DNA of 64,000 bases from Coleofasciculus chthonoplastes F2-STO-03 (GTDB lineage: Bacteria; Cyanobacteriota; Cyanobacteriia; Cyanobacteriales; Coleofasciculaceae). The notes under the pieces are model-generated. The model was given only the letters and a program-made list of their open reading frames with translations. It did not search any database and was not told where the DNA came from. Where the stretch lies: NCBI GenBank assembly GCA_040222015.1, contig JAVJWO010000211.1, positions 1 through 64,000 of the forward strand, given 5' to 3'. Shown piece by piece: positions 1 to 64,000 of this stretch. Position numbers and translations under genes: made by a program. How positions within the stretch are numbered: the first letter of the stretch is position 1; the number at the start of each line of letters is the position of its first letter.

Positions 1-135
1 AATGACAAATGACAAATGACAAATGACAAATGACAAATGACAAATGACAAATGACAAATGACAAATGACAAATGACAAATGACAAATGACAAATGACAAA
101 TGACAAATGACAAATGACAAATGACAAATGACAAA
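1..135. repeat. STRR heptamer tandem repeat (AATGACA)n, ~19 copies, runs off window start
   Basis: Perfect 7-bp periodicity directly visible; typical of filamentous cyanobacteria. Confidence 0.95.
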
Positions 136-552
136 TCATTGACAGCGATCGCAGACTCCATGTACCGTCACTTCATAGCTTTCAGCTTGCATACCCGGAG
201 GGAGGCGGTTTAAGTTAACGCTTTCAAAGGCATCCCAAGGAATATCTTTAATCGCACCACAACAGCGACAACGAAAATGATGGTGGCGATCAACATTCGC
301 ATCGTAACGACAGACACCCTCTTCTAGTAAAACTTCCCGCACTAATCCCACTTCCCGCAAGGCTTGTAGCGCACTGTAGACAGTAGCTTGGGAAGATGTT
401 GGCGCTTGGTGATTGAGATCGCTGAGGATTTGATCTGCTGTCGGGTGATCATAACGAGTCAGCAGATTGGCATAGACAGAAAATCGCTGTGGGGTAACCC
501 TCAACCCCTTGGATTTCAAGACTTTGATCAGGTCTTCTGCTTGCTGCTGCAT
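136..552 (-). CDS. perR: Fur-family peroxide regulator PerR
   Basis: HPTAD, ATVY, HHHFRCxxC and C-terminal CxxC motifs; divergent from a peroxiredoxin. Confidence 0.85.
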   Translation of the reverse strand: MQQQAEDLIKVLKSKGLRVTPQRFSVYANLLTRYDHPTADQILSDLNHQAPTSSQATVYSALQALREVGLVREVLLEEGVCRYDANVDRHHHFRCRCCGAIKDIPWDAFESVNLNRLPPGMQAESYEVTVHGVCDRCQ

Positions 553-678
553 GACATTTAACCGTTTTCATAATTTCATAAGCAGTTCCTTGATTATAAC
601 ACTTTTTTGTTAGGAGTTATACTTGTCTAGCAGTTCCCAAAATAAATAAGCATTTATTACTATTGACTCATTCTTAAA

Positions 679-693
679 TCAGAATTATTCTGA
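679..693. promoter_or_regulatory. Putative Per box (7-1-7 palindrome TCAGAAT-T-ATTCTGA) overlapping the prx promoter (-35 TTGACT at 663-668)
   Basis: Perfect 7-1-7 inverted repeat between perR and prx; Fur/PerR box geometry. Confidence 0.7.
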
Positions 694-757
694 GTTATAG
701 TAAGATATAGATAAAGCAAACAAAAATCTAGTTGTCTGTAAACGAGGTCAAATAAAT

Positions 758-1330
758 ATGGCAGTTATCGAACGTGTACCCGACACTGTGTTCAAGACTC
801 GCGTGCGTGATGAGTCTGTAGGAGGTCAAAATCCCTACCGTTGGCAAGATCGGACAACGCAGGAAATCTTTGGTGGCAAAAAAGTTGTTGTATTTTCCTT
901 ACCGGGTGCGTTTACACCCACCTGTTCGTCCAACCACCTGCCTCGCTATGAAGAACTCTATGATCAGTTCAAGGAGCAGGGTATCGATGAAATCATTTGC
1001 CTGTCGGTGAATGATGCGTTTGTTATGTTCCAGTGGGGTAAGCAGCAAGGGGCAAAGAATGTGTTCTTGCTCCCCGATGGTAATGGCGAGTTTACCCGCA
1101 AGATGGGAATGCTAGTCGATAAGTCCAACCTCGGTTTCGGAATGCGTTCCTGGCGCTATTCGATGCTGGTGAACGACGGCAAGATTGAAAAATTCTTTGC
1201 AGAACCGGGTTACAGCGACAACTGCCCGGATGATCCCTTTGAAGTGTCTGATGCAGACACGATGCTTGCTTCCCTGAAGGGACAGGAACCCGCAGGTGTA
1301 TCTGAGCCACGTATGGCATTTGTTGGTTAA
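758..1330 (+). CDS. Type II (Prx5-like) peroxiredoxin
   Basis: PGAFTPTCS peroxidatic motif, [14 protein letters not shown]. Confidence 0.93.
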
Positions 1331-1482
1331 TTTGATTGAAATCACCATCAGTAGGGGCACGATATATCGTGCCCCTACTGTTTGTTAGCGATGGTATTAG
1401 TGGCAATGGTGCGTTAGCGTAGCGTAACGCACCCTACATATAGAGGTTTTGCGTAAGTCCTACACGAAGACATCCGATTCGA

Positions 1483-1899
1483 CTAGATGAATAACTCAAA
1501 GACTTGTCGGCAGAACTGTTTGAGCTTGTCACTCACCTCCGGCGCAGGCTGATAATTACCGACACATTGCCAGTTCTCAACCGTCGAAAGTCGCCAAGCT
1601 TCTCCTTGATGATTAAATCCTGCGGCATCTAAGCCGATCAAGCGATGAGACTGTTCTAAAGGATCTTGGTAAAACCGAATTTGTAGTAAGATGCTGCGGC
1701 TTTGTAACTTTCTACTCCACCCAGGAAAGTGAAAACCGATATCGATTGAGTCGGGATCAACTAGATTGCGGGTATCTGGGTCATTTTGCCAGGGTTTCAA
1801 GTCCGCCTTAGCATCGGGAAACTGGGACTTAAACAAGTTGACTATGGCGGCAATTTTGGTGGTTACCTCTAAACCCTTGGCTTGTTCCGCAGCATTCAT
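1483..1899 (-). CDS. Conserved cyanobacterial hypothetical protein
   Basis: 138-aa ORF with AGGAG RBS; protein-like composition. Confidence 0.75.
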   Translation of the reverse strand: MNAAEQAKGLEVTTKIAAIVNLFKSQFPDAKADLKPWQNDPDTRNLVDPDSIDIGFHFPGWSRKLQSRSILLQIRFYQDPLEQSHRLIGLDAAGFNHQGEAWRLSTVENWQCVGNYQPAPEVSDKLKQFCRQVFELFI

Positions 1900-2106
1900 G
1901 ATTAAATCTCCTATGGTTAACGCTTATTTACAAGATTGCTTCATTATTTATTACAATTAGCGAGTCTGTTGGCTATCTGTTTAGCAGACAGGAGATATGT
2001 TGTGATTTGTTGACAATTCCCGGAGATTGGAAATTACCCGGACAACTTGCTCAAAGGTCTACAGGGCGGTAAGCTCAAAGCACGGTCAAGGTGTAGGAAA
2101 AAAAGC

Positions 2107-2955
2107 GTGTCCATTCAGGAAAACTCAATTCAGGTCGGGTCGCTAGAGTGGTTTTATCGGGAAGCTACTCCAGTTAATCCCAGTACACAACCCCCGGTAC
2201 TGCTGCTTCATGGTTTACCCTCCCAGAGTTACTCATGGTCAGCGCTGATGCCCGATTTAGCCGAAAAAGGATTCCGTGCGATCGCGCCGGACTGGATTGG
2301 TGCGGGTTTCTCAGCTAAACCAGACCGTCGTAAGTTTGCCTATACGCCAGATGCTTTTATTAAAGCCTTAGCAGAATTTATCCAACATCTGCAAATCGAG
2401 CGATTTTATCTGGTTGTCCAAGGGTTTCTGGGTTCAGTGGGACTCCAATACGCTTTGCGTTACCCCGATCAGGTTGAACGGTTAGCCATTCTCAACACCC
2501 CTGTCTCATCAGCGAGTCAGTTACCGTGGAAGATCAAGCAATTGGGCTTACCCTTGGTCGGTGATATGTTGACCCAAGACCCCTTGTTGGTTGATCGCAC
2601 CTTAGAAGGCGGTAGTGGTTATCGGGTGTCCGATAAAGATTTAGATGTATATCGTCGTCCCTTTCTCAGCAGTTCTGATGCAGGGCGAAGTTTACTGATG
2701 ACCGTTAAAAACCTGCAACTTAAATCATCTATGGCAGAAATCGAAGCCGGGTTTCGCAACTGGAATCAACCCACATTGATTCTTTGGGGGATCAAAGATC
2801 CGTGGCTTCCCTTGGTTGAAGTTCAAGAATTTGCCAAACTGATCAAGAATGTGGAATTGGTAGAACTAGAAGAAGCCGGACATTATCCCCAAGACCATTG
2901 GTCTGAGAAGGTGAGTAATAATCTGCTGCTGTTTCTACGTCGTCAAGCAGTGTAA
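2107..2955 (+). CDS. Alpha/beta fold hydrolase (haloalkane dehalogenase-like); probable GTG start at 2107
   Basis: LLHGxP, APDWIGAG.S.KP, WGxxD and AGHYPQ motifs. Confidence 0.88.
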   Translation: MSIQENSIQVGSLEWFYREATPVNPSTQPPVLLLHGLPSQSYSWSALMPDLAEKGFRAIAPDWIGAGFSAKPDRRKFAYTPDAFIKALAEFIQHLQIERFYLVVQGFLGSVGLQYALRYPDQVERLAILNTPVSSASQLPWKIKQLGLPLVGDMLTQDPLLVDRTLEGGSGYRVSDKDLDVYRRPFLSSSDAGRSLLMTVKNLQLKSSMAEIEAGFRNWNQPTLILWGIKDPWLPLVEVQEFAKLIKNVELVELEEAGHYPQDHWSEKVSNNLLLFLRRQAV

Positions 2956-3121
2956 AGAGAGGAGTTGGGGAAGCTGGGGAAGCTGGGGGAGCTGGGGGAG
3001 CTGGGGGAGAAAAAATAAACGGTTAGGATACCCAACGTGCATCAAAACAATAAACAGTATTCATCTGATAATAAACAGCTAGGATGCAGGAATCAATTAG
3101 CTGGGCATCCGCCAGAACCTT

Positions 3122-3733
3122 ATGGCTAAAATTTTAGTAATTGAAGACGAATTATCGGTTCGAGATAATATTCTAGAGTTATTCCCTTCATCTTCCTCAC
3201 CGCTAAAGCCAGCCGAGATGACTGGCGACAAGGAATGGAACTTGGTTCCGATGACTATCTAACCAAACCATTTACCGCTAAAGAACTTCTTCGCGCGATC
3301 GCGACTCGTTTGTCAAAGCAGATAGCAATTCAGCAGCAGTCTGAAGCCAAGTTGGATGAGCTACGCAGTAATATCACCTCGGCTTTACCAAGAGAACTGC
3401 AAACTCCCCTCAATAGTATCGTTGGTACATCACAGACACTGCTGGCGGACTATATTGAAGCCGCACCTGTCAGATCGATGATCGAAGACATTCAAGCGTC
3501 TGGACAGCAATTATCTCGGTCAATTCAAAACTTTTTACTTTATGCTGAATTAGAATTAGCCGAAAGTGGGAGGCTATATGCAGTTTTAGCGCAAACTATA
3601 TGATCAGCAAGGTTCTGGATTGGGATTAACAATTGCTAAACGCCTTGCTCAATTCCATGGGGGTAAATTAGTCATTGAAAGCGTTCCAGATAAGCAAACT
3701 ATTGTTACTGTTTCATTACCAGTTTCGAGATAA
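3122..3733 (+). pseudogene. Collapsed hybrid response regulator/histidine kinase
   Basis: MAKILVIEDE start joined out of frame to IPFIFLTAK..DDYLTKPF; HisKA remnant; HATPase tail GYMQF*RKLYDQQGSGLGLTIAK in another frame with an internal stop. Confidence 0.85.
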
Positions 3734-3901
3734 TTGATCCTGTAATCGAATGGAACGGAAACAGTATAGCATTACCCTCTGCAATAGTGGAATTATTTAG
3801 CAAGACATAGAATGAAGTTGGGTTTACTGGCGTCAACCCAACCTAAATATTCACTGTTTTAATAGCGACGCCAAGCTACTCAAAACCTGACTCAATTGTC
3901 T

Positions 3902-4600
3902 CTAAGAATGACTAGCTATGGGGTTAGCTACATACTTAAAGTCGGGTGCAGAATTCCACGGCTTATCACCTTGTTGAGGGTTGCCGTCTGACTCGGTTGA
4001 TAAGTTATAGTACAGATCAACGGTGCTATCAGGTTCGATGTTGCCAAACATGGGATCAGTGAGCTTACCCAGAGAATCTAACGCATTCATAAACATCTTA
4101 GTGTGGGAAATTTCGCGGGTAAGTAAGTGTACTAGCGTCTCTTTTGTCCCCGGATCAGGTGCTAGTTTAATCAGTGATTCGTAGGTTTGACGAGCGCCTG
4201 CTTCTGCACCTATATTTGCTCGTAAGTCGCGGACAATATCGCCACCTTCATTAATATAGGTAGCCGTCCAAGCAGAGCCTTGACTATCTAAGAAATGAGG
4301 ACCCATTCCCCGTACTGCAAAGAGTGTACTTTTATACGCATCAGTCTGATCAACATTTTTAGTGTGAGATTCAATTAGTTTGCCAATCATCTCTAAATGG
4401 CTAAATTCCTCAACCGCGATATCTTGCAGCATATTCCGAATGGAGGGATTTTCACAGTGAAAAGACTGCACCCAGTACTGTAGAGCAGCAGTGAGTTCAC
4501 CTGTAGCGCCACCGAATTGTTCTAACAATAGTTGGGCAAATTGGGGATGTGCTGTCTCGATATTAACGGATTGAATGGTTTCCTTTTTGTGGAAGAACAT
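3902..4600 (-). CDS. Manganese catalase (KatB-like)
   Basis: EQFGGATGELTAALQY, EEFSHLEM, REISH motifs; start MFFHKK. Confidence 0.92.
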   Translation of the reverse strand: MFFHKKETIQSVNIETAHPQFAQLLLEQFGGATGELTAALQYWVQSFHCENPSIRNMLQDIAVEEFSHLEMIGKLIESHTKNVDQTDAYKSTLFAVRGMGPHFLDSQGSAWTATYINEGGDIVRDLRANIGAEAGARQTYESLIKLAPDPGTKETLVHLLTREISHTKMFMNALDSLGKLTDPMFGNIEPDSTVDLYYNLSTESDGNPQQGDKPWNSAPDFKYVANPIASHS

Positions 4601-4992
4601 GATTTTTTTAGTATAGCTATAGAGGCAAAACCTGTCTACCCAGTCATCAATCAACTGAGCTTAAATACCACGGTAATCTAGAAAAATGCATCCTACCTTA
4701 ACCTAAAGATAGAAACTACTGTATAGATTGTTTTGAATTGACTCAACAGTACACCTAAAAAAATATACCTTAAGCAATAGACATCCTCCATCTGACTCGA
4801 ATTAATCGCCTGGCTTAGGTGGATACTTCAGTCAGAAAATAGGCTTTTATCAGATGTCTGTAGTAACCTACCCATAATGGGTTCAGCGTGACGGAAATAA
4901 AGTGAGACCTTACGTCTTACCGGAATTTATTCCTTTATCGCCTTGAATTGTTGTACTTTACTTTGTAGGGAGAAAGAACGACTCCCTAATGC

Positions 4993-6976
4993 ACTGGACT
5001 TTGGACAAACAAAGAAGTAAAAGAACTTAAAGTAGCTTACTCTAAGCCACCGATTGTGATACTCAATCCAGGTTAATCGGAAGTTCCCCCCGTGCAGATG
5101 AACGATGGGAACTGCGTAAAAATACAGTACCAGTGAGGAAACCTGAACTCATGAATACAGCCAAGCTGGGTTGGTACTTTATTAAGCCGCAAGCCCCTAT
5201 ACCCCAGCGTCAAGCCTTATTCCGTAGTGGTTTGAGCGCTCACCCCCTCAAAAATCGTACATAAGTAGTGTGCGTCAAAATCGCCGTTAAAGGGGAAGGT
5301 GAACGTTGCTCCACTCCCGTTCATGAGAATGATTATTATTTTTATAATAAGAGAATGGCAAAAGCGGGGCAATACTATCAGATAATGTCAATACCAACCT
5401 GACATTAGTTTCCTGAAAGCCAATGCCCCACTGTGACTGTAACAAAATTATTGAACAATTTCAGCAGTTTCGACAAAAACTGTATACAATTATTCCCCAT
5501 AGACGCGATGCCGTTATGGATTTAATTGATGCCCTGTCCTCTAATCAAACAGCTCGCTCACCTGTCCAGGTGACATTAAATCCCTTATTCAAAAGAAACT
5601 ATAGTACCTTTTATAAAGCGATTCAACAGTTTAAGTTCAACCTAGGTGAGAGAAAAGACTCTCACCTTAACACAACGACTGAAACCATAAAAACACAACA
5701 GTCCCTTTGGCCGCTCATTGCCTCAATCATTCCCACTCCCGTAGAACGAGCTTTTTACTTATTTGGTTTAGATGTTACTCCAAGAGCACGACCTCATGCC
5801 GTCACTATGGCTGAACGCGGTTTCATCCATCAGCCTAACACAATTAAGGGAAATAAACCCATAAATATTGGTTATTCCTACTCAATTTTATCCCTATTAC
5901 CTGAACGTACAGATTTTGACAATGCGCCTTGGTGTCTTCCTCTATCAGCGCCAAGGGTTTTACCGGAGCAAAAATCAACAGAAGCTGGAACGCTTCAGTT
6001 TCAAGAAGCTCTTTCTCATCTGGACTTACCTCAAAACTCCTTATCTGTCCTGGTTGCTGATAGCGATTACAGTAGTTCTAGCTTTTTGAAACAAAATCTC
6101 TCAGATGATAATGTTGTTATTATCACCCGAGTTAGGAGAAATCGTGTCTTTTATCGCCATCCAGGTGATTGTCGTGTTAAGACCAAACGACGTGGGCATC
6201 CTCAATGGTATGGCAACAAATTTGACCTCAAGGATGAATCAACTTGGCATTCTCCTGACCAAACCAGCACAACTCAGTTGACAGCTAGATCGGGTCGAGT
6301 CTTAAATATAAATATTTCCTGTTGGCAGCAGATGTTGATGCGAGGGACGAAAGAATTTCCCCTCCATCAATACCCTTTTACCTTGCTAAAAATTCAGGTG
6401 AGTGATCAACAAGGAAAATCCCTCTGGAGTCCCATGTGGTTGATCGCCATTGGTCAACGTCGAAGCGAACTTAGTTGTTTAGATATTTATCATGCCTATC
6501 GCCAACGTTTTGACTTGGAGCATTTTTTTCGTTTTGGTAAACAGCGTTTGTTAATGGCGGCTTTTCAAACTCCTGAAGTTGGCCATGAAGAAAACTGGAT
6601 TCAACTAACCCTATTGGCTTACATTCAATTATGGCTAACCAAAGACTTGGCACAACACTTACCACGTCCCTGGGAGCGTTATCTGCCACAAACATCTCAC
6701 TCTAGTATAACACCAACTGCTGTACAAAGAGACTTTATCCGAATAATTTCGGTGGTTGGTACGCCCGCTAAAACTCCCCAAACCCGAGGTTATTCCCCTG
6801 GCCGTTTTCCAGGTACTTCTCTACCTCCTCGCCAGCGGCATCCTGTCCTCAAAAAAGACAAAACAAGAGGAAAAAACTCGCCACGGGCGTCTTAATTTAG
6901 TTAATTTTCATGATTTTCTATCCATAGGTTCGTCAACATTGTGGGCGAACCCGTTTTCTTTTGTCCAAAGTCCAGT
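4993..6976 (+). mobile_element. Complete insertion sequence (IS701/IS4-like DDE) with 17-bp perfect terminal inverted repeats
   Basis: ACTGGACTTTGGACAAA at 4993-5009 and its reverse complement at 6960-6976 bracket a transposase; no obvious TSD. Confidence 0.88.
5423..6895 (+). CDS. DDE transposase
   Basis: DVT, VADSDY and YRQRFDLEHFFRFGKQ (YREK-like) motifs. Confidence 0.92.
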   Translation: MPHCDCNKIIEQFQQFRQKLYTIIPHRRDAVMDLIDALSSNQTARSPVQVTLNPLFKRNYSTFYKAIQQFKFNLGERKDSHLNTTTETIKTQQSLWPLIASIIPTPVERAFYLFGLDVTPRARPHAVTMAERGFIHQPNTIKGNKPINIGYSYSILSLLPERTDFDNAPWCLPLSAPRVLPEQKSTEAGTLQFQEALSHLDLPQNSLSVLVADSDYSSSSFLKQNLSDDNVVIITRVRRNRVFYRHPGDCRVKTKRRGHPQWYGNKFDLKDESTWHSPDQTSTTQLTARSGRVLNINISCWQQMLMRGTKEFPLHQYPFTLLKIQVSDQQGKSLWSPMWLIAIGQRRSELSCLDIYHAYRQRFDLEHFFRFGKQRLLMAAFQTPEVGHEENWIQLTLLAYIQLWLTKDLAQHLPRPWERYLPQTSHSSITPTAVQRDFIRIISVVGTPAKTPQTRGYSPGRFPGTSLPPRQRHPVLKKDKTRGKNSPRAS

Positions 6977-7698
6977 TACTAAAACATCCGGATACTACCA
7001 GTAGTATTACCGGCTTAATTCTCTTACCTCAAGGACCCCTGATGATTGCTTCAAATCCCATCCTTACCAACCAGGAAACTGGTTCCATACGGGGGTCTTT
7101 GATTATGGGTCGTTACCTGAATGACCAGCGTATTGAGGCATTAGCGGAACTCACCCAACTGAATCTTAAGGTCTACCGAGTTGATGATACCCAATTGCCT
7201 GCTAACTTAAAGACTGTGCAATCTAACCTATCTGAACAGGAGTCCCAACCCAGTGAGGCTCCCATCTTAATCCAGATTATCAGTCGAGACGCGATCGCAG
7301 GTTATACTCTCCTACGTGATATCTATGGTAAACCTGCGTTACTGGTTCAAATTGACATCCCACGAGAAATCTATAAACAAGGTCGCATTAGCCTACGTTA
7401 TCTGATTTTATCTCTCTTAGGGTTAGGGATTGTTTTTAGCCTAGGCACTCTGTTTTTATTGGAAAAAATGGTACTTTCACGTTTAGCTAGACTGAGTACC
7501 AATGTCCAGGAGGTTGGCACGAGTAATGACCTCTCGCTGCGAGTTAGCGTTAAGGGAAATGATGAATTAACCCACCTGGCAGAAACAATTAACTCGATGT
7601 TAGACGCCTTAGAATCTTCTACCAAGTTCCCTGTTCCCTGTTCCCTAATCTCAACAGTTAACTTTAATTGTGTCCACCTACTTAATACCTACCAATAA
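6977..7698 (+). pseudogene. Truncated CHASE4-TM-HAMP sensor fragment
   Basis: GSLIMGRYL periplasmic segment, TM helix and HAMP (GNDELTHLAETINSML); 5' end removed at the IS end, 3' end runs into STRR/MITE sequence. Confidence 0.8.
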
Positions 7699-7775
7699 CC
7701 TTTCAACAAAACCCACCCTTCATCAAGGTTATATATGTCTAATAAATAACCAATGAAAAATGACAAATGACCAAA

Positions 7776-8612
7776 TTAATCAGCCATCAATAACCAAAAC
7801 CCGGTATACGTCATTCCCGAATCATCCGGTTGCACTAACAAAAAATGCAATCCTTGACTCGTTTGCTGGCGCTGTTCATACAACCTCGCCGCCGCCGCTA
7901 CTTCTTCATCTTCAAAGGTTGCCATTACCCAGCGTTCCACTAATCCCGCCTCTAAAATTAACCCATGCGGCGCACCTGGAATATAATTCAGTGCTACAGG
8001 TTGGATCTCTTGCAGCCAACGCGCCAAAGACATCGACTGGCGTCCCCCATCAATCACGACTCCAGGAACAGCTATTGTTGAGGCTAAACCTAATTGGAGA
8101 GGTAAGAGTTCATTTGGCATCTGTACAATCGGAATCGGGCGTTGGGCAAACCCTTCCTCAATATCCCCTGCGGGAATCCTAGCAAATCGCCAGCGATCGC
8201 CCCAGAGATTTTCGGGTAAGGGTACAGGTGGCGGTTTGTCCAAGCTAAGGGGGTTGTACGCTTCCCCGGTGTAATTCTCCTGCTGTTGATAATCTAACGT
8301 TCTTTCCTGTAATCGTTGCTTTAAAGTTGGAGTACGTCGTGTGGCTTCTACCTTAATCTCTAATTGTTGTCCCACCTCCTGGAATAAATTGAACGACTGT
8401 GGACGAAAGACGTGCATCGCATCCGGTAATCCTGTCTTAGTCGCCGCGATTTTTACCTGCGATAGCAACCAATTATGGGTTACATCTGGCTGAGGACAGA
8501 ATGATTGATATATAACATTGCCTGTGATGTCACAAATTAATAATTCCCATAAGACTTGTCCAGTTTCATCTTGCAGAGGACGCCGATAAAAATCTGCTTG
8601 CCAAACCTTCAT
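7776..8612 (-). CDS. Tab2/Atab2 family RNA-binding protein
   Basis: WQADFYRRP..WELLICD N-terminus, GLHFLLVQPD..GFWLL C-terminus. Confidence 0.9.
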   Translation of the reverse strand: MKVWQADFYRRPLQDETGQVLWELLICDITGNVIYQSFCPQPDVTHNWLLSQVKIAATKTGLPDAMHVFRPQSFNLFQEVGQQLEIKVEATRRTPTLKQRLQERTLDYQQQENYTGEAYNPLSLDKPPPVPLPENLWGDRWRFARIPAGDIEEGFAQRPIPIVQMPNELLPLQLGLASTIAVPGVVIDGGRQSMSLARWLQEIQPVALNYIPGAPHGLILEAGLVERWVMATFEDEEVAAAARLYEQRQQTSQGLHFLLVQPDDSGMTYTGFWLLMAD

Positions 8613-8804
8613 TGATAAATATGATTTATTTTGATGTCTTTATGATAAAAGATGACTCGACAATCAGGCTGTTTTCTTTTGTCCGACTACTTCCCATTTT
8701 CCTTTTCCCTGTGGCTTTTTTTCAAATGCGATCGCACTACCTCTTCCCAAAGCAGAACAAGTGTACTAATATAGATCTCAATCAAGGTCTTGGAATTGTA
8801 GACG

Positions 8805-9129
8805 ATGATGTGGCAACCCGGACACAAATTACAACAGGGCAAATACGCGATCGCAAAAATCCTCGGACAAGGTGGCTTTGGCATTACCTACCTCGTCAAA
8901 GACAAACAGGGGAATCCGCTTGGTGATTAAAACCCTCAACGACTACCTGCAACGCCAATACTACACCACCAAATATCAGCAGGAATTACATCTGATTGAT
9001 AAGATGTGGAGAGAATACAGTGGCGATCGTTTCGGTTTAACCGTCCAAAAGCAAATCTGGCAGAGTATTCTAGATAACCAGAAAACCCATTGGCAAGCTT
9101 GGTGTAGTTTTGGCGATCGCGTAGGATGA
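8805..9129 (+). pseudogene. Collapsed Ser/Thr kinase-GUN4 gene
   Basis: MMWQPG..LGQGGFGITYL kinase N-lobe, frameshift to VIKTLN, then jumps to GUN4 motif IDKMWREYSGDRFGLTVQKQIW. Confidence 0.82.
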
Positions 9130-9243
9130 GCAAGAATCTATAGTGTCTTTGTTGTCACGCCAAGATTTGTAAGTCGGTGGGAACAATGCAAGTTAGCGGT
9201 TTTGATCGTCATTAGTCATTTATAACGATTTTTTGAGTCATCC

Positions 9244-10590
9244 ATGACAAACTCTCGCCAACTTGCATTCCTCGCCCTACGATATATTCACAAGTTAGGT
9301 GTGTTTACAGATATTGCGTTGGATCGAGTGCTTCAGAACGCTACTCTCAACCGTGCCGATCGCGCTCTGTTAACCGATTTAGTCTATGGTACTACCAGAC
9401 ATACTCGCACTCTTGATGCCTTAATTAACCAACTGGGTAAGAAAAAAGCCCACCAGCAGCCCCCAGACTTGCGCTTCATTCTGCATCTGGGCTTATACCA
9501 ATTGCGCTATCTGCAACGGATTCCCCCATCAGCCGCCGTTAATACCAGCGTGGAATTGGCTAAAGCTAATCAATTAAAAGGACTAGCTGGAGTAGTTAAT
9601 GGGGTGCTGCGACAGTATACCCGTCTCAAATCCAATCCCCAATTAGACGATCCCTTGCAGTTACCCTCCCAACCCATCCAACGTCTGGGTATTCTCTACA
9701 GTTTTCCCGACTGGATGATCGAACTGTGGTTAAATCAATTAGGAATCGAGGAAACAGAAGCCCTTTGCCAATGGTTCAACCAACCGCCAACCCTTGACCT
9801 GCGGATCAATCCCTTGAAAGCTTCTATCGATACAGTAGAGACAGCGATGCAAGCCGCAGGTATTCAGGTTCAGCGCCTTCCCCACCTTCCCCAAGCCTTA
9901 CGCTTCCAAGGAAGTACAGGTTCAATACAAACACTTCCTGGATTCAACGAGGGATGGTGGACGATTCAAGATAGTAGCGCTCAACTGGTGAGTCATTTAC
10001 TCAATCCTCAACCCCATGATGTCATCATTGATGCCTGTGCTGCACCGGGCGGTAAAACGACACATCTTGCCGAACTCATGCGCGATCGCGGTACAATCTG
10101 GGCATGTGATCAAGCCGCGTCTCGCCTGAAAAAAGTCAAAGCTAATACCCAACGGTTACAATTACAATCAATTCAAATCTGCCCAGGCGATAGCCGTAAT
10201 TTTCCCCAATTTACCCAAACAGCCGATGCTGTCTTACTCGACGCCCCCTGTTCTGGTTTAGGTACGCTGCACCGTCGCCCCGATATCCGTTGGCGTTGTA
10301 CTCCGACGAGAGTTCAGGAACTTTCTGTACTGCAAAGTGAACTATTAACTCAGACAACCACCTGGGTAAAACCTGGAGGCGTCCTCGTTTACGCCACCTG
10401 TACCTTGCACCCCCAGGAAAATGAAGCCGTGATTCAAGCCTTTCTGGAACGTCATCCCCACTGGCGTATCGATGCACCCCCGCCGACACTTACCGCTTTT
10501 TCTACGCCTCAAGGCTGGCTGAAAGTCTTACCCTATCAGCATCAGATGGATGGCTTTTTTATGGTGAGATTGAAGCATCTGGGGGATTAG
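9244..10590 (+). CDS. rsmB: 16S rRNA m5C967 methyltransferase RsmB/Sun
   Basis: NusB-like N-terminus, DACAAPGGKT, LLDAPCSG, YATCT. Confidence 0.93.
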   Translation: MTNSRQLAFLALRYIHKLGVFTDIALDRVLQNATLNRADRALLTDLVYGTTRHTRTLDALINQLGKKKAHQQPPDLRFILHLGLYQLRYLQRIPPSAAVNTSVELAKANQLKGLAGVVNGVLRQYTRLKSNPQLDDPLQLPSQPIQRLGILYSFPDWMIELWLNQLGIEETEALCQWFNQPPTLDLRINPLKASIDTVETAMQAAGIQVQRLPHLPQALRFQGSTGSIQTLPGFNEGWWTIQDSSAQLVSHLLNPQPHDVIIDACAAPGGKTTHLAELMRDRGTIWACDQAASRLKKVKANTQRLQLQSIQICPGDSRNFPQFTQTADAVLLDAPCSGLGTLHRRPDIRWRCTPTRVQELSVLQSELLTQTTTWVKPGGVLVYATCTLHPQENEAVIQAFLERHPHWRIDAPPPTLTAFSTPQGWLKVLPYQHQMDGFFMVRLKHLGD

Positions 10591-10735
10591 TCTTATGTCA
10601 TTCGTCATTTGTCTTATGTCATTCGTCATTTGTCTTATGTCATTGATCATTGGTCATTACGTGAAGTCGGGGCGGGCGCGAGTTACATCTGGGTGTAACC
10701 AAAAAGATAGTAGTGAAACCCGCCCCTACACAATC

Positions 10736-10820
10736 TCCCTCATCTCCCTCAGCTCCCTTAGCTTCCTCAGCTCCCCCAGCTCCCCCAGCTCCCTCAGCTC
10801 CCCCAGCTCTCCCAACTTCC
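10736..10820. repeat. 9-bp tandem repeats (CCCCAGCTC-type); related tracts at 2966-3009 and 50560-50680
   Basis: Visible periodic repeats. Confidence 0.8.
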
Positions 10821-10921
10821 CTTAACCAAGCCTGCTCATTGGTAAAGATTAGAACGTCTAAGCGCATTTTTGGGAACAGTTCTGATATAGATATAGCAGA
10901 AGTTCTTTGTAGAAAAACGTC

Positions 10922-11344
10922 ATGGTTACAGACTCTCATGTCAAACAGCTTGTAAAGATTCTGATTGGTGCGGCTTGGCTCGATGGTCGAATTCAACCAG
11001 AGGAACGGCAGTATCTGCACCAAGTCGCCCAGCAATCCAATGTGGCTGAAGACCCAGAAATTCGACCCCTGTTGAACGAACTCAAATCGGTGTCCAGTAA
11101 CGAGTGTTATAGATGGGTACAAGAGTATTTGGGCGATCATCCTAGCCAAGAGGATTATCAGGGCTTGATTGAAGCGATTAGTGCCTTAATTTACAGCGAT
11201 GGCGATGTAGATACTGAGGAAGCTAAACTTCTTACCCGCTTACAGCTTCTCGATCCCGCCCAGACTTCTCCCAAGTCCACTCATAATAGTGTGCTTAAAG
11301 CCATTCAAAAACTCTACCACCGCTGGATTGACCAGCAATCTTAG
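10922..11344 (+). CDS. TerB-like protein
   Basis: AWLDG..EE and SDGDVDTEEAKLL TerB motifs. Confidence 0.8.
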   Translation: MVTDSHVKQLVKILIGAAWLDGRIQPEERQYLHQVAQQSNVAEDPEIRPLLNELKSVSSNECYRWVQEYLGDHPSQEDYQGLIEAISALIYSDGDVDTEEAKLLTRLQLLDPAQTSPKSTHNSVLKAIQKLYHRWIDQQS

Positions 11345-11588
11345 TGATGTGGGATTGGGGTTGGTCATTTGAGTTCTCAGTTAATCTTTTCTCCCCCAAG
11401 GGCAGGTTTAGTCCAGTTATCGATGTGTCACAAAATGTTATCCGGGCGGGTTTAGTCAAATTTTACCGACAGGGCTAAAACGTTATGGGTAAAATCCGCC
11501 CCTAAAGATCGGCTTTCCCCGCTTCTTCAGCTTTTATCCTTTACTTTAAAAGTCAGTAGAGGATTTTTTATGGTTTTTTTATTTTTCA

Positions 11589-11727
11589 GAAACTAATTGT
11601 CCGGACGGATCGTCATTCACCCTGAAAAGGCTCCATAAACCAGTGACTAGGAGAACATTTCTTCGCTAAACTTTATCTAATGAATTGGTAGGAAAATTTT
11701 AGGAACATCTGGAATTCTAAACGGTCT
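11589..11727 (+). promoter_or_regulatory. Two ECF-type promoter candidates upstream of the SLH gene (GAAACT-N16-CGTC at 11589; GGAAC-N17-GTC at 11702)
   Basis: Match to the ECF/SigG-type consensus with correct spacing. Confidence 0.5.
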
Positions 11728-11771
11728 AGTAACTTAACAAACAAAACGATTCATGTTGGAGAACGCCTTTA

Positions 11772-13016
11772 ATGTCTAACTTTCATACCTGGCAATCTGG
11801 AACCGCTGCATTTTTAGCCGTTGGATTAACGGCTGGTGCGATCGCTCCCTTCGTTACAGGTGCATCAGCGCTTGCCCAAAGCACAAGTTTCTCAGATGTT
11901 TCTTCTAGCTACTGGGCGGAAGATTTTATTACAGAATTAGCCCAACGGGATATTATTGCCGGTTTTCCGGATGGTACATTTCGACCGGATGCTCCCGTAA
12001 CTCGCGCCCAGTTTGCGGCGATGATGCGTAAGGCAAATCAGGCTTTTAATAAAGCCGAGCAACGGGGTTCAACAAATTTTGTTGATGTCCCTTCAAGATA
12101 CTGGGCGTATTCTGCAATTCAAGATGCTTATAAAACGGGATTCTTAACGGGTTATCCGGGTAATGTTTTTAGACCTGAACAAAATATTCCTCGTGAACAA
12201 GTCTTAGTTTCATTGGCAAATGGCTTGGATTATTCAGCGAATTCAACCAGTGTTTTAAATTACTACAATGATGCCTCTCGCATTTCCAGTTGGGCGCGGA
12301 CACCAATAGCTGCTGCCACAGAGGAACGCTTGGTGGTAAATTATCCTAACGTTAAATCGTTAAATCCCCAGCGGAATGCTAGTCGTGCTGAAGTCGCTGC
12401 ATTTATTTACCAAGCTTTGGTGAGTGAAGGAGAAGCACAAGTTGTCAGTTCGCAGTACATTGCTGATCCGACGCCTGTTGCTCAAACTTTCACGATTCCT
12501 GCGGGTACAACTATCCCAGTTAAATATATCCGAGAGAAAATTCTGATCGCTGAAGAAGACGAAGAATTACCCTTAACGTTAACGGTTGATGCGAATATCA
12601 CCACCTCGGATGGCAAAGTATTGATTCCTGCGGGTAGTGAGGTTGTGGGTACGTTGCGTTCTACGGATGGGGGCGCTCAATTTATCGCCGAGAAACTGGT
12701 GATGAATGGTCAGCAGATGACTCTTAATGCTTCGTCTGAAGTAGTTACCACAACGGAAACAATCAGTCAAGGTAGCAGTGTCGGAAATCTGGTCAAGAAT
12801 GCTGCACTCGGTACAGCGGCGGCGGCGGCGATTTCAGCGGTAACCGGAGATCGGGCGATCGCGACGGAAGAACTGTTGATTGGTACAGGCTCTGGTGTAG
12901 CATTGAGCTTAATCCAACGCTTCCTCGGTCGCAACAGTGTGGATCTGATTGTGATTGAACCGGATACCGATTTGGATCTCAAACTTGATGATAACTTAGT
13001 CATCAGCGCCAACTAG
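11772..13016 (+). CDS. S-layer homology domain protein
   Basis: Signal peptide, three SLH repeats (FSDV..YWA, GFPDGTFRP..TRAQ). Confidence 0.9.
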   Translation: MSNFHTWQSGTAAFLAVGLTAGAIAPFVTGASALAQSTSFSDVSSSYWAEDFITELAQRDIIAGFPDGTFRPDAPVTRAQFAAMMRKANQAFNKAEQRGSTNFVDVPSRYWAYSAIQDAYKTGFLTGYPGNVFRPEQNIPREQVLVSLANGLDYSANSTSVLNYYNDASRISSWARTPIAAATEERLVVNYPNVKSLNPQRNASRAEVAAFIYQALVSEGEAQVVSSQYIADPTPVAQTFTIPAGTTIPVKYIREKILIAEEDEELPLTLTVDANITTSDGKVLIPAGSEVVGTLRSTDGGAQFIAEKLVMNGQQMTLNASSEVVTTTETISQGSSVGNLVKNAALGTAAAAAISAVTGDRAIATEELLIGTGSGVALSLIQRFLGRNSVDLIVIEPDTDLDLKLDDNLVISAN

Positions 13017-13027
13017 ATCACCATAGT

Positions 13028-13056
13028 GTAGAGACGTAGCATGCTACGTCTCTACA
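13028..13056. repeat. REP-like palindromes (GTAGAGACG..CGTCTCTAC and GTAGGG..CCCTAC types), also near 1351, 14705, 15901, 22367, 29697, 52097, 56797, 57141, 58968, 60440
   Basis: Recurrent short GTAG-anchored palindromes in intergenic regions. Confidence 0.85.
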
Positions 13057-13106
13057 CGTTAACGATGTGTGGCAAACAGATAGGTGTTTTCGGTGTTTTT
13101 TTTACT

Positions 13107-14537
13107 TCATGATTGATTGATTGGTAACCAAACCACAAACGTTGTTCCCTGGGTTGACTCCTCCCCAGAACGGCGAATCGCTACGTCTAACTGGGGTTGA
13201 GTCCACTGGGATTGAGCTGGACTAAATACCTCGATTTGACCCTGCATTTGTTCAATCAGTGTTTTGGCGATCGCTAACCCTAAACCACTTCCCGGAATCC
13301 CTGTGTTGGCTTGTATTCCCCGATAACGCCGCTCAAATAAATGCTCTATATCGTGGGGCGGAATCCCAACTCCGGTGTCAGTAATCGCAATTCCCACCAT
13401 TGTTCTCGTCTCATCTTTGGGTTGACCCACACCCGCTTCCACATCAATTTGCCCCCCGGCGGGCGTGTATTTTAAGGCATTGTCAATTAAATTATTTAAG
13501 ACCTCTCGTAACGCCCTAGCGTTTGCCCGCACAGGGGGTAAGTCTTGGGGAATCGAGTAGCGTAACTCTAAATCCCGTTCCCCCGCGATCGCTTGGGCGG
13601 AAATGACCAGGGGTTCTAATACTTCGGTGATAGTCAATGACTCGACAATTAGGGTTTTACCCGGAAGCAAAGGAATGGCTGGTGCGTCTGTCTCTGGTTC
13701 TGAGTTAACCGGAGAAACAATTTTCCCAGTCTCGTCTGATTCGGGAAGTGGACAAGTTGCGGCGCTAGCTGATGCGGGTAAGGTGAGGGGTTCACTGGTT
13801 TGTGCATTTTTATCTAAGCACTCGTCAAAGTCTTGTAACAGTTCCTTCAAGCGATCGCTCTCCCGCACAATACTACCTGCAACGTTATGATTTTTATCAT
13901 CGGGTTGCAGTCGATTGAGTAGCAGTTTGCCAAAGGTACGCAATGCGGTTAAGGGATTGCGAAATTGATGCAGAATATCATCAAGCCGATCCCGTTGCTG
14001 TGCCTGTAGACGGCGTTGCTGAGTCCATTCCTGCTCAAACCAAGCCCGACGCCGATCCATTAAGTAGGCAAGTGTCAATGTTCCAGCGATGCGTTCAATC
14101 GCTGTCTGTTCTTTTTCATTCCACGGTCGATCATCGCGACTTGTGACTAATAATCCCATAACTACTTCTTCGTGGATGAGAGGCAAAACCATTTGCCGTC
14201 CTTGAGATAAGGTATAGTCATCCCGAGAGAGTGAGGTGGAATCGGGGACATGGTGATCGTCAGCAGGTTGAGGTAAAAGGCGAGGTACAGCTTCAGCAAG
14301 GCGGGGAATCGTGTCCGGCGGACTCATGCGATCGGGCAATGTTAACTCCGTATCCTCCTCTTCCCATATTGCCGCTTCTGGATAGACTACTACCGGAATC
14401 AGCTTAGGTTGCGCTGCCTCGTCGAGCTTATCCGTTGTTAAATATACCGCACTCAACGCCGCGCCTAGACTTTGAGTGAGGATTCCAACCTGTGATTGAC
14501 ACAAGGCGACAAATTCTGAACTAGCAGGAATGAACAT
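13107..14537 (-). CDS. GAF sensor histidine kinase, Hik2-like
   Basis: SSEFVALCQSQ N-terminus, LHQFRNPLT H-box, N/G boxes. Confidence 0.85.
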   Translation of the reverse strand: MFIPASSEFVALCQSQVGILTQSLGAALSAVYLTTDKLDEAAQPKLIPVVVYPEAAIWEEEDTELTLPDRMSPPDTIPRLAEAVPRLLPQPADDHHVPDSTSLSRDDYTLSQGRQMVLPLIHEEVVMGLLVTSRDDRPWNEKEQTAIERIAGTLTLAYLMDRRRAWFEQEWTQQRRLQAQQRDRLDDILHQFRNPLTALRTFGKLLLNRLQPDDKNHNVAGSIVRESDRLKELLQDFDECLDKNAQTSEPLTLPASASAATCPLPESDETGKIVSPVNSEPETDAPAIPLLPGKTLIVESLTITEVLEPLVISAQAIAGERDLELRYSIPQDLPPVRANARALREVLNNLIDNALKYTPAGGQIDVEAGVGQPKDETRTMVGIAITDTGVGIPPHDIEHLFERRYRGIQANTGIPGSGLGLAIAKTLIEQMQGQIEVFSPAQSQWTQPQLDVAIRRSGEESTQGTTFVVWLPINQS

Positions 14538-14976
14538 GAGAATTGCGTGATCACCACCAGAGGGCTTTTACGACAGAACCCAATAGAGGTTCCTTTTCTA
14601 TAATGTCGAACAATTGATACGACTGACTATTACCCAAAAGGTGTAGGATGACAGTCATTCGTCCTTTGTTCTTGATTATCTCCCCCATCTTCCTCATCTC
14701 CCCGACGTAGCATGCTACGTCTCTACACTGCTCCCCCGTCTTCCCCTGCCCCCTCCGGCGGATTTTTGTGAACTTTTTTAACGAAAAATTAATTTTTTTA
14801 GTAGTTATTTTTAAAGGCTCATCGCTCAAAGCCTCTTTAAAACTTAGCATTGAGGCATTTTAGGTAGATCTATCAAACCATAAAAAGATATTGATATTTC
14901 AGATTCAAGCAGATATACTTACGACGGCTTTTGTAACTAACATTACAACTGTCGGCAAAAAGAGGAGGTAAAGAGG

Positions 14977-15294
14977 TTGGCAAGAAGACGTAAGCGCAAG
15001 AGTCGCCGCCGCCAAGAGGGGCGCAAGATCCTAGAACATGTGCCTCAGTATAATCTAGAAAGCGGTGAAGATAAACCGGTTACAGCAGCACGTAAATATA
15101 TTCAATCAGCCGGGATTATTCCGCCCGCTTTGCTACTCGTTAAGCGAAATGAGCATACGACAGACCGTTATTTCTGGGCAGAAAAAGGTTTATTTGGCGC
15201 TCAATATGTTGAGGAAAATCATTTTCTGTTTCCCAGTCTGCGGGTGCTTGATACTCCTGTCGAAAAGGCTGTAGTTGCGGCTCAAAGTCGCTGA
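14977..15294 (+). CDS. DUF3155-like conserved cyanobacterial protein
   Basis: ARRRKRKSRRRQEGR N-terminus, strong RBS, downstream hairpin. Confidence 0.8.
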   Translation: MARRRKRKSRRRQEGRKILEHVPQYNLESGEDKPVTAARKYIQSAGIIPPALLLVKRNEHTTDRYFWAEKGLFGAQYVEENHFLFPSLRVLDTPVEKAVVAAQSR

Positions 15295-15607
15295 CAGAGC
15301 CAAATCTTACGAATTGACCAGTGCTTTGACACTTGTCAAGAGGCAATTCATTTCATTCCTGCTAGGGGGGTGAGATGAATTGCCTAATTTTTTATGAAGG
15401 CAGTGGTTCGACAGGCTCACCAACCAGGCAGAAGGGAAGGAGAAAGGTTGCAAAGTAGAAGAAAATGATAACTGTTGAGTATGCTTGTTGGGTCAAACGT
15501 ATCAGGAATACGTTTCTCAACCTGATCGGTTTATTAGCATTTATCTTTCGCTTCAGAATCCCCAGTGTCATGGAGACGAGTGATTTTATCATAAGGTTGG
15601 GCGACTG

Positions 15608-15812
15608 TTGTGGAATCATCCCCAAGTGCAGCGTCAACCGGGGTTAATGGAAGCGCTGAGAGTTCCACAGTTCAACCGCTTGGCATTTAGTAGCGCCATG
15701 GGACATTGGAAACGACAAGGCGTGTTAGCGGTACTCTGTTTGGATGACTTTGAAGTGCTAATCCGCCATTATCGGGACTTTGATGATGGATTCTTTGATA
15801 ACCTGCGATCGC
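15608..15812 (+). pseudogene. AAA ATPase fragment
   Basis: Walker-B-like VLCLDDFE..FFDNLRSL segment without the rest of the domain; breaks at a HIP1 site. Confidence 0.45.
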
Positions 15813-15969
15813 TTTGGAGTTATTTTAGGTGTTTGCTTGCTATTGAGTTTCTTTTTTTAGACATTAGGTAATGCTTTGTCTAAAACGGGATGCTCCCATT
15901 GTAGAGACGTTGCATGCAACGTCTCTACTAGGCGGATATATCCTAACCGCTATATTGCCCCAGCATGAT

Positions 15970-16350
15970 TTACCAATGCCAAATTTGATCGTAATTACCA
16001 AATAATCCTGGCAAATCCTGACAAGCAACTTGAGTCACACCGTTAATCATTTTCCCTTCCGGAATCCCACGAGATTTGACATCATCTGCCACAATATAAA
16101 CCGTAATTCCCTTCTCTATTGCCCGCTGCAAATCTTGATCCAGTTTAGGCGGCTGGGTTTGTTGCTTATCCCCAAACACCAATCCAGAGGCATCCTGTCC
16201 ACTTACAGCATAATTCACCGCATTCCCTCTCAGCAAAATATCTAAATCCGCACCAGCGCCTTTCATCGCTTGAGAAATCCACACCGATGGATCATCTTGT
16301 TCTTCAATCGTACAGCGATAGGCAGATTCAATGATTTGTAGCGCTTTCAT
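15970..16350 (-). CDS. DsrE/DsrF-like protein
   Basis: LLRGNAV, VADDVKSRGI motifs; third gene of a compact operon. Confidence 0.75.
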   Translation of the reverse strand: MKALQIIESAYRCTIEEQDDPSVWISQAMKGAGADLDILLRGNAVNYAVSGQDASGLVFGDKQQTQPPKLDQDLQRAIEKGITVYIVADDVKSRGIPEGKMINGVTQVACQDLPGLFGNYDQIWHW

Positions 16351-16370
16351 CTTAATATCTCCAATCCTTC

Positions 16371-16781
16371 CTATTTCGTCGCAATAATTAACGTTCCATC
16401 CGACTCACTCGCCCATTTCCATAAATCACTGGGCGCACCGCGACGACAGCCAGGAATTGCCTCTTCTACCCCTCGCTCATCTACACAAAGCCCACAATTA
16501 ATCCAATCTAATTGACACCCCTTGGCTTTGGCTTTTTCCTGGAGTGCAGCAATCCAATCTTTCGTTAAGGGATGATCTTCTTCCTCCACACTTCTCCCAT
16601 GAACCGCATTCGCGTGGGGTTTTTGATGAGCAAAGGCTAAAGAAACTGCTCCTTCGTAAGCAAAAATATTCACATTATACCCACGTTCAATTGCCTCATG
16701 AATCATCCGAAACGCCGTGGTTGTCCTTGCTTGTTCAAAAGGACCATCCATAATCGAAAAGGTTAAGGTTTTGGTACTCAT
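16371..16781 (-). CDS. DsrE/TusD-like sulfur relay protein
   Basis: IFAYEGAV and NCGLCVDERG with a Cys at the DsrE active position. Confidence 0.78.
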   Translation of the reverse strand: MSTKTLTFSIMDGPFEQARTTTAFRMIHEAIERGYNVNIFAYEGAVSLAFAHQKPHANAVHGRSVEEEDHPLTKDWIAALQEKAKAKGCQLDWINCGLCVDERGVEEAIPGCRRGAPSDLWKWASESDGTLIIATK

Positions 16782-16811
16782 TTTTTTACTTATCTGCAGT
16801 TACAGCAAAAG

Positions 16812-17129
16812 TTACAGCCAAATCGTTTTTTGTCCTTCTGCCATGGCATCAACCACAGCCGCAATGCTCGCCACTTGCACACCATTGCCCAGTTCTGTCT
16901 CTGAGATACCCCGTTCTCTCAGGGAAAAATCATCTACTAATACATTGACAGCGTTGAGACTTGCTAAACCATTCGCTGCCGCTGCACGAGCCGCTAATAC
17001 GCCATTTTCGACCAGAAACAAGGTGGTTTCATTTCCGGCATTAGCTAAATCTGATGCCAACTGATAATTTTGAGTCACTTGGGTTGAATCAAAGGAACTC
17101 CTTGATTCGATTAAGAAATACTTTGCCAT
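16812..17129 (-). CDS. DsrE/DsrH-like protein
   Basis: LFLVENGV, DDFSLRERGI. Confidence 0.75.
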   Translation of the reverse strand: MAKYFLIESRSSFDSTQVTQNYQLASDLANAGNETTLFLVENGVLAARAAAANGLASLNAVNVLVDDFSLRERGISETELGNGVQVASIAAVVDAMAEGQKTIWL

Positions 17130-17786
17130 TGGGTTTGGCTCTCCAACCGATTAGTCAAATCAAGCACTAATAATGCCAGGACTCCCAACTATAATACAGG
17201 TTTAATTTATTGGCAAGATTGATTTAGATTCACGTTTTTACGCATTTGTCAATATTTTAATTTTAAAAAATGTTTATTTTTTAATCGGTTATGTTCAATT
17301 ATGTTTATTTTTGTGTAGAAGTGGTTATTCGTCATTAGACAGGGAACACCTCGACTTCGCTCGGTGTGTCACAGGGAACAGGATAAGGTAGCGTTATCGG
17401 TGAAACATCCCCTGCACCTCAGCACCTCAGCACCCCTGCACAATTAGATTAGATGGCTAAGACAGCGCCTACTACGAACCGCGCACGTTCCTTGGAATGA
17501 AAAACGGCAAACCGTCCTGATGACAGCGTTTTGAGCCAGAAAAACAACCAAAGAAATCAAAATGACGGGAACATAATCCCTGTCCCCAGTGATCTAAGGT
17601 GTTCAGTGTTCAGGGATAATTCCCGACAATTGATAGAGTTGTCTAGGGACGTAATATGCTACGTCCGTGCATTCTCACCTACAGAGCCGACTTATCGCGC
17701 CGCAATGACCCGCATCATGTTATCTTGCTCAATTAGCGATCGCGCTTTGCTCATGCTCTCTCTCACGATGCCCAGATTGTAAAGAC

Positions 17787-18689
17787 TTGCAGACGATGAA
17801 ACCAATGAATCCTTGGCAGAAGCAGTCCCTAGCCATGCTCACCGTCGGTGTGATGGCGATGGGTAATGTCATGACTCCCAGCATCGCGAGGGCGACAACG
17901 GCGGCTAATTTAACCAAAAGCGCCGACTCGATTGAAATCTTTGTTCCACCTCCGGAACGTCGAACAAGTGGCGTTTGTCCCGATTTTTTGGGACTGTATA
18001 TCGACTCAATCATTAATCGCCCTAATTTAGCGGGGGGCAAATGGGGAATTGTCGTGGAATCCTTATCGAATCCTGCGATTTCCTACAGCCACAACGCCAA
18101 TCAACTGCTCATCCCAGCCTCCAATAACAAACTCTTTACCACCGCCGCCGCTTTACAAAGGCTGGATTCCCAAGCCTTAATTCAATCAAAGTCGTTAGAT
18201 GAATGGGTGACAGTCACCAATCAAAGAAGCAGTAACAGCTATGCGGATAGCCTCCTGCGTTACATTGGTGGACCCTCTGCCGTCAAGCAAACTTTAGCAC
18301 CATTAGGCGTTGACCCGAATAGTTTTCGACAGGTTGATGGCTCAGGTTTATCTCGGCAGAATGCAGCCACGCCGCAAGCATTAATCGCGACATTAAAAGC
18401 GATGATGTATGCCAAGGGGAATGATTTATTTTATCGTTCTTTACCCGTTGCCGGGGTAAATGGGACACTGAGAAATCGCTTACGGTTACCTGAAACTCAA
18501 GGCAAAATTCGGGCGAAAACGGGGACATTACGAGGAGTGAGAAGTCTATCTGGGTATTTAGATCATCCTTATTATGGGAAAATTCTGTTTAGCATTATGG
18601 TGAATCAACCGTCTCAGTCGGGACAGGTTTTAGTGGGGGCGATTGATGAAATTGCCTTGCGCTTGGCTCAGTTAACACCTTGTCAGTAA
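17787..18689 (+). CDS. dacB: D-alanyl-D-alanine carboxypeptidase/endopeptidase (PBP4, S13)
   Basis: PASNNK (SxxK), SSN, DGSGLSR, AKTG motifs; signal peptide. Confidence 0.88.
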   Translation: MQTMKPMNPWQKQSLAMLTVGVMAMGNVMTPSIARATTAANLTKSADSIEIFVPPPERRTSGVCPDFLGLYIDSIINRPNLAGGKWGIVVESLSNPAISYSHNANQLLIPASNNKLFTTAAALQRLDSQALIQSKSLDEWVTVTNQRSSNSYADSLLRYIGGPSAVKQTLAPLGVDPNSFRQVDGSGLSRQNAATPQALIATLKAMMYAKGNDLFYRSLPVAGVNGTLRNRLRLPETQGKIRAKTGTLRGVRSLSGYLDHPYYGKILFSIMVNQPSQSGQVLVGAIDEIALRLAQLTPCQ

Positions 18690-18887
18690 TCTTTGCTGTC
18701 AGTAGTCGGACGAAAATTAAAGTTAACGGTTGAGATTGAGATTAGGAAACAGAGAACGCAGAGGTTAACGCTTCAGTGGCACAGAGGTTTTAGCCCGGTG
18801 TGATATTTTGTGCCAGCAGCTTGTAGGGGCGCAAGGCTTGCCATCAGTGTCAACTTAAGGTGAGAACTAATACAGGGGGAGCGTTTC

Positions 18888-19033
18888 ACCCTCATCCCCT
18901 AACCCCTTCTCCCATCAAGGGAGAAGGGGAATCAGCACGATTAATGATAAAAGATGTAGCGGGCTATGTCGGGAATATAATACCTTTCTTGCTCCCCTCT
19001 CCCAAGCGTGGGAGAGGGGTTGGGGGTGAGGGC
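18888..19033. repeat. GC-rich inverted-repeat MITE-like element; related copy at 42108-42215
   Basis: CCCTCATCCCCTAACCCC..GGGGTTGGGGGTGAGGG inverted ends with internal hairpins. Confidence 0.7.
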
Positions 19034-19093
19034 TGGTATAGTGAAAAAAGTTAGTTAGGCTAGAAACAGCAAAATCTTTCATCCATTAATTTT

Positions 19094-21991
19094 ATGGCAG
19101 GGGAACCGGGAATTAAAGTCGAAAAGCCTGTTTCATTCTGGAAAAAAGAGATAAAAGCCAATCCCAAGGGTTTATTCGCCTCATTGGGTAAAGCCGCCAT
19201 TAACGGCGCGTTTCTGAAATGGGATGACTTCGCGGAGAGTGGTGTTGAGGTTCTCGAAAACCTGGGATTAGAAGCAAAACCGGGAGAAATTGCCGGATTG
19301 CTGATTGTGCGTTCCCTGATGCAAGCGATGCAAGACTTGTTAGACGAAAATAGGGGACTCCTAAATCAGAAACCCGATAATCTGACGCAATTGTACAACC
19401 ACCTCAATGCATCGTTAACCAGTAACGAGTTAATCCTTGACCCCGGCTTTTTCCAGCGTCCTAAAAACTTGCCGATTGTGCAAGAAGCGAAGACGGGGTT
19501 TGCTCAGTGGTTAGAGGCGTATGTGGAGAAAAAGGTTGAAGCTGAAATGATCAGTAGTCGTCTTCCCGCTTACTTTGTTTTTGCCTTAAATGACCAATGG
19601 GTTGAGCGTTCCCAAGATTATATTGCCTTAAAAGAAGTTCTAGATACACCCTTCACTCAAGCCACGAGACGGGAACAGGGATGGCTACGGTATCGCGCAT
19701 GGCTGCAAAAGCGGGTAGATGAACCGATATTTTGGGAAGCGTTTAGTCTAAAACAAGTTTATGTACCATTACGCGCCTATTATGAGCGAGAGGTGGCGGG
19801 ACAATCGGAGCGAAAATTAGAACGAGGGATTATAGAAAGTAAAGACTATGAGAGAGTTATCGTAGATCTCAATAGTGAACTAGAAACCTGGTTACAGAAT
19901 GCTGAAGCGGATGATGCGATTCGCTTAATCAGTGGAGGACCCGGAAGTGGTAAATCTTCCTTTGCTAAAATGTTTGCCGCACAACAAGCGGAAAAGGGAG
20001 AAATTCCAGTTCTGTTTATTCCCCTCCACTTATTTAAATTATCAGATGACTTGGTAAAAGCGGTAGGGGAGTTTGTCCAGATTGAAGGGTTCTTGTCTCA
20101 CAATCCCTTGGACAGAGAAAATGGGGAATCGCGATTACTGATTATCTTTGATGGCTTAGATGAGCTATCGATGCAGGGCAAAATTGCCGAACAAACGGCT
20201 AAAGAGTTTGTCGAAGAAGTCCGGCTAGAAGTTGCCCGCTTTAATAATCATCAAAAAATTCGCTTACAGGTTTTGATTACGGGGCGGGAAGTTGTGGTAC
20301 AGGCGAACCGCAGCAAGTTTCGCCAACCGCGTCAACTGCTGTATATTCTGCCCTATTTTGTGCAGAAAAAAGAAAGAGATCGCCAAAAATATATTGATGA
20401 TCAAAATTTGCTTGAGGAGGATCAACGCCAGCTTTGGTGGCAATCTTATGGTCAGGCAAAAGGCAAGCACTATGATGGTTTACCTCAAGAATTAGACAAG
20501 GATGATTTGGTTGAGATTACAGCACAGCCCTTATTGAATTATTTAGTGGCATTAAGCTGTGAACGGGATAAGCTGCGATTCTCTAAAGATACAAATCTGA
20601 ATGAAATCCATGCTGATTTACTAGATGCTGTTTACGAGCGAGGGTATGAAAAGCATGGTTATCGTTTGACTGAGGGGATTGAAAAATACGAGTTTATCGC
20701 AATTCTTGAAGAAATTGCCCTCGCTTGCTGGCATGGATATGGTAGGACAACCAGTGTAAAAGAAATTGAGAATCATTGCGATAATAGTGGACTTAGGCAG
20801 ATTTTAGATCGCTTTCAAGCCACCTTACAAGAAGATTCAAGAGCCAGTATCACTCGTTTGCTGACTGCTTTTTACTTCCGCGAAAGTGGAGAGGTACGAG
20901 ATAGAGAAAAAACCTTTGAGTTTACCCATAAAAGCTTTGGGGAATATCTAACAGCAAAACGTATTGTTGAGGGAGTTCGGCTTATCCATGAAGATTTAGA
21001 AGAACGTAAGCGTAATTTTCGCAAAGGTTGTGATGAACGAGAGGCATTAATAACTTGGGCGACTCTCTGCGGTTTATCAGCGATGGATGAATACCTGTTT
21101 CAATTCGTCTGTGATGAAATGCGTTTACAGGATTTATCAGAGGTTCGCGATTGGCAAAATACATTATGTCGCTTGATTGAGTTTATGCTGCGTCATGGAA
21201 TGCCGATGGAGGGTTTAAATCCTAGACAGAATTTTCAGGAAGAAATGCGACAGGCGCGAAATGCAGAGGAAGCGTTATTAGCTGTATTAAATGCTTGCGC
21301 GAGGGTGACGAGGGAAATATCAGAGATTAATTGGCTTTTGCCAGGTTCTTTTGCAATATGGATATCAAGATTACAACGCAATAGATTGTTTTTAGAAAAG
21401 GTACTGGCAACAAAATGCCTAAGTTTTTTAAAAATAGACGAATGTTTTCTTTTTCATACACAGCTTTTTGAGGCGAATTTTAATAATACAAGTTTTAAAG
21501 CAGCCGCCCTTTGGGGTGCTAATATTTACGGGATAAATTTCACAAAAGCAACTCTTGAAAAAGCAGATCTTGAAGAAGTTAATCTTCAGCGAGTAAATCT
21601 TAGTGAAGCCAATCTTAAAAGCGCCAGTATGAGCAGAGCTAATCTTCAACAGGTCAATCTTAGTGAAGCCAATCTTAGCAGAGTAAACTTTGAAAATGCG
21701 ACCTTGCGACAAGTAAATCTTAGCAAAGCGAATCTACAAAATGCAAATTTGGATGGTGTAATTCTTTCAGAAGTAAATCTTAATGGAGCCAATCTTAGCA
21801 GAGTAAACTTTGAAAATGCGACCTTGCGAGAAGTAAATCTTAGCGGAGCGAATCTACAAAATGCAAATTTGGATGGTGTAATTCTTTCAGGAGTAAATCT
21901 TAATAGAGCCGATCTTAAAGGAACAATTTTTGAAGGTAAGGATATAAAAAGCTTAACTTTAGATAAAAATGAAGACAGCGATAAATCTTAG
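19094..21991 (+). CDS. NACHT-type NTPase with C-terminal pentapeptide repeats
   Basis: GGPGSGKS Walker A, IIFDGLDE Walker B, FEFTHKSFGEYL, A(N/D)Lxx repeats. Confidence 0.9.
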   Translation: MAGEPGIKVEKPVSFWKKEIKANPKGLFASLGKAAINGAFLKWDDFAESGVEVLENLGLEAKPGEIAGLLIVRSLMQAMQDLLDENRGLLNQKPDNLTQLYNHLNASLTSNELILDPGFFQRPKNLPIVQEAKTGFAQWLEAYVEKKVEAEMISSRLPAYFVFALNDQWVERSQDYIALKEVLDTPFTQATRREQGWLRYRAWLQKRVDEPIFWEAFSLKQVYVPLRAYYEREVAGQSERKLERGIIESKDYERVIVDLNSELETWLQNAEADDAIRLISGGPGSGKSSFAKMFAAQQAEKGEIPVLFIPLHLFKLSDDLVKAVGEFVQIEGFLSHNPLDRENGESRLLIIFDGLDELSMQGKIAEQTAKEFVEEVRLEVARFNNHQKIRLQVLITGREVVVQANRSKFRQPRQLLYILPYFVQKKERDRQKYIDDQNLLEEDQRQLWWQSYGQAKGKHYDGLPQELDKDDLVEITAQPLLNYLVALSCERDKLRFSKDTNLNEIHADLLDAVYERGYEKHGYRLTEGIEKYEFIAILEEIALACWHGYGRTTSVKEIENHCDNSGLRQILDRFQATLQEDSRASITRLLTAFYFRESGEVRDREKTFEFTHKSFGEYLTAKRIVEGVRLIHEDLEERKRNFRKGCDEREALITWATLCGLSAMDEYLFQFVCDEMRLQDLSEVRDWQNTLCRLIEFMLRHGMPMEGLNPRQNFQEEMRQARNAEEALLAVLNACARVTREISEINWLLPGSFAIWISRLQRNRLFLEKVLATKCLSFLKIDECFLFHTQLFEANFNNTSFKAAALWGANIYGINFTKATLEKADLEEVNLQRVNLSEANLKSASMSRANLQQVNLSEANLSRVNFENATLRQVNLSKANLQNANLDGVILSEVNLNGANLSRVNFENATLREVNLSGANLQNANLDGVILSGVNLNRADLKGTIFEGKDIKSLTLDKNEDSDKS

Positions 21992-22419
21992 CCCTGAATA
22001 ACTCACCAATCTGATACTATAGCCACTCCGCCAAACTAATGCGTTTACTCAATAACACCTTGTAAAAGGGCGGGTTTACTAACATCCGGGTGAAAAAAAA
22101 TGATAACAGTAAAACCCGCCCCTACATTGATATCAGAAACTTCCCTCACCGCCAACCCCTCTGCGAACCTCTGCGCTTTCCCTCTGCGTTACTCTGCGTT
22201 AAAAAAAACCACCCTCCCACCTCTCAACCCTAAACCCCAATAATCTCCAGCCAAAACAACCCTAAAAACAAAGCGCGATCGCCAGCCAATTGTATAATCA
22301 ATCTAAATAGCACTAACCTAGCTTTATCATAATAGTTTGGGCTAAAGATTTAATCGCATTAACTTTGTAGGGGCGCAAGGCTTGCGCCCATAAAACCCCT
22401 ATCATCTATTGCTAACTAT

Positions 22420-22674
22420 TCAATCGACGAAAATCTGTCGCCGTAACAGACTCATCATTTCTCCCGAATTACCATAAGGAATCGGTGGACTCCACTCTCG
22501 CACCTCTGCAAACCGTAAGCGATGCAGCGTTTTAATGATACTGTTAATTCCTTTGCGGGAACCGATAACCATCACCTTGATAAATTCTTTTCCTGACACC
22601 GGATCAGTAGAAGCCTGAACAGAAACCTCAGTAGAAGGCAATTGACTGTCATTCGGTAAAAAGTATGCTTGCAT
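22420..22674 (-). CDS. Small conserved hypothetical protein divergent from XRE regulator
   Basis: GAGGTG RBS; TLHRLRFAEVREWSPP motif. Confidence 0.7.
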   Translation of the reverse strand: MQAYFLPNDSQLPSTEVSVQASTDPVSGKEFIKVMVIGSRKGINSIIKTLHRLRFAEVREWSPPIPYGNSGEMMSLLRRQIFVD

Positions 22675-22691
22675 TTGAGTTCACCTCTTTT

Positions 22692-22746
22692 ATGTTCCAA
22701 TTAGTCACATTTTTACGATAACACGATTTGTGACTAATTGGAACAT
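22692..22746. promoter_or_regulatory. Perfect 18-bp inverted repeat (ATGTTCCAATTAGTCACA-N19-TGTGACTAATTGGAACAT), probable operator
   Basis: Exact inverted repeat in the divergent intergenic region. Confidence 0.7.
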
Positions 22747-22781
22747 TTACAGGATCATCACTCTCTGACACAATCAAAAGC

Positions 22782-23015
22782 ATGGGAAGAGCAGGTAAAG
22801 CCCTCAAACAGACACTATCAATCTTTGGCATCAGCCAAAATCAGTTAGCGGCGGCGATGGGAGTCGGACACGCTAACGTTAGCCGTTGGGTTAATGAAGT
22901 CAGAGATCCTGGTGGTGAAACCATCCTAGAAATTCGCACAGCACTAGGACAAATTAATCCCGATGCGGCTGAAGAATTTATCCAGCTATATCTGACGATG
23001 CCGAAAAACGAGTGA
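22782..23015 (+). CDS. XRE-family HTH regulator
   Basis: SQNQLAAAMGV..NVSRW..P HTH_3 pattern. Confidence 0.85.
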   Translation: MGRAGKALKQTLSIFGISQNQLAAAMGVGHANVSRWVNEVRDPGGETILEIRTALGQINPDAAEEFIQLYLTMPKNE

Positions 23016-23244
23016 ATGCTTATAACTCCAGTTGAAAGAGGGTGAAGTTTTGGGACAGAAAAATCAGCGCGATCGCGCGAACTTATCACCCCAATATTTA
23101 CGCCAACTTGGACGCCAGCAAATAAATTTATCATCTTCAAGCTAAAGTAAGGATCGAACTTACTGGATAAATCTGTGAACCCGTTTTAACGGGTTTAAGC
23201 TTTGAGCCAGAACTTTAGTTCTAGGCTTATATCTCTCTCCCACT

Positions 23245-24525
23245 ATGAAACTATTTCCCCTTCCCCGAAATCACCGCCTAATTATCACCACCCTAATTAG
23301 CCTTTGCCTAATCCTATTTAGCTGGCTCAACTCCCCCCTCCATTCCACACCAACCAATCCCCAAACCGAACTCTTTAACCAAGTCTGGCAAACCGTCAAC
23401 GATAACTTTTATGATCCCAACTTTAACGGCATTAACTGGCAAACCATCAAAGACGAATATGAACCCCAAATCCGCCAAACCCAATCCAGGGAAACCGCCG
23501 CAACCCTAATCAATCAAATGCTGTCCCAACTCAACACCTCTCACACCCACCTCTACATCCCCAACCAACCCGCCTACTACCAAGTCTTAGGAATCTTTGC
23601 CCCCAGAAACCGCGACTTACGCCAACAACTCAAACCCTTCTTTCCCAATGGCAAAATAGAATATACTGGCATTGGTATCGTCACCAAAACTATCGACAAC
23701 CAAACCTTTATCAGCGCCATTCTCGAAGGAAGTCCAGCCGCTGAAGCCGGATTAAAAGTAGGCGATCGCATCCTGAGTGTAGATAATCGCCCCTTCCAAC
23801 CCATTGAATCCTTTGCCGATCAAGCTGGTACACCTGTCAAAATGGTAATTCAGCGATCGCCAAATCCCAATAGTCAGCAAGAAATCACCGTCACCCCTAA
23901 ATTGCTGGATACAACCACCATGTATCTCGACGCCATGGACGCCAGCACTGAGATAATTGAACAACAAAGTAAAAAAATCGGTTATATTCATATCTGGTCC
24001 TATGCCAGTGATGACTATCAAGAACAGCTTGAAGAAGAACTCATCTATGGTCGTCTCAAACAAGCAGACACTCTAGTCGTAGACTTAAGAGATGGATGGG
24101 GAGGTTCACCACTTACCGCCCTGAACATCTACACCGCTCCAAACTTAAGCTTAACCACGATTTTCCGGGATGGTACAAAATATACTCACTATGCAGGCTG
24201 GAATAAACCTGTCGTCATGATTGTAAACGACGGAAGCCGCAGTGCAAAAGAAATTCTGGCTTATGGTTTCCAGCAATTCGATATTGGACCCGTTGTCGGT
24301 ACGCCAACCCCTGGCGCTGTAGTGGCGGGGCGTCCATTTCTCATGTCAGATGGTAGCTTGCTTTACGTCGCCGTCGCTGATGTTTACGTGAATGGAGACG
24401 AACGACTAGAAGGGAAAGGAGTAACACCCAATATCCTGGTTCCCTTCTCCCCAGAATATGCCCAAGGCGCTGATCCGCAAAAAGAACGGGCGCTAGAGGT
24501 GGCGTTGGCAGCCGTTCAAGAGTGA
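23245..24525 (+). CDS. S41 family peptidase with PDZ domain
   Basis: GSPAAEAGLKVGD PDZ, DLRDGWGG, SRSAKE, EGKGVTP. Confidence 0.9.
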   Translation: MKLFPLPRNHRLIITTLISLCLILFSWLNSPLHSTPTNPQTELFNQVWQTVNDNFYDPNFNGINWQTIKDEYEPQIRQTQSRETAATLINQMLSQLNTSHTHLYIPNQPAYYQVLGIFAPRNRDLRQQLKPFFPNGKIEYTGIGIVTKTIDNQTFISAILEGSPAAEAGLKVGDRILSVDNRPFQPIESFADQAGTPVKMVIQRSPNPNSQQEITVTPKLLDTTTMYLDAMDASTEIIEQQSKKIGYIHIWSYASDDYQEQLEEELIYGRLKQADTLVVDLRDGWGGSPLTALNIYTAPNLSLTTIFRDGTKYTHYAGWNKPVVMIVNDGSRSAKEILAYGFQQFDIGPVVGTPTPGAVVAGRPFLMSDGSLLYVAVADVYVNGDERLEGKGVTPNILVPFSPEYAQGADPQKERALEVALAAVQE

Positions 24526-24653
24526 AATTATGTTATTTTTATACACATTTTATACCGACTGACATCTATCTTTGGGTATACTTGGCGAAACAGTAACGTT
24601 CTGGTGGAGACTCCAGACCCGTAAATCCTAGGCAGAAAACGCAAAAGCCCAGC

Positions 24654-25007
24654 ATGAACTCTTTGGAATTCGACCGAGAAACTGACCGGATGGCGAGAGC
24701 AATCATGACTCGCAACAGCCAAATTGGGTCAGCCCTGATTGCCGATTTAACGACCAAACTGACTCTTGAATATATTGCGGCGGTGTTGGTTGTCAGTATT
24801 GAACGTGTGATGTGGTTTGAGCCAGACTCCGTTATTTGGGCGGTTGAGAATCTTATTCCTGCTGATATAATGCAGGAAATTCACAGAATTACTTCATTTA
24901 CCCTCTATAAACAGTTGGTGCAGAAAGGATACGTGCCAGGAAAAGACTTGAGTGTTGATGTTAGCGGTACTGTGCTGCTAAATAATTCGCTCAAAAAAGC
25001 GGCTTAA
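24654..25007 (+). CDS. Hypothetical protein
   Basis: 117-aa ORF ending in a GYVPGKDLSVD motif. Confidence 0.65.
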   Translation: MNSLEFDRETDRMARAIMTRNSQIGSALIADLTTKLTLEYIAAVLVVSIERVMWFEPDSVIWAVENLIPADIMQEIHRITSFTLYKQLVQKGYVPGKDLSVDVSGTVLLNNSLKKAA

Positions 25008-25068
25008 AGAGGTGGGGTGGGTAATACCCACCCAACAATCTAGGAAATAGATTATGCCATAAGCAAGT

Positions 25069-25737
25069 TTATTTCCTTGAAGTTTTCCCCTGACCTTCGA
25101 TAACTGTAAATAAGAACCCTGAAATTCCTTTGATCAGATTTACCCAACTTCCTGAACTTGATAAATATAGGTTTGCATCAAGTTTTTCTCTGTATTTAAT
25201 TTGATCAAAATATTCAACTCCCCATCCTTTTCCTCTTCCTCTAGCATCTTTAGTTTTTAAAGGTTGTGAAGAATAAATGTTGACTATAATTTTTTCTTTA
25301 TAAAGTTTCAATGGGTTGAGAAAATCTATTTTTATTTCTATTCCATCTTTTAAAAAAGAAGAAGCATTTTTTAATTGTTTATCACATTGATCAGCCACCC
25401 AATAATAAATAACATTATTACTTAAATTTGTATCTTCGATATATATCTGTAAATTAATATTATCAATTGTGACATCCCCTCTATTAAAAACATGAAAGGT
25501 AGTTTGATATAAAGAATTGATAGATTTACCTCTATATTCTACCTTTATATCCTTTTCAATTTGCCGATCTATTTCTAAAAGTGATGATTCAGTAACTTTA
25601 TTAACTCCTATTATTTGAGGCTTTTTGCGAGATAAATAATTAACAATTGCCCATCCTGCTATACCAATAAATATTCCAGCAAAAAAAACTACATAGTTAG
25701 AAAATGCCTCATTAAGAAATAGTTGATACAATTTCAT
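25069..25737 (-). CDS. AT-rich membrane-anchored hypothetical protein
   Basis: N-terminal TM helix; clearly lower GC than its neighbours. Confidence 0.7.
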   Translation of the reverse strand: MKLYQLFLNEAFSNYVVFFAGIFIGIAGWAIVNYLSRKKPQIIGVNKVTESSLLEIDRQIEKDIKVEYRGKSINSLYQTTFHVFNRGDVTIDNINLQIYIEDTNLSNNVIYYWVADQCDKQLKNASSFLKDGIEIKIDFLNPLKLYKEKIIVNIYSSQPLKTKDARGRGKGWGVEYFDQIKYREKLDANLYLSSSGSWVNLIKGISGFLFTVIEGQGKTSRK

Positions 25738-25812
25738 ATATTCAAATTTTATGAGTTTTGGGGTGGGTAATACCCACCCTACTATCTTAATCCAGATGAG
25801 AGGTTGCCTATC

Positions 25813-26415
25813 CTATACTGTGGCTGTATCCCACTTCAGATAAGGTAACTTCGCCGCTGTCTCCCGAACCTGGTCAACTTGCTTCACCAATTGTCCGCAA
25901 CTATCCCAAGTTCCTGCAATCAGGGTTTGCCGAACCCCTTCAGGCATTGACACAGAGGCTTGGAAGTCACCACTGCGAACGTCCATAGCTTCTAAATCTA
26001 CCGTTATCGGTGCTTGCGGATTCTCTTCCAGGATTCTCTGTAACTGCTTCACCGTTTCCGGTTCAGCCGTAACACAGGGAACCCCCATTGCCAAACAGTT
26101 GCCAAAGAAGATTTCCGCAAAACTTTCACCGACAATGGCTTGTATGCCCCATTTTTTTAGTGCTTGGGGCGCATGTTCCCGCGAAGAACCACAGCCGAAG
26201 TTGCCGTTAACCACTAAAATATCTGCCCCTTGATACTGGGGGCGGTCAAACGGATGTTGCCCTTTCGCCTGGGCGCGGTCATCGGCAAAGGCTTTGTCTC
26301 CTAATCCCTCAAAAGTAACACAGCGCAAATAGCGAGCGGGGATAATTCTGTCGGTATCAATATCATTACCCACAACGGGAACGCCTCGTCCTGACACGGT
26401 TTTAACTTGACTCAT
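25813..26415 (-). CDS. leuD: 3-isopropylmalate dehydratase small subunit
   Basis: [29 protein letters not shown]. Confidence 0.97.
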
Positions 26416-26502
26416 GGATTTACTCCTTTTTTTCTATAAAAAATATATCTCCATTTTGGGTATTGAGGGTTTGCTGAATAAGGGTTGGGGTGAAAATTCA
26501 GA

Positions 26503-26780
26503 TTACTCATCGAGGAGTCGTCGCAACTCATCACAGGCATGATGTAAGGAAGACAGGGCATTACTATCAAGTCCTTGAGGACAGATTTCCCTTGATAATT
26601 TTGTTGCCGAGGATTTAGCTAAATCGATTCTACAATGAAATATCGTAGTTTCTGTAACGCTGTGAAGACTGTGGTTTTACCAGAACCGTTACCTCCAAGA
26701 AATAGACTAATATTATCTTCAAAGTTTATTTCAAAATTAACCAGACATCTAAAGTTATCTATATAAATTCTTTTTAACAT
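26503..26780 (-). pseudogene. Collapsed ABC/AAA ATPase plus partner-gene remnant
   Basis: AGGAGG RBS, MLKRIYIDNFRCL..GGNGSGKTT, stop at 26619, then a C-terminal-like remnant (..SLHHACDELRRLLDE*). Confidence 0.75.
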
Positions 26781-26906
26781 AAATTCCCTCCTTAAAGTTT
26801 GGGCAAAAAAAGCTTGGACATGAATATATACTTGACAGCAGAAGTAGATTGAGTTAAGGCATTTTAACCCAACCTATCTGATACTATCAGCTACTGCCGT
26901 TCATCC

Positions 26907-27284
26907 CTAATTTTCATAGAGAAGGCGATTAAGAATTTCTTGTCCTGCGGGATTGAATACCTGGAGACGAATAATTCTGGGATCATTGGGTCGCCATGCG
27001 ACTTGATACTGATAATCCCCGTTTTGCCAGATATAAAGGCGGCGTTGAGGATTTCCCCGTACTTTCGCACCTCGGAGAACCAGGTTATCACCAGTTCGTT
27101 GATTAGTACCGTAGTACGTCAGGGCGTTGTTGCTATAGTTAATGGTGACCGACCATTCACCCCCTTGGAATGTCCCCAGAGGAACCCTAGCTTGGGCGAC
27201 GACAGGTGTTTTAATGATAAAGTCGGTAATTGTAGGCGCAGATAGACCGAGAATGGTAGCAAGCGCGATCGCTCTTATATTCAT
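26907..27284 (-). CDS. Secreted hypothetical protein
   Basis: Signal peptide, GGAGGG RBS. Confidence 0.75.
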   Translation of the reverse strand: MNIRAIALATILGLSAPTITDFIIKTPVVAQARVPLGTFQGGEWSVTINYSNNALTYYGTNQRTGDNLVLRGAKVRGNPQRRLYIWQNGDYQYQVAWRPNDPRIIRLQVFNPAGQEILNRLLYEN

Positions 27285-27490
27285 AACTTTCCCTCCGTTG
27301 CTGTAACATCAGCCTGGAACGCAATTTCCGGCTAAAACGGTTCACTATACTTTAATTTCAACCCGTTTTAACTGAGATCTGGCAAAATTGATAATACACC
27401 CCAAATGACTCGCTCGGTGGGCAAAAGCAACTAACTCTAATATAAGCGTTTCCCGCGTTATAATACTTGCCCATGATCGCGGCGTGACCC

Positions 27491-27599
27491 AGCTAAAATT
27501 GTGGAATAGATTTTACCATTGAATCGGGCGCACGCCATGCGCCCCTACGGTTTCCGGGCTAATGGTTAATTCATCAATTAAGGTATGCCACGCCACTAC
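27491..27599 (+). repeat. ~110-bp dispersed repeat, second direct copy at 29842-29949 (flanking leuC)
   Basis: AGCTAAAATTGTGG..CCATTGAA..GCGCCCCTACGGTTTC..GCCACGCCACTAC shared. Confidence 0.8.
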
Positions 27600-27708
27600 A
27601 TAAAATTGGCTCAAGCTTACTCCATTAAAGGCTTTCAACCCGTTTTAACGGGTTTTAGCTTTCAGCCAGAACTTGAGTTCTTGGCTGACTGGCTGGCTGA
27701 CTGGCTAC

Positions 27709-29112
27709 TCACAATAACTGTCTAACATCAGAAACCTTCCCGTTAACCGCCGCCGCTACCACCATCACTGGACTCATCAACAATGTGCGTCCCGTGGCTG
27801 AACCCTGACGCCCTTTAAAATTACGGTTTGAGGAGGATGCACTAATTTGATCCCCTTGTAACTTATCCGGATTCATCGCCAAACACATAGAACATCCCGG
27901 TTCGCGCCACTCAAACCCCGCTTCGACAAAGATTTTATCCAATCCTTCGGCTTCGGCGTCTTTTTTGACTCGTTCTGAACCCGGAACAACAAACGCCTTC
28001 ACCCCTTGTGCGACTCGCTTTCCTTTGGCAAATTGGGCGGCTTCTCGTAAATCTGTCAATCGTCCATTGGTGCAACTTCCAATAAAACAGACATCTACTT
28101 TTGTCCCTTGAATTGGCGCACCAGGGATAAGCTGCATATACCGATAGGCTTCTTGGGCGATCGCACGTTCCGATTCGGGTAAGCTATCGGGTATGGGAAT
28201 CGCTTCATTTACGGCAATTCCCTGTCCCGGTGTAATTCCCCAGGTTACTGTTGGTGCAATCTCCGCCGCATCAAAGGTGACGATATCATCATAAACGGCA
28301 TCGTCATCGGAACGCATACTGTTCCACCATTCCACCGCTTTATCCCAGTCTTCCCCTTTCGGCGCAAAATCTCGCCCTTTGAGATACTCATACGTGACCG
28401 GATCAGGATTAATATAACCACATCGGGCACCGCCTTCAATGGACATATTGCACACCGTCATGCGTTCTTCCATCGTCATCTGCTCAAAGGTTGTGCCAGC
28501 ATATTCATAAGCGTAGCCAACGCCACCTTTGACGCCTAACGTGCGGATAATGTGCAGAATCACATCCTTGGCGTAAACACCGGGAGGAAGTTTGCCGTTA
28601 ACTTCAATTTTGCGAACCTTAAGTTTAGACAGGGCGAGGGTTTGCGAGGCGAGGACATCCCGAACTTGAGACGTACCAATTCCAAACGCGATCGCACCAA
28701 AGGCGCCATGAGTTGAAGTATGAGAATCCCCACAAGCGATCGTCATTCCGGGTTGAGTTAATCCCTGTTCTGGAGCAATCACATGAACAATTCCCTGATT
28801 CCCCGATCCTATATTATAGAAGCGAATCCCATAATCCTTACAGCTTTTCTCCAACACCTGCATCATCTCTTCGGCTAACACATCCGCAAAAGGACGCGCC
28901 TGATTTTCGGTGGGAACGATATGATCCACAGTCGCCACCGTGCGATCGGGATACAGCACCTTTAATTCCCTTTCCCGCAGCATCCCAAAGGCTTGGGGAC
29001 TGGTGACTTCATGGATTAAGTGTAAACCAATAAAGAGTTGAGTTTGACCCGAAGGTAAAGTACCGACGGTGTGGGAGTCCCAAACTTTATCGAATAGTGT
29101 TTTCTCGCTCAT
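27709..29112 (-). CDS. leuC: 3-isopropylmalate dehydratase large subunit
   Basis: [28 protein letters not shown]. Confidence 0.97.
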
Positions 29113-29389
29113 CTGCAAAAGGTCGTTATAGGATTTAAGGATAATCACCAGTCAGCTATAGGATAGATGCTGGAGCTTTCTATTTTATCTAATTGTGGGG
29201 GGAGAGGGGGAGCAATAAGACCCACGCCATAATTTTTAATTGGGCGTTGGGATACACTGGACTCCCCCAACATCAATGTGGTAAATTGACATCATCCTTC
29301 GATACATCTGCTCACAAAGCTAGTTGAAATTGCTGCACCGTGAGTTGATTCTCGAATTCGATAATCAACAACCAAGGCAAATCAAACTA

Positions 29390-29571
29390 ACCAGTACCGC
29401 CGGGCTAGCGGGAATGGAAACTGCCTGTGCAGACGGTCTACCGGGGACTGAAATGTACTCGTTTCAGTCTAGGTAAGTGTCGAAATACCGCAAGGGAAAA
29501 ACTAGGAAATCCAAGTTGTGAAGCTTGGAAGCCCACACCAGAATCTTGGATTTGGTGTGGGAGGATGTCAC
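29390..29571 (+). mobile_element. IS200/IS605-family right-end remnant (omegaRNA-like)
   Basis: TACCGCCGGGCTAGCGGGAA..GAAGCCCAC-hairpin-GGAGGATGTCAC. Confidence 0.65.
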
Positions 29572-29966
29572 CGCGACTGTAGCATGAATCTGACCATTAA
29601 AAGAGCGATCGCATGGTTCCTGGAGGATGTGCGATCGCTCTTAGGTCGAATAGCACTGAAATAAGCATTTTGGGAACACCAAAACCCTTGAGCTACCGTA
29701 GGGTGGGCATTGCCCACCAGCATACCAGTCAGTGCCATTCCTCTTAGGTCAGTCTACGCCCCATCAACGACAGCGTAACGCACCAGTGAGGGTTAAGATA
29801 GTGAATTGTGGCTTTGCCGAACAAATTCTACTGACTGACACAGCTAAAATTGTGGGATAAATGTGACCATTGAACGGGCACAACCTGCGCCCCTACGGTT
29901 TCTGGATATAATTGTAATTCATCAAATAAGGTGTGCCACGCCACTACTAACTGACTAAGGTTTGCA

Positions 29967-30383
29967 ATGCCTGCAAAAGATGCCTTTCATCAGCTCGTTA
30001 GAACTGCCCTTGAGCATGAGGGCTGGACAATCACTCATGACCCCTATCGCATCGATTTAGGATTTGTGAATTTCTATATAGATTTAGGTGCAGAGCGGTT
30101 AATTGCGGCAACCAAAGATGGCGAAAAAATTGCTGTTGAAATTAAAACGTTCCTGGCAACTTCGACAATCTCAGAATTCCACATCGCCATTGGACAATTT
30201 ATTAACTATCGTATTGCTTTGGAGGAAGAAGAGGCTGATAGACGATTATATTTAGCCGTTCCATTAGAGATTTACAAACGGCTTTTCAAGTATCCATTCA
30301 TTCAAACTGTGATTCACCGCAACCAAATCCCTTTAATTATTTATGATATCGACAAGGAGGCGATCGCTCAATGGATAAATTAG
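29967..30383 (+). CDS. xisH: XisH family protein
   Basis: MPAKDAFH..GWTITHDP..IDLGAE..IAVEIK. Confidence 0.92.
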   Translation: MPAKDAFHQLVRTALEHEGWTITHDPYRIDLGFVNFYIDLGAERLIAATKDGEKIAVEIKTFLATSTISEFHIAIGQFINYRIALEEEEADRRLYLAVPLEIYKRLFKYPFIQTVIHRNQIPLIIYDIDKEAIAQWIN

Positions 30384-30709
30384 ATTGGTATCGTCAACTA
30401 ATTCAGGATTTGCTGAGGGCAAGGGCGCAGTTGCGTTCTCCCAATGATCCGATCAAAAGTCAAACTGTTTTCGATCGAGAATGCGATCACTATCAGCTTG
30501 TCAATTTAGGCTGGAAAAATAACAACACTCGAATCTACGGCTGTGCTATCCATGTTGATATCATTGATGGCAAAATTTGGGTGCAACATGATGGCACAGA
30601 AGACGCGATCGCCGATCAGTTAGTTGAAAAAGGAGTGCCGAAGCAAGAGATTGTTTTGGCTTATCATGCACCTAATGTACGAAAATATACAGATTTTGCC
30701 CCAGGTTAA
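30371..30709 (+). CDS. xisI: XisI family protein
   Basis: MDKLD..HVDIIDGKIWVQHDGTE. Confidence 0.92.
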   Translation: MDKLDWYRQLIQDLLRARAQLRSPNDPIKSQTVFDRECDHYQLVNLGWKNNNTRIYGCAIHVDIIDGKIWVQHDGTEDAIADQLVEKGVPKQEIVLAYHAPNVRKYTDFAPG

Positions 30710-30750
30710 CTAATAAAGTGTAATCGCTGGTGAGATTTCCCTTGTCTCAA

Positions 30751-31113
30751 TTATCCGCGATCGCTATAGTGGTATCGAGCTTGGAGAAAATCAATGCGGT
30801 CATCACTAACCATATAAACGATGCGATCAGCTTGAGTTAAACGGCGCGACTAGATATTAGCATCCTGATACTTCAATCGTTCAGGTTTTCCTGTTCCTAT
30901 AAAGGGATGACGGTTTATCTGTTCCACTAAAGATAAAAGCCGGAGTGCAATTTTTCTATTTGTCTGTACCCAGTAAGCCAGATCTTCCAGAAATTGGGAG
31001 TCGAACACAAGATCACGTTCTAATCTCTCTTCTTGAGTGGGTTCAGATTGGGGAGGTTCAGACTCTGGATACTCCGGTTGAGACGTTTTACGCTTCTTCT
31101 TCGCCAAGTCCAA
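30751..31113 (-). pseudogene. Txe/YoeB toxin with premature TAG (W codon) at 30850-30852
   Basis: GTGKPERLK..I*SRRLTQADRIVY..QARYHY continues in frame after the stop. Confidence 0.85.
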
Positions 31114-31115
31114 AC

Positions 31116-31379
31116 TCAGTCAAGTAAATCGTCTATACTTCGAGGTGGAAAAGTCCGCGCTTTGGCACGTTGTATCGCCGCAAGCAGACGCGCTGCATTC
31201 TCTGGTGACTGAAATAAATAAGCTGTTTCTATGATACGGTTCAGTTCGTTGATAGGAATAATCGCGACACTCTCAGAACCATCACGAGTGACAATGACGG
31301 CTTCGCGGCTGGCAATAGCATCTTCGTAAATTTTGTCAAAATTACTACACGCTTGGGTGTAGGTTATCTGGCTTTGCAT
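31116..31379 (-). CDS. Phd/YefM antitoxin
   Basis: TYTQA..VIVTR..ETAYLFQSPENAARL. Confidence 0.88.
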   Translation of the reverse strand: MQSQITYTQACSNFDKIYEDAIASREAVIVTRDGSESVAIIPINELNRIIETAYLFQSPENAARLLAAIQRAKARTFPPRSIDDLLD

Positions 31380-31511
31380 TGTCTTATAGTTGGTTTATTG
31401 GTTTAATAGTACAGTTAAACTGTCTGTGATGTGATCCTAGCGTGACTTGTGTAACCCAACCACAGGATGAACAAAAGATTTCCAATGTTTTAGACGGCGA
31501 TGATTTCGATT

Positions 31512-31645
31512 GCTTGAGTCCGTGTTTCTCCATTTCCGCCAGCACCTTGCACCCTTCATCGGGGGTACGGCAGAAGGAAACCATGGGGATCACATTAGTT
31601 AAACCCATTTCATCCCGAACTCGCTTGATGGCTTGACATTCTAAG
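31512..31645 (-). pseudogene. Diverged internal fragment of ppsA
   Basis: 31520-31645 aligns ungapped with 32263-32388. Confidence 0.9.
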
Positions 31646-31868
31646 ATAATTTATGTTAGGTAATCTATACTAAGTAATAATTTGTCGAGTATAGCATACA
31701 AATACAAAAAACAATTAAATATCCTGCCAAGCTTTAAAAACAATTAATTTACTCAAGGAGATATACAACTAATGAAATTAAAGAACGATCGCACCTCCCA
31801 CCGGAAATGCGATCGCTCTTTCTCAAGTCTACGCCCCATCAGGGACGCAGACGCTAAACACTCAAGAC

Positions 31869-34370
31869 TTAGCCTTGTTGCGCTTCAACTTCAGCCACCA
31901 TCAACAGTGTCTTCATCACAGAGTCAGGGTTCAAACTCATCGAGTCAATACCCAACTCAACCAAGAACTTGGCAAACTCAGGATAGTCACTGGGCGCTTG
32001 ACCGCAGATACCAATCTTACGACCATTCTTCTTCGCCTTCTCAATCACCATCCGTACCATTTCCTTAACCCCGTCGTTGCGCTCATCAAAGATGTGAGCC
32101 ACCAAGGCAGAGTCACGGTCTAAACCTAAGGTTAACTGAGTTAGGTCATTGGAACCAATGGAGAACCCATCAAACACTTCACTGAACTGATCCGCCAAGA
32201 TCACGTTGCTGGGAATCTCGCACATTACATAGACTTGCAGTCCATTTTCGCCCCGCTTCAAGCCGTGTTTCTCCATTTCCGCCAGCACTTTGCGCCCTTC
32301 ATCAGGAGTACGGCAGAAGGGAACCATGGGGATTACGTTAGTTAAACCCATGTCATCCCGAACTCGCTTGATGGCTTGGCATTCTAAGCCATAAGCTTCG
32401 GCATAGTTTTCATCGTAGTAACGAGACGCACCACGCCAGCCAATCATCGGGTTTTCTTCCTTCGGCTCAAACTGCTGACCGCCGAGGAGGTTGGCATATT
32501 CATTACTCTTGAAGTCGGACATCCGTAACACAACTGGTTTGGGATAGAATGCCGCCGCAATCATCGCCACACCCCGCGCCAACTTGTCTACGAAGAAGTC
32601 AGCCTTGCGTTCGTAGAGGTAGGTCATTTTGTAGATTTCCCGCTTGACGGTGGCATCTTCGAGCTTATCGAAGTTCAGCAGTGCCAAGGGGTGCACCTTA
32701 ATATGATTAGCGATAATGAACTCTAAGCGGGCTAATCCCACGCCATCGCAGGGGATCGCCGCCAAACCAAAGGCTTCTTCTGGGTTCCCCACGTTCATCA
32801 AAATCTTGGTGCGGGTTGTGGGTAGGTTTTCCAGTTGGGTTTCTTGGACTTCAAAGGGTACAAGCCCTTCGTAAACCCGTCCTTCTTCCCCTTCGGAACA
32901 GGAAACGGTGACCTCTTGTCCACTCTTCAGCACACCTGTGGCATCACCACAACCGACAATCGCTGGGATGCCCATCTCACGAGCAATAATTGCCGCGTGG
33001 CAGGTCCGTCCACCTTGGTTGGTGACAATGGCTGATGCCCGCTTCATGATTGGTTCCCAGTCGGGGTCAGTCTTGTTGGTAACTAAGACTTCACCGGGTT
33101 CAAACTCATCAATCTTGTGGACATCCAGAATCACTTTGGCTTTGCCCTGACCAATCATTTCGCCAACGGCGCGACCGGTAACAGCCACCTCGGAGGTTCC
33201 TTTAAGCTGATAGCTCTTAAGGACGCTCTTTGACTTCTGGGATTGGACGGTTTCTGGACGAGCTTGGACGATGTACAAATCACCCGTTTCACCGTCTTTC
33301 GCCCACTCAATGTCCATAGGGGTGTAGACACCCCGGACTTCGGAGTAGTGGTCTTCAATAATACAACCCCAGCGAGCGAGTTGGAGAATTTCTTCGTCGT
33401 TGATGGCGTATTTGACTTGCTCAGGCTCTGACACGGATACGTTCTTGGTCAGTTTCGAACCACCGATGTCATAGATCATCTTGATTTCTTTGCTGCCCAA
33501 GCGCTTTTCGAGAATTGGGCGATACCCGTCCTTGAGCGTCGGTTTGAATACAAAGTATTCGTCGGGGTTGACAGCACCTTGGACAACGTTTTCGCCTAAA
33601 CCATACGCAGCGGTAACTAGGGCGGCATTCTTGAAGCCTGTTTCTGTGTCAATGGAGAACATGACACCGGAAGAGGCTAAGTCAGAGCGCACCATTTTCT
33701 GCACCCCAACTGACAGGGCGACTTCAAAGTGATCAAACCCTTTGAGGGTGCGATAGGAGATGGCGCGGTCAGTGAAGATGGAGGCAAAGCAACGATGGCA
33801 AGCGTCTAAAACGTCCATGACACCGTAGACGTTCAGGTAAGTTTCTTGCTGACCTGCAAAGCTGGCATCAGGTAAGTCTTCAGCCGTAGCGGATGAACGG
33901 ACGGCTACGTCAACAGCTTGGCTTTTCTCCTTGCACTCTTCTTGGTATTCCGGCTCAAACCGATCGCAAAATTCAGTGGTGACGCCATACCGTTCGCACA
34001 GCTTCAGGTAAGATTCTGCGATCGCGGTTCGCAGATCTTCCGGGAATGGTGTGTTGAGAATCAAAGACCGCGCTTGCTTACCCCGGACTCGCAAGTTGTT
34101 CATATCCTCGACATCGAGGTCAGAAAACAGTTCGCGTAGCCTTTCTTCTAAACCTGCTTCCTTAACGAAGTAACGGTATGCATAAGCCGTCGTGGCAAAT
34201 CCGGTGGGAACTCTGACGCCCTTAGCGGTCAGTTGTCGGATCATTTCACCCAGGGAGGCGTTTTTACCACCCACCAAGGGAACATCGACAATTCCTACCT
34301 CTTCAAACCACAGAATGAGAGCTTGTTCTTTGGACGATTGAGATTTTGTTGTTTCAGTAGCTGCAACCAT
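31869..34370 (-). CDS. ppsA: Phosphoenolpyruvate synthase
   Basis: VGGKNASLGE, RSSATAED, GGRTCHAAI, SIGSNDLTQ, CGQAPSD. Confidence 0.97.
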   Translation of the reverse strand: MVAATETTKSQSSKEQALILWFEEVGIVDVPLVGGKNASLGEMIRQLTAKGVRVPTGFATTAYAYRYFVKEAGLEERLRELFSDLDVEDMNNLRVRGKQARSLILNTPFPEDLRTAIAESYLKLCERYGVTTEFCDRFEPEYQEECKEKSQAVDVAVRSSATAEDLPDASFAGQQETYLNVYGVMDVLDACHRCFASIFTDRAISYRTLKGFDHFEVALSVGVQKMVRSDLASSGVMFSIDTETGFKNAALVTAAYGLGENVVQGAVNPDEYFVFKPTLKDGYRPILEKRLGSKEIKMIYDIGGSKLTKNVSVSEPEQVKYAINDEEILQLARWGCIIEDHYSEVRGVYTPMDIEWAKDGETGDLYIVQARPETVQSQKSKSVLKSYQLKGTSEVAVTGRAVGEMIGQGKAKVILDVHKIDEFEPGEVLVTNKTDPDWEPIMKRASAIVTNQGGRTCHAAIIAREMGIPAIVGCGDATGVLKSGQEVTVSCSEGEEGRVYEGLVPFEVQETQLENLPTTRTKILMNVGNPEEAFGLAAIPCDGVGLARLEFIIANHIKVHPLALLNFDKLEDATVKREIYKMTYLYERKADFFVDKLARGVAMIAAAFYPKPVVLRMSDFKSNEYANLLGGQQFEPKEENPMIGWRGASRYYDENYAEAYGLECQAIKRVRDDMGLTNVIPMVPFCRTPDEGRKVLAEMEKHGLKRGENGLQVYVMCEIPSNVILADQFSEVFDGFSIGSNDLTQLTLGLDRDSALVAHIFDERNDGVKEMVRMVIEKAKKNGRKIGICGQAPSDYPEFAKFLVELGIDSMSLNPDSVMKTLLMVAEVEAQQG

Positions 34371-35355
34371 TAAGCATTTCCTCCTACTTTTGGTTTTGGT
34401 TTCAGTGTTTTAGTTTACCGATACTCAGCCGAAAAAATTCCTTTAGGTAATATTTTCTTTAGAATTCGGCTGTTTTTTATAGAACCATACCTCACAATTA
34501 AATTCGTAGCGATTTACACATTTATTTATTTTTTGGCAACTCTTGCTACAATTATAGTCATCGCCAATCTACCACTCTACTCAAGTTTAGAGTTAAAGCC
34601 ATCCGATCTACTATCATTTCCCATCCTTATAGTTGGGATAAATTTAATTGATGTTTATCAATCCTTTGGGTTTTGACTTAAGGCGTTGAATTCGGGAATA
34701 AATAGCTCAATCCACACTTGCTCAATCCACACTTGCTCAATCCATACTTTGTCGCGCTTGGGCGGGTTTGTAGCCTTGCAAACTTCTTCTGGCGTTCTCC
34801 TTGAATAATTACTTACTTATTAGGAGAGCGAGTAATTCGGTCACAGTCCTTTATTTCAGAACAGTTCTACCATAGCAGACTATTGAGAAATAGACAAGCC
34901 GTAATCCCTAATTTAAATCAGCACTAAAGCCACCCAACCCTAGGGATATTAACAACCTAGATATTGTTTATTAGGGGCTAACCCAAATGATAGCTCTGTT
35001 GGTTATACATTTTTCCTTTAGTTGTATTCCATTTTTAAATGATCCCCAGATAGAAGTATCAAATATTGTCTATCTATCCGTAATATCTTTGTGTTTATCG
35101 AAACAAAGTCACTATAATTAAACTAGGTAATTTATCGGCTTAGTCAAGAGCGTGTCTGTCTAAATTTTAGTCTAAATTTTAGTCTAAATTTTCCTGGCTC
35201 CCCTGCACCAAGACGTGGCTCTCAGACTGATTTACAAAGGGATATTGACCTCCGACTGATTATTGCCTTGCTAGACATGATAGCGCAATCCCAGATTCTG
35301 ACAAGATCTAAATTTGGATTGTAAACTTATGTAAAACGAACACACTGTATCGATC

Positions 35356-35910
35356 ATGATTTCTCGTCGCACGCTTGTGAGCATTCTCCTGGCAAGTTGT
35401 CTGGCTTGCTTGACTTGGTTAAACGTCACTCCCGCCGCCTCTGCTCTCGGCGGTAAACAACCGCCATTAAATGAGCCTGCACCAGAGTTTACGCTACCGA
35501 CCAATAGTGGGGATGGGGAGGTATCACTCTCTGATTATCGGGGGAAATGGGTAGTTTTGTACTTTTATCCCAAGGATTTCACCTCAGGTTGCACCTTAGA
35601 GGCTCGTCGCTTTCAGCAAGATTTGCCCGAATATATAGAGAGAAATGCCCAAATTGTGGGGGTGAGTGCGGATGATGTGGACTCCCATGCCGATTTTTGT
35701 GACTCAGAGGGGTTGAAATTCCCCCTTTTAGCAGATACAGATGGGTCAGTGAGTCAGGCGTATGGGTCTTGGATGGGGTTTGTCTCCCTACGCCACACCT
35801 ATATCATTGATCCCGATGGTATCTTGCGGGAGATATTTCTCGGTGTTCGACCAGCGATTCACAGTACAGAGGTACTGGCACATTTAGATGAGTTGCGATC
35901 GGTGACCTAA
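35356..35910 (+). CDS. BCP/PrxQ peroxiredoxin with N-terminal signal/transit peptide
   Basis: YFYPKDFTSGCT motif. Confidence 0.9.
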   Translation: MISRRTLVSILLASCLACLTWLNVTPAASALGGKQPPLNEPAPEFTLPTNSGDGEVSLSDYRGKWVVLYFYPKDFTSGCTLEARRFQQDLPEYIERNAQIVGVSADDVDSHADFCDSEGLKFPLLADTDGSVSQAYGSWMGFVSLRHTYIIDPDGILREIFLGVRPAIHSTEVLAHLDELRSVT

Positions 35911-36055
35911 ATCCCATCTATTACCCCACAAGGAACTTGTAGGGGCGACCCACTGGTATCAATTCATACCAAATCCGCCTTTATTAACCCCTTTTGAGGA
36001 GGCGATTGAAATCGCTGCTACACAAACCAAGTCCGCCTGCGCGGACTTGGTTATA

Positions 36056-37103
36056 ATGCCCTTTGCAGAAGGAAAATGGCAAATGAGAATGAGTCTCAAA
36101 GCCCTTGATCCCCAGGATTGGATTGAAATTGACGTCATAGATGCAGGAGTTGTGGGACAGTCTTAGACCGCGACCACAACGCGGCAAAAAACATCTTGGC
36201 AAAAGGCTTTAAGCTGTTAGCTGAATATTTAAACGGTACGGTAGGGCATACCGAATCCGGAGCCAAAAACTCGAAAGCGCAGGGAGAAACTGACCTCTGG
36301 CTCAAGAACGGAGACGCTCTTGCTCTAAGTCGGCTCGAAGAACTGCGAACCAAGAATTCTTGGGAATCCCCCGCTATATTGCGTTAGCAATTAGCGGCGG
36401 GAGCATGTCAATGCTGGATCATCTGTTGAAACACTTCCCCCAGCATTATCGACGCCACAGTCAAACGATTGACGCGATCGCAACCCATCAAGTTTGGCAT
36501 ATCCCGGACTTCGAGTCAGCACCTCTGGATTTAGCTGGGCGTTTGGTACAGGAGGACTTATTATTAATGGAGCGATCGCGTCAAGGGTATCGTTTAGTCG
36601 CCGCTTCTCTCTGTTTTCCCTTGCGTTGGCGACTGCGAGAAAAGTTGGGGTGTCCCCTGACTCAAATCCACGCCCCGGTTCCCGGATATTCCGAAAAACT
36701 GGCGCATCCTGTGGATAGTGTGTTCAATCGCCTCAAATCTAGTCATCCCGTTTGGCGATTAAATTGGAGTATTGTCGAGTCTCCCGAACTATTCTTTCCT
36801 CCAGACAAAGCAAAACCCGGTTGGGAGACAACGATAAATTGCCAAAACGCTGGGGATAAGCTGTTTTTGAGAGTGGAACGTCAGACATTAAGACGGTTAG
36901 CAACCAGTGGTGACATCCTGTTTACCGTGCGTACCTACGTGCATCCTTTGCGAGTGCTTGAAGATAATCCCCAGATGGCTCATAATTTAATGGAAACTAT
37001 CCAGCAAATGCCCCTTGAGATGCAGAATTATAAAAACTTACTGCCAATTCAGGAAGTGCTTTTGGGGTATCTTGAGTATATAGCTAGTTTCAAGCATTTG
37101 TAA
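36056..37103 (+). pseudogene. DUF3445 (heme-dependent N-demethylase-like) gene disrupted by a tnpB remnant
   Basis: MPFAEGKWQM..DWIEID N-terminus at 36056; remainder (VQEDLLL, CFP..W, IHAPVP, RVERQTL) resumes after 36411. Confidence 0.8.
36134..36411 (+). mobile_element. tnpB 3' end plus IS200/IS605 right end
   Basis: HRCRSCGTVLDRDHNAAKNI Zn-ribbon/RuvC-III motif; end GAATCCCC..GGGAGCATGTCAA. Confidence 0.88.
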
Positions 37104-37272
37104 AATGGCAGCCTGGGTTAGACAAGTTTCCCAAATATTTTTACGTTCACACACAATTTATTGAAAACAGCCAAATTACTAAATAATTCAACGTTCAAAA
37201 ACTAAAAATAAATAATTCTTGATCTAGTAAATTAGTTTAATGTTTCATTGTTGTAAAAATTAATATATCAGT

Positions 37273-38439
37273 ATGGCGAAAAAAAATAACACTTTTAAAA
37301 GCAGTACCACAAATAATTCAACTCCTCTAGTATCACTTTATTGGGATTGCCAAAATGTTAAAGTCAGCCGAGAAAGAGCCGAGTTTTTGCAAGTCTTTGC
37401 CAACGAAAAAGGTGATGTAATTTGTCAAAAAGCATATTCCAATTGGCAGCGAGAAAATAAAAAATATGCCAAATTTTTAAGTGGTATTGGTTTTCAAAGA
37501 ATTAACGTTCCCTCCTTTGCCAGGAACAGCGTAGACAACCAACTAATAGTTGATTGTATTGAAGAAGCCTATAGTAATGCCTCCGCTGATATTTTCATTA
37601 TCGCATCAGGAGATGGTGACTTTACCAGTCTAGGTCATGTCTTAAAAAATAAAGGGAAGAAGGTCATAATTTTTGCTCAACAAGGTGGGGTGAGTCAGAG
37701 TCTAATTGATATTGCTGATGAATCCCACATCATAGAAAGATTAGATGAAATATCAAAACTTCCTTCCTTCCGCGACCCTTCTCTTCTCAAGCGTGCCCTC
37801 ACCCACTGTTCATACATTAACGAAAACCCTAGTGCAGGTGAAGACAACGAACGTTTAGAGTTTCTCGGTGATGCTGTACTAAATTTTATTAGTGGTGCGT
37901 TTCTCTATAATTATGATCCAGCGATGAAGATGAGCGAATCTCAACTTACACGTCTGCGAGCTAAATTAGTTGAAGGACAACAGTTAGCAATATTTGCAAA
38001 AGAACTAGATTTAGCTAAAAAAATGAGGTTAGGTAATGGTGCTATAAAAGAAGGAGGACGCAGAAATTCGTCGTTGCTCAGTGATACGTTTGAAGCCGTT
38101 GTTGGTGCTTACTTTCTCGATTCAGGTATTGAGGCAGTTATCACTTTTATTGAACCTTTGTTGAGTTCTGCAATTAGAGACCTCTGTTCCACTGAAACAA
38201 CTCTAGATAATAGTATTCTCGTGGACTCCAAAGGTCGATTTCAGCAATGGGCGCTAGCCAATTTTGTCGAAAAGCCGGAATATTTTGTTATTGATGAATC
38301 CGGACTTGATCATGCCAAGGAATTCACGGCTGAAGTGCGCGTAAAAGGCACAGTCTACGGTGTCGGAACTGGACGCCGTAAACAAGATGCTGAAAAACGT
38401 GCGGCTGAAGCAGCGCTTAAAAAAGTTGGAGTTGAATAA
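37273..38439 (+). CDS. NYN(LabA-like)-RNase III-dsRBD fusion protein
   Basis: YWDCQN/NSVD/SGDGDF NYN motifs followed by NERLEFLGDAVL, DTFEA and a dsRBD. Confidence 0.88.
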   Translation: MAKKNNTFKSSTTNNSTPLVSLYWDCQNVKVSRERAEFLQVFANEKGDVICQKAYSNWQRENKKYAKFLSGIGFQRINVPSFARNSVDNQLIVDCIEEAYSNASADIFIIASGDGDFTSLGHVLKNKGKKVIIFAQQGGVSQSLIDIADESHIIERLDEISKLPSFRDPSLLKRALTHCSYINENPSAGEDNERLEFLGDAVLNFISGAFLYNYDPAMKMSESQLTRLRAKLVEGQQLAIFAKELDLAKKMRLGNGAIKEGGRRNSSLLSDTFEAVVGAYFLDSGIEAVITFIEPLLSSAIRDLCSTETTLDNSILVDSKGRFQQWALANFVEKPEYFVIDESGLDHAKEFTAEVRVKGTVYGVGTGRRKQDAEKRAAEAALKKVGVE

Positions 38440-38459
38440 ACGTACTGGTTTTGTTGTCC

Positions 38460-39395
38460 TCAAGCTTCCCCATTTTCCACAGGAGTTGCCTTAGCGCCAA
38501 AAACCGCGATCGCAACTCCTGCCAGGAGAACGGCTGCACCAACTAGCACAAAGCGTCCAGGGAGTTCCTGAAAAACTAGATATCCCAAAAAACTAGAGAC
38601 AACCGGTTCCCATAAAATCGCTAGGGTAACCAGAGTTGGAGAAATCCAGCGCACTGCCCAGTTAAAGCTAGTATGCCCGATTAATTGAGGCAATACCGCC
38701 ATAAGTAAAATATAAAGGTAAACGGCACGAGGATAGCCAAGGTAGCCAACACCAAAGACTAACGGCAAGGGCAACAAAACCAGTGCGCCCGTGCTATAGG
38801 CGATGGCAATATAACTGCCAATTCCTAGACCACGCCGCTGTGCTTCTCGACCTAACAATAAATACAAACTGACTATCACAGCACCCATTAAGGCGAGACT
38901 ATTGCCCAAGGCGGGATTATGGTTAACGTTAACCGTTTCTTGATCCCCTAATGCAATACATACACCTCCCATAAAGGCAATACCAATTCCCAGTAAGGTT
39001 AGCCGAGAGGGTTTTTCCTTGAACCATAGCCAAGATAGCAAAGCTACCCAAATTGGGTTGGTGGTGACTAGAGTCGTAGAAGCGGCGATTGAGGTGAAGG
39101 ATAGAGACGTAATCCAGGCGGCAAAATGTAGGGCAAGACAAATCCCAGCCCCCACAGCATAATAGAAAGCACCGGGACTAAGCTGATTAGATCTTAGGTT
39201 GCGCCAAGCGGGTATTATTAATAAAGATGCCAGAGTTAGGCGAGAAGCCGAGAGAAACAGGCTAAATCCAACGCCACTCGACCCAGCTGCCGTATTAGCT
39301 AAGCGAATAAAAATGGCGGCACTGGAAACTGCCAAGACACCAGCGACTAAAACCAGTCCCACCTGCCACGGTAACGGTTGCTTGGGCGTTTTCAC
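38460..39395 (-). CDS. EamA/DMT family transporter (probable GTG start 39395)
   Basis: About 10 TM helices with duplicated EamA pattern. Confidence 0.88.
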   Translation of the reverse strand: MKTPKQPLPWQVGLVLVAGVLAVSSAAIFIRLANTAAGSSGVGFSLFLSASRLTLASLLIIPAWRNLRSNQLSPGAFYYAVGAGICLALHFAAWITSLSFTSIAASTTLVTTNPIWVALLSWLWFKEKPSRLTLLGIGIAFMGGVCIALGDQETVNVNHNPALGNSLALMGAVIVSLYLLLGREAQRRGLGIGSYIAIAYSTGALVLLPLPLVFGVGYLGYPRAVYLYILLMAVLPQLIGHTSFNWAVRWISPTLVTLAILWEPVVSSFLGYLVFQELPGRFVLVGAAVLLAGVAIAVFGAKATPVENGEA

Positions 39396-39632
39396 AATTT
39401 TATGCTCCCTATTTAATCCCTGGAGTTGAGACCAAGAGTTACGTTTCAAATTTTCTTGTTTTATGAATTTTTTGTAAAGATAATTTTGCTTGAGGTGAAG
39501 ATTCAATGAATTTGTGAACTATCCTCTCAGGACTAATCGGAGGTCAATCTTGACTGTGCCAGTTTATAGAGCGGACTAGAGCTTACAGACAACCCCCGAT
39601 AAAATCCGGAAAATTAAACAGTAGAGTTAAAA

Positions 39633-39695
39633 ATAAAAAACCCAACTCTTACAGTTGGGTGTGGATCAAAGACTTACACAGTTTATCCTCCTATT
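39633..39695 (-). ncRNA. Candidate ~60-nt sRNA ending in an intrinsic terminator
   Basis: Orphan minus-strand hairpin ACCCAACT/AGTTGGGT plus U-tract with no upstream minus-strand CDS. Confidence 0.35.
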
Positions 39696-39973
39696 GTGGC
39701 AGAAATAAGCTAGGATCTGCCAACCTTCATGGAATAATTTCCAGCAGCACCCGACTTTATGCAAGCAGCAACGGGTGTTTTTGATTTGTGGCAGGTTGCC
39801 CGTGAAGACAGCATTGGTGTTAACTTAAGCTCAAAAAGAAAGCGATCCCTTGATCTGACCCCTCCCTAACCCTCCCCTTGCTAAGGGAATTGAACTCGAA
39901 CGGTCTCCGACACAAACCTACCTAAACTTGTGTTATACCGTTGAATTAGTGAGAGTAATCTATCTGAACTCAA

Positions 39974-40588
39974 GTGACAAGTAACGTTTATCGCCATAAG
40001 CAAAAGCTCTTTGATCGGTGGGCACCGAATTACGACCTGCTGTTTACCACAATCTTCTACCAAGCGGTTCACAAACGGTTGTTGGAGTATGTAGAACTAC
40101 CGGAAAATCCGAATGTGCTTGATCTCGGTTGCGGTACGGGTCGTTTATTGCATCGCCTTGCCACCCAATTCCCCACTCTCCAGGGTACAGGACTTGATTT
40201 ATCCTCCCAAATGCTGCGTCAAGCCCGACAGCGCAACCAGCACCGACCGCGACTTATTTTCAAACAGGGAAATGCTGAGTCTTTACCCTTTGCTGAGGGG
40301 CAATTTGATGCGGTGTTTAATACAATTAGTTTTCTGCATTATCCCCAACCTCAACAGGTATTCTCTGAAGTGAATCGAGTTCTGCGACAGGGGGGACGTT
40401 TTTACCTGGTTGACTACATCGGTCGAAAAAAAACAGTGACTCTTTCTATTCCCTTATTTTCTAATAACCTTCGCTTCTATAGTCGAGAGCAACGCGAACA
40501 ATTTGGTACAGTAGCCGGGATGGAATGCTTGGGACACCATTTTCTTTTAGGACCCGTGATGCTAACGATTTATGAACGTATTGGTTGA
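39974..40588 (+). CDS. Class I SAM-dependent methyltransferase
   Basis: VLDLGCGTG, GNAESLPF..FDAV. Confidence 0.9.
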   Translation: MTSNVYRHKQKLFDRWAPNYDLLFTTIFYQAVHKRLLEYVELPENPNVLDLGCGTGRLLHRLATQFPTLQGTGLDLSSQMLRQARQRNQHRPRLIFKQGNAESLPFAEGQFDAVFNTISFLHYPQPQQVFSEVNRVLRQGGRFYLVDYIGRKKTVTLSIPLFSNNLRFYSREQREQFGTVAGMECLGHHFLLGPVMLTIYERIG

Positions 40589-40848
40589 GGAGGGTGAATA
40601 TGGAACGTCGTCGCACTTTCTCTGGGGTGAGTTGGGAAGGGAAAACGGGGTATTGTCGCGCTATCCGGGGTAGAGGTAGACGCGGTTTGTCCAGCTTGAA
40701 ATTGCACACTATCACAATTCGCGATCGCGTCATTGTCATTTGTCAGGGTTAAATGAAACTCAGGTCTCTGATTTGTTGCACAAGTCAGGGATTCCGCACA
40801 GGATATGAGAAAATTCAACAAGCAGTCGGATTGTCCGAGCGTAAATTT

Positions 40849-41550
40849 ATGTCCCACGAGTCCTCAGAACAACTCAGTCTCTTTGACCAGTCAGGGCTGA
40901 CATCTTCTACCCCCAGTGACTTCCAACCGTCGTTAATTCCTACGGATGCCAAAATTCCGATTCCTCCTAGCACTTACGACTCCATGGAGTCTTTGGCAGC
41001 TCATTGTAACGTTTGTCAGCGCTGTGAATTAGGAGCCACTCGCACCCATGCTGTAGTGGGGCGGGGCGATGTTCATGCTCCGATTATGCTCATTGGGGAA
41101 GCCCCTGGTCAAAATGAAGACGAACAAGGTTTACCGTTTGTCGGGAGAGCCGGACAATTGCTGGAAAAGATTCTCGCCGCCGTCAAACTCGATAGTGAAC
41201 GGGATGTCTATATCTGTAATATGAATAAATGCCGCCCTCCCGGTAATCGAGTACCGACTCCTGATGAAGTTGCAGCTTGTAAACCGTATTTATTAGAACA
41301 AATTCGCTTAGTCAATCCTAAGATTATCCTGCTAACAGGTGCAACGGCTGTCAAAGGGTTAACCGGTGAAAAGCGTGGCATTACTAAAATTCGTGGCACT
41401 TGGATGGAATGGGAAGGACGACTGTGTATGCCAATCTTCCATCCCGCCTACCTATTGCGGAATCCGTCACGGGAGCAGGGTAAGCCAAAGTGGTTTATGT
41501 GGCAAGACATCCAGGCAGTGCGTGCCAAATTAGATGAACTTCAATCCTAG
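40849..41550 (+). CDS. Family 4 uracil-DNA glycosylase
   Basis: CxxC, GEAPG, KCRPPGNR, FHPAYLLR. Confidence 0.92.
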   Translation: MSHESSEQLSLFDQSGLTSSTPSDFQPSLIPTDAKIPIPPSTYDSMESLAAHCNVCQRCELGATRTHAVVGRGDVHAPIMLIGEAPGQNEDEQGLPFVGRAGQLLEKILAAVKLDSERDVYICNMNKCRPPGNRVPTPDEVAACKPYLLEQIRLVNPKIILLTGATAVKGLTGEKRGITKIRGTWMEWEGRLCMPIFHPAYLLRNPSREQGKPKWFMWQDIQAVRAKLDELQS

Positions 41551-41603
41551 AATGTCGTTTGGGTAACCCCAGTAAACAGTCAATGATTCTCGCCTAGAAT
41601 TTC

Positions 41604-42026
41604 ATGGACTTTAGAAACAAGCAAAATAACTCACCAATCCCTGAAGTTAATCTGATTCCTTTAATGGATGTGATGATGTCAGTGCTAACATTTTTTATTA
41701 TCACATCAATGAGCTATACAGGTCAGCGATTAGGGGATATTAATCTACCTGGTTTACCGGGTACTGGAACCCCTAGTGGTGAGTCAAATACTAGAAATAC
41801 TCTGGTTATTGGCTTAAATCGCCAAGGCGAGATTTTAGTGGATAATCAAGTGATTACTATTAACCAGATGTCTGAAACAATCCAGTCATACCTAGAACAA
41901 AATCAAAATGCTACAGTTGTTTTCAAGGCAGACCGAGACTTACCTTATGAAGATGTGCAAAAACTGTTAAAAGAAATGACGATAATTGGTGGCGATCGCG
42001 TCTCTCTTGCTATTGAACGTCGTTAA
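41604..42026 (+). CDS. exbD: Biopolymer transport ExbD/TolR
   Basis: VNLIPLMDVMM..FFI, KADRDLPY. Confidence 0.88.
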   Translation: MDFRNKQNNSPIPEVNLIPLMDVMMSVLTFFIITSMSYTGQRLGDINLPGLPGTGTPSGESNTRNTLVIGLNRQGEILVDNQVITINQMSETIQSYLEQNQNATVVFKADRDLPYEDVQKLLKEMTIIGGDRVSLAIERR

Positions 42027-42233
42027 AATAATTTACCGATGAACAACCTGTAGGGGCGACCCGCCTACCATTGGTGTCAACTTAAGCTCAACCCCTCTCC
42101 CATGCCAGCCCTCACCCCCAGCCCCTCTCCCAACCCCCCTCGTTCCCCCCTACAAGAGGGGGGAGGACTAAGGATGTTTCACTTTTGTTGCACGGGAGAG
42201 GGGAGCAAGAGGGGAGATTTAAATCGTTAAACA

Positions 42234-42653
42234 ATGCGTTTTAGAACCCAGCGAACCCAATCATCAATACCGTCCATTCAGTTAATCCCTATGCTCAATG
42301 TAATCATGGGAGTTCTAGCATTTTTTGTAATGACTTCCATGCTGTTAACCACTCAAGAAGGCGTCAATGTTCAACTTCCTAACACTGAAAATAGTCAAAC
42401 TCAGCCGCCGGAAAAGCCCGCTCCTTTAATTGTACAATTGAAGTCACAAGGACAACTGGTCATCGGTAATCAGTCGGTCAGCCAAGAGCAATTGTTTGAG
42501 CAAATACAAACCTATTTATCCCAAAATCCTCAAGGGGCTGTCTTCTTGCAAGCCGACAGTCAATTGCCCTACGAGCAAGTGATTCAGGTATTGGCAGAAA
42601 TGCGGGATGTGGGAGGCGATCGCGTTTCTTTAGCTATTGATAGTGGCGCCTAA
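42234..42653 (+). CDS. exbD: Biopolymer transport ExbD/TolR (second copy; TM Asp replaced by Asn)
   Basis: LIPMLNVIM..FFV, QADSQLPY. Confidence 0.85.
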   Translation: MRFRTQRTQSSIPSIQLIPMLNVIMGVLAFFVMTSMLLTTQEGVNVQLPNTENSQTQPPEKPAPLIVQLKSQGQLVIGNQSVSQEQLFEQIQTYLSQNPQGAVFLQADSQLPYEQVIQVLAEMRDVGGDRVSLAIDSGA

Positions 42654-42679
42654 TAACAACTCCTTAAACCAAAAATTAT

Positions 42680-43816
42680 CTAAAACTCTAAGTTAATAAT
42701 TGCTAGTCCTGACTGTGTTGGGATAAGTTGGATAAAACCCTTAAAATCATTCTTTTCAACACTGTAGTATAGTCCATCATCAGTCAAAGGAATAACCGTA
42801 AACTCTTTCTCTTTAAGTTGACTGACAAACTGAGAACTTAACTGTTCCCTATCTCTTTCGTAAACAGTTCCCAAATAATTGTATTTTCCATCAACCCCCT
42901 CAGCTAATACTTGTTTGATTTCTGTATTCAGCTCTTTTGTATACTCACCAGCTACCATAATCTGTTCCAGAATATTTTGCAATTCTCGTTCTTCTGCTTT
43001 TTCCGCTGCTAAATCAGGTAAGTCTGCCCGATCAAGTTGTGTTTTTGAGAGGAAAATTATCGTAGTTTCCCCCTTGAAAACCAAGTGCATATATTGAGAT
43101 ACATCATCTTGAGAAACTTGATAAACCTTGAATTCAGATTCATCTATACTCGGATTAGCTAGAGTATAATTGCGATCGGGTAGTTCCTTGCTATAGTATT
43201 TAATAACCTGACCTAAGGGTTGCTGGACATGACGAGCTGATGTATCTGCCTCTCCAGTAAGTATCCCTAAGGAACCTATCGCCGCCTCTTCAGGAAAAGG
43301 AAAATTTGTGAGGAATTTTTCCAGCGGATCTTCCACATTGACATCATTGGTATCAATTCCAGAATCTAGGGTTTGATCAGTATTTTTTTCTTCAATCGTC
43401 TGAGTTTCATCCTTAGAACTAGATGGTGATGGAGAGGGTGACGATTTAGGATTTCCCCAAATTCCTGGAGAAAATTCAATCGTAGGACTGAGATCAGGAG
43501 TCGGTTGGATCGGGTCAGGAAATGGGTTAATCCTAGGTTGACTAGAAAAGGCTGAGACGAAAGGAGTCGATTGACTTGGCGTTGGACTCGTTTGGGCTGT
43601 GGGTGCCTCAGCGGAATTTACTGAAGACTTAGGTGATGGGGAAAGTGAAGGTAACTGTGTCACTTTCACTTGTTCTTCAGGTTCCGACTTTTCCCAGGTA
43701 GAAGGTACGGGTAAAATTAGCACAATACCATGCAACACCAAAGAAACCAGCAGCATAGGTCGCCATACCTTATGTACAGGAGTCGGTAAGTTTTTCAGCA
43801 ACTCAGGCGATTTCAT
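42680..43816 (-). CDS. Membrane-anchored Pro/Ser-rich hypothetical protein with TonB-like SxxLH anchor
   Basis: VSLVLHG TM motif, Pro/Ser-rich linker. Confidence 0.7.
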   Translation of the reverse strand: MKSPELLKNLPTPVHKVWRPMLLVSLVLHGIVLILPVPSTWEKSEPEEQVKVTQLPSLSPSPKSSVNSAEAPTAQTSPTPSQSTPFVSAFSSQPRINPFPDPIQPTPDLSPTIEFSPGIWGNPKSSPSPSPSSSKDETQTIEEKNTDQTLDSGIDTNDVNVEDPLEKFLTNFPFPEEAAIGSLGILTGEADTSARHVQQPLGQVIKYYSKELPDRNYTLANPSIDESEFKVYQVSQDDVSQYMHLVFKGETTIIFLSKTQLDRADLPDLAAEKAEERELQNILEQIMVAGEYTKELNTEIKQVLAEGVDGKYNYLGTVYERDREQLSSQFVSQLKEKEFTVIPLTDDGLYYSVEKNDFKGFIQLIPTQSGLAIINLEF

Positions 43817-43860
43817 GGAAGCACAGTTAAAGGCAGCAAGGATTTAATCCCAATTGAGTT

Positions 43861-44580
43861 TCATTTTGACATATTGGAACTCGGCGGATTTTCAGCCGGC
43901 TTAATCCATTTGTCGTACAAATCAGGGCGACGTTCCCGGGTTCTCTGAATCTGTTGGTCTTTGCGCCACTGGTCAATCGCCTGATGATTGCCCGATAATA
44001 AAACATCTGGGACGTGCCAACCGCGAAATTCAGCAGGGCGTGTCCACTGCGGATAGTCTAATAATCCAGCTTCAAAACTCTCTGATTTAAGGGATTCCAC
44101 CTTCCCCACTGTTCCAGGGCGTAATCTCACCACCCCATTAATCAAGGCGAGTGCGGGAATTTCACCGCAGGTTAAGACAAAATCCCCTAACGATACCTCT
44201 CGCGTCACTAAATGTAAGACTCGTTCATCGACACCTTCATAATGTCCACAGATAATCACAATTTGGTCATAACCCGTCGCCAACTCCACCAACAATGGCT
44301 GGTTCAGCGGTTGTCCCTGGGGCGTCATCAGAATCACCTCTCGCCGAGGTAATCTAGGTAACGACTCCACCGCCGCAAAAATTGGTTCTGGTTTCATTAG
44401 CATTCCCACCCCACCCCCATAAGGTTCATCGTCAACCCGTCGGTGTTTATCGGTGGCAAAATCACGAGGATTGATTAGGTGTACTTGGGCGATTTGTTTG
44501 GTCAGTGCCTTACCCAGCAGTCCTGACGCTAGGGGAGAGGTAAAGAAATCCGGAAACAGGGTGACAACATCAAAACGCAC
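43861..44580 (-). CDS. trmD: tRNA (guanine37-N1)-methyltransferase
   Basis: VDDEPYGGG, CGHYEGVDER, SLGDFVL. Confidence 0.97.
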   Translation of the reverse strand: MRFDVVTLFPDFFTSPLASGLLGKALTKQIAQVHLINPRDFATDKHRRVDDEPYGGGVGMLMKPEPIFAAVESLPRLPRREVILMTPQGQPLNQPLLVELATGYDQIVIICGHYEGVDERVLHLVTREVSLGDFVLTCGEIPALALINGVVRLRPGTVGKVESLKSESFEAGLLDYPQWTRPAEFRGWHVPDVLLSGNHQAIDQWRKDQQIQRTRERRPDLYDKWIKPAENPPSSNMSK

Positions 44581-44919
44581 AAGAATTGGGTCGCTCTCAA
44601 TACAAAAAGGGTCAATCTTATATCATAGTATAAGTAATTATTGGTATAATTTGCCGTGATGACTGGGAAACGCCCGACTTTCTCGGAACGGCTGAGTGTC
44701 GTGAGTGAGTGTTCTGGTGCGGCTAAACAATTAACGATTTTCATCGATTCACCGTATTTAGGCGGCTGTAGAGTGCATCTGATCAAAGCCAAGCGCAATG
44801 GTGTTTAGTTGTGGAGAAGCTTGCCCAGGACAGCCTAAACCAGTAGTTGAGCTAGAGTCAAAATCGTAATAAAGTGACAGTTCTAGCCAAGCGCGATACT
44901 CAAGTATTGAACTCACCTT

Positions 44920-45795
44920 ATGCCCGAACTCGACATCGACAGTATGCTGCAGTTAGACTCTCAATTCCAAGCGACGACAATGCCTCAATCGACAAAAACC
45001 GCAATCATTGTTATTGGTGGTGCGGAAGATAAAGTTCATGGACGGGAGATCCTGCAAACCTTTTTTCGTCGGTCGGGTGCAGGTGAGGCGCGAATTGCGA
45101 TTATTCCATCGGCGTCGCGAGAACCCGCGATTATTGGCGATCGCTATCAGCGGATTTTTGAGGATATGGGGGCAAAGGAAATTAAAGTCCTGGATGTCCG
45201 CGATCGCGCTCAAGGCTCTGATTCTGAGTTACAAGAGTATGTGGAAACCTGTACGGGTGTCTTTATGACCGGTGGGGATCAACTGCGCTTGTGCGGGTTG
45301 CTCTCGGATACCCCGTTAATGGAAAAAGTCCGCCAACGGGCACATTTAGGGGAGATTACCTTAGCCGGAACCAGTGCAGGTGCGGCGGTGATGGGTCATC
45401 ACATGATCGCAGGCGGCGGGAGTGGTGAGTCCCCGAATCGCTCCTTAGTCGATATGGCAACAGGGTTGGGGATTATTCCTGAAGTTATTGTCGATCAGCA
45501 TTTTCTGAATCGAAATCGCATCGCCCGCTTGATGAGTGCGATCGCCATGCACCCAGATCGCTTGGGGATCGGCATCGATGAAGATACTTGTATCATCTTT
45601 GAGCGAGATGGTTGGTTACAGGTTATGGGCAAAGGTACGGTGACGATTATTGATCCCGGAGAACTGTCTCACACCAATCAAGTGGATATTGGCAGCACCG
45701 ATCCCATTGGTCTACATAACCTCCGAGTCCATATTTTGTGTCATGGCGATCGCTATCATGTCTATAAACGAGCATTAATGCCAGTCAACGCCTAA
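44920..45795 (+). CDS. cphB: Cyanophycinase
   Basis: IGGAED, TGGDQ, GTSAGA, DQHF; upstream of cphA (start may be a few codons downstream). Confidence 0.95.
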   Translation: MPELDIDSMLQLDSQFQATTMPQSTKTAIIVIGGAEDKVHGREILQTFFRRSGAGEARIAIIPSASREPAIIGDRYQRIFEDMGAKEIKVLDVRDRAQGSDSELQEYVETCTGVFMTGGDQLRLCGLLSDTPLMEKVRQRAHLGEITLAGTSAGAAVMGHHMIAGGGSGESPNRSLVDMATGLGIIPEVIVDQHFLNRNRIARLMSAIAMHPDRLGIGIDEDTCIIFERDGWLQVMGKGTVTIIDPGELSHTNQVDIGSTDPIGLHNLRVHILCHGDRYHVYKRALMPVNA

Positions 45796-46059
45796 TGCAG
45801 AACAGCATTTTTGAGCGGGGGGATCTGGGGGAGATTTTAGCGGCTAAACTCAAAACCAGGTTCCCTTGAGCAAGCGCGTTGGGTTAAAACTCAAAAATCC
45901 TTCCAGAAAAATGTTCATAATGAACAGTTTGATAGCTTTGAACAGTCGGAAACTAGATAAGATGTCCCATCCACTCAAAACGAGTGAATCCAATCAGGGC
46001 AAGAGTAGACGACTCCCCCGATTACGTGGAGGACTTTTGAGAACGGGCAAAAATGTTGA

Positions 46060-46128
46060 GACAAAGTAAGTCGCGATACTTGAGAAGTCTACGCTCTAAT
46101 CTGGAGATCCAGGGTAGGAGGATGTCAC
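46060..46128 (+). mobile_element. IS200/IS605-like right-end remnant between cphB and cphA
   Basis: GAAGTCTACGCTCTAAT..GGTAGGAGGATGTCAC, same terminus as 29571. Confidence 0.5.
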
Positions 46129-46225
46129 GTAATGTTACAGAAATTCCTAAAATAGATTTTGCACAATCGCTAGTTTGTGCTTAAAAAGCCGACATTGTGA
46201 ACCATCCCCGATTTCATCACTAACT

Positions 46226-48907
46226 ATGAGAATTCTAAAAATCCAGACGTTACGCGGTCCCAACTACTGGAGCATTCGACGCCATAAACTTATTGTCATG
46301 CGTCTTGATTTGGAGGAACTCATCGATAAACCCTCCAATGTACTTCCGGGATTCTACGAGGGACTGGTAGAGACGCTACCCAGTCTAGAGGATCATTTCT
46401 GTTCTCCGGGTGTTCGGGGTGGGTTCTTAAGTCGGGTCAAAGAAGGCACGATGATGGGGCATATTATCGAACATGTGGCGCTGGAACTTCAGGAACTGGC
46501 AGGAATGCGCGTTGGGTTTGGTCGGACTCGGGAAACTGGGACAGCCGGAATTTATCAAGTTGTTTTCGAGTACATTGACGAGCAGGCGGGTCGCTATGCG
46601 GCTAGGGCGGCTGTGCGCTTGTGCCAAAGTATTATCGATACCAGAGCCTATCCCCAACGGGAGTTAGCTCAAGACTTAAAAGACCTGAGCGAACTGGCTC
46701 GCGATGCGGCGTTAGGACCGAGTACAGAAGCCTTGGTCAAAGAAGCCGACGCCCGAGGCATTCCCTGGCTTACCCTAAGTGCCAGAGCCATGATTCAGCT
46801 TGGCTACGGGTTGCATCAGAAGCGAATTCAAGCCACCTTGAGTGATTACTCCGGAATTTTAGGGGTGGAATTAGCCTGTGATAAAGAAGGGACGAAGCAG
46901 ATTTTGTTTGATGCGGGGGTTCCGGTTCCCCGAGGCACAACGGTGCTTTATCTGGACGAATTAGACAGCGCGATCGAGTATGTGGGGGGGTATCCGATTG
47001 TGATTAAACCCCTGGATGGTAATCATGGGCGGGGGATTACGATTGATATTCGCAACTGGGACGAAACGGAACAAGCCTATGATCGTGCTAAAGATATCTC
47101 CCGTGCGGTGATTGTGGAGCGCTATTATCCCGGTTTTGACCACCGTGTTTTGGTGATTAACGGGAAAGTTGAAGCCGTCGCCCAGCGGATTCCAGCACGG
47201 GTAATTGGCGATGGTAAGTCCACGGTTGAAGAACTGATTGAACGGACGAACCGCGATCCCAATCGGGGCGACGGTCATGATAACGTCCTGACGAAAATTG
47301 TCGTTGATCATACGAGTTTGAGTGTCTTAGAACGTCAGGGTTACAGTTTGGATACCGTCCTCCGAAAAGATGAGGTTTGTTATTTACGGGCAACAGCTAA
47401 TCTGAGTACGGGGGGTATTGCCATAGACCGCACGGACGATATCCACCCGGAAAATGTTTGGTTAGCGGAGCGCGTGGCTAAAATTATTGGTCTAGATATT
47501 GCCGGCATTGATATTGTCACCCCCGATATTAGCCAACCCCTACGGGACATTGACGGCGTGGTGGTGGAAGTAAATGCGGCACCTGGTTTCCGGATGCATG
47601 TCAGTCCCTCGGAAGGCTTACCGCGCAATGTCGCCGCCCCGGTGATGGATATGCTGTTTCCACCGGGACAAGCCAGTCGGATTCCGATTCTGGCGGTGAC
47701 AGGGACGAATGGGAAAACCACCACCACTCGCTTGCTTGCCCATATCTATAAGCAAACGGGTCATGGGGTTGGCTATACCACCACGGATGGGATCTACATT
47801 GGCGATCATCTGGTGGAACAAGGAGACACCACTGGACCCCAAAGCGCTCAAGTGATTCTCAAAGATCCCACGGTTGAGGTGGCGGTATTGGAAACAGCCC
47901 GAGGTGGGATTCTGCGATCGGGGTTAGCCTTTGATGCCTGTGATGTGGGTGTTGTTTTAAATGTCTCGGCGGATCACTTGGGCATTGGCGATATTGATAC
48001 CCTTGACCAGATGGCGCATCTTAAGAGTGTAGTGGCTGAATCGGTGAGTCCTGCTGGGTATGCCGTTCTTAATGCTGAAGATCCCCTAGTGACAGAAATG
48101 GCACAGCGCGTCAAAGGGCATGTGGCATTTTTCTCCATGAATCCCGACAATGAGGTGGTGAAAGCTCATACCCGCCAGGGAGGTTTAGCAGGGGTGTATG
48201 AAAATGGCTACCTATCATTAATCCGAGGCGAATGGACGCTGCGGATTGAGAAGGCGGAAAATATGCCTGTAACGATGAGAGGAATGGCACCGTTCCAAAT
48301 TGCTAATGCCTTAGCCGCTAGCCTCGCCGCCTTTGCTCAAGGGGTTCCGATTGAGGCAATTCGTGACGCTTTGACCACATTCCGGGCGTCTGTGGCGCAG
48401 ACACCGGGACGGATGAATTTATTTAATCTGGGTGAGTATCATGCTTTGGTGGATTATGCCCATAATGCCGCCAGTTATGAAGCCGTGGGCGGTTTTGTCC
48501 GCAATTGGTCCGGGGAACGGGTTGGCGTTGTCGGTGGACCTGGCGATCGCCGAGATGAGGATTTTATTAACTTGGGACGACTCTCGGCGGACATTTTTGA
48601 CCGGATCATTATTAAAGAAGATGCGGATTTACGGGGACGTCCCAGTGGTGACGCGGCGGAGTTGATTCGCAAGGGAATTCTGGAGACGAATCCGGATCGG
48701 GAGTATGAAATTATTCTCAATGAAACTGAGGCGATTAATACGGCGTTAGACCGAGTGGTGTCTGGTGGTTTGGTGGTGATTTTCCCGGAAAAGGTGAGTG
48801 GGACGATTCGTTTGATTGAGGAACGGCGTCCTCTGCCAGAGAATGGGTATCAACCCGTGGGTGAGTCTCAAGTGGATTTAAAGCCATCGGTGGCGAACCC
48901 TGGGTGA
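46226..48907 (+). CDS. cphA: Cyanophycin synthetase
   Basis: MRILKIQTLRGPNYWS, ATP-grasp (KPLDGNHGRG), Mur-ligase (VTGTNGKTT, DYAHN). Confidence 0.97.
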   Translation: MRILKIQTLRGPNYWSIRRHKLIVMRLDLEELIDKPSNVLPGFYEGLVETLPSLEDHFCSPGVRGGFLSRVKEGTMMGHIIEHVALELQELAGMRVGFGRTRETGTAGIYQVVFEYIDEQAGRYAARAAVRLCQSIIDTRAYPQRELAQDLKDLSELARDAALGPSTEALVKEADARGIPWLTLSARAMIQLGYGLHQKRIQATLSDYSGILGVELACDKEGTKQILFDAGVPVPRGTTVLYLDELDSAIEYVGGYPIVIKPLDGNHGRGITIDIRNWDETEQAYDRAKDISRAVIVERYYPGFDHRVLVINGKVEAVAQRIPARVIGDGKSTVEELIERTNRDPNRGDGHDNVLTKIVVDHTSLSVLERQGYSLDTVLRKDEVCYLRATANLSTGGIAIDRTDDIHPENVWLAERVAKIIGLDIAGIDIVTPDISQPLRDIDGVVVEVNAAPGFRMHVSPSEGLPRNVAAPVMDMLFPPGQASRIPILAVTGTNGKTTTTRLLAHIYKQTGHGVGYTTTDGIYIGDHLVEQGDTTGPQSAQVILKDPTVEVAVLETARGGILRSGLAFDACDVGVVLNVSADHLGIGDIDTLDQMAHLKSVVAESVSPAGYAVLNAEDPLVTEMAQRVKGHVAFFSMNPDNEVVKAHTRQGGLAGVYENGYLSLIRGEWTLRIEKAENMPVTMRGMAPFQIANALAASLAAFAQGVPIEAIRDALTTFRASVAQTPGRMNLFNLGEYHALVDYAHNAASYEAVGGFVRNWSGERVGVVGGPGDRRDEDFINLGRLSADIFDRIIIKEDADLRGRPSGDAAELIRKGILETNPDREYEIILNETEAINTALDRVVSGGLVVIFPEKVSGTIRLIEERRPLPENGYQPVGESQVDLKPSVANPG

Positions 48908-49022
48908 TGGCCCTTTAAGTCGGTTGGGCAAGGTAGAAGCAGATGCGATCGCGGATTCCCCTTGCCCAACTTTTGCGATCGCCTCAGCACAGGAATGAAC
49001 GGCTGAAATTTTTTCTCTCGTG

Positions 49023-49223
49023 TCAATCCCGCCTTAAATCTCCTCGGTCATCACTGGGATCATTGGGCATTTGCGGTGTTACGGCTGGATTGTCTACGGT
49101 TTCCTCAGCATCGCGATCGGCAATATAACCGGGTTTCATGGCTAAATCCTTTGGGTCAACGGTTGGAGTTTGCTCTGGAGCCTTTTCCTGTTCCGGCGAT
49201 GTGTTATTTGGGTCTGAACTCAT
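49023..49223 (-). CDS. Small acidic hypothetical protein
   Basis: 66-aa ORF in the gap; no recognised motif. Confidence 0.5.
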   Translation of the reverse strand: MSSDPNNTSPEQEKAPEQTPTVDPKDLAMKPGYIADRDAEETVDNPAVTPQMPNDPSDDRGDLRRD

Positions 49224-49426
49224 TACAGCCTAATCGTTTCAACAGCTTTACCTTAACCCCTTTCATCGGCAAAACTGTACTATCGCAAGGCAGAAATTCT
49301 ACCTTCTTGCACTAGAAACCGGGTTTCTCGTGAGGATAACAACTCCATATCAACCTTTCACCCCCAGAAACCCGGTTTCTTGACCGATGTCCTACACGCC
49401 AAAGTGCAAAGAGCATAACACAGGTG

Positions 49427-50080
49427 TCAGAATAGACTCCAACTCTGATTACCCCCCATGTAGTTGAAGAGAATAAAAGGAAACCCCACAAGATAGTGGG
49501 CAACTACAGGACCAGAAATACTTCTGAACTTCCAGTAATTTTTCCCCCATAGCCAGCCCAACAGCCAGGTTCCAGCAACGATTAAAACACTACGAAAGTA
49601 AATGTGAGAGAACGCAAAAAGACTGGCAGAGCAAAGTATCACAGCTCTCTCATGAGAGCCAATTATTTTTTCTAAAACCAGGAAAGCGAATCCTCTCCAT
49701 ACCAGTTCTTGAAATACCGACATGCCAAAATACCAGCCATAGTAACCGAACTCTAGATACAGAGAACGAGGGTAACCTAAAAACCAAGGGAGCAAAGCCA
49801 AAAATATCCAACCTAACAGAAGTAGGGACAAAGTAGAGGGCAGTATCTCACGTACTGATGAAAGCTCTAGCGAAAGCCCTAGTTTATGTGGAGCAACTCT
49901 GTTTATAGACACATAGCTTATCATGACGACTGTTGGAAAGCCGCCTAGGGTGAGAAAGAAAAACTGTCTGGTCAAAAAATCTGAATAGAGCAGCACAGAG
50001 GGCATAACAAAAGCAATGAACAATAGCCATATTTCTGGTTTTAATACTTTTATTTGTTGTAGCCATCTGAGTTTAAACAC
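49427..50080 (-). CDS. CPBP (CAAX/Abi) family intramembrane metalloprotease
   Basis: QELVWRG, FAFSH, AH motifs in a polytopic membrane protein; GGAGGG RBS. Confidence 0.82.
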   Translation of the reverse strand: MFKLRWLQQIKVLKPEIWLLFIAFVMPSVLLYSDFLTRQFFFLTLGGFPTVVMISYVSINRVAPHKLGLSLELSSVREILPSTLSLLLLGWIFLALLPWFLGYPRSLYLEFGYYGWYFGMSVFQELVWRGFAFLVLEKIIGSHERAVILCSASLFAFSHIYFRSVLIVAGTWLLGWLWGKNYWKFRSISGPVVAHYLVGFPFILFNYMGGNQSWSLF

Positions 50081-50102
50081 AATTAATCCCTCCAGCTAGC
50101 GA

Positions 50103-50550
50103 TAGTATTTAAAAAGCCGTATTGAAACAAATTACCTCCTGTGAGCCTTCATCTATCCTTCTCCACCCCTTGCTCTGATACCAGTCGCTTCGGCGATTGG
50201 CGCTCAACGGGTTTGTCGGTGGAGTTTTTTATTGGGGATGGATATCGCTGGATAGAACAGGGTACAGCCCAAACTAGAACCCTATTTAATTCTGACGCCG
50301 AGCATTTAACAACCATCAATCCAAAACCTGATCACAACAGCGGGAGGTACAGGCGCATCCAAGCCGTACCGATATAGGACAAGAAAACCATACCGTTTTT
50401 CAACTCCCCCGCTCTGACTCAAATAGCAGCGGGGTTTCTTATACCAAGGAGTAAAAAGCGTGACGAATGTAACTGAAGGATTAAGGCGCTCCGTGGTGGT
50501 GTTCTCCAAGAACTACCTACCCATCAGTCGAGTCAATATGAAGCGGGCGG
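50103..50550 (+). repeat. Diverged direct-repeat copy of 60904-61352 (leader, 78-aa ORF and first ~30 codons of HNH)
   Basis: Colinear high similarity between the two segments. Confidence 0.93.
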
Positions 50551-50681
50551 GTATCTTTGCTCCCCCCAGCTTCCCCAGCTTCCCCTGCACCCTACCCCCC
50601 CACAAAACTTATTCAGCAGACCCGAAGTAAATCAATCTAACTCCCCCATCTCCCTCATCCTCCCCAGCTCCCCCATCCTCC

Positions 50682-51752
50682 CTAATCTCTCACCTCGCGC
50701 ACGGTTATTGAAAAGCCATCTCCCAACTTAACGGCAATCAAGTCATAGCATTGCTTTCCCCTATCCGTTTGCCAACCCAATTCTTGTTCGAGTGGTTCTC
50801 CGGTTTCCACCACCTGCACGAACTTTTCAAGCAATCCTGGGGCGAGTCGATTCAGCAGTTTCTTTTGCCCTGATTTACTCGTAAGTTCTTCTCGTTTTTT
50901 CCCCAAGAGTTTGGCAAAGACGGGATTAACCAACAGATAGCGAAAGTCCACGATTTCTCCGGTGACTAAATCCCTCACCGTTTGCAGGGCGGCAATTCCA
51001 TCTCTAGAACTGTTCAACAAACTGGTGAGGAGGGCGCGAGATTGGTAGAGAATTTCTGCGGTTTGTTGATGTTTCTCGATTTGTTGTCGGAGTTCGTATT
51101 TTTGCTGTTGCAGGGTGAGGTGAGTTTGGATGCGGGCGATGACTTCTTCGGGTTGGAAGGGTTTGGTGATGTAATCCACTCCCCCAACTTGAAAGGCTTT
51201 GACTTTATCGAATATTTCGTTTAATGCACTGATGAAAATAATGGGAATGTCTGAAGTTTCTTCGTCGGCTTTCAGGGTTGAGCAGACTTGATAGCCATCA
51301 ATATCGGGCATTTTAATATCCAGTAAGATGATATCCGGGGGGTGATTGCGGACGGTTTTTAATGCCATTGTGCCGTTGGTTACGCGGCGGACTTTGTACC
51401 CCTGTTTGGTTAAGAGGTCGTTTAAAAAATGCAGGTTTTCGACGAGAGCGTCAACAATTAAGATATTGCCTTTGGGGTCTTCAATGTGGTAATTATTGCT
51501 TTGTTCTAAGAGTAAACGGCGGAACTTATTTTTGGTGACTTTTTCGTCGAGTAAGTCGGAAAGACGTTTCCATAATTGGGAGGCTAAATCTTTAATATGC
51601 CCCACGCTCATGTATAAGCGATCGGCGACGGTGCTGTAGGTTTCGTTGTCCCAGGCGGCTTTGAGGATTTCTTTTTCTGGTGCGGTGAGTTGTTTATCGG
51701 TTTTAGCTTGAAGGATAGATTCGACAAACTCTAGGGCTTCTTCAAGAGTCAT
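50682..51752 (-). CDS. Regulator with N-terminal HTH, receiver and PAS-like domains
   Basis: TY..VA..LYMSVGHIKD..LWKRLS HTH; LLDIKMP, DYITKPF receiver (acidic DD pocket changed to DA). Confidence 0.85.
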   Translation of the reverse strand: MTLEEALEFVESILQAKTDKQLTAPEKEILKAAWDNETYSTVADRLYMSVGHIKDLASQLWKRLSDLLDEKVTKNKFRRLLLEQSNNYHIEDPKGNILIVDALVENLHFLNDLLTKQGYKVRRVTNGTMALKTVRNHPPDIILLDIKMPDIDGYQVCSTLKADEETSDIPIIFISALNEIFDKVKAFQVGGVDYITKPFQPEEVIARIQTHLTLQQQKYELRQQIEKHQQTAEILYQSRALLTSLLNSSRDGIAALQTVRDLVTGEIVDFRYLLVNPVFAKLLGKKREELTSKSGQKKLLNRLAPGLLEKFVQVVETGEPLEQELGWQTDRGKQCYDLIAVKLGDGFSITVREVRD

Positions 51753-52275
51753 GGGCAGTTACGATATCATCTTATCAATGTTTTTGATGCTTGCACCCCG
51801 GTTTTTATTTTAGCTGCTCATTTCTAGAAGTTCCAACCCTTAATGAAGGTCAACCCTTCTTTTTTAAGCTTTTGGGGGAAAATACGGAGAATAAATACGC
51901 CGTTGACGTAGATAAATGTATTACAGATTTGGTGATTGAATGAAATACATTCCAGGACGTGTCTAATAGGATATAGTAACCACCATAGCGGTTAGGTTAG
52001 GACGCATCATTTTTAGGACTTACGCTTTCTTTACGGCACAGGCACGGCAATGCCGTGTCCCTACCCTAAATGGCGTTTGTGCGTAAGTCCTGATTTTGTA
52101 GAGACGTTGCATGCAACGTCTGGAACAACAGTTTGTTTCTCCTAATCGATGTGTCTACTACTATAATTGCATGGCTGCTACCTGATTGGGTTGAAAATGT
52201 ATGTAATACGGATAAGTTTTTCGTCTTACATACGGATGTGTTTTAGTGCGTGATATGGCATTCAGTGGCAACGAG

Positions 52276-52345
52276 CCGACTTTTCCAACTTTATGATCCG
52301 ACTTTCCCGACTGACAGGGGCTAGGGCGGGGAGCCATGATAGAGA
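52276..52345 (+). promoter_or_regulatory. CCGAC-repeat operator/promoter block, copy 1 (copy 2 at 57025-57094)
   Basis: 70-bp segment with four CC(G/A)AC units; 6 mismatches to copy 2 by manual count. Confidence 0.75.
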
Positions 52346-52443
52346 CATGGAAAGGATGCAGCCTCTTGCCAAAGAGCCACTGAATCCAATCCTTAGCCGG
52401 ATAAATACGGCGTCAAAGCTAGTAGATGTTCGGCAGAAAAATA

Positions 52444-52470
52444 ATGTGGATTTGGTTTCGTCGTCGATAA
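52444..52470 (+). CDS. Micro-ORF MWIWFRRR (possible alternative start 52426)
   Basis: Homologous to 55687-55716 with synonymous codon changes and the same downstream hairpin. Confidence 0.55.
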   Translation: MWIWFRRR

Positions 52471-52725
52471 AAATCCATTCTGATCGACAATTCATCAGCA
52501 ATTGAACATCGGTAATTGAAAAATCTAAGCTGAGTGTAAACTTACTACTCAGCTTAGTAATAATTCATCCCGATAATAACAACCAACGTAGTAAATGGAG
52601 CGCAGGCGAAATCATACCGCACTGGACTATATTGGGGCGGAATTTTGGATGCAAGAAAAAAGGAACAGAAGCCTGTTCCTTGATAGTTTTCACAACCTAT
52701 TGGGTTCACTACCAGTTTTTAAGTC

Positions 52726-53586
52726 ATGTCAAATTCTCAATCAGCTAGTGCATCAGGCATTCGGGGTTGCTCTGAAGAGTTAGAGAAAGCATTTTGGCAG
52801 CTATGGCAGCAGAATCGAGATTATCTTTACCGTTGCTGTCTCAAGTGGATGGGTGGGAATCCTACTGATGCGGAAGAGGCGCTCAGTCGGGCAATGCTCA
52901 AAGCTTGGGATAAATTGCCGGATCATGCCGAAAAAATCACTAATTTCAGAGCTTGGCTCACCCGATTAATTCATAATCTCTGTATCGATATACACCGAGA
53001 ACGTCGCCGGAAAGCCATGCAAATGGAAAGTATTGAAGAAATAGCCGCTAGAGACAACTCAGCGGTTATTTCTTGTTTGGACTCTCCTGAATTAGCACTT
53101 CTATATCATGAGTTTGGACAGTACCTTCGCCGCGCTATCGATACTCTTCCTTCTCGACTACGCACTCCGTTTGTTCTGCGTTACTACCACCAGATTTCCT
53201 ATCAAGAGATAGCCCAACAACTCGCCATCTCGCTCGATAACGTTTACAAGCGCATCCAACAGGCACGAGATATTCTGCAAAAGCGTTTGAGTAGGTATTT
53301 TTCAGGGTTGGGTGATTCTTTGTTCGATTCCCCCCAGTTCAATACTGCAAGGGATACCTCTCCCCCAACCCCTCTCTTTGTAGGAGAGGGGTGTATTGCT
53401 CCGGCTTATCTAGGGGGGGTTAAAGCCAGATGTGAGCAATCTGATGAAACGAGGATATCCGATTTGACCGCCGCGATCGCTACCGAGTGCATGAACGAGA
53501 CAATTAATTATCACGTCACAGCATCATGTCTAGAAACACTGCACTACGGATGGTATCGCTCACTCTCTCCTCTGGGGTGGAACTGA
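52726..53586 (+). CDS. ECF sigma-70 factor with C-terminal extension
   Basis: DAEEALSRAMLKAW..FRAWL..NLCID (region 2); LP..R..F.LRY..SYQEIAQQL (region 4). Confidence 0.92.
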   Translation: MSNSQSASASGIRGCSEELEKAFWQLWQQNRDYLYRCCLKWMGGNPTDAEEALSRAMLKAWDKLPDHAEKITNFRAWLTRLIHNLCIDIHRERRRKAMQMESIEEIAARDNSAVISCLDSPELALLYHEFGQYLRRAIDTLPSRLRTPFVLRYYHQISYQEIAQQLAISLDNVYKRIQQARDILQKRLSRYFSGLGDSLFDSPQFNTARDTSPPTPLFVGEGCIAPAYLGGVKARCEQSDETRISDLTAAIATECMNETINYHVTASCLETLHYGWYRSLSPLGWN

Positions 53587-55292
53587 ACGCTTACCTGGTT
53601 TTAGACGAAAAGCCAATCCGAATTGACCAGAAGCTGAAAACATTAAGTCAGTACGTGCAACAGTATCCCTCTGGATGGAAGAAACGGTTGGAATTGGCGA
53701 ATCTGCTATACGCAATGGGTTCCATTGAGCAGGCGGTTGAGGAGTATCGCCAAGTGATTTCGCGGCAACCCCTATTGATTGAGGTACGGTTGAAGTTGGG
53801 GAAACTCTTACAGCTCATGGGACAAGAGGTTGAGGCAATAGCGGTTTATGAGAGTGCCTTGCCCTTGGTTCGCAATCAGGCGACTCGGCAGCATATTGGT
53901 GGATTGATAGCCGTTTGTAGAGGTGACAGTCAGTCAGCAAGTCAGGCTTTTGAGTCAGCGGCTTCCCTGGAACCTGACAATGCGGCTCACTGGCTGGCGT
54001 TGGGGCAGGTGCAGATGGGGAGGGAGGATGGGGTTGCAGCTTTGCGAGTGTTTGATACGGTTTTGTCACTGAACCCGGATGATATTGTAGCGCTGATTGG
54101 CAGCTATGATGCGAGTCGGGCAGTGGGGAATGTTCGGGAAGCGCAGCGGCGGTTGAGCAGAGTGCTAGAGTTGGCTCCTGGTGATTTCCGGGCGCTCAAA
54201 CGACTGGCGGATATTCGTTGCCGGACGAGATTGGTATCCGGTGAAGAGGGGAAGCAAACCAAACAGATCATTAGTTGTGTTCTGCAACTGGCTCCTGATG
54301 CGGCAGATGCCCATGAGTTACTGGCATATTATCACCTTTTCCGAAAGGAGTGGGCGAAAGGGGTAGGGGTGTTGGAACAGTTTACTAAGGAACACCCGAA
54401 TAATCCGAGGGGTTGGTATTACTTTGGGCGGTGCTTGTTCCAGATGGGGGAATATCAGAGGGCGGCTGAGGTGATGCTGAAGGCTTATCGTCTGTATCCC
54501 CAAGATTGTGAAATTTATCGGGCGTTGTGTGAGATTTTGCCTGTAACCTCTCCATCTACCCCTCTCGATCCCCCCCAGCCCCCTAATCCCCCCTGCTTGG
54601 TAAGGGGGGACGTTAGAAACAGGGGGGAGTCAGAGGAGGCAACGCTTTCTAACTGCACGGGGGGAACTCCTCTCAAAGTCCCCCTTTTTAAGGGGGATTT
54701 AGGGGGATCTAACCGTCAAGTAACCCTTGCATCAATAGTAAAAGAGATGCTGGAGCGGTTTCCTGAGCGCTGGAGTGTTTGGACGACGGCGGGGCGGGTG
54801 CTGGTGGAAAGCTTTCAGGCAGTTGAGCGGGGGTGTAGTGTCTCTCTTCAGGGAACGCAACTTCAGCCGCAGTTGCCGGATGCTTGGTTTTGTCATGGGC
54901 GGGTGTTGGCGCTGGCGGGGAAATACGGAGAGGCGATAGAGGCGTTGCAGCATGGATGGCAGTTGTTGCCCCAAGAGGGGAGTTATCTGCAATCGGTGTC
55001 TGCGGCGGTGTGGCTGGGGGAAAGTTATCGGGTGTTGGAGGATGAGGTGGCGAGTCGGAAATGGTTGGAGGAGGCTTGTCAGTTTGCTCAGGAATTGATG
55101 GAGTTTGACCCAGCGATGGCTTGTTACTGGCAAGGGAGAGCGTTGTTGGGGTTGGGAGATATCAAGGGCGCAGTAGAGGCGTATCGAAGTGGGTTGAGTC
55201 AGCGGTTGCTCTACCCTTTTCGTGGGGAGGTTGAGTCGGCTGTGAAACGGTTGAAAGGTAGGGGACGAAAGGGTTCTCGTGCTAAAGCGTAG
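53526..55292 (+). CDS. Tetratricopeptide repeat protein overlapping the ECF gene
   Basis: Multiple TPR units; in-frame palindromic repeat insertion ~54548-54710. Confidence 0.9.
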   Translation: MSRNTALRMVSLTLSSGVELNAYLVLDEKPIRIDQKLKTLSQYVQQYPSGWKKRLELANLLYAMGSIEQAVEEYRQVISRQPLLIEVRLKLGKLLQLMGQEVEAIAVYESALPLVRNQATRQHIGGLIAVCRGDSQSASQAFESAASLEPDNAAHWLALGQVQMGREDGVAALRVFDTVLSLNPDDIVALIGSYDASRAVGNVREAQRRLSRVLELAPGDFRALKRLADIRCRTRLVSGEEGKQTKQIISCVLQLAPDAADAHELLAYYHLFRKEWAKGVGVLEQFTKEHPNNPRGWYYFGRCLFQMGEYQRAAEVMLKAYRLYPQDCEIYRALCEILPVTSPSTPLDPPQPPNPPCLVRGDVRNRGESEEATLSNCTGGTPLKVPLFKGDLGGSNRQVTLASIVKEMLERFPERWSVWTTAGRVLVESFQAVERGCSVSLQGTQLQPQLPDAWFCHGRVLALAGKYGEAIEALQHGWQLLPQEGSYLQSVSAAVWLGESYRVLEDEVASRKWLEEACQFAQELMEFDPAMACYWQGRALLGLGDIKGAVEAYRSGLSQRLLYPFRGEVESAVKRLKGRGRKGSRAKA

Positions 55293-55309
55293 ATACCTCG
55301 AAAAAAATA

Positions 55310-55356
55310 GCCTCTAACTCGAAAAATTCAGAAATTGACCTGTGGAATCGTCTTAT
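55310..55356 (+). promoter_or_regulatory. ECF-like promoter repeat, copy 1
   Basis: GCCTCTAACTCGAAAAATTCAGAAATTG-N8-AATCGTCTT; ATTCAGA-N16-CGTC geometry. Confidence 0.7.
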
Positions 55357-55686
55357 AGGTGTAGAGACGGAAGACACTCACCTTGATTTAATTCAGGAGT
55401 CGAGAGAACATCACTCCTTTAACCACATTCCGACTACTTGCCTAACCTCTGCTATTTAGTATTTAAAACAGCAGAAATACTGAGAATTAATCCGAGCTTT
55501 TTATTTTTGAGTTTGGGTTAATTTTCATTTGATCACTTTAGATATTTAGAGTAAATTAAAGTTTATGTAAATTCTAGATTTTAACCTTGACATTTATATT
55601 ACTTGTCAATTACCTTTAAAAAAGGTTGAAGATAAAAACTCAACCGACAAAACAAGTAAACCTAGTAAAAAAGGAGAGAAAGGAAG

Positions 55687-55716
55687 ATGTTTATTCGTTG
55701 GTTCCGTAGGTTTTAA
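55687..55716 (+). CDS. Micro-ORF MFIRWFRRF
   Basis: Purine-rich RBS (AAGGAGAGAAAGGAAG); paralog at 52444. Confidence 0.6.
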   Translation: MFIRWFRRF

Positions 55717-55904
55717 AAATCAATTCTGATCGGAAATCCATCAGTAATTGAAAATTGATGTAGGGTGGGCACTGCCGTCAGCGCCTACCCTACATCTTTT
55801 GTTGCTGACCTCAACTCGATGACAAAATTTGGTGCAATGGGTAGAAATTAGACTTCTCGTGCTTGAAGTAGGTTTGATGGGGTGCATCGAGTTGGGAAAA
55901 AACT

Positions 55905-55949
55905 GCCTCTAACTCGAAAAATTCAGAAATTGCTTTTTGAAATCGTTTT
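55905..55949 (+). promoter_or_regulatory. ECF-like promoter repeat, copy 2 (directly upstream of the protease gene)
   Basis: Same 28-bp core, variable spacer, AATCGTTTT. Confidence 0.7.
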
Positions 55950-55988
55950 CTTAATGTAAGGAAATCGACTCTAAAAAGAGGAGAAAAA

Positions 55989-56528
55989 ATGCCCCTAACA
56001 CCATTGAAACAAATTCAGCAAGACACATGGCTTCACTGCGGAGGAGGTCCTGCACGCAACGGTGTTTGTTACTATATGTGTAACTTCATTGAGAGTGACA
56101 AAGGTCCTTGGAATAACCCAGGCTCGTTCGCTAATGCAGTCACAGCGGCACAAAACTTTGCAAGTGGGACAGCAATGATGAATTACGCGAAAGCGCAGAA
56201 CTTAAGAGTAGCTCCACAACAACAATATCAAACTGTGCCGGGCGCATTAGTAACGAACCGTATATACCGCGCTGGGTTATGGGTAGGATCTAACCCGCCA
56301 GCTTCGGGAGATGGGAACCACGAAATAATAATTGTCACCGGAAATAACGACGACATAATTTATTTTGAACCCAACTTTGGGTTCTATCAAGCAAGCAACC
56401 CTGGGTTTAACAATCGGCAAGCCTTGGAGTATTTCATTAACCAACAATACACTGGAACGCCAGTGGCTAACTTCCGCTATTACAATGTGCGAAGTAACTC
56501 CTCAGCCACTCCGAAGGGTTTTAACTAA
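55989..56528 (+). CDS. YopT/AvrPphB (C58)-like papain-fold cysteine protease, stand-alone
   Basis: NGVCYYM (Cys), GNHEIII (His), YFEPNFG (acidic residue in the F.PN.G motif); GAGGAG RBS. Confidence 0.65.
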   Translation: MPLTPLKQIQQDTWLHCGGGPARNGVCYYMCNFIESDKGPWNNPGSFANAVTAAQNFASGTAMMNYAKAQNLRVAPQQQYQTVPGALVTNRIYRAGLWVGSNPPASGDGNHEIIIVTGNNDDIIYFEPNFGFYQASNPGFNNRQALEYFINQQYTGTPVANFRYYNVRSNSSATPKGFN

Positions 56529-56640
56529 CGAGGAGAGATCAAGCGAAAGCCCAAACTACAGGAAGAATAATAACGCAGATCGCACTTGGTAGAGTTTGAG
56601 AATAGGGTGATCGCTTGTCAGAATTATTAGTTAGGAAAAC

Positions 56641-56665
56641 AGGGGGGCAATTGCCCCTCTTTTTC
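56641..56665 (+). terminator. Intrinsic terminator after the protease gene
   Basis: GGGGCAATTGCCCC hairpin plus T-tract. Confidence 0.6.
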
Positions 56666-56890
56666 ATTTGAAGGAAGGCGATATCCTGCTCTCAGGGAAG
56701 TTGAGGAAGCTGCGAAACAATTAGAACCTATGCTGTCGAAGGCTTCTCGTTCTTGAGGTTAGTTTCACTGTTAGGACTTACGCAGCTGCTCTAGATGTAG
56801 GGTGGGCAATGCCCACCTTACTACTATGCATAGTGTTAAAAAAGTAAATTTGCGTAAGTCCTGACTGTGTACATTGAGTTAGAGAAAAAA

Positions 56891-56937
56891 GCCTCTAACT
56901 CAAAAAATTCAGAAATTGATGACTGAAATCGTCTTAT
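56891..56937 (+). promoter_or_regulatory. ECF-like promoter repeat, copy 3 (upstream of the ABC exporter)
   Basis: GCCTCTAACTCAAAAAATTCAGAAATTG-N8-AATCGTCTT. Confidence 0.7.
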
Positions 56938-57024
56938 AAGTGGACAGGCGAAAGGAAGAAAATCCAATCACTCCCCTGCCTCCCTGCTCCAAGAACTCCC
57001 TCACCTCCTTCTTCACAGAACAAT

Positions 57025-57094
57025 CCGACTTTTCCGACTTTACGATCCGACTTTTCCGACTGACAGGGGCTAGGGCGGGGAGTGATGATGGAGA
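57025..57094 (+). promoter_or_regulatory. CCGAC-repeat operator/promoter block, copy 2
   Basis: CCGAC at 57025, 57034, 57047 and 57056. Confidence 0.75.
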
Positions 57095-57242
57095 AAAGAA
57101 TGCAGTCTATCAAACAGATTATTTATGACTAAAAATAACTGTAGGGTGGGCATTGCCCACCCTAATTAATAAGAAGGCTATCCAAATTAAGACTCCCAAA
57201 GTAAAAGTATAAATTGTGCCTCTATACTAACTCCCCTAACCT

Positions 57243-58910
57243 ATGGAACTGATTTGGTTCTTCAAAACCCTAAAAAAATACATTGCCGACTACAAATGGC
57301 AATTCTTTTTACTCTTTATCTGCCTAATATTCGACGCCGCCTTTGACTCAATCTTCCGAGCCAGTTTAAAATTTATCATCGACGCCGCCATCGTTCCCCA
57401 AAACTACAGACTTCTAATTCTCATCCTATCCTTGCTCGTCGTCGGAGCCTTTTTATATATCTGCATCGGCATACTCGGACTTTCCCTCGGCGCACGTTTA
57501 GGCATTGCCATCACCAACAATATCCGATACTCTCTATTCGAGCATCTGCAAAACCTTTCCATGGAATTTTTCGGACGGCGTTCCGCCGGGGATATTGTCA
57601 AATGCCTCATGTCCGATGTCCAGAAGGTGGAAAACGGTGTCATTACCATGGGACTAACCGTGGTTATTCTAGTACTGTGTAACCTGCTGTTTGCCATAAT
57701 TTTCCTCTTCTTACTCAATTGGCAATTAGCCCTACTCAGTTTAATTGGGTTAACCCTGTGCGCCATTGCCCCAGCCAAAATTGCCAGCCTCGCCACCAAC
57801 GCCGGTTATCAGTTATTACAAAAAGAAGGACAAATTGCCAACGTTGTCGAAGAGAATATCCTCTCCCAAGCCGTTGTTAAGATATTCGGACTAGAAAGCC
57901 GAATGTCCCAGGAGTTTTCCGTCCATCTAAATGCCTTAAAACAAATCTATATCCGGGCAACCTTTCTCTCCTACTTAACTCACAAAATCCCTATGGTGGG
58001 TTTTGTCCTGACGCAGATTGTAGTTTTAAGTATCGGGGCAGTCATGACCTACCAGGGTATCATTTCAGTAGGGACTCTTGCCTCCTTTCAAGTCTTCTTA
58101 CTCGGATTGAATCTCAACATCCTCGGCTTATCTTCATCAATCCCTATGTTTATCGAAGGCGTAGCAGGGCTGCAACGCATCAGCGACATCTTATCAGAAA
58201 CTCCTGCAATTAAAGATGCACCAGATGCGATAGACTTACCTCACTTTGAGAGTGAAATTTACTTTGACGATGTTACCTTTAATTACTCTTCTGAAAGAAG
58301 TGGAATCAAAAATCTATCCCTAAAGATTCGCCAAGGAGACTTTGCCGTATTTGTCGGTGCTTCTGGCGCGGGAAAAAGTACAATTATCAACTTACTGATG
58401 CGATTTTATGACCCGGATAAAGGACGCATTCTGTTTGATGGCGTTGATTTGCGTCATGCCACAGTACGCTCCCTCCGTTCTCAAATTGGACTGGTTTCTC
58501 AGGATGTGATTCTATTTAACTGTTCCGTGCGAGAAAATATCCGCATGGGCTATTTAGACGCCACGGATGAACAAGTGGAAGCCGCCGCCAAAGCCGCCGA
58601 AATTCACAAGTTTATTTTGTCCTTACCCCAAGGCTACGACACCCCAGTAGGAGACAGAGGCGGACAGTTATCCGGGGGACAACGGCAACGAATCGCCTTA
58701 GCCAGGGCGCTGGTGAGAGATCCCGCGATTCTGATTCTGGATGAAGCAACATCCGCCCTCGATCCCGCGACGGAAGCGGAAATCCTCGCCACTATTGAGC
58801 GTATCACCCAAGACCGCACCGTAATTTTCATCACCCACCGCATGGCTCATGCGATGCGTGCGGATGTCATGTACGTGCTGGAAAACGGCGGCTTGGTGGT
58901 GAGTGGGTGA
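57243..58910 (+). CDS. ABC exporter (TM plus ATPase, no C39 domain)
   Basis: 6 TM helices, GASGAGKS, LSGGQRQR, LDEATSALD. Confidence 0.93.
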   Translation: MELIWFFKTLKKYIADYKWQFFLLFICLIFDAAFDSIFRASLKFIIDAAIVPQNYRLLILILSLLVVGAFLYICIGILGLSLGARLGIAITNNIRYSLFEHLQNLSMEFFGRRSAGDIVKCLMSDVQKVENGVITMGLTVVILVLCNLLFAIIFLFLLNWQLALLSLIGLTLCAIAPAKIASLATNAGYQLLQKEGQIANVVEENILSQAVVKIFGLESRMSQEFSVHLNALKQIYIRATFLSYLTHKIPMVGFVLTQIVVLSIGAVMTYQGIISVGTLASFQVFLLGLNLNILGLSSSIPMFIEGVAGLQRISDILSETPAIKDAPDAIDLPHFESEIYFDDVTFNYSSERSGIKNLSLKIRQGDFAVFVGASGAGKSTIINLLMRFYDPDKGRILFDGVDLRHATVRSLRSQIGLVSQDVILFNCSVRENIRMGYLDATDEQVEAAAKAAEIHKFILSLPQGYDTPVGDRGGQLSGGQRQRIALARALVRDPAILILDEATSALDPATEAEILATIERITQDRTVIFITHRMAHAMRADVMYVLENGGLVVSG

Positions 58911-59221
58911 CACACAGATTTTTCCGGGTATAGCAGTAGACAGATCGATTAGGACTTTCGGCACCATTGTAGAGACGTTCCATGGAACGTCTCTACATAA
59001 ATGATGAGGTGACTTCAGGTTCAAGTCGTGAGTAGATTGGCAACAGAGCCATTACAGCAGTTTGCTCTGCTATGCGGTACATTGTCGATCCCCCTCGCAT
59101 CCCCCTTTTTAAGGGGGACTTTTATTTACTGTACTTTATTACAGCGCAAAGCGCTGTATCTTGAATCATTAGGGCTAAATCTGTCACAATATACTAAGTA
59201 AACGTTCCCATCAATGCCGTT

Positions 59222-60100
59222 ATGCGCCAAACACACATCAGATTTGATTGGGCGATTAAAAAATTACTGAGAAACAAAGCTAATTATGGTGTTTTGGCAG
59301 GTTTCTTGAGTGAGTTATTGGGGAAACCAATCAAGATCCAATCAATACTCGAAGGTGAAAGCAATCAACAAGCGGAGGATGACAAGCTAAATCGAGTCGA
59401 TATTCTGGCTGAAAATGACCAGGGGGAATTGATTCTCATTGAAGTGCAAAACAATACAGAGCAAGATTATTTCCATCGGATGCTCTATGGCACTGCGAGA
59501 TTAATTACTGACTTCCTGGAAAAAGGGGAGCCTTATGGGAAGGTCAAAAAAGTTTATTCAGTGAATGTCGTATACTTTTCTCTGGGACAGGGAGATGATT
59601 ATATTTACAAAGGAAAATTAGATTTTTGTGGTCTTCACTTAGAAGACAGGTTGGGTCTATCAATAAACCAGCAGAAGCTGTTTAATATCAAAGACGTCTC
59701 TGAGATTTTTCCCGAATATTATGTGATTAAAGTCAACAATTTTAACGACATAGCAAAAACAACCTTAGACGAATGGATATATTTCTTGAAAAAGAGCCAA
59801 ATCAAAGATGAATTTACAGCCCAAGGTTTAGCGGAAGCGAAGGAAAATTTACTCGTCGATAGCTTGAGCGAAGAAGAAAGAGCGAACTACCTGAGATTTA
59901 TGGAGAATCAGCGTTATGAAATCAGCCTGATAGAAGGTTCGCGTTCAGAGGGAAGATTAGAGGGAATTGAGGAGGGTATAGAGCAAGGCAAACAGCAAGC
60001 AAAGATTAACATAGCCAGAATCTTAAAACAAAAAGGGACTGATATTGACACAATCACAGAAGCAACAGGACTTACTAGAGAAGAGATTGAGAAACTGTAG
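59222..60100 (+). CDS. Rpn/PD-(D/E)XK nuclease family protein
   Basis: DWAIKKL, RVDILA..LIEVQ, EG.EEG.EQG repeats and C-terminal HTH. Confidence 0.9.
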   Translation: MRQTHIRFDWAIKKLLRNKANYGVLAGFLSELLGKPIKIQSILEGESNQQAEDDKLNRVDILAENDQGELILIEVQNNTEQDYFHRMLYGTARLITDFLEKGEPYGKVKKVYSVNVVYFSLGQGDDYIYKGKLDFCGLHLEDRLGLSINQQKLFNIKDVSEIFPEYYVIKVNNFNDIAKTTLDEWIYFLKKSQIKDEFTAQGLAEAKENLLVDSLSEEERANYLRFMENQRYEISLIEGSRSEGRLEGIEEGIEQGKQQAKINIARILKQKGTDIDTITEATGLTREEIEKL

Positions 60101-60495
60101 CGCTTCTAGATGAAACTAGCGCTTACTTATTGGAAGCGGGCTAAATGATAGTAGACATTATGCCCACCAGTTTTTTGGGGCGAGGTAATAAGTAGTCGGA
60201 CAAAAGAAAACGGCACGCTCATGAACTTTTGTAATCCTTGTCGGGCATCCGTTGTAGAGAAAGGCAATCTGAAGGAAGGGGGGGAAAGCGATCGCGTGTG
60301 ACAATTGCGTAAGTCTTGAGCTCAAATCATTTTAATTTATTTTGGCAACAAAGAGCGAGCGCTTCCCACAAATGTCAAACAATGTCGGAAAATGTCGGTA
60401 AAATTATTGTCCTAGGTCATCCTCTTAATGGGACTTATCATAGGGACACGATATGTCGTGTCCCTACAGATAGGGCATTTTGAATAGGTGGATAC

Positions 60496-60861
60496 CTAAC
60501 GCGCTGCTTTAGCTCTAGATGTCTCCGGCGGCATACTCTCCAAACTGAGAGGCACCATATCGCCGTTAAACGTCAATCCTAATAACATCGGTTCCTGGGG
60601 TTGAATAAACTTGCCCGTGAGTACACACCGCTCTTCTTGCTGGGCGGTGGCGGGAATGCTGGCTCTGATATCGTAGACCGAAAAGTTAGGTCGATAATCG
60701 CCCAATTTCTGCTGAACATAGTTCCAGAGGATATCTCGAATTAGGGCTTGATAGCCTTGGTTGCCAGATAGATCTTTGAGCTTCTCCTTTAACTCTCTCT
60801 CCAAGCGGATGCTGGTGACTTCCATGTCAGTGGTTGAAGTCCTAGGCGCAGTACGTATCAT
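60496..60861 (-). CDS. Ribbon-helix-helix repressor, TrcR-like
   Basis: VTSIRLERELKEKLK..GYQALIRDIL RHH; divergent from an HNH/alr0857-like operon, as I recall for Anabaena trcR. Confidence 0.7.
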   Translation of the reverse strand: MIRTAPRTSTTDMEVTSIRLERELKEKLKDLSGNQGYQALIRDILWNYVQQKLGDYRPNFSVYDIRASIPATAQQEERCVLTGKFIQPQEPMLLGLTFNGDMVPLSLESMPPETSRAKAAR

Positions 60862-60891
60862 GTTTTTTTCCTCAACTATGTGGACAGGTTC

Positions 60892-60909
60892 GTAATACAA
60901 GTGTAGTAT
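60892..60909. promoter_or_regulatory. Candidate RHH operator GTAATAC-AAGT-GTAGTAT
   Basis: Tandem GTARTA units in the divergent promoter. Confidence 0.45.
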
Positions 60910-60941
60910 GTAAAAAGCAGTATTGAAACAAATTACCTCCT

Positions 60942-61178
60942 GTGAGCCTTCATCGATCCTTCTCCACCCCTTGCCCTGATACCAGTCGCCTCGGCGATTG
61001 GCAGTCAGCAGGTTTGTCGGTGGAGTTTTTTATTGGGGATGGATATGGCTCGATAGAACAGGATACAGCCCAAATCAGAACTCTATATAACTCTGACGTC
61101 GAGAATTTAACCAGTATCAATCCAAAACCAGATCACAACAGCGGGAAGTACAGGCGCATCCAAGCCGTACCGATATAG
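60942..61178 (+). CDS. 78-aa leader ORF (paralog 50141-50377)
   Basis: Frame kept open in both copies with an invariant C-terminus (YRRIQAVPI); coding status uncertain. Confidence 0.4.
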   Translation: MSLHRSFSTPCPDTSRLGDWQSAGLSVEFFIGDGYGSIEQDTAQIRTLYNSDVENLTSINPKPDHNSGKYRRIQAVPI

Positions 61179-61261
61179 GACGAGAAAACCATACCGTTTT
61201 TCAACTCCCCCGCTCTGACTCAAACAGCAGCGGGGGTTTCTGATACCAAGGAGTAAAAAGC

Positions 61262-61780
61262 GTGACGAGTGTAACTAAAGGATTAAGGTGTTCAGTGGTG
61301 GTGTTTTCCAAGAACTACCTCCCTCTGAGTCGAGTCAACATGAAGCGGGCGGTGACGCTTCTGGTGACTGGGAAAGCCGAACCGCTAGATTGGTGTAAGA
61401 GTCAAGGCTATCCAGTGCATTCACCCAGCTTAGTCTTACTGGTTCCCGAACAGATTCGCTTGACCAAAGCCAATAGCGATCGCGTCTGGAAAGTCCCGCC
61501 CGTAAATCGCCGGGAAGTCTTACGTCGAGACAAGCATCGTTGCCAATACTGTGGTAGCCCCAAACGGCTCACCCTCGACCATGTTATCCCCCGTTCTAAG
61601 GGCGGAAACCATCGTTGGGACAATGTAGTTACTGCCTGCCAACGGTGCAATAGTCAAAAAGGCGATCGCACGCCTGAGCAAGCGGGAATGACTCTACTCA
61701 CCCAGCCCAAAGCGCCTATGCATCCCACTGTAGCTTTTGCCGAACAGTTCTGGCGCGAACAGCACGTCCACCTGGAATAA
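61262..61780 (+). CDS. HNH endonuclease
   Basis: RDKHRCQYCG..LTLDHVIPRSKGG..WDNVVTACQRCN. Confidence 0.93.
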   Translation: MTSVTKGLRCSVVVFSKNYLPLSRVNMKRAVTLLVTGKAEPLDWCKSQGYPVHSPSLVLLVPEQIRLTKANSDRVWKVPPVNRREVLRRDKHRCQYCGSPKRLTLDHVIPRSKGGNHRWDNVVTACQRCNSQKGDRTPEQAGMTLLTQPKAPMHPTVAFAEQFWREQHVHLE

Positions 61781-61796
61781 TAGGAGATATCAGGTC

Positions 61797-62186
61797 ATGC
61801 TGAAACTTACTTATACTGAAAATAGCTTTTACCTAGAGCGTCTAGCGGGTTCTCTAGAGGAATGGGTGACTTCCCGGGTTATGTTGTCTCTACGAGCCGC
61901 ATCCAGCCTCTGGGTCGAATCTAGCACCGCTTCGTTTTTACTGCCTGTTGATATGCCTCACTTGGCTGACTTAGAAAAGGCGGTTCGGCAACAAATAATC
62001 GATGAGATTTCTCTGTCGATTTGCGATGCTAATTATATCGAAGTCACGCTGAAAGGCACTTGGATGACATCTAATCCCCATGGTGAAGAGGGTGTGTTTG
62101 TGGTCAAGTTAAGCGATCGCACCGAGTTTTTTCTCTGCAAACTGTGGCAGGAGTCGCAAACTTATGCCTCTGTTACCAATGAATAA
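61797..62186 (+). CDS. alr0857-family protein
   Basis: MLKLTYTE..LERL..SLEEWV; AGGAG RBS; follows HNH. Confidence 0.8.
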   Translation: MLKLTYTENSFYLERLAGSLEEWVTSRVMLSLRAASSLWVESSTASFLLPVDMPHLADLEKAVRQQIIDEISLSICDANYIEVTLKGTWMTSNPHGEEGVFVVKLSDRTEFFLCKLWQESQTYASVTNE

Positions 62187-62275
62187 GCGAGGGCGCACTG
62201 TCAGTAGTGCGCCTTTTCTGTATACGTCTTTTTCGGCTAAAGTGAGGCTGATAACCTTGCCAAAGAAATAGAGCC

Positions 62276-63121
62276 ATGAATACCAAGGTACTACTCCCAT
62301 TCTTAATCACCACCTTGCTGGTGAGTGGATCGGCAACACCGGGAATCGGGCGGGCTGAACCCCCGATTCAAGTCGCCCAATCCGTCTGGAAACCCTTCTC
62401 CTCAGCCGAAGGCAATTTCACTGTCTTAATGCCCGGTACACCTCGCCAAGAACAGAACACAATCAACACTGAATTAGCTCCACTCAACTTGAATGCATTT
62501 ACCGTTGAACGTCCCAACGAAGCGAACTATTTGGTGGCTTACTTTGATTTACCGGGGGATTTTAGCAATATGCTCCAAACTTCGGGTCAAATCAATGAGT
62601 TTTTAACCGGAGTGGTGCTAGGATTATCCGAAAGTATGGCGGGTCAACTATTAAATCAGCAAAGGATTAATTTAAATAATTATTCTGGCAAAGCATTTAA
62701 AATGCAGCACTCTGAAGATGTTGTTGGTAGATATCGGCTTTATTTAGTCAATCAACGGGTCTATTTATTAGGAGTCGGTACGTCCAAAGAAAACTATTTA
62801 CAAAAAAGTATTCAGGGCTTTTTTAATTCCTTCCGACTGGCGGGAGGCGCCACCGGAACAGTTCGTCCGGGAGACGCCACTGAAACAGTTCGTCCCCCTC
62901 GATCTAACCTCAATGCCCAATTACGACAAGCTGTCTGTACCCAAAACTGGTCACAAGCGATTAATGTTGTCAATCGGATGATCGGTCAGATTGACTCCCA
63001 AGACGTTCGGCAACAGTTACTCGATTATAAACAAAAATTGCAAGGTTTTGCCAGTTCCGATTCCGTGGTTCCAGCGAGTGAGTTACCCGATTGTTCGTCG
63101 GGAAATGGGGAAGGTAATTAA
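62276..63121 (+). CDS. Secreted hypothetical protein (PsbP-like fold possible)
   Basis: Signal peptide; WKPFSS.EG.F.VLMPG.P and FFNSF motifs. Confidence 0.75.
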   Translation: MNTKVLLPFLITTLLVSGSATPGIGRAEPPIQVAQSVWKPFSSAEGNFTVLMPGTPRQEQNTINTELAPLNLNAFTVERPNEANYLVAYFDLPGDFSNMLQTSGQINEFLTGVVLGLSESMAGQLLNQQRINLNNYSGKAFKMQHSEDVVGRYRLYLVNQRVYLLGVGTSKENYLQKSIQGFFNSFRLAGGATGTVRPGDATETVRPPRSNLNAQLRQAVCTQNWSQAINVVNRMIGQIDSQDVRQQLLDYKQKLQGFASSDSVVPASELPDCSSGNGEGN

Positions 63122-63126
63122 CGGAA

Positions 63127-64000
63127 TTACCCCGACTTAATCGGTAAACTGACGACAAATTCTGAACCCTGATCCAACTCTGAAATTACCTTAATTGTTC
63201 CTTGATGTTTCTCAATAATCTGATAGGAGATAGCCAAACCCATCCCTGTTCCTTTGCCAACGGGCTTAGTTGTAAAAAATGGATCGAATATTTTCGGTTT
63301 AATTTCTGGAGGAATCCCCGAACCTGTATCCCGAATTTTGATTTCAATTTGATTGGGAGCAATTTGCTGGGTTTGAATTAAAATCTGCCGTTTAGCCAAA
63401 CCTGACTTAACGCTTAGTTCATCGATGGCATTACTGATGATATTCATGAACACTTGATTTAGCTGCGCCGGATAGCACTCCATTAAAGGAATCTGCCCAT
63501 ACTGCTTAATCACCTCGATATCTTGAGTCAGGCGAGAATTTAAAATTAAAAGTGTATTATCCATCCCTTCATGAATATCAACTTGTTTCATTTCTGCCTC
63601 ATCGAGGCGAGAAAAATTTCGCAAGGATAGAATAATTTGGCGAATGCGTTCGCTTCCCACTTGCATGGAGTTCATGATTTTGGGTAAATCTTCACGGATA
63701 AACTGCAAATCTATGTCGTTAAGTTGAGTTTGAATCTCCGCTGAAGGATAGGGATAATGTTGCTGATACAGATGTAAGAGTTTGAGAATATCATGGGTAT
63801 AGTCTTGAGCATAAGTCAGATTACCATAAATAAAATTTACCGGATTATTAATTTCATGGGCAAGTCCAGCCACCATCTGTCCCAAACTGGACATTTTTTC
63901 ACTTTGAATCAGTTGAGCTTGGGCTTGTTGTAAGTCGCGAATTTGCGTAGCGACTCGTTGAATAAGATGATTTAGAGACGTGGCTAAAACTCCAATTTCA
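63127..64000 (-). CDS. Sensor histidine kinase, C-terminal part (continues beyond the window)
   Basis: [37 protein letters not shown]. Confidence 0.93.

Follow-up and report, generated by a model that had tools for sequence, protein, structure and literature searches.

ECF237, the group that the sigma factor studied here resembles, is described as including Cyanobacteria and as having about 40-100 aa added at the C terminus, ~22 of them in a conserved stretch; the passages on this group also report no autoregulatory motif and RebB genes in its context (Casas-Pastor et al. 2021, PMC7826278). One named example, OLT65459.1, comes from Moorea producens (PMC8999054). In ECF42, according to the passages devoted to it, a fused TPR extension of about 200 aa is essential, and a YCII-related protein is encoded nearby (PMC8999054). 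A sigma factor that depends on a second protein is exemplified by FecI2/RcgA of Pseudomonas aeruginosa PA14, where the published account has the sigma and a co-required second regulator switching on the anti-eukaryote reb cluster (PMC8322103). Among ultra-short ribosomal products, biarylitides and myxarylin are outlined as deriving from a five-residue ribosomal precursor, with a SAM methyltransferase in some clusters (PMC12951456).

The locus analyzed here (50682..58910) lies in a window of 64,000 nt, the whole stretch of DNA examined, on contig JAVJWO010000211.1 of Coleofasciculus chthonoplastes F2-STO-03 (genome, 7.7 Mb). A sequence-only reading had listed its genes, promoter repeats, CCGAC blocks and micro-ORFs as one module. 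All of these features were found in place, and comparison groups them into two nested modules. We judge it reasonably probable, from sequence comparison, that the whole is best explained as a split ECF-TPR regulon (module A) in which exported ultra-short peptides (module B) are nested. Our search of the literature, with few subscription papers within reach, returned no description of the ECF-TPR pair, its promoter-like motif (P) or the peptide module. The features are as follows.

50682..51752, - strand: divergent winged-HTH + receiver + PAS-like regulator (Response_reg 4e-29 in Pfam; weak PAS_4 and HTH)
52270..52345, + strand: CCGAC block 1, a direct repeat with 9-bp units; possible operator or promoter
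52444..52470, + strand: micro-ORF 1, MWIWFRRR, a peptide family member; Shine-Dalgarno lost; 3' hairpin at about 52474-52517
52726..53586, + strand: ECF sigma, sigma2 + sigma4, variable ~90-aa tail with conserved INYxVTAxCLE end; ECF237-like
53526..55292, + strand: TPR protein, beginning within the ECF gene (61-nt overlap, -1 frame); homolog of the C-terminal portion of natural ECF-TPR fusions
55315..55353, + strand: P1, promoter-like motif (PWM, comparison)
55687..55716, + strand: micro-ORF 2, MFIRWFRRF; strong Shine-Dalgarno; 3' hairpins at about 55720-55751 and 55757-55796
55910..55948, + strand: P2, promoter-like motif (PWM, comparison)
55989..56528, + strand: candidate C58/YopT-like cysteine protease, papain-fold, 179-aa ORF; strain-specific cargo
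56641-56660: terminator-like hairpin downstream of the protease
56896..56934, + strand: P3, promoter-like motif (PWM, comparison)
57019..57094, + strand: CCGAC block 2, preceding the exporter at a position common to several relatives
57243..58910, + strand: ABC exporter, ABC_membrane + ABC_tran, without a C39 peptidase domain

The sigma gene product is an ECF sigma by its domains (Sigma70_r2, r4_2 and TIGR02937 above cut-off; sigma3 absent), and conservation in its tail of about 90 aa is confined to the last about 27 aa. This variable tail with a conserved end, the cyanobacterial hosts and a RebB among the cargo all recall ECF237 as its passages describe it. The reported lack of an autoregulatory motif fits as well, P preceding the ECF gene at 1 of 73 loci. 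The genus of Moorea producens carries this ECF; OLT65459.1 itself is not among the accessions listed for Moorena ECF clusters (at most 4 are listed per protein). Those same passages on ECF237 differ in that they mention neither a TPR partner nor a target promoter, and neither a cargo regulon nor a peptide module.

The ECF and TPR genes overlap in 66/79 pairs, always in the same frame. A programmed frameshift that would join the two products is disfavored, since the overlaps lack a conserved slippery run and the ECF stop shifts among pairs (31-61 nt of overlap) while the TPR start stays fixed. The TPR protein has a gene of its own here (588 aa; about 530-590 aa across the family). Joined versions do occur naturally: 10/22 longer ECF relatives contain TPR domains, full fusions measure 813-837 aa, and one of these (P0146) aligns to the ECF at 49% over 173 aa and to the TPR protein at 37% over 582 aa. 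Such fusions make it probable that the TPR protein is a regulatory half that has separated from the sigma factor. Structure prediction lends weak support to binding between them: the complex scored 0.38 against 0.00 for the best control, a range reached by 18/157 solved complexes and also by both mismatches that passed. As in the account of ECF42, sigma activity would be tied to a TPR module; unlike the fused extension described there, the module here is far longer and mostly encoded by a separate overlapping gene, and no YCII neighbor was seen.

P is a 39-bp promoter-like motif with the consensus TAACTCgAAAAATTCagAAATtG-n11-CGTCT. A PWM scan of the 7.7-Mb genome found three sites, P1-P3 alone. 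Across 401 cyanobacterial genomes P occurs in 27, covering 23/23 with the TPR protein (reversed control, 0), a co-occurrence that is partly circular because the P model was derived from TPR loci; in 4 of the genomes the pattern is present and a TPR match absent. Comparison of the neighborhoods of ECF-TPR homologs placed P within 600 nt of the TPR stop at 53/61 loci, the other 8 having none nearby. P is strictly sense-oriented, about 75 nt upstream of start codons, and a same-strand gene lies within 400 nt at 123/133 scorable sites, versus 23/133 in the antisense control. Distant sites occur in other genomes, some solitary, with one chromosome carrying six. A paralogous ECF that lacks a TPR partner has the same core motif without the distal TAACTCGAAAAA block. 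In its co-occurrence, its orientation, its distant sites and the core motif of the paralog, the repeat looks like a promoter used by this ECF, as had been proposed. The module can be called self-contained in C. chthonoplastes F2-STO-03; the distant sites in other genomes speak against that description there.

It is highly improbable that P acts mainly as a recombination or target site that gathers cassettes. Its conserved core is unusually long, cassettes stand in tandem, cargo is exchanged quickly and pieces made of the TPR end plus P have been duplicated, all of which such a role would explain. It would not explain the strict spacing and orientation ahead of start codons, the solitary distant sites or the tight co-occurrence with the sigma factor, and neighborhood clusters contain no conserved recombinase. 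Mobile repeats of the MITE/REP type can be ruled out for both P and the CCGAC block, which have 3 and 2 genome copies rather than many dispersed ones (BLAST, PWM and strict pattern search). The locus is internally repetitive, with three promoter repeats, two CCGAC blocks and a duplicated micro-ORF region (repeats D1, D3 and D4), and BLAST found no full-length copy of D1, D3 or D4 outside it.

A rather unlikely alternative keeps the remainder of our preferred explanation and makes the TPR protein an anti-sigma or ligand-gated inhibitor that restrains the ECF until a signal arrives. The TPR gene immediately follows and is coupled to the ECF gene, and the weakly supported complex would suit an inhibitor. 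Since P almost never precedes the ECF gene, the sigma factor would on this account need post-translational control. Against it stand the covalent fusions, the report that the ECF42 TPR extension is essential for activity (PMC8999054, in the passage on that group) and the distal promoter block, which accompanies the TPR-type ECF and is absent at the TPR-less paralog. The anti-sigma role suggested by the sequence-only reading is therefore the less likely one, the fusions pointing to a detached regulatory domain.

The cargo behind P is highly variable, comprising 115 genes in 60 clusters, with no Pfam match for 33/54 representatives. Recognizable kinds include lectins (CVNH, OAA-family and jacalin), proteases, lipases, RebB (R-body), aerolysin-like or pore-former-like proteins and cyanobactin-protease-like proteins; glyoxalase, ectoine synthase-like, DyP and GNAT targets are not plainly defensive. 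Tandem cassettes, duplicated TPR-end + P pieces and fast exchange among strains are seen. A RebB search of the C. chthonoplastes F2-STO-03 genome, which had no positive control, gave no match.

The putative cysteine protease, previously taken as part of the circuit, is instead exchangeable cargo, as judged from neighborhoods and from RNA-contig joints; its own stretch lacks RNA-run cover and counts only through joints that skip it. Like Peptidase C58 (YopT/AvrPphB), it has a predicted papain-like fold with invariant Cys27 and His111. It differs in having Glu (E127, nearly invariant) rather than Asp at the third triad position, in matching no Pfam or NCBIfam HMM, and in forming a stand-alone 180-aa family whose named relatives come from Bacteroidota and Bacillota. 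Structural comparison gave an Atlas value of 0.95 to clusters in which 28-57% of members carry PF03543, and a Foldseek E of 0.011; the best fold match was AvrPphB (VIA Z 9.4, rmsd 3.7, 141 aligned).

Module B centers on the micro-ORFs. The ABC exporter is preceded at 39/46 loci by a gene that encodes an Arg/aromatic peptide and has a ribosome-binding site, against a chance expectation of about 0.04, as counted with a peptide filter fixed after peptides had been seen and over exporter loci that are kin, duplicates included. This linkage bears out the proposal that the micro-ORFs are real genes, as far as comparative evidence reaches. The encoded peptides are 5-10 aa long, cationic, leaderless and strongly variable between strains, and are also found in tandem copies; their genes use all six Arg codons. 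Micro-ORF 2 is likely the expressed peptide of this genome. The Shine-Dalgarno of micro-ORF 1 is not intact when set against the homologous region of locus L131, and this copy is probably weakly translated or silent.

Peptide length class tracks the exporter and the SAM methyltransferase, not the TPR protein: the 5-mer class needs 1 change on the exporter tree (0/500 shuffles as low) versus 6 on the TPR tree (236/500), and peptide class is random on both the TPR and ECF trees. Block recombination could account for the co-segregation with the exporter. Linkage and length-class co-variation agree with the suggested pairing of exporter and peptides, which are probably exported leaderless products.

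Two other roles for the micro-ORFs deserve weighing. They could be cis-acting leader or attenuator peptides or small-RNA carriers that control the exporter by ribosome stalling and are never secreted, an unlikely reading to which Arg-rich micro-ORFs followed by hairpins (28/36 with z below -2) and, in several loci, a place immediately ahead of the exporter would conform. The distance between peptide gene and exporter is often 1.5-5.8 kb, with cargo under separate promoters in the intervening DNA, and the length class still tracks the exporter; this distance, the tandem copies and the residence of related methyltransferases in peptide-making clusters speak against such a role.

The circuit drawn by the sequence-only reading, in which RRNPP/LCP-like micropeptides are exported by the ABC transporter, sensed by the TPR protein and switch on the sigma factor, appears more doubtful still. 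A leaderless 8-10 aa peptide encoded beside a cysteine protease and a TPR-type protein does resemble RopB-SIP-SpeB as summarized in PMC10518010, and high variability between strains would suit a signal. But most TPR loci have no peptide gene, peptide genes with exporter and methyltransferase also occur in genomes without a TPR match, and the peptides show none of the co-variation with the TPR protein expected of a receptor; the TPR protein is therefore probably not a peptide receptor. The source's leaderless communication peptides are described as hydrophobic, whereas those here are cationic Arg/aromatic and linked to an exporter and a methyltransferase, and this TPR protein lacks the DNA-binding HTH.

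We return to exported peptides as the preferred reading. In relatives, a SAM methyltransferase gene comes next after the exporter, so that ribosomal precursor, modifying enzyme and exporter, the components of a RiPP cluster, are all encoded there; the C. chthonoplastes F2-STO-03 genome has precursor and exporter and lacks the methyltransferase. Peptide-linked methyltransferases group as a single clade (100/99) within enzymes from NRPS, ATP-grasp and azole-RiPP clusters, and a fold search returned generic class I methyltransferases only. An ultra-short ribosomal precursor with a SAM methyltransferase is shared with biarylitides and myxarylin as their source outlines them; peptides here differ in being 5-10 aa long and variable, in lacking conserved cross-linking residues and in having a dedicated ABC exporter, and no P450 was found among the neighbors scanned, nor is there a conserved pentapeptide.

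Under the favored explanation, module A would be a one-component ECF-TPR regulator that has come apart into two genes, overlapping and probably coupled in translation, whose products re-associate and initiate transcription at the long promoter P, copied ahead of each cargo gene. The outcome would be a plug-in regulon of mostly secreted or attack/defense-type proteins, swapped rapidly between strains as comparison shows. Judging by the cargo, its likeliest role would be inducible or stochastic defense against grazers, parasites and competitors. The available account of FecI2/RcgA offers a model for such action, stochastic expression included; there the partner is a transcription factor rather than a TPR protein and the reb cargo is fixed. 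In module B, where linkage and co-variation of peptide, exporter and methyltransferase genes are demonstrated, leaderless Arg/aromatic peptides would arise by translation of short transcripts of their own that end in hairpins, would be methylated by the dedicated enzyme where present, and would be exported. In C. chthonoplastes F2-STO-03 this module appears to stand under P, its methyltransferase lost.

More broadly, it is possible, though doubtful, that filamentous cyanobacteria make a new ribosomal natural-product class: leaderless, fast-diversifying 5-10-residue Arg/aromatic peptides for which a methyltransferase and an ABC exporter suffice, with the ribosome taking over from the ligases (NRPS or ATP-grasp) that related clusters use. 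Lectins, proteases, pore-formers and R-bodies would be fielded alongside them, all as plug-in cassettes in one defense regulon controlled by a two-chain ECF-TPR sigma; its TPR half would recognize the extra upstream promoter block. On this reading the peptides, many of which end in Arg-Phe or Arg-Gly-Phe and so may resemble invertebrate RFamide signals, could mimic such signals or act on membranes. Tiny peptide genes that come with an exporter of their own do have the appearance of a natural-product type not yet described; this family of 5-10 codons lies far under the usual gene-caller size, and the peptides are cheap to synthesize and test. An uncharacterized cyanobacterial ECF group would acquire a regulon, the exact promoter that it targets and a protein partner, and P is specific enough to serve as a genome-mining tag for defense-type genes. 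CVNH, OAA-family and jacalin lectin genes are among those it tags already, which opens the regulation and natural role of these lectins to direct testing. Among the carriers are cyanobacteria that form soil crusts and mats (Microcoleus, Nostoc, Moorena and Symploca).

The weakest step, plausible but tentative, is that the wHTH-receiver regulator gates the ECF operon and the exporter at the CCGAC blocks. The strict CCGAC pattern has 3 genome matches, all inside the two blocks. The regulator adjoins the ECF in one clade only, and blocks are also found without an adjacent regulator, so of the two-tier cascade proposed earlier the ECF tier is supported by its promoter-like repeat, and the HTH tier is a correlation. 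The block is not a general wHTH-family site: 11 further wHTH genes in the genome have none upstream.

RNA runs matching the region consist of contigs of roughly 95%-identical relatives with small word shares, and cannot show transcription. A Sigma70-type promoter scan of 55290-57250 was uninformative (6 sites versus 3.5 +/- 1.9 in shuffles), and 49500-60500 holds no known RNA family at gathering thresholds. A search of a plasmid collection gave no methyltransferase match and one weak ECF match. Other spacer palindromes at the locus are common genome-wide repeats with up to about 176 matches.

The locus that joins an ECF sigma-TPR pair, a promoter-like motif (P, 39 bp), variable cargo and micro-peptides is real and conserved, and its wiring is apparently undescribed. 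Every element of the sequence-only reading was found in the sequence:

50682-51752, minus strand: divergent wHTH regulator
52270-52345: CCGAC block
52444-52470: micro-ORF 1, MWIWFRRR
52726-53586: ECF sigma gene
53526-55292: overlapping TPR gene
55315-55353, plus strand: P1
55687-55716: micro-ORF 2, MFIRWFRRF
55910-55948, plus strand: P2
55989-56528: 179-aa cargo, C58/YopT-like protease
56896-56934, plus strand: P3
57019-57094: second CCGAC block
57243-58910: ABC exporter

Rather than being genome-wide MITEs, the promoter repeats and CCGAC blocks are locus-specific, with no full-length BLAST copy elsewhere. The 7.7-Mb genome holds three PWM sites of P and three strict CCGAC matches; the remaining spacer palindromes are ordinary dispersed repeats.

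Across the phylum, 401 genomes were searched, and a match to TPR is present in 23, the source genome counted. A scan of species-representative genomes yielded 63 loci, whose titles include Microcoleus, Laspinema, Nostoc, Symploca, Moorena, Okeania, Prochloron and one Candidatus Parabeggiatoa. By manual count, duplicate loci included, the ECF and TPR genes overlap in 66 of 79 pairs, in a single relative frame throughout and by 61 nt in 50 of the 66. The fused protein P0146 (813 aa) aligns with both ECF (49% over 173 aa) and TPR (37% over 582 aa), and TPR domains occur on 10 of the 22 ECF relatives that exceed 500 aa, indicating that the pair is, judged by sequence, a one-component regulator split in two. 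For the proposed sigma-TPR binding, complex prediction lends weak support (score 0.38 against 0.00 for the best control; contact agreement between runs at least 28%, partner pLDDT at least 55). This threshold is reached by 116 of the 157 solved pairs and by 2 of the 215 mismatched ones; at scores of 0.60 or below, just 18 of the 157 reach it, together with both mismatches. Split-gene halves may also pass through likeness. We consider it reasonably likely that TPR acts as a co-activator of ECF. Repeat-like DNA is inserted in frame in the ECF gene (53330-53473) and the TPR gene (~54617-54721); the latter is a sequence present many times over in same-genus genomes, and it appears as a gap in the alignment to the fused protein. 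Two ECF-family proteins, P0140 and P0143, carry a fused C-terminal domain (precomputed Pfam PF03497); both are single-member clusters, and the fusion is possibly read-through or chance.

An iterated PWM for P gave 147 matches in 71 of 91 loci, or 138 in 68 of 87 after removal of four duplicate loci, 133 of them scorable. Comparison demonstrates this promoter-like motif and its orientation: a same-strand ORF of at least 70 aa lies within 400 nt downstream of 98 of the 133 sites, a micro-ORF downstream of 25 and neither behind 10, against 23 of 133 with a gene in the antisense control; the median distance is 75 nt. P stands at most 600 nt past the TPR stop in 53 of 61 loci and ahead of ECF in 1 of 73. 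A pattern search matched 27 of 401 genomes (reversed control, 0), namely all 23 TPR genomes, a presence partly circular as evidence, plus four more. Two observations are independent of this: the pattern is missing from 374 of the other 378 genomes, many of them distant kin, and isolated sites lie far from the pair, six of them on a single complete chromosome. Paralogous ECF loci without TPR share the core TTCACA...CGTCT and lack the distal TAACTCGAAAAA block, which fits a core read by the sigma plus an upstream element specific to ECF type. The CGTC element probably resembles ECF -10 boxes. Transcription from P, a putative promoter, is very probable.

The TPR-less paralogs (L132, L142, L145, L156, L164, L172) end in a long acidic tail, and their version of P is shorter, with another block upstream; they precede clusters of ATP-grasp ligase, amidinotransferase-like (our reading; no Pfam match) and methyltransferase genes. 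L115 and L117 carry a P variant, missed by the PWM, with the distal block 2 nt further upstream. In the AT-rich stretch ahead of micro-ORF 2, a TTGACA...TGTCAA inverted repeat (55590-55612) may be a second promoter or operator; the promoter scan made no call there.

P leads 115 cargo genes in 60 clusters, whose content varies even among close strains, and comparison of the loci demonstrates exchange of this predicted cargo. Of 58 representatives listed, 54 were scanned against Pfam: 33 had no match and 21 matched the following: CVNH (2), jacalin, LamG, fascin-like, crystallin, C2, PLAT, peptidoglycan-binding, patatin (2), M35 (2), trypsin-like, PatA/PatG-type S8, GNAT, C80 with TcdA/TcdB pore domain, weak aerolysin, RebB, DUF4231 and weak TTR-52. 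Ten of 23 additional proteins, 22 of them near distant P sites, also matched, including an OAA-family lectin, M4 and S8 proteases, DyP, glyoxalase and an ectoine synthase-like protein. Atlas features liken one recurrent cargo to aegerolysin/actinoporin (0.89), which is no more than a lead. Defence seems the best common reading, and a fairly plausible one, though some targets do not fit. Moorena loci L107, L108 and L110 carry three or four tandem cassettes of P and a peptidoglycan-binding domain, facing the ECF-TPR pair. A short ORF (MKWLRFL or MQWLRFLLAD) recurs near the start of C2-domain cargo in L032, L061, L067, L071 and L161 and could be spurious, arising from the start region of that gene.

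The window's own cargo protein (179 aa) appears to be a protease of papain fold. Residues C27 and H111 are invariant across 28 sequences, Atlas places it as C58-like, and its best fold match is AvrPphB (Foldseek E 0.011; VIA Z 9.4, rmsd 3.7, 141 aligned). Named relatives belong to Bacteroidota and Bacillota. Contigs of ~95%-identical relatives cover the regulator, ECF, TPR, P1 and exporter, and some skip the protease cassette, joining 55496 to 57141 (two RNA runs) or 55362 to 56578 (one run).

The HTH regulator had been proposed to act at the CCGAC blocks. CCGA pairs upstream of ECF do track the divergent wHTH gene (17 of 24 loci with it versus 8 of 57 without, four of the eight being chance matches inside a coding region), but blocks also precede TPR-less ECF genes with no adjacent regulator. 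In several relatives they are also found ahead of the exporter. This conserved element probably has a regulatory role; its use by this regulator, as a candidate operator, is a tentative assignment.

In the Microcoleus-type clade, the first post-TPR cassette consists of a 5-9-codon ORF behind a Shine-Dalgarno sequence, with constant flanks and a variable coding part (such as MRRWRF, MYRIR, MFRWRF, MWRPRRF, MRFGYGRF). Counting every exporter locus, duplicates included and two too near an edge set aside, 39 of 46 have an Arg/aromatic micro-ORF within 6.5 kb upstream; the filter, defined after the peptides had been seen, passes 99 of 2090 micro-ORFs of the source genome, or ~0.04 per upstream stretch by chance. 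All six Arg codons are used. The seven exporter loci without a peptide comprise four with a more divergent exporter, two truncated loci and one with MRGGPR. A hairpin follows the stop (z below -2 in 28 of 36, partly owing to a common palindrome). The counterpart of micro-ORF 1 in L131 is the peptide gene behind the CCGAC block, but micro-ORF 1 has lost the stretch with the ribosome-binding site. A second small ORF with a ribosome-binding site, MKVPIQAGH..., recurs just ahead of Arg-rich micro-ORFs in L132, L142 and L168 (L141 by eye).

In relatives, a 291-aa SAM methyltransferase follows the exporter; searches over 401 genomes matched it in 7/401 and 17/401 and did not find it in the source genome. 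Comparison demonstrates linkage of the predicted peptides, exporter and methyltransferase, which also occur together at L131 and L134, in genomes without a TPR match. Peptide-linked methyltransferases form one clade of 27 rows (support 100/99, 40-row tree; 26 rows hand-labelled with a peptide), nested among enzymes of NRPS, ATP-grasp, tRNA-synthetase-like and ThcOx clusters and divided into 5-mer and 6-10-mer subclades. The suggestion that TPR is a peptide receptor fared poorly: the seven five-mers need one change on the exporter tree (0 of 500 shuffles as low), against six on the TPR tree (236 of 500) and five on the ECF tree, although the micro-ORF adjoins TPR; labels shared by kin and block recombination could contribute to this contrast. 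It argues that the peptides would be substrates of exporter and methyltransferase, not TPR ligands. Peptide export is likely, and methylation in relatives is predicted with slightly better than even expectation. Methyltransferase relatives P0111-P0120 and one at L147 are fused to ThcOx-type N-terminal domains; the latter adjoins a ThcOx oxidase, probably in an azole-RiPP cluster.

The ECF fits the published description of ECF237 and is a candidate member (available text of PMC7826278), a group with an example from Moorea producens (PMC8999054); the available text of both names no TPR partner, promoter or regulon. By analogy, the pair may work with its TPR module as ECF42 does, and like FecI2/RcgA as outlined in the accessible part of PMC8322103. 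LCPs (PMC10518010) and biarylitide precursors (PMC12951456), in the text available, resemble the micro-peptides in size only. The accessible part of PMC11119718 does not describe the pair, and the literature searched, mostly outside subscription journals, gave no account of it, in line with the initial impression that this architecture is not a described cyanobacterial system.

The locus is easily gained and lost. One of five same-genus genomes retains just fragments of regulator and exporter at the corresponding site, and no ECF- or TPR-length match in the five was among the matches listed. The gene at 46175-48907 is presumably cyanophycin synthetase-like. A duplicated stretch of ~450 nt flanks the island (50103-50550 and ~60900-61350), and the 78-aa ORFs at 50141 and at 60942 resemble each other. 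The flanking genes at 49427-50080 and 59222-60100 encode, respectively, a CAAX/Rce1-like protease, which the same-genus locus lacks, and a PD-(D/E)XK nuclease family member.

What the first reader, a model, noticed from the sequence alone, without database searches (positions are those of the whole stretch)
52444..55752. Two hidden paralogous micro-ORFs MWIWFRRR and MFIRWFRRF, each followed by the same hairpin
Both fall below the ORF-track cutoff. In both, CTAGTA starts 25 nt before the ATG. WFRR is kept through synonymous changes (TTT/TTC, CGT/AGG), which suggests selection on the peptide. Both stops are followed by AAATC(C/A)ATTCTGATCG..CATCAG(C/T)AATTGAA, with a CTGAT/ATCAG stem. The 55687 copy has a strong RBS. 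Possible roles: signalling peptide sensed by the TPR protein, cationic-aromatic antimicrobial micropeptide exported by the ABC transporter, or a Trp/Arg-rich leader peptide attenuating the downstream gene. An 11-bp stem at 52525-52557 lies between copy 1 and the sigma gene.
Basis: partly seen in the sequence, partly recalled or inferred. Interest (0 to 1): 0.8.

Follow-up and report, generated by a model that had tools for sequence, protein, structure and literature searches.

The report
Hypervariable micro-peptide genes beside sigma–TPR
The two tiny reading frames are real members of a previously undescribed family of 5-13-codon genes for arginine- and aromatic-rich peptides, carried in conserved expression cassettes next to a sigma factor, a TPR protein and an ABC exporter in filamentous cyanobacteria, and they look like trans-acting peptides rather than leader peptides.

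Summary
Observation confirmed. MWIWFRRR (52444-52470) and MFIRWFRRF (55687-55716) exist. They share a 58-nt repeat (79%) found only here in the 7.7-Mb genome.

Relatives carry micro-ORFs at both homologous positions. There are 21 distinct ones of 5-13 codons, plus 2 atypical.
- 11 lie behind a direct-repeat promoter-like element (D3).
- 10 lie in a second cassette directly after the TPR gene (9 of 9 loci): D1 element, SD, micro-ORF, canonical terminator.

W, F and R make up 60-74% of residues, against 16-22% in nucleotide shuffles (0 of 20,000). All six Arg codons are used.

Within the cassette the micro-ORF is the least conserved DNA (0.42 pairwise identity, against 0.93 for the terminator and 0.86 for D1). 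One genome has two tandem cassettes.

Best reading: stand-alone, diversifying micro-peptide genes acting in trans. I think they are most likely ligands or signals for the sigma–TPR module or cargo of the ABC exporter. This is inferred, not shown.

The attenuator reading is poorly supported: hairpin B persists in 7 of 7 folds with a ribosome placed at the stop.

One search found no sequence likeness to it.

The parts
50682..51752 (-). Response regulator gene transcribed divergently from D3. It has an N-terminal HTH-like region, a REC domain and a PAS domain.
   Evidence: Pfam Response_reg 4.3e-29 and PAS_4 7e-4. The N-terminal 95 aa give a weak Sigma70_r4 hit, E 2.6e-4, 20.9 bits, below the 24.1-bit cut-off. 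By eye, the same N-terminus lies divergent from D3 in 5 of 5 relatives' loci with context.
52270..52345 (+). D3a: a promoter-like element made of direct repeats (CCGACTTTT, CCGACTTTA, 4-5 nt spacer, CCGACTTTY, CCGACT), then GACAGGGG, then CATGATAGAGA.
   Evidence: 76-nt repeat with 57019-57094 at 89% identity (D3). The leader query is found in 33 of 401 genomes of the order. A sigma-70-like match lies at 52311-52340.
52434..52593 (+). 160-nt micro-ORF cassette of the sigma leader: micro-ORF 1, tail, hairpin B and flank. It is present in some relatives and absent in others.
   Evidence: RNA-library contigs of 3 of 4 runs join 52433 to 52594, skipping 160 nt (table 5). Microcoleus-type sigma leaders lack it.
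52444..52470 (+). Micro-ORF 1, MWIWFRRR. It has no SD, because about 29 nt carrying the box and SD are missing compared with the G026 orthologue.
   Evidence: Orthologous micro-ORFs lie upstream of sigma in G026, L149 and L150.
52471..52522 (+). Tail of copy 1. It holds the CTGAT (52480-52484) / ATCAG (52494-52498) stem and a duplicated 3' arm (52493-52508 and 52507-52522).
   Evidence: D4, D9. The fold gives -5.9 kcal/mol, z -0.33. In G026 the longer form gives -13.3 kcal/mol, z -4.0.
52525..52557 (+). Hairpin B, a conserved stem-loop with no U-tract.
   Evidence: RNAalifold on 7 sequences gives 13 pairs, 5 with both-sided changes. It persists in 7 of 7 constrained folds.
52660..52681 (+). 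Hairpin C in the sigma leader. It is terminator-like and also present in leaders that lack the cassette.
   Evidence: 9 pairs, tail GATAGTTTTC. The homologous hairpin is visible in Microcoleus leaders.
52726..53586 (+). ECF-type sigma factor with a C-terminal extension of about 95 aa.
   Evidence: Pfam Sigma70_r2 and Sigma70_r4_2. NCBIfam sigma70-ECF at 94.9 bits, above the 42.9-bit cut-off.
53526..55292 (+). TPR protein of 588 aa. Its start overlaps the end of the sigma gene by 61 nt in another frame.
   Evidence: Pfam TPR families. Its gene ends just upstream of the D1-type cassette in 9 of 9 loci.
55304..55373 (+). D1a, a conserved upstream element. It is one of 3 copies in the window; the others are at 55899-55968 and 56885-56954.
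   Evidence: D1. In 9 orthologous cassettes D1 lies about 95-150 nt before the micro-ORF, and 7 of them share 0.98 pairwise identity over it.
55651..55686 (+). Conserved box (AACAAGTAAACCTAG) followed by a purine-rich SD region.
   Evidence: Box plus SD show 0.73-0.82 pairwise identity across cassettes.
55687..55716 (+). Micro-ORF 2, MFIRWFRRF.
   Evidence: Nine orthologous cassettes carry different 5-8-aa R/F/W peptides. The region is covered by RNA-library contigs 55462/55467-55765 in 3 of 4 runs (table 8).
55720..55751 (+). Hairpin A of copy 2 (CAATTCTGAT ... ATCAGTAATTG).
55757..55803 (+). Intrinsic terminator: an 18-pair stem followed by the U-tract CTTTTGTTG.
   Evidence: I14. The fold gives -42.2 kcal/mol, z -7.8. 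Pairwise identity across 10 cassettes is 0.93.
55989..56528 (+). 179-aa protein of no known family, possibly a YopT-type (C58) cysteine-peptidase-like protein.
   Evidence: No Pfam or NCBIfam hit. The ESM feature search gives 0.95 to clusters in which 28-57% of members carry Peptidase_C58 (a lead only). Not found in 100 relatives.
57019..57094 (+). D3b, the second copy of the direct-repeat element, upstream of the ABC exporter.
57243..58910 (+). ABC exporter half-transporter (TMD plus NBD, 555 aa) with no peptidase domain.
   Evidence: Pfam ABC_membrane and ABC_tran. The best NCBIfam matches are MsbA, HepA and TAP-like, all below their cut-offs. Orthologues close the island in G026, G003, G030, G127, L082, L107, L164 and L089.

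Best explanation
The two micro-ORFs are real, translated, stand-alone micro-genes. They belong to a family of 5-13-codon genes found in filamentous cyanobacteria of one order. Named matching records include Microcoleus, Coleofasciculus, Tychonema, Symploca and Crinalium.

Each gene sits in a conserved expression cassette. The cassette comprises a regulated upstream element, a conserved box with a Shine-Dalgarno site, the micro-ORF, and a hairpin or terminator that ends or stabilises a short transcript. The upstream element is either D3, probably bound by the divergent HTH-REC-PAS response regulator, or D1.

The product is a cationic peptide rich in arginine and aromatic residues. It keeps its composition while its sequence diversifies quickly.

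Shown:
- the placement is homologous across genomes;
- the composition is frame-specific;
- all six Arg codons are used;
- the micro-ORF is the least conserved part of an otherwise well conserved cassette;
- tandem cassettes exist in one genome;
- the cassette is linked to the sigma–TPR pair and to the ABC exporter.

Inferred:
- the peptide acts in trans;
- it is most likely the cognate ligand or signal of the island's regulatory module, a logic like PatS or RRNPP systems. The tiny peptide gene sits next to a TPR protein that would control the ECF sigma factor;
- the peptide leaves the cell through the ABC exporter or passes between cells of the filament.

My odds: real trans-acting peptide gene about 0.7. 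Within that, signal or regulatory ligand about 0.4, and exported membrane-active effector about 0.25.
For: 1. Homologous micro-ORFs occur in relatives.
- Behind the D3 leader: MRRWLPPRPRR, MFRPFRRWFLW, MMIWRPRGGRF, MRGYR, MWRRP, MLIIS, MLFLFRWFGL, MYIFLRIF, MIMWFRRWW and MIILSRLPWFYRF.
- An unfiltered re-scan found an SD-preceded ATG ORF of 20 aa or fewer at +148 to +194 in 11 of 87 unique D3 downstream stretches.

2. Ten D1-type cassettes were found: MFIRWFRRF, MFRFRGF, MKSRWF, MRFRRGF, MLRRGSF, MRRWRF, MWRPIRFF, MRFGRPF, MYRIR and MRRIR.

3. Composition is frame-specific.
- In 12 D3-type micro-ORFs, W/F/R make up 60% of 93 residues, against 22% (sd 4%) in mononucleotide shuffles, with 0 of 20,000 shuffles reaching the observed value. 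There is no D, E, K, N, Q, T, H, A, V or C. The other two frames give 21% and 15%.
- With the 2 atypical ORFs included, the figures are 51% against 19%, 0 of 20,000.
- The D1-type set without the window's copy gives 71% against 16%, 0 of 20,000. Arg is encoded by AGA 7, CGT 7, CGA 5, CGC 2, AGG 1 and CGG 1.
- The 6 cassettes found purely by flank homology give 21 of 31 W/F/R residues (hand count).

4. Mean pairwise DNA identity by cassette segment is D1 0.86, box plus SD 0.73, micro-ORF region 0.42, tail 0.61, terminator 0.93 and post-terminator 0.83.

5. G082 carries two tandem cassettes. Each has its own D1 and terminator and the tails are identical, but codon 2 differs.

6. The TPR gene ends just upstream of the cassette in 9 of 9 loci. 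An ABC exporter closes the island in every locus with enough context.

7. RNA-library contigs cover micro-ORF 2 in 3 of 4 runs laid. This is only a weak hint.
Against: - No peptide, ribosome footprint or transcript end has been observed. The RNA evidence consists of assembled contigs from relatives about 91% identical. These cannot show starts, ends or strand, and RNA libraries may contain DNA.
- Copy 1 lacks an SD and may be decaying.
- G003 and G030 have the micro-ORF, response regulator and ABC exporter but no close homologue of this sigma factor (best hits 35-36% identity). A TPR/sigma receptor therefore cannot be the universal target.
- The TPR protein has no recognised DNA-binding or anti-sigma domain.
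- Many D3-bearing loci lack any cassette. Microcoleus sigma leaders are an example, and only 11 of 87 stretches carry one.
- D3-type copies do lie in 5' leaders, the position expected of a cis-acting leader peptide.
- MLIIS has no Arg or aromatic residue.
- Three D1-type cassettes (L082, L107, L059) were first noticed through a composition-filtered scan.
Confidence: 0.45

Rival explanations
1. The peptides are exported antimicrobial, allelopathic or membrane-active micropeptides. Cationic peptides rich in Arg and aromatic residues are made without a leader, pumped out by the ABC exporter, and act on competitors or on membranes. They would work alongside the island's other putative effectors: a C58-like peptidase, a lipoxygenase, trypsin- and S8-type peptidases, and a two-partner secretion pore.
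For: - The composition is W/F/R-rich and wholly lacks acidic residues.
- The peptides sit constantly with an ABC exporter.
- Island cargo is variable and effector-like.
- Fast diversification would fit an arms race.
- From memory, Trp/Arg-rich short peptides are a known class of minimal antimicrobials.
Against: - Several members are only 5 residues long (MRGYR, MWRRP, MYRIR, MRRIR) and some lack Trp and Phe. From memory, that is short for membrane activity.
- No immunity gene is consistently present.
- Lys is absent from the 12 typical D3-type peptides and occurs once in the D1-type set (MKSRWF), although Lys usually substitutes for Arg in such peptides.
- The exporter is equally present in loci without a micro-ORF.
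Confidence: 0.25
2. The micro-ORFs are cis-acting leader peptides. Translation or stalling on the micro-ORF alters the downstream hairpins and so sets read-through into the next gene (sigma, the C58-like gene or the ABC exporter). The Arg, Trp and Pro residues would act inside the ribosome tunnel or as sensor codons.
For: - D3-type copies lie in the 5' leader, between the promoter-like element and the first gene.
- In 9 of 12 cases a hairpin with z of -2 or lower follows the stop.
- Hairpin B is conserved with compensatory changes.
- From memory, W-, R- and P-rich nascent chains are typical of arrest peptides.
Against: - D1-type copies are complete units that end in a canonical terminator, and a fresh D1 element precedes the next gene. 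G082 has two such units in tandem.
- At least six unrelated kinds of gene follow the cassette.
- The cassette is present or absent in front of the same sigma gene.
- The peptide is the least conserved part of the cassette and has no position-specific C-terminal motif.
- Hairpin B forms in 7 of 7 folds with a ribosome placed at the stop, so no alternative anti-terminator pairing appears.
- The distance from stop to hairpin varies from 0 to 25 nt.
- The downstream genes have no link to Arg, Trp or Phe metabolism.
Confidence: 0.15
3. The product is an RNA only. The cassettes would encode small RNAs or structured leader elements, and the short frames would be incidental to a U/G-rich RNA motif.
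For: - The conserved parts of the cassette are non-coding: D1, box, tail, terminator and hairpin B.
- A motif such as GTGGT(T) recurs in several micro-ORFs, in one case out of frame (MRGYR).
- No Rfam family matches, which leaves room for a new RNA.
Against: - The composition bias is specific to the reading frame and is lost on shuffling the nucleotides (0 of 20,000).
- Arg uses all six codons.
- The SD-to-ATG spacing and a stop codon are kept in all 21 micro-ORFs.
- The seed of a small RNA is normally its most conserved part, but here the micro-ORF is the least conserved.
Confidence: 0.07

Closest known systems
PatS / PatX morphogen peptides of filamentous cyanobacteria (abstracts of PMC7761841 and PMC7377430, seen in the listing)
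   Same: Both are very small peptide genes in filamentous cyanobacteria with an Arg-containing active peptide. In both, the gene is expressed from a regulated promoter, and here the peptide is presumed to feed back on a transcription regulator as PatS does. In both, the peptide is thought to move between cells.
   Different: No member carries the defining RG(S/T)GR motif; the nearest is RGGR in MMIWRPRGGRF. There is no HetR link. The genes are shorter, 5-13 codons, with no N-terminal part to be removed. They sit beside an ECF sigma–TPR pair and an ABC exporter. Their sequences are hypervariable.
RRNPP peptide quorum-sensing systems (Rap/NprR/PlcR/PrgX, Rgg, AimR; abstract of PMC10075063, seen in the listing)
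   Same: A tiny peptide gene lies directly next to a gene for a cytoplasmic TPR protein (9 of 9 D1-type loci). The peptide diversifies between strains as pherotypes do. The expected mature size is 5-10 residues.
   Different: RRNPP propeptides carry a secretion or pro-region and are processed, whereas here the whole ORF is 5-13 codons. According to that abstract the systems are found in Firmicutes and their mobile elements. The TPR protein here has no HTH or phosphatase domain and is paired with an ECF sigma factor. No Opp importer was examined. Two genomes have the peptide gene without the sigma–TPR pair.
Biarylitide RiPP precursors, a five-residue precursor encoded by an 18-bp gene (abstract of PMC13417212, seen in the listing)
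   Same: This is a precedent for functional genes of only 5 codons that escape annotation. The peptides are rich in aromatic residues.
   Different: Biarylitides need an adjacent cytochrome P450 cross-linking enzyme. No P450 or other recognised RiPP enzyme is among the neighbours scanned. A methyltransferase follows the ABC gene in 2 loci only.
Leader-peptide attenuators (trp/his/erm type; recalled from memory, no call)
   Same: A short ORF with a good SD lies in a 5' leader and is followed by hairpins. This holds for the D3-type copies.
   Different: No alternative pairing was found. Stand-alone and tandem copies have their own terminators. The peptide is hypervariable. The downstream genes vary and are not biosynthetic.

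Membership tests
RRNPP quorum-sensing system | The small peptide gene is adjacent to the gene for a cytoplasmic TPR-type receptor. | tested here: met
   The TPR gene ends just upstream of the D1-type cassette in 9 of 9 loci: the window and 8 of 8 relatives by tblastn.
RRNPP quorum-sensing system | The peptide is made as a longer propeptide with a secretion or pro-region and is then processed to 5-10 residues. | tested here: not met
   All 21 micro-ORFs are 5-13 codons in total.
RRNPP quorum-sensing system | The receptor carries an output domain (HTH or phosphatase) fused to the TPR domain. | tested here: not met
   Pfam and NCBIfam find only TPR families in the 588-aa protein. Any output would have to go through the separate ECF sigma factor, which is an inference.
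PatS/PatX family | An RG(S/T)GR pentapeptide motif is present. | tested here: not met
   0 of 23 micro-ORF peptides contain it. The motif is as given in the abstract of PMC7761841.
Biarylitide RiPP | A cytochrome P450 gene lies next to the 5-codon precursor gene. | tested here: not met
   No P450 is among the 11 window proteins or the 13 neighbour proteins from relatives that were scanned.
Leader-peptide transcription attenuator | Terminator and anti-terminator pairings are mutually exclusive and are chosen by the ribosome's position on the leader ORF. | tested here: not met
   Hairpin B is unchanged in 7 of 7 leaders when the last 5 codons plus 13 nt are held unpaired. This rests on folding only, so it is a weak test.
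Leader-peptide transcription attenuator | The leader ORF and the regulated gene form one transcription unit and are stably associated. | tested here: not met
   D1-type copies end in a canonical terminator, and a new D1 element precedes the next gene. Tandem units occur. The downstream genes are of at least six kinds. The cassette is present or absent before the same sigma gene.
Intrinsic (Rho-independent) terminator (element after micro-ORF 2) | A GC-rich stem-loop is followed by a U-tract. | tested here: met
   55757-55796 forms an 18-pair stem followed by CUUUUGUUG. Together with hairpin A the fold gives -42.2 kcal/mol, z -7.8. Identity across 10 cassettes is 0.93.
Translated protein-coding gene (general) | Ribosome occupancy or a detected peptide. 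| not testable with these tools
   Only indirect evidence is available: SD plus ATG, frame-specific composition and RNA-library contigs over micro-ORF 2.

The most novel reading that the evidence does not exclude
A peptide-signalling circuit of a kind not described before. Leaderless, hypervariable 5-13-residue Arg/aromatic peptides are encoded next to an ECF sigma factor and a TPR protein. The peptides would be the cognate ligands that switch the sigma factor on or off through the TPR protein. They would spread along the filament or through the ABC exporter. The result would be strain-specific 'pherotypes' that control an island of secreted effectors in filamentous cyanobacteria. It would be a cyanobacterial counterpart of RRNPP or PatS signalling, wired to an ECF sigma factor.
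Probability: 0.25. Interest if true: 0.9.

Novelty: new variant of a known kind. Interest (0 to 1): 0.78.

Why it matters
Genes of 5-13 codons are invisible to annotation, and very few functional ones are known. Here a whole family can be recognised from its conserved cassette: an upstream element, a box, an SD and a terminator.

The family shows clear peptide-level selection and fast diversification, and it has fixed partners: an ECF sigma factor, a TPR protein, a response regulator and an ABC exporter.

If the peptides are signals, this would be the first peptide pheromone-like system tied to an ECF sigma factor. It would also be a second peptide-signalling principle, beside PatS, in multicellular cyanobacteria, including the mat- and bloom-forming genus Microcoleus. 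If the peptides are effectors, they are among the smallest gene-encoded bioactive peptides.

Either way, the cassette gives a simple search handle for finding more such micro-genes.

Tried and rejected
- Dispersed repeat or MITE: rejected. The tail motif occurs only twice in the 7.7-Mb genome, and BLAST of copy 2 finds only itself.
- Known RNA family: none at Rfam gathering thresholds anywhere in the window.
- Longer overlapping ORFs as the real genes: rejected. These are 52293-52505 (+, 70 aa), 52262-52501 (-, 79 aa) and 52595-52783 (+, 62 aa). None has a Pfam hit. The 70-aa frame runs through the D3 repeats and is broken by an indel of about 29 nt in G026.
- Tail-motif search in 100 relatives: one true orthologue (G026) and one chance hit inside a coding region (G038).
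- Micro-ORFs upstream of paralogous sigma genes: only the window and G026 had one among 30 sigma loci, using a filter of W at least 1 and R+K at least 2.
- Four 29-30-nt BLAST hits to the micro-ORF 1 DNA (G011, G045, G035, G019) lie inside a conserved coding gene. Two exact 20-nt hits (G004, and the window genome's contig C175) lie in one conserved stretch elsewhere. I judge all of these irrelevant.
- D1 as an ECF-sigma-dependent promoter: not supported. Half of D1 also occurs in G003, which lacks a close sigma homologue. No ECF-type -35/-10 spacing could be read by eye.
- Co-variation between peptide and hairpin A: none. The same hairpin type follows very different peptides.
- Literature: a search for the D3 core as text found 0 papers. 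Searches on cyanobacterial small proteins and leader peptides, on RRNPP with cyanobacteria, and on Microcoleus with ECF sigma and small ORFs listed nothing describing this family (listings and abstracts only). The ECF reclassification paper was checked for Cyanobacteria and TPR passages only.
- RNA-library contigs: parts of the locus had no cover (55791-56474) and contigs stopped at 55765. No conclusion is drawn, because these contigs come from relatives with a different gene order.
- Complex prediction was not used, because the peptides are far below its 30-residue minimum.
The question was answered instead by unfiltered scans of stored loci.

Full report
**Observation.** The two frames are as described. 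ATG 52444 to TAA 52470 reads MWIWFRRR, and ATG 55687 to TAA 55716 reads MFIRWFRRF.
- A 58-nt direct repeat (52452-52509 against 55698-55755, 79% identity) covers the 3' half of each ORF and the tail.
- The tail motif, with up to 3 mismatches, occurs twice in the window, with 0.00 expected in 100 shuffles.
- It occurs twice in the whole 7.72-Mb genome, both times here. It is therefore a local paralogous pair, not a dispersed repeat.
- No Rfam family reaches its gathering score anywhere in the window.

**Gene context.** The order of features is:
- a response regulator on the minus strand (50682-51752; REC plus PAS, with an N-terminal 95 aa that give a sub-threshold Sigma70_r4/HTH hit);
- a 76-nt direct-repeat element, D3a (52270-52345);
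- micro-ORF 1;
- an ECF sigma factor (52726-53586);
- a 588-aa TPR protein (53526-55292);
- element D1a (55304-55373);
- micro-ORF 2 and a terminator;
- D1b and a 179-aa orphan protein (55989-56528). It was not found in 100 relatives. An ESM feature search places it near YopT-type C58 peptidase clusters, which is only a lead;
- D1c, D3b (57019-57094) and an ABC exporter (57243-58910).

**The D3 element is a shared regulatory module.** The leader query is found in 33 of 401 genomes of the order.
- An exact D3 core gave 35 loci in the species-genome collection. Named records include Microcoleus, Tychonema, Coleofasciculus, Symploca, Caldora, Aerosakkonema and Crinalium.
- The same core gave 41 metagenome loci. 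At least 6 of these look like chance hits in unrelated GC-rich DNA.
- D3 precedes sigma genes, ABC exporters, and sulfotransferase-like and S8-peptidase-like genes (the last two were read by eye).
- The response regulator lies divergent from D3 in 5 of 5 relatives' loci with context (by eye).
- G003 and G030 have D3 but no close homologue of this sigma factor.
- I therefore infer that the response regulator, not the sigma factor, acts at D3. This is not shown.

**Micro-ORFs recur behind D3.** They follow a conserved leader, an 'AACAAGTAAACCT'-like box and an SD.
- Those found are MRRWLPPRPRR (G026), MFRPFRRWFLW (G003), MMIWRPRGGRF (G030), MRGYR (G116), MWRRP (G127), MLIIS (L089), MLFLFRWFGL (L127 and L138), MYIFLRIF (L148), MIMWFRRWW (L149) and MIILSRLPWFYRF (L150).
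- My first listing used a composition filter, so I re-scanned without one. Among 87 unique D3 downstream stretches, 11 carry an SD-preceded ATG ORF of 20 aa or fewer at +148 to +194.
- Those 11 are the micro-ORFs above that lie behind a strict D3 core, plus two atypical ones: MCIKINGRYFCRPR and MRTKKIIKTKKVERYNPR.
- The other short ORFs listed by the scan lie inside the sigma coding region or in the promoter.
- Copy 1 of the window lacks about 29 nt, the box and SD, that G026 keeps.

**Copy 2 has its own orthologues.** A scan for SD-preceded R/W/F micro-ORFs (composition-filtered) and then a flank-homology search gave 10 cassettes in 9 genomes or contigs.
- Each has D1, a short leader, box plus SD, a micro-ORF, a tail and a canonical terminator.
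- The peptides are MFIRWFRRF, MFRFRGF, MKSRWF, MRFRRGF, MLRRGSF, MRRWRF, MWRPIRFF, MRFGRPF, MYRIR and MRRIR.
- The TPR gene ends just upstream in 9 of 9 loci. The ABC exporter follows where the locus reaches far enough: L082, L107 and L164.
- G082 has two complete cassettes in tandem. Their tails are identical and codon 2 differs.

**Selection acts on the peptide.**
- In the 12 typical D3-type micro-ORFs, the 93 residues after Met are R 27, F 16, W 13, I 10, L 9, P 7, G 4, Y 3, M 2 and S 2. No other residue occurs.
- W/F/R make up 60%, against 22% (sd 4%) in mononucleotide shuffles, and 0 of 20,000 shuffles reach the observed value. The other two frames give 21% and 15%.
- With the two atypical ORFs included the figures are 51% against 19%, 0 of 20,000.
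- The D1-type set without the window's copy gives 71% against 16%, 0 of 20,000. Arg is written with all six codons.
- The six cassettes retrieved purely by flank homology have 21 of 31 W/F/R residues (hand count).
- Across the 10 cassettes, mean pairwise DNA identity is 0.86 for D1, 0.73 for box plus SD, 0.42 for the micro-ORF region, 0.61 for the tail, 0.93 for the terminator and 0.83 beyond it.
- The frame is thus kept and its composition is constrained, while its sequence changes faster than the surrounding non-coding DNA. That is the pattern of a diversifying product, not of a neutral spacer or a conserved cis-regulator.

**Hairpins.**
- After the stop, 9 of 12 micro-ORFs have a hairpin with z of -2 or lower. 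The sequences are unrelated between lineages. Copy 1 (z -0.33), L150 (z -1.4) and L089 (z +0.28) do not.
- Copy 2's hairpin (55720-55751) is followed by an 18-pair terminator with a U-tract (55757-55803; -42.2 kcal/mol together, z -7.8).
- Hairpin B (52525-52557) is conserved in 7 D3-type leaders: 13 pairs, 5 with compensatory double changes. It has no U-tract.
- With the last 5 codons plus 13 nt held unpaired, mimicking a ribosome at the stop, hairpin B still forms in 7 of 7 leaders. I found no anti-terminator alternative.

**Expression hints.** Logan contigs of four metatranscriptome runs were laid at 90% or higher likeness.
- Contigs of 299-304 nt cover 55462/55467-55765, which includes micro-ORF 2, in 3 of 4 runs. 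They carry 25-27 differences, so they come from a relative.
- Contigs in 3 of 4 runs join 52433 to 52594. This is a sigma leader that lacks exactly the 160-nt cassette.
- Contigs cannot show transcript ends or strand, and RNA libraries may contain DNA. This is a weak hint of expression, but a clear sign that the cassette is a presence/absence module.

**Interpretation.** Five observations argue that these are separate micro-genes whose peptide acts in trans:
- the stand-alone and tandem architecture;
- the variety of downstream genes, namely sigma, the C58-like orphan, a Cys-rich membrane or secreted protein, a 326-aa orphan, the ABC exporter and a methyltransferase remnant;
- the presence/absence polymorphism;
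- the hypervariability of the peptide;
- the failed switch test.

Which trans role applies is not shown. A signal or regulatory-ligand role is favoured by:
- the invariable position next to the sigma–TPR pair;
- the 5-residue members;
- the pherotype-like variation;
- the fact that every named matching record is a filamentous genus, which I state from memory.

An exported effector role is favoured by the cationic-aromatic composition, the ABC exporter and the effector-like cargo. Against a universal TPR receptor, G003 and G030 have the micro-ORF, response regulator and ABC exporter without a close sigma homologue.

**Comparison with known systems.**
- PatS/PatX share the idea of a tiny Arg-containing regulatory peptide in filamentous cyanobacteria. 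Their RG(S/T)GR motif (abstract of PMC7761841) is absent from 23 of 23 peptides here.
- RRNPP systems share the adjacency of a TPR gene and a peptide gene. They use processed propeptides, receptors with fused output domains, and are described for Firmicutes and their mobile elements (abstract of PMC10075063). Two of three testable features are not met.
- Biarylitides show that 5-codon genes can be functional (abstract of PMC13417212) but need a P450, which is absent here.
- A text search for the D3 core found 0 papers. Three topical searches listed nothing on this family (listings and abstracts only). I cannot exclude a description in journals outside the library.

**Verdict.** The feature is a new family of hypervariable micro-peptide genes in conserved cassettes. 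Function is inferred, and the attenuator reading is disfavoured.

One search found no sequence likeness, and I did not test that note.

Noticed in passing
window 52270-52345 and 57019-57094; loci L080-L114: D3 is a promoter-like element of four CCGACTTT(T/Y) direct repeats. It lies upstream of ECF sigma genes, ABC exporters and other island genes, in 33 of 401 genomes of the order. It is always close to a divergent HTH-REC-PAS response regulator gene. It looks like that regulator's binding site.
   Followed up: partly
window 55304-55373, 55899-55968, 56885-56954: D1 is a 70-nt element present three times in the window. Seven related cassettes share 0.98 identity over it. It precedes the micro-ORF cassette, the 179-aa orphan gene and the D3b/ABC region. 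Its nature (promoter or processing site) is unresolved. Half of it also occurs in a genome without the sigma homologue.
   Followed up: partly
window 53526-53586: The TPR gene starts 61 nt inside the 3' end of the sigma gene, in another frame. The sigma factor carries a poorly conserved C-terminal extension of about 95 aa. Relatives' sigma frames range from 215 to 444 aa.
   Followed up: no
window 54673-54710: A short G/C-block repeat (CCCCCTTTTTAAGGGGGATTTAGGGGGATC) lies in frame within the linker of the TPR ORF. It draws a depth of 11,000-19,000 and many loose ends in the RNA-library contigs. It is therefore a highly repeated element shared by many organisms.
   Followed up: partly
window 55989-56528: A 179-aa orphan protein with no Pfam, NCBIfam or PADLOC hit that was not found in 100 relatives. 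Its nearest ESM-feature clusters carry Peptidase_C58 (YopT-type) on 28-57% of members. The motif pattern (Cys, then His about 100 residues later) was read by eye.
   Followed up: partly
L115 1049-2121, L116 4560-5665, L118 4449-5668: The response regulator gene next to D3 appears split into two or three ORFs in G003, G030 and G116. In G116 the ABC gene is also lost, and only the C-terminal end of the methyltransferase gene remains after the micro-ORF. The locus appears to be decaying.
   Followed up: no
L036 (G026) 1707-9832; L115 2909-6452; L116 6413-10473: Cargo between the micro-ORF and the ABC exporter differs in every genome. It includes a lipoxygenase, a trypsin-like peptidase, a ShlB/FhaC-type pore, DUF2589 proteins, a Big_1 protein and several orphans. 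A class I methyltransferase follows the ABC gene in G030 and G127.
   Followed up: partly
window 46175-48907 and 49427-50080: A cyanophycin synthetase gene and a CPBP/Rce1-like intramembrane protease gene lie just upstream of the island. The protease is not conserved next to the response regulator in G026.
   Followed up: no
window 52444-52482: In the minimum-energy fold of copy 1, the start of the micro-ORF (GUGGAUUU) pairs with the conserved AAAUCCAU just after the stop. This would occlude the start codon. The pairing is not seen for copy 2.
   Followed up: no
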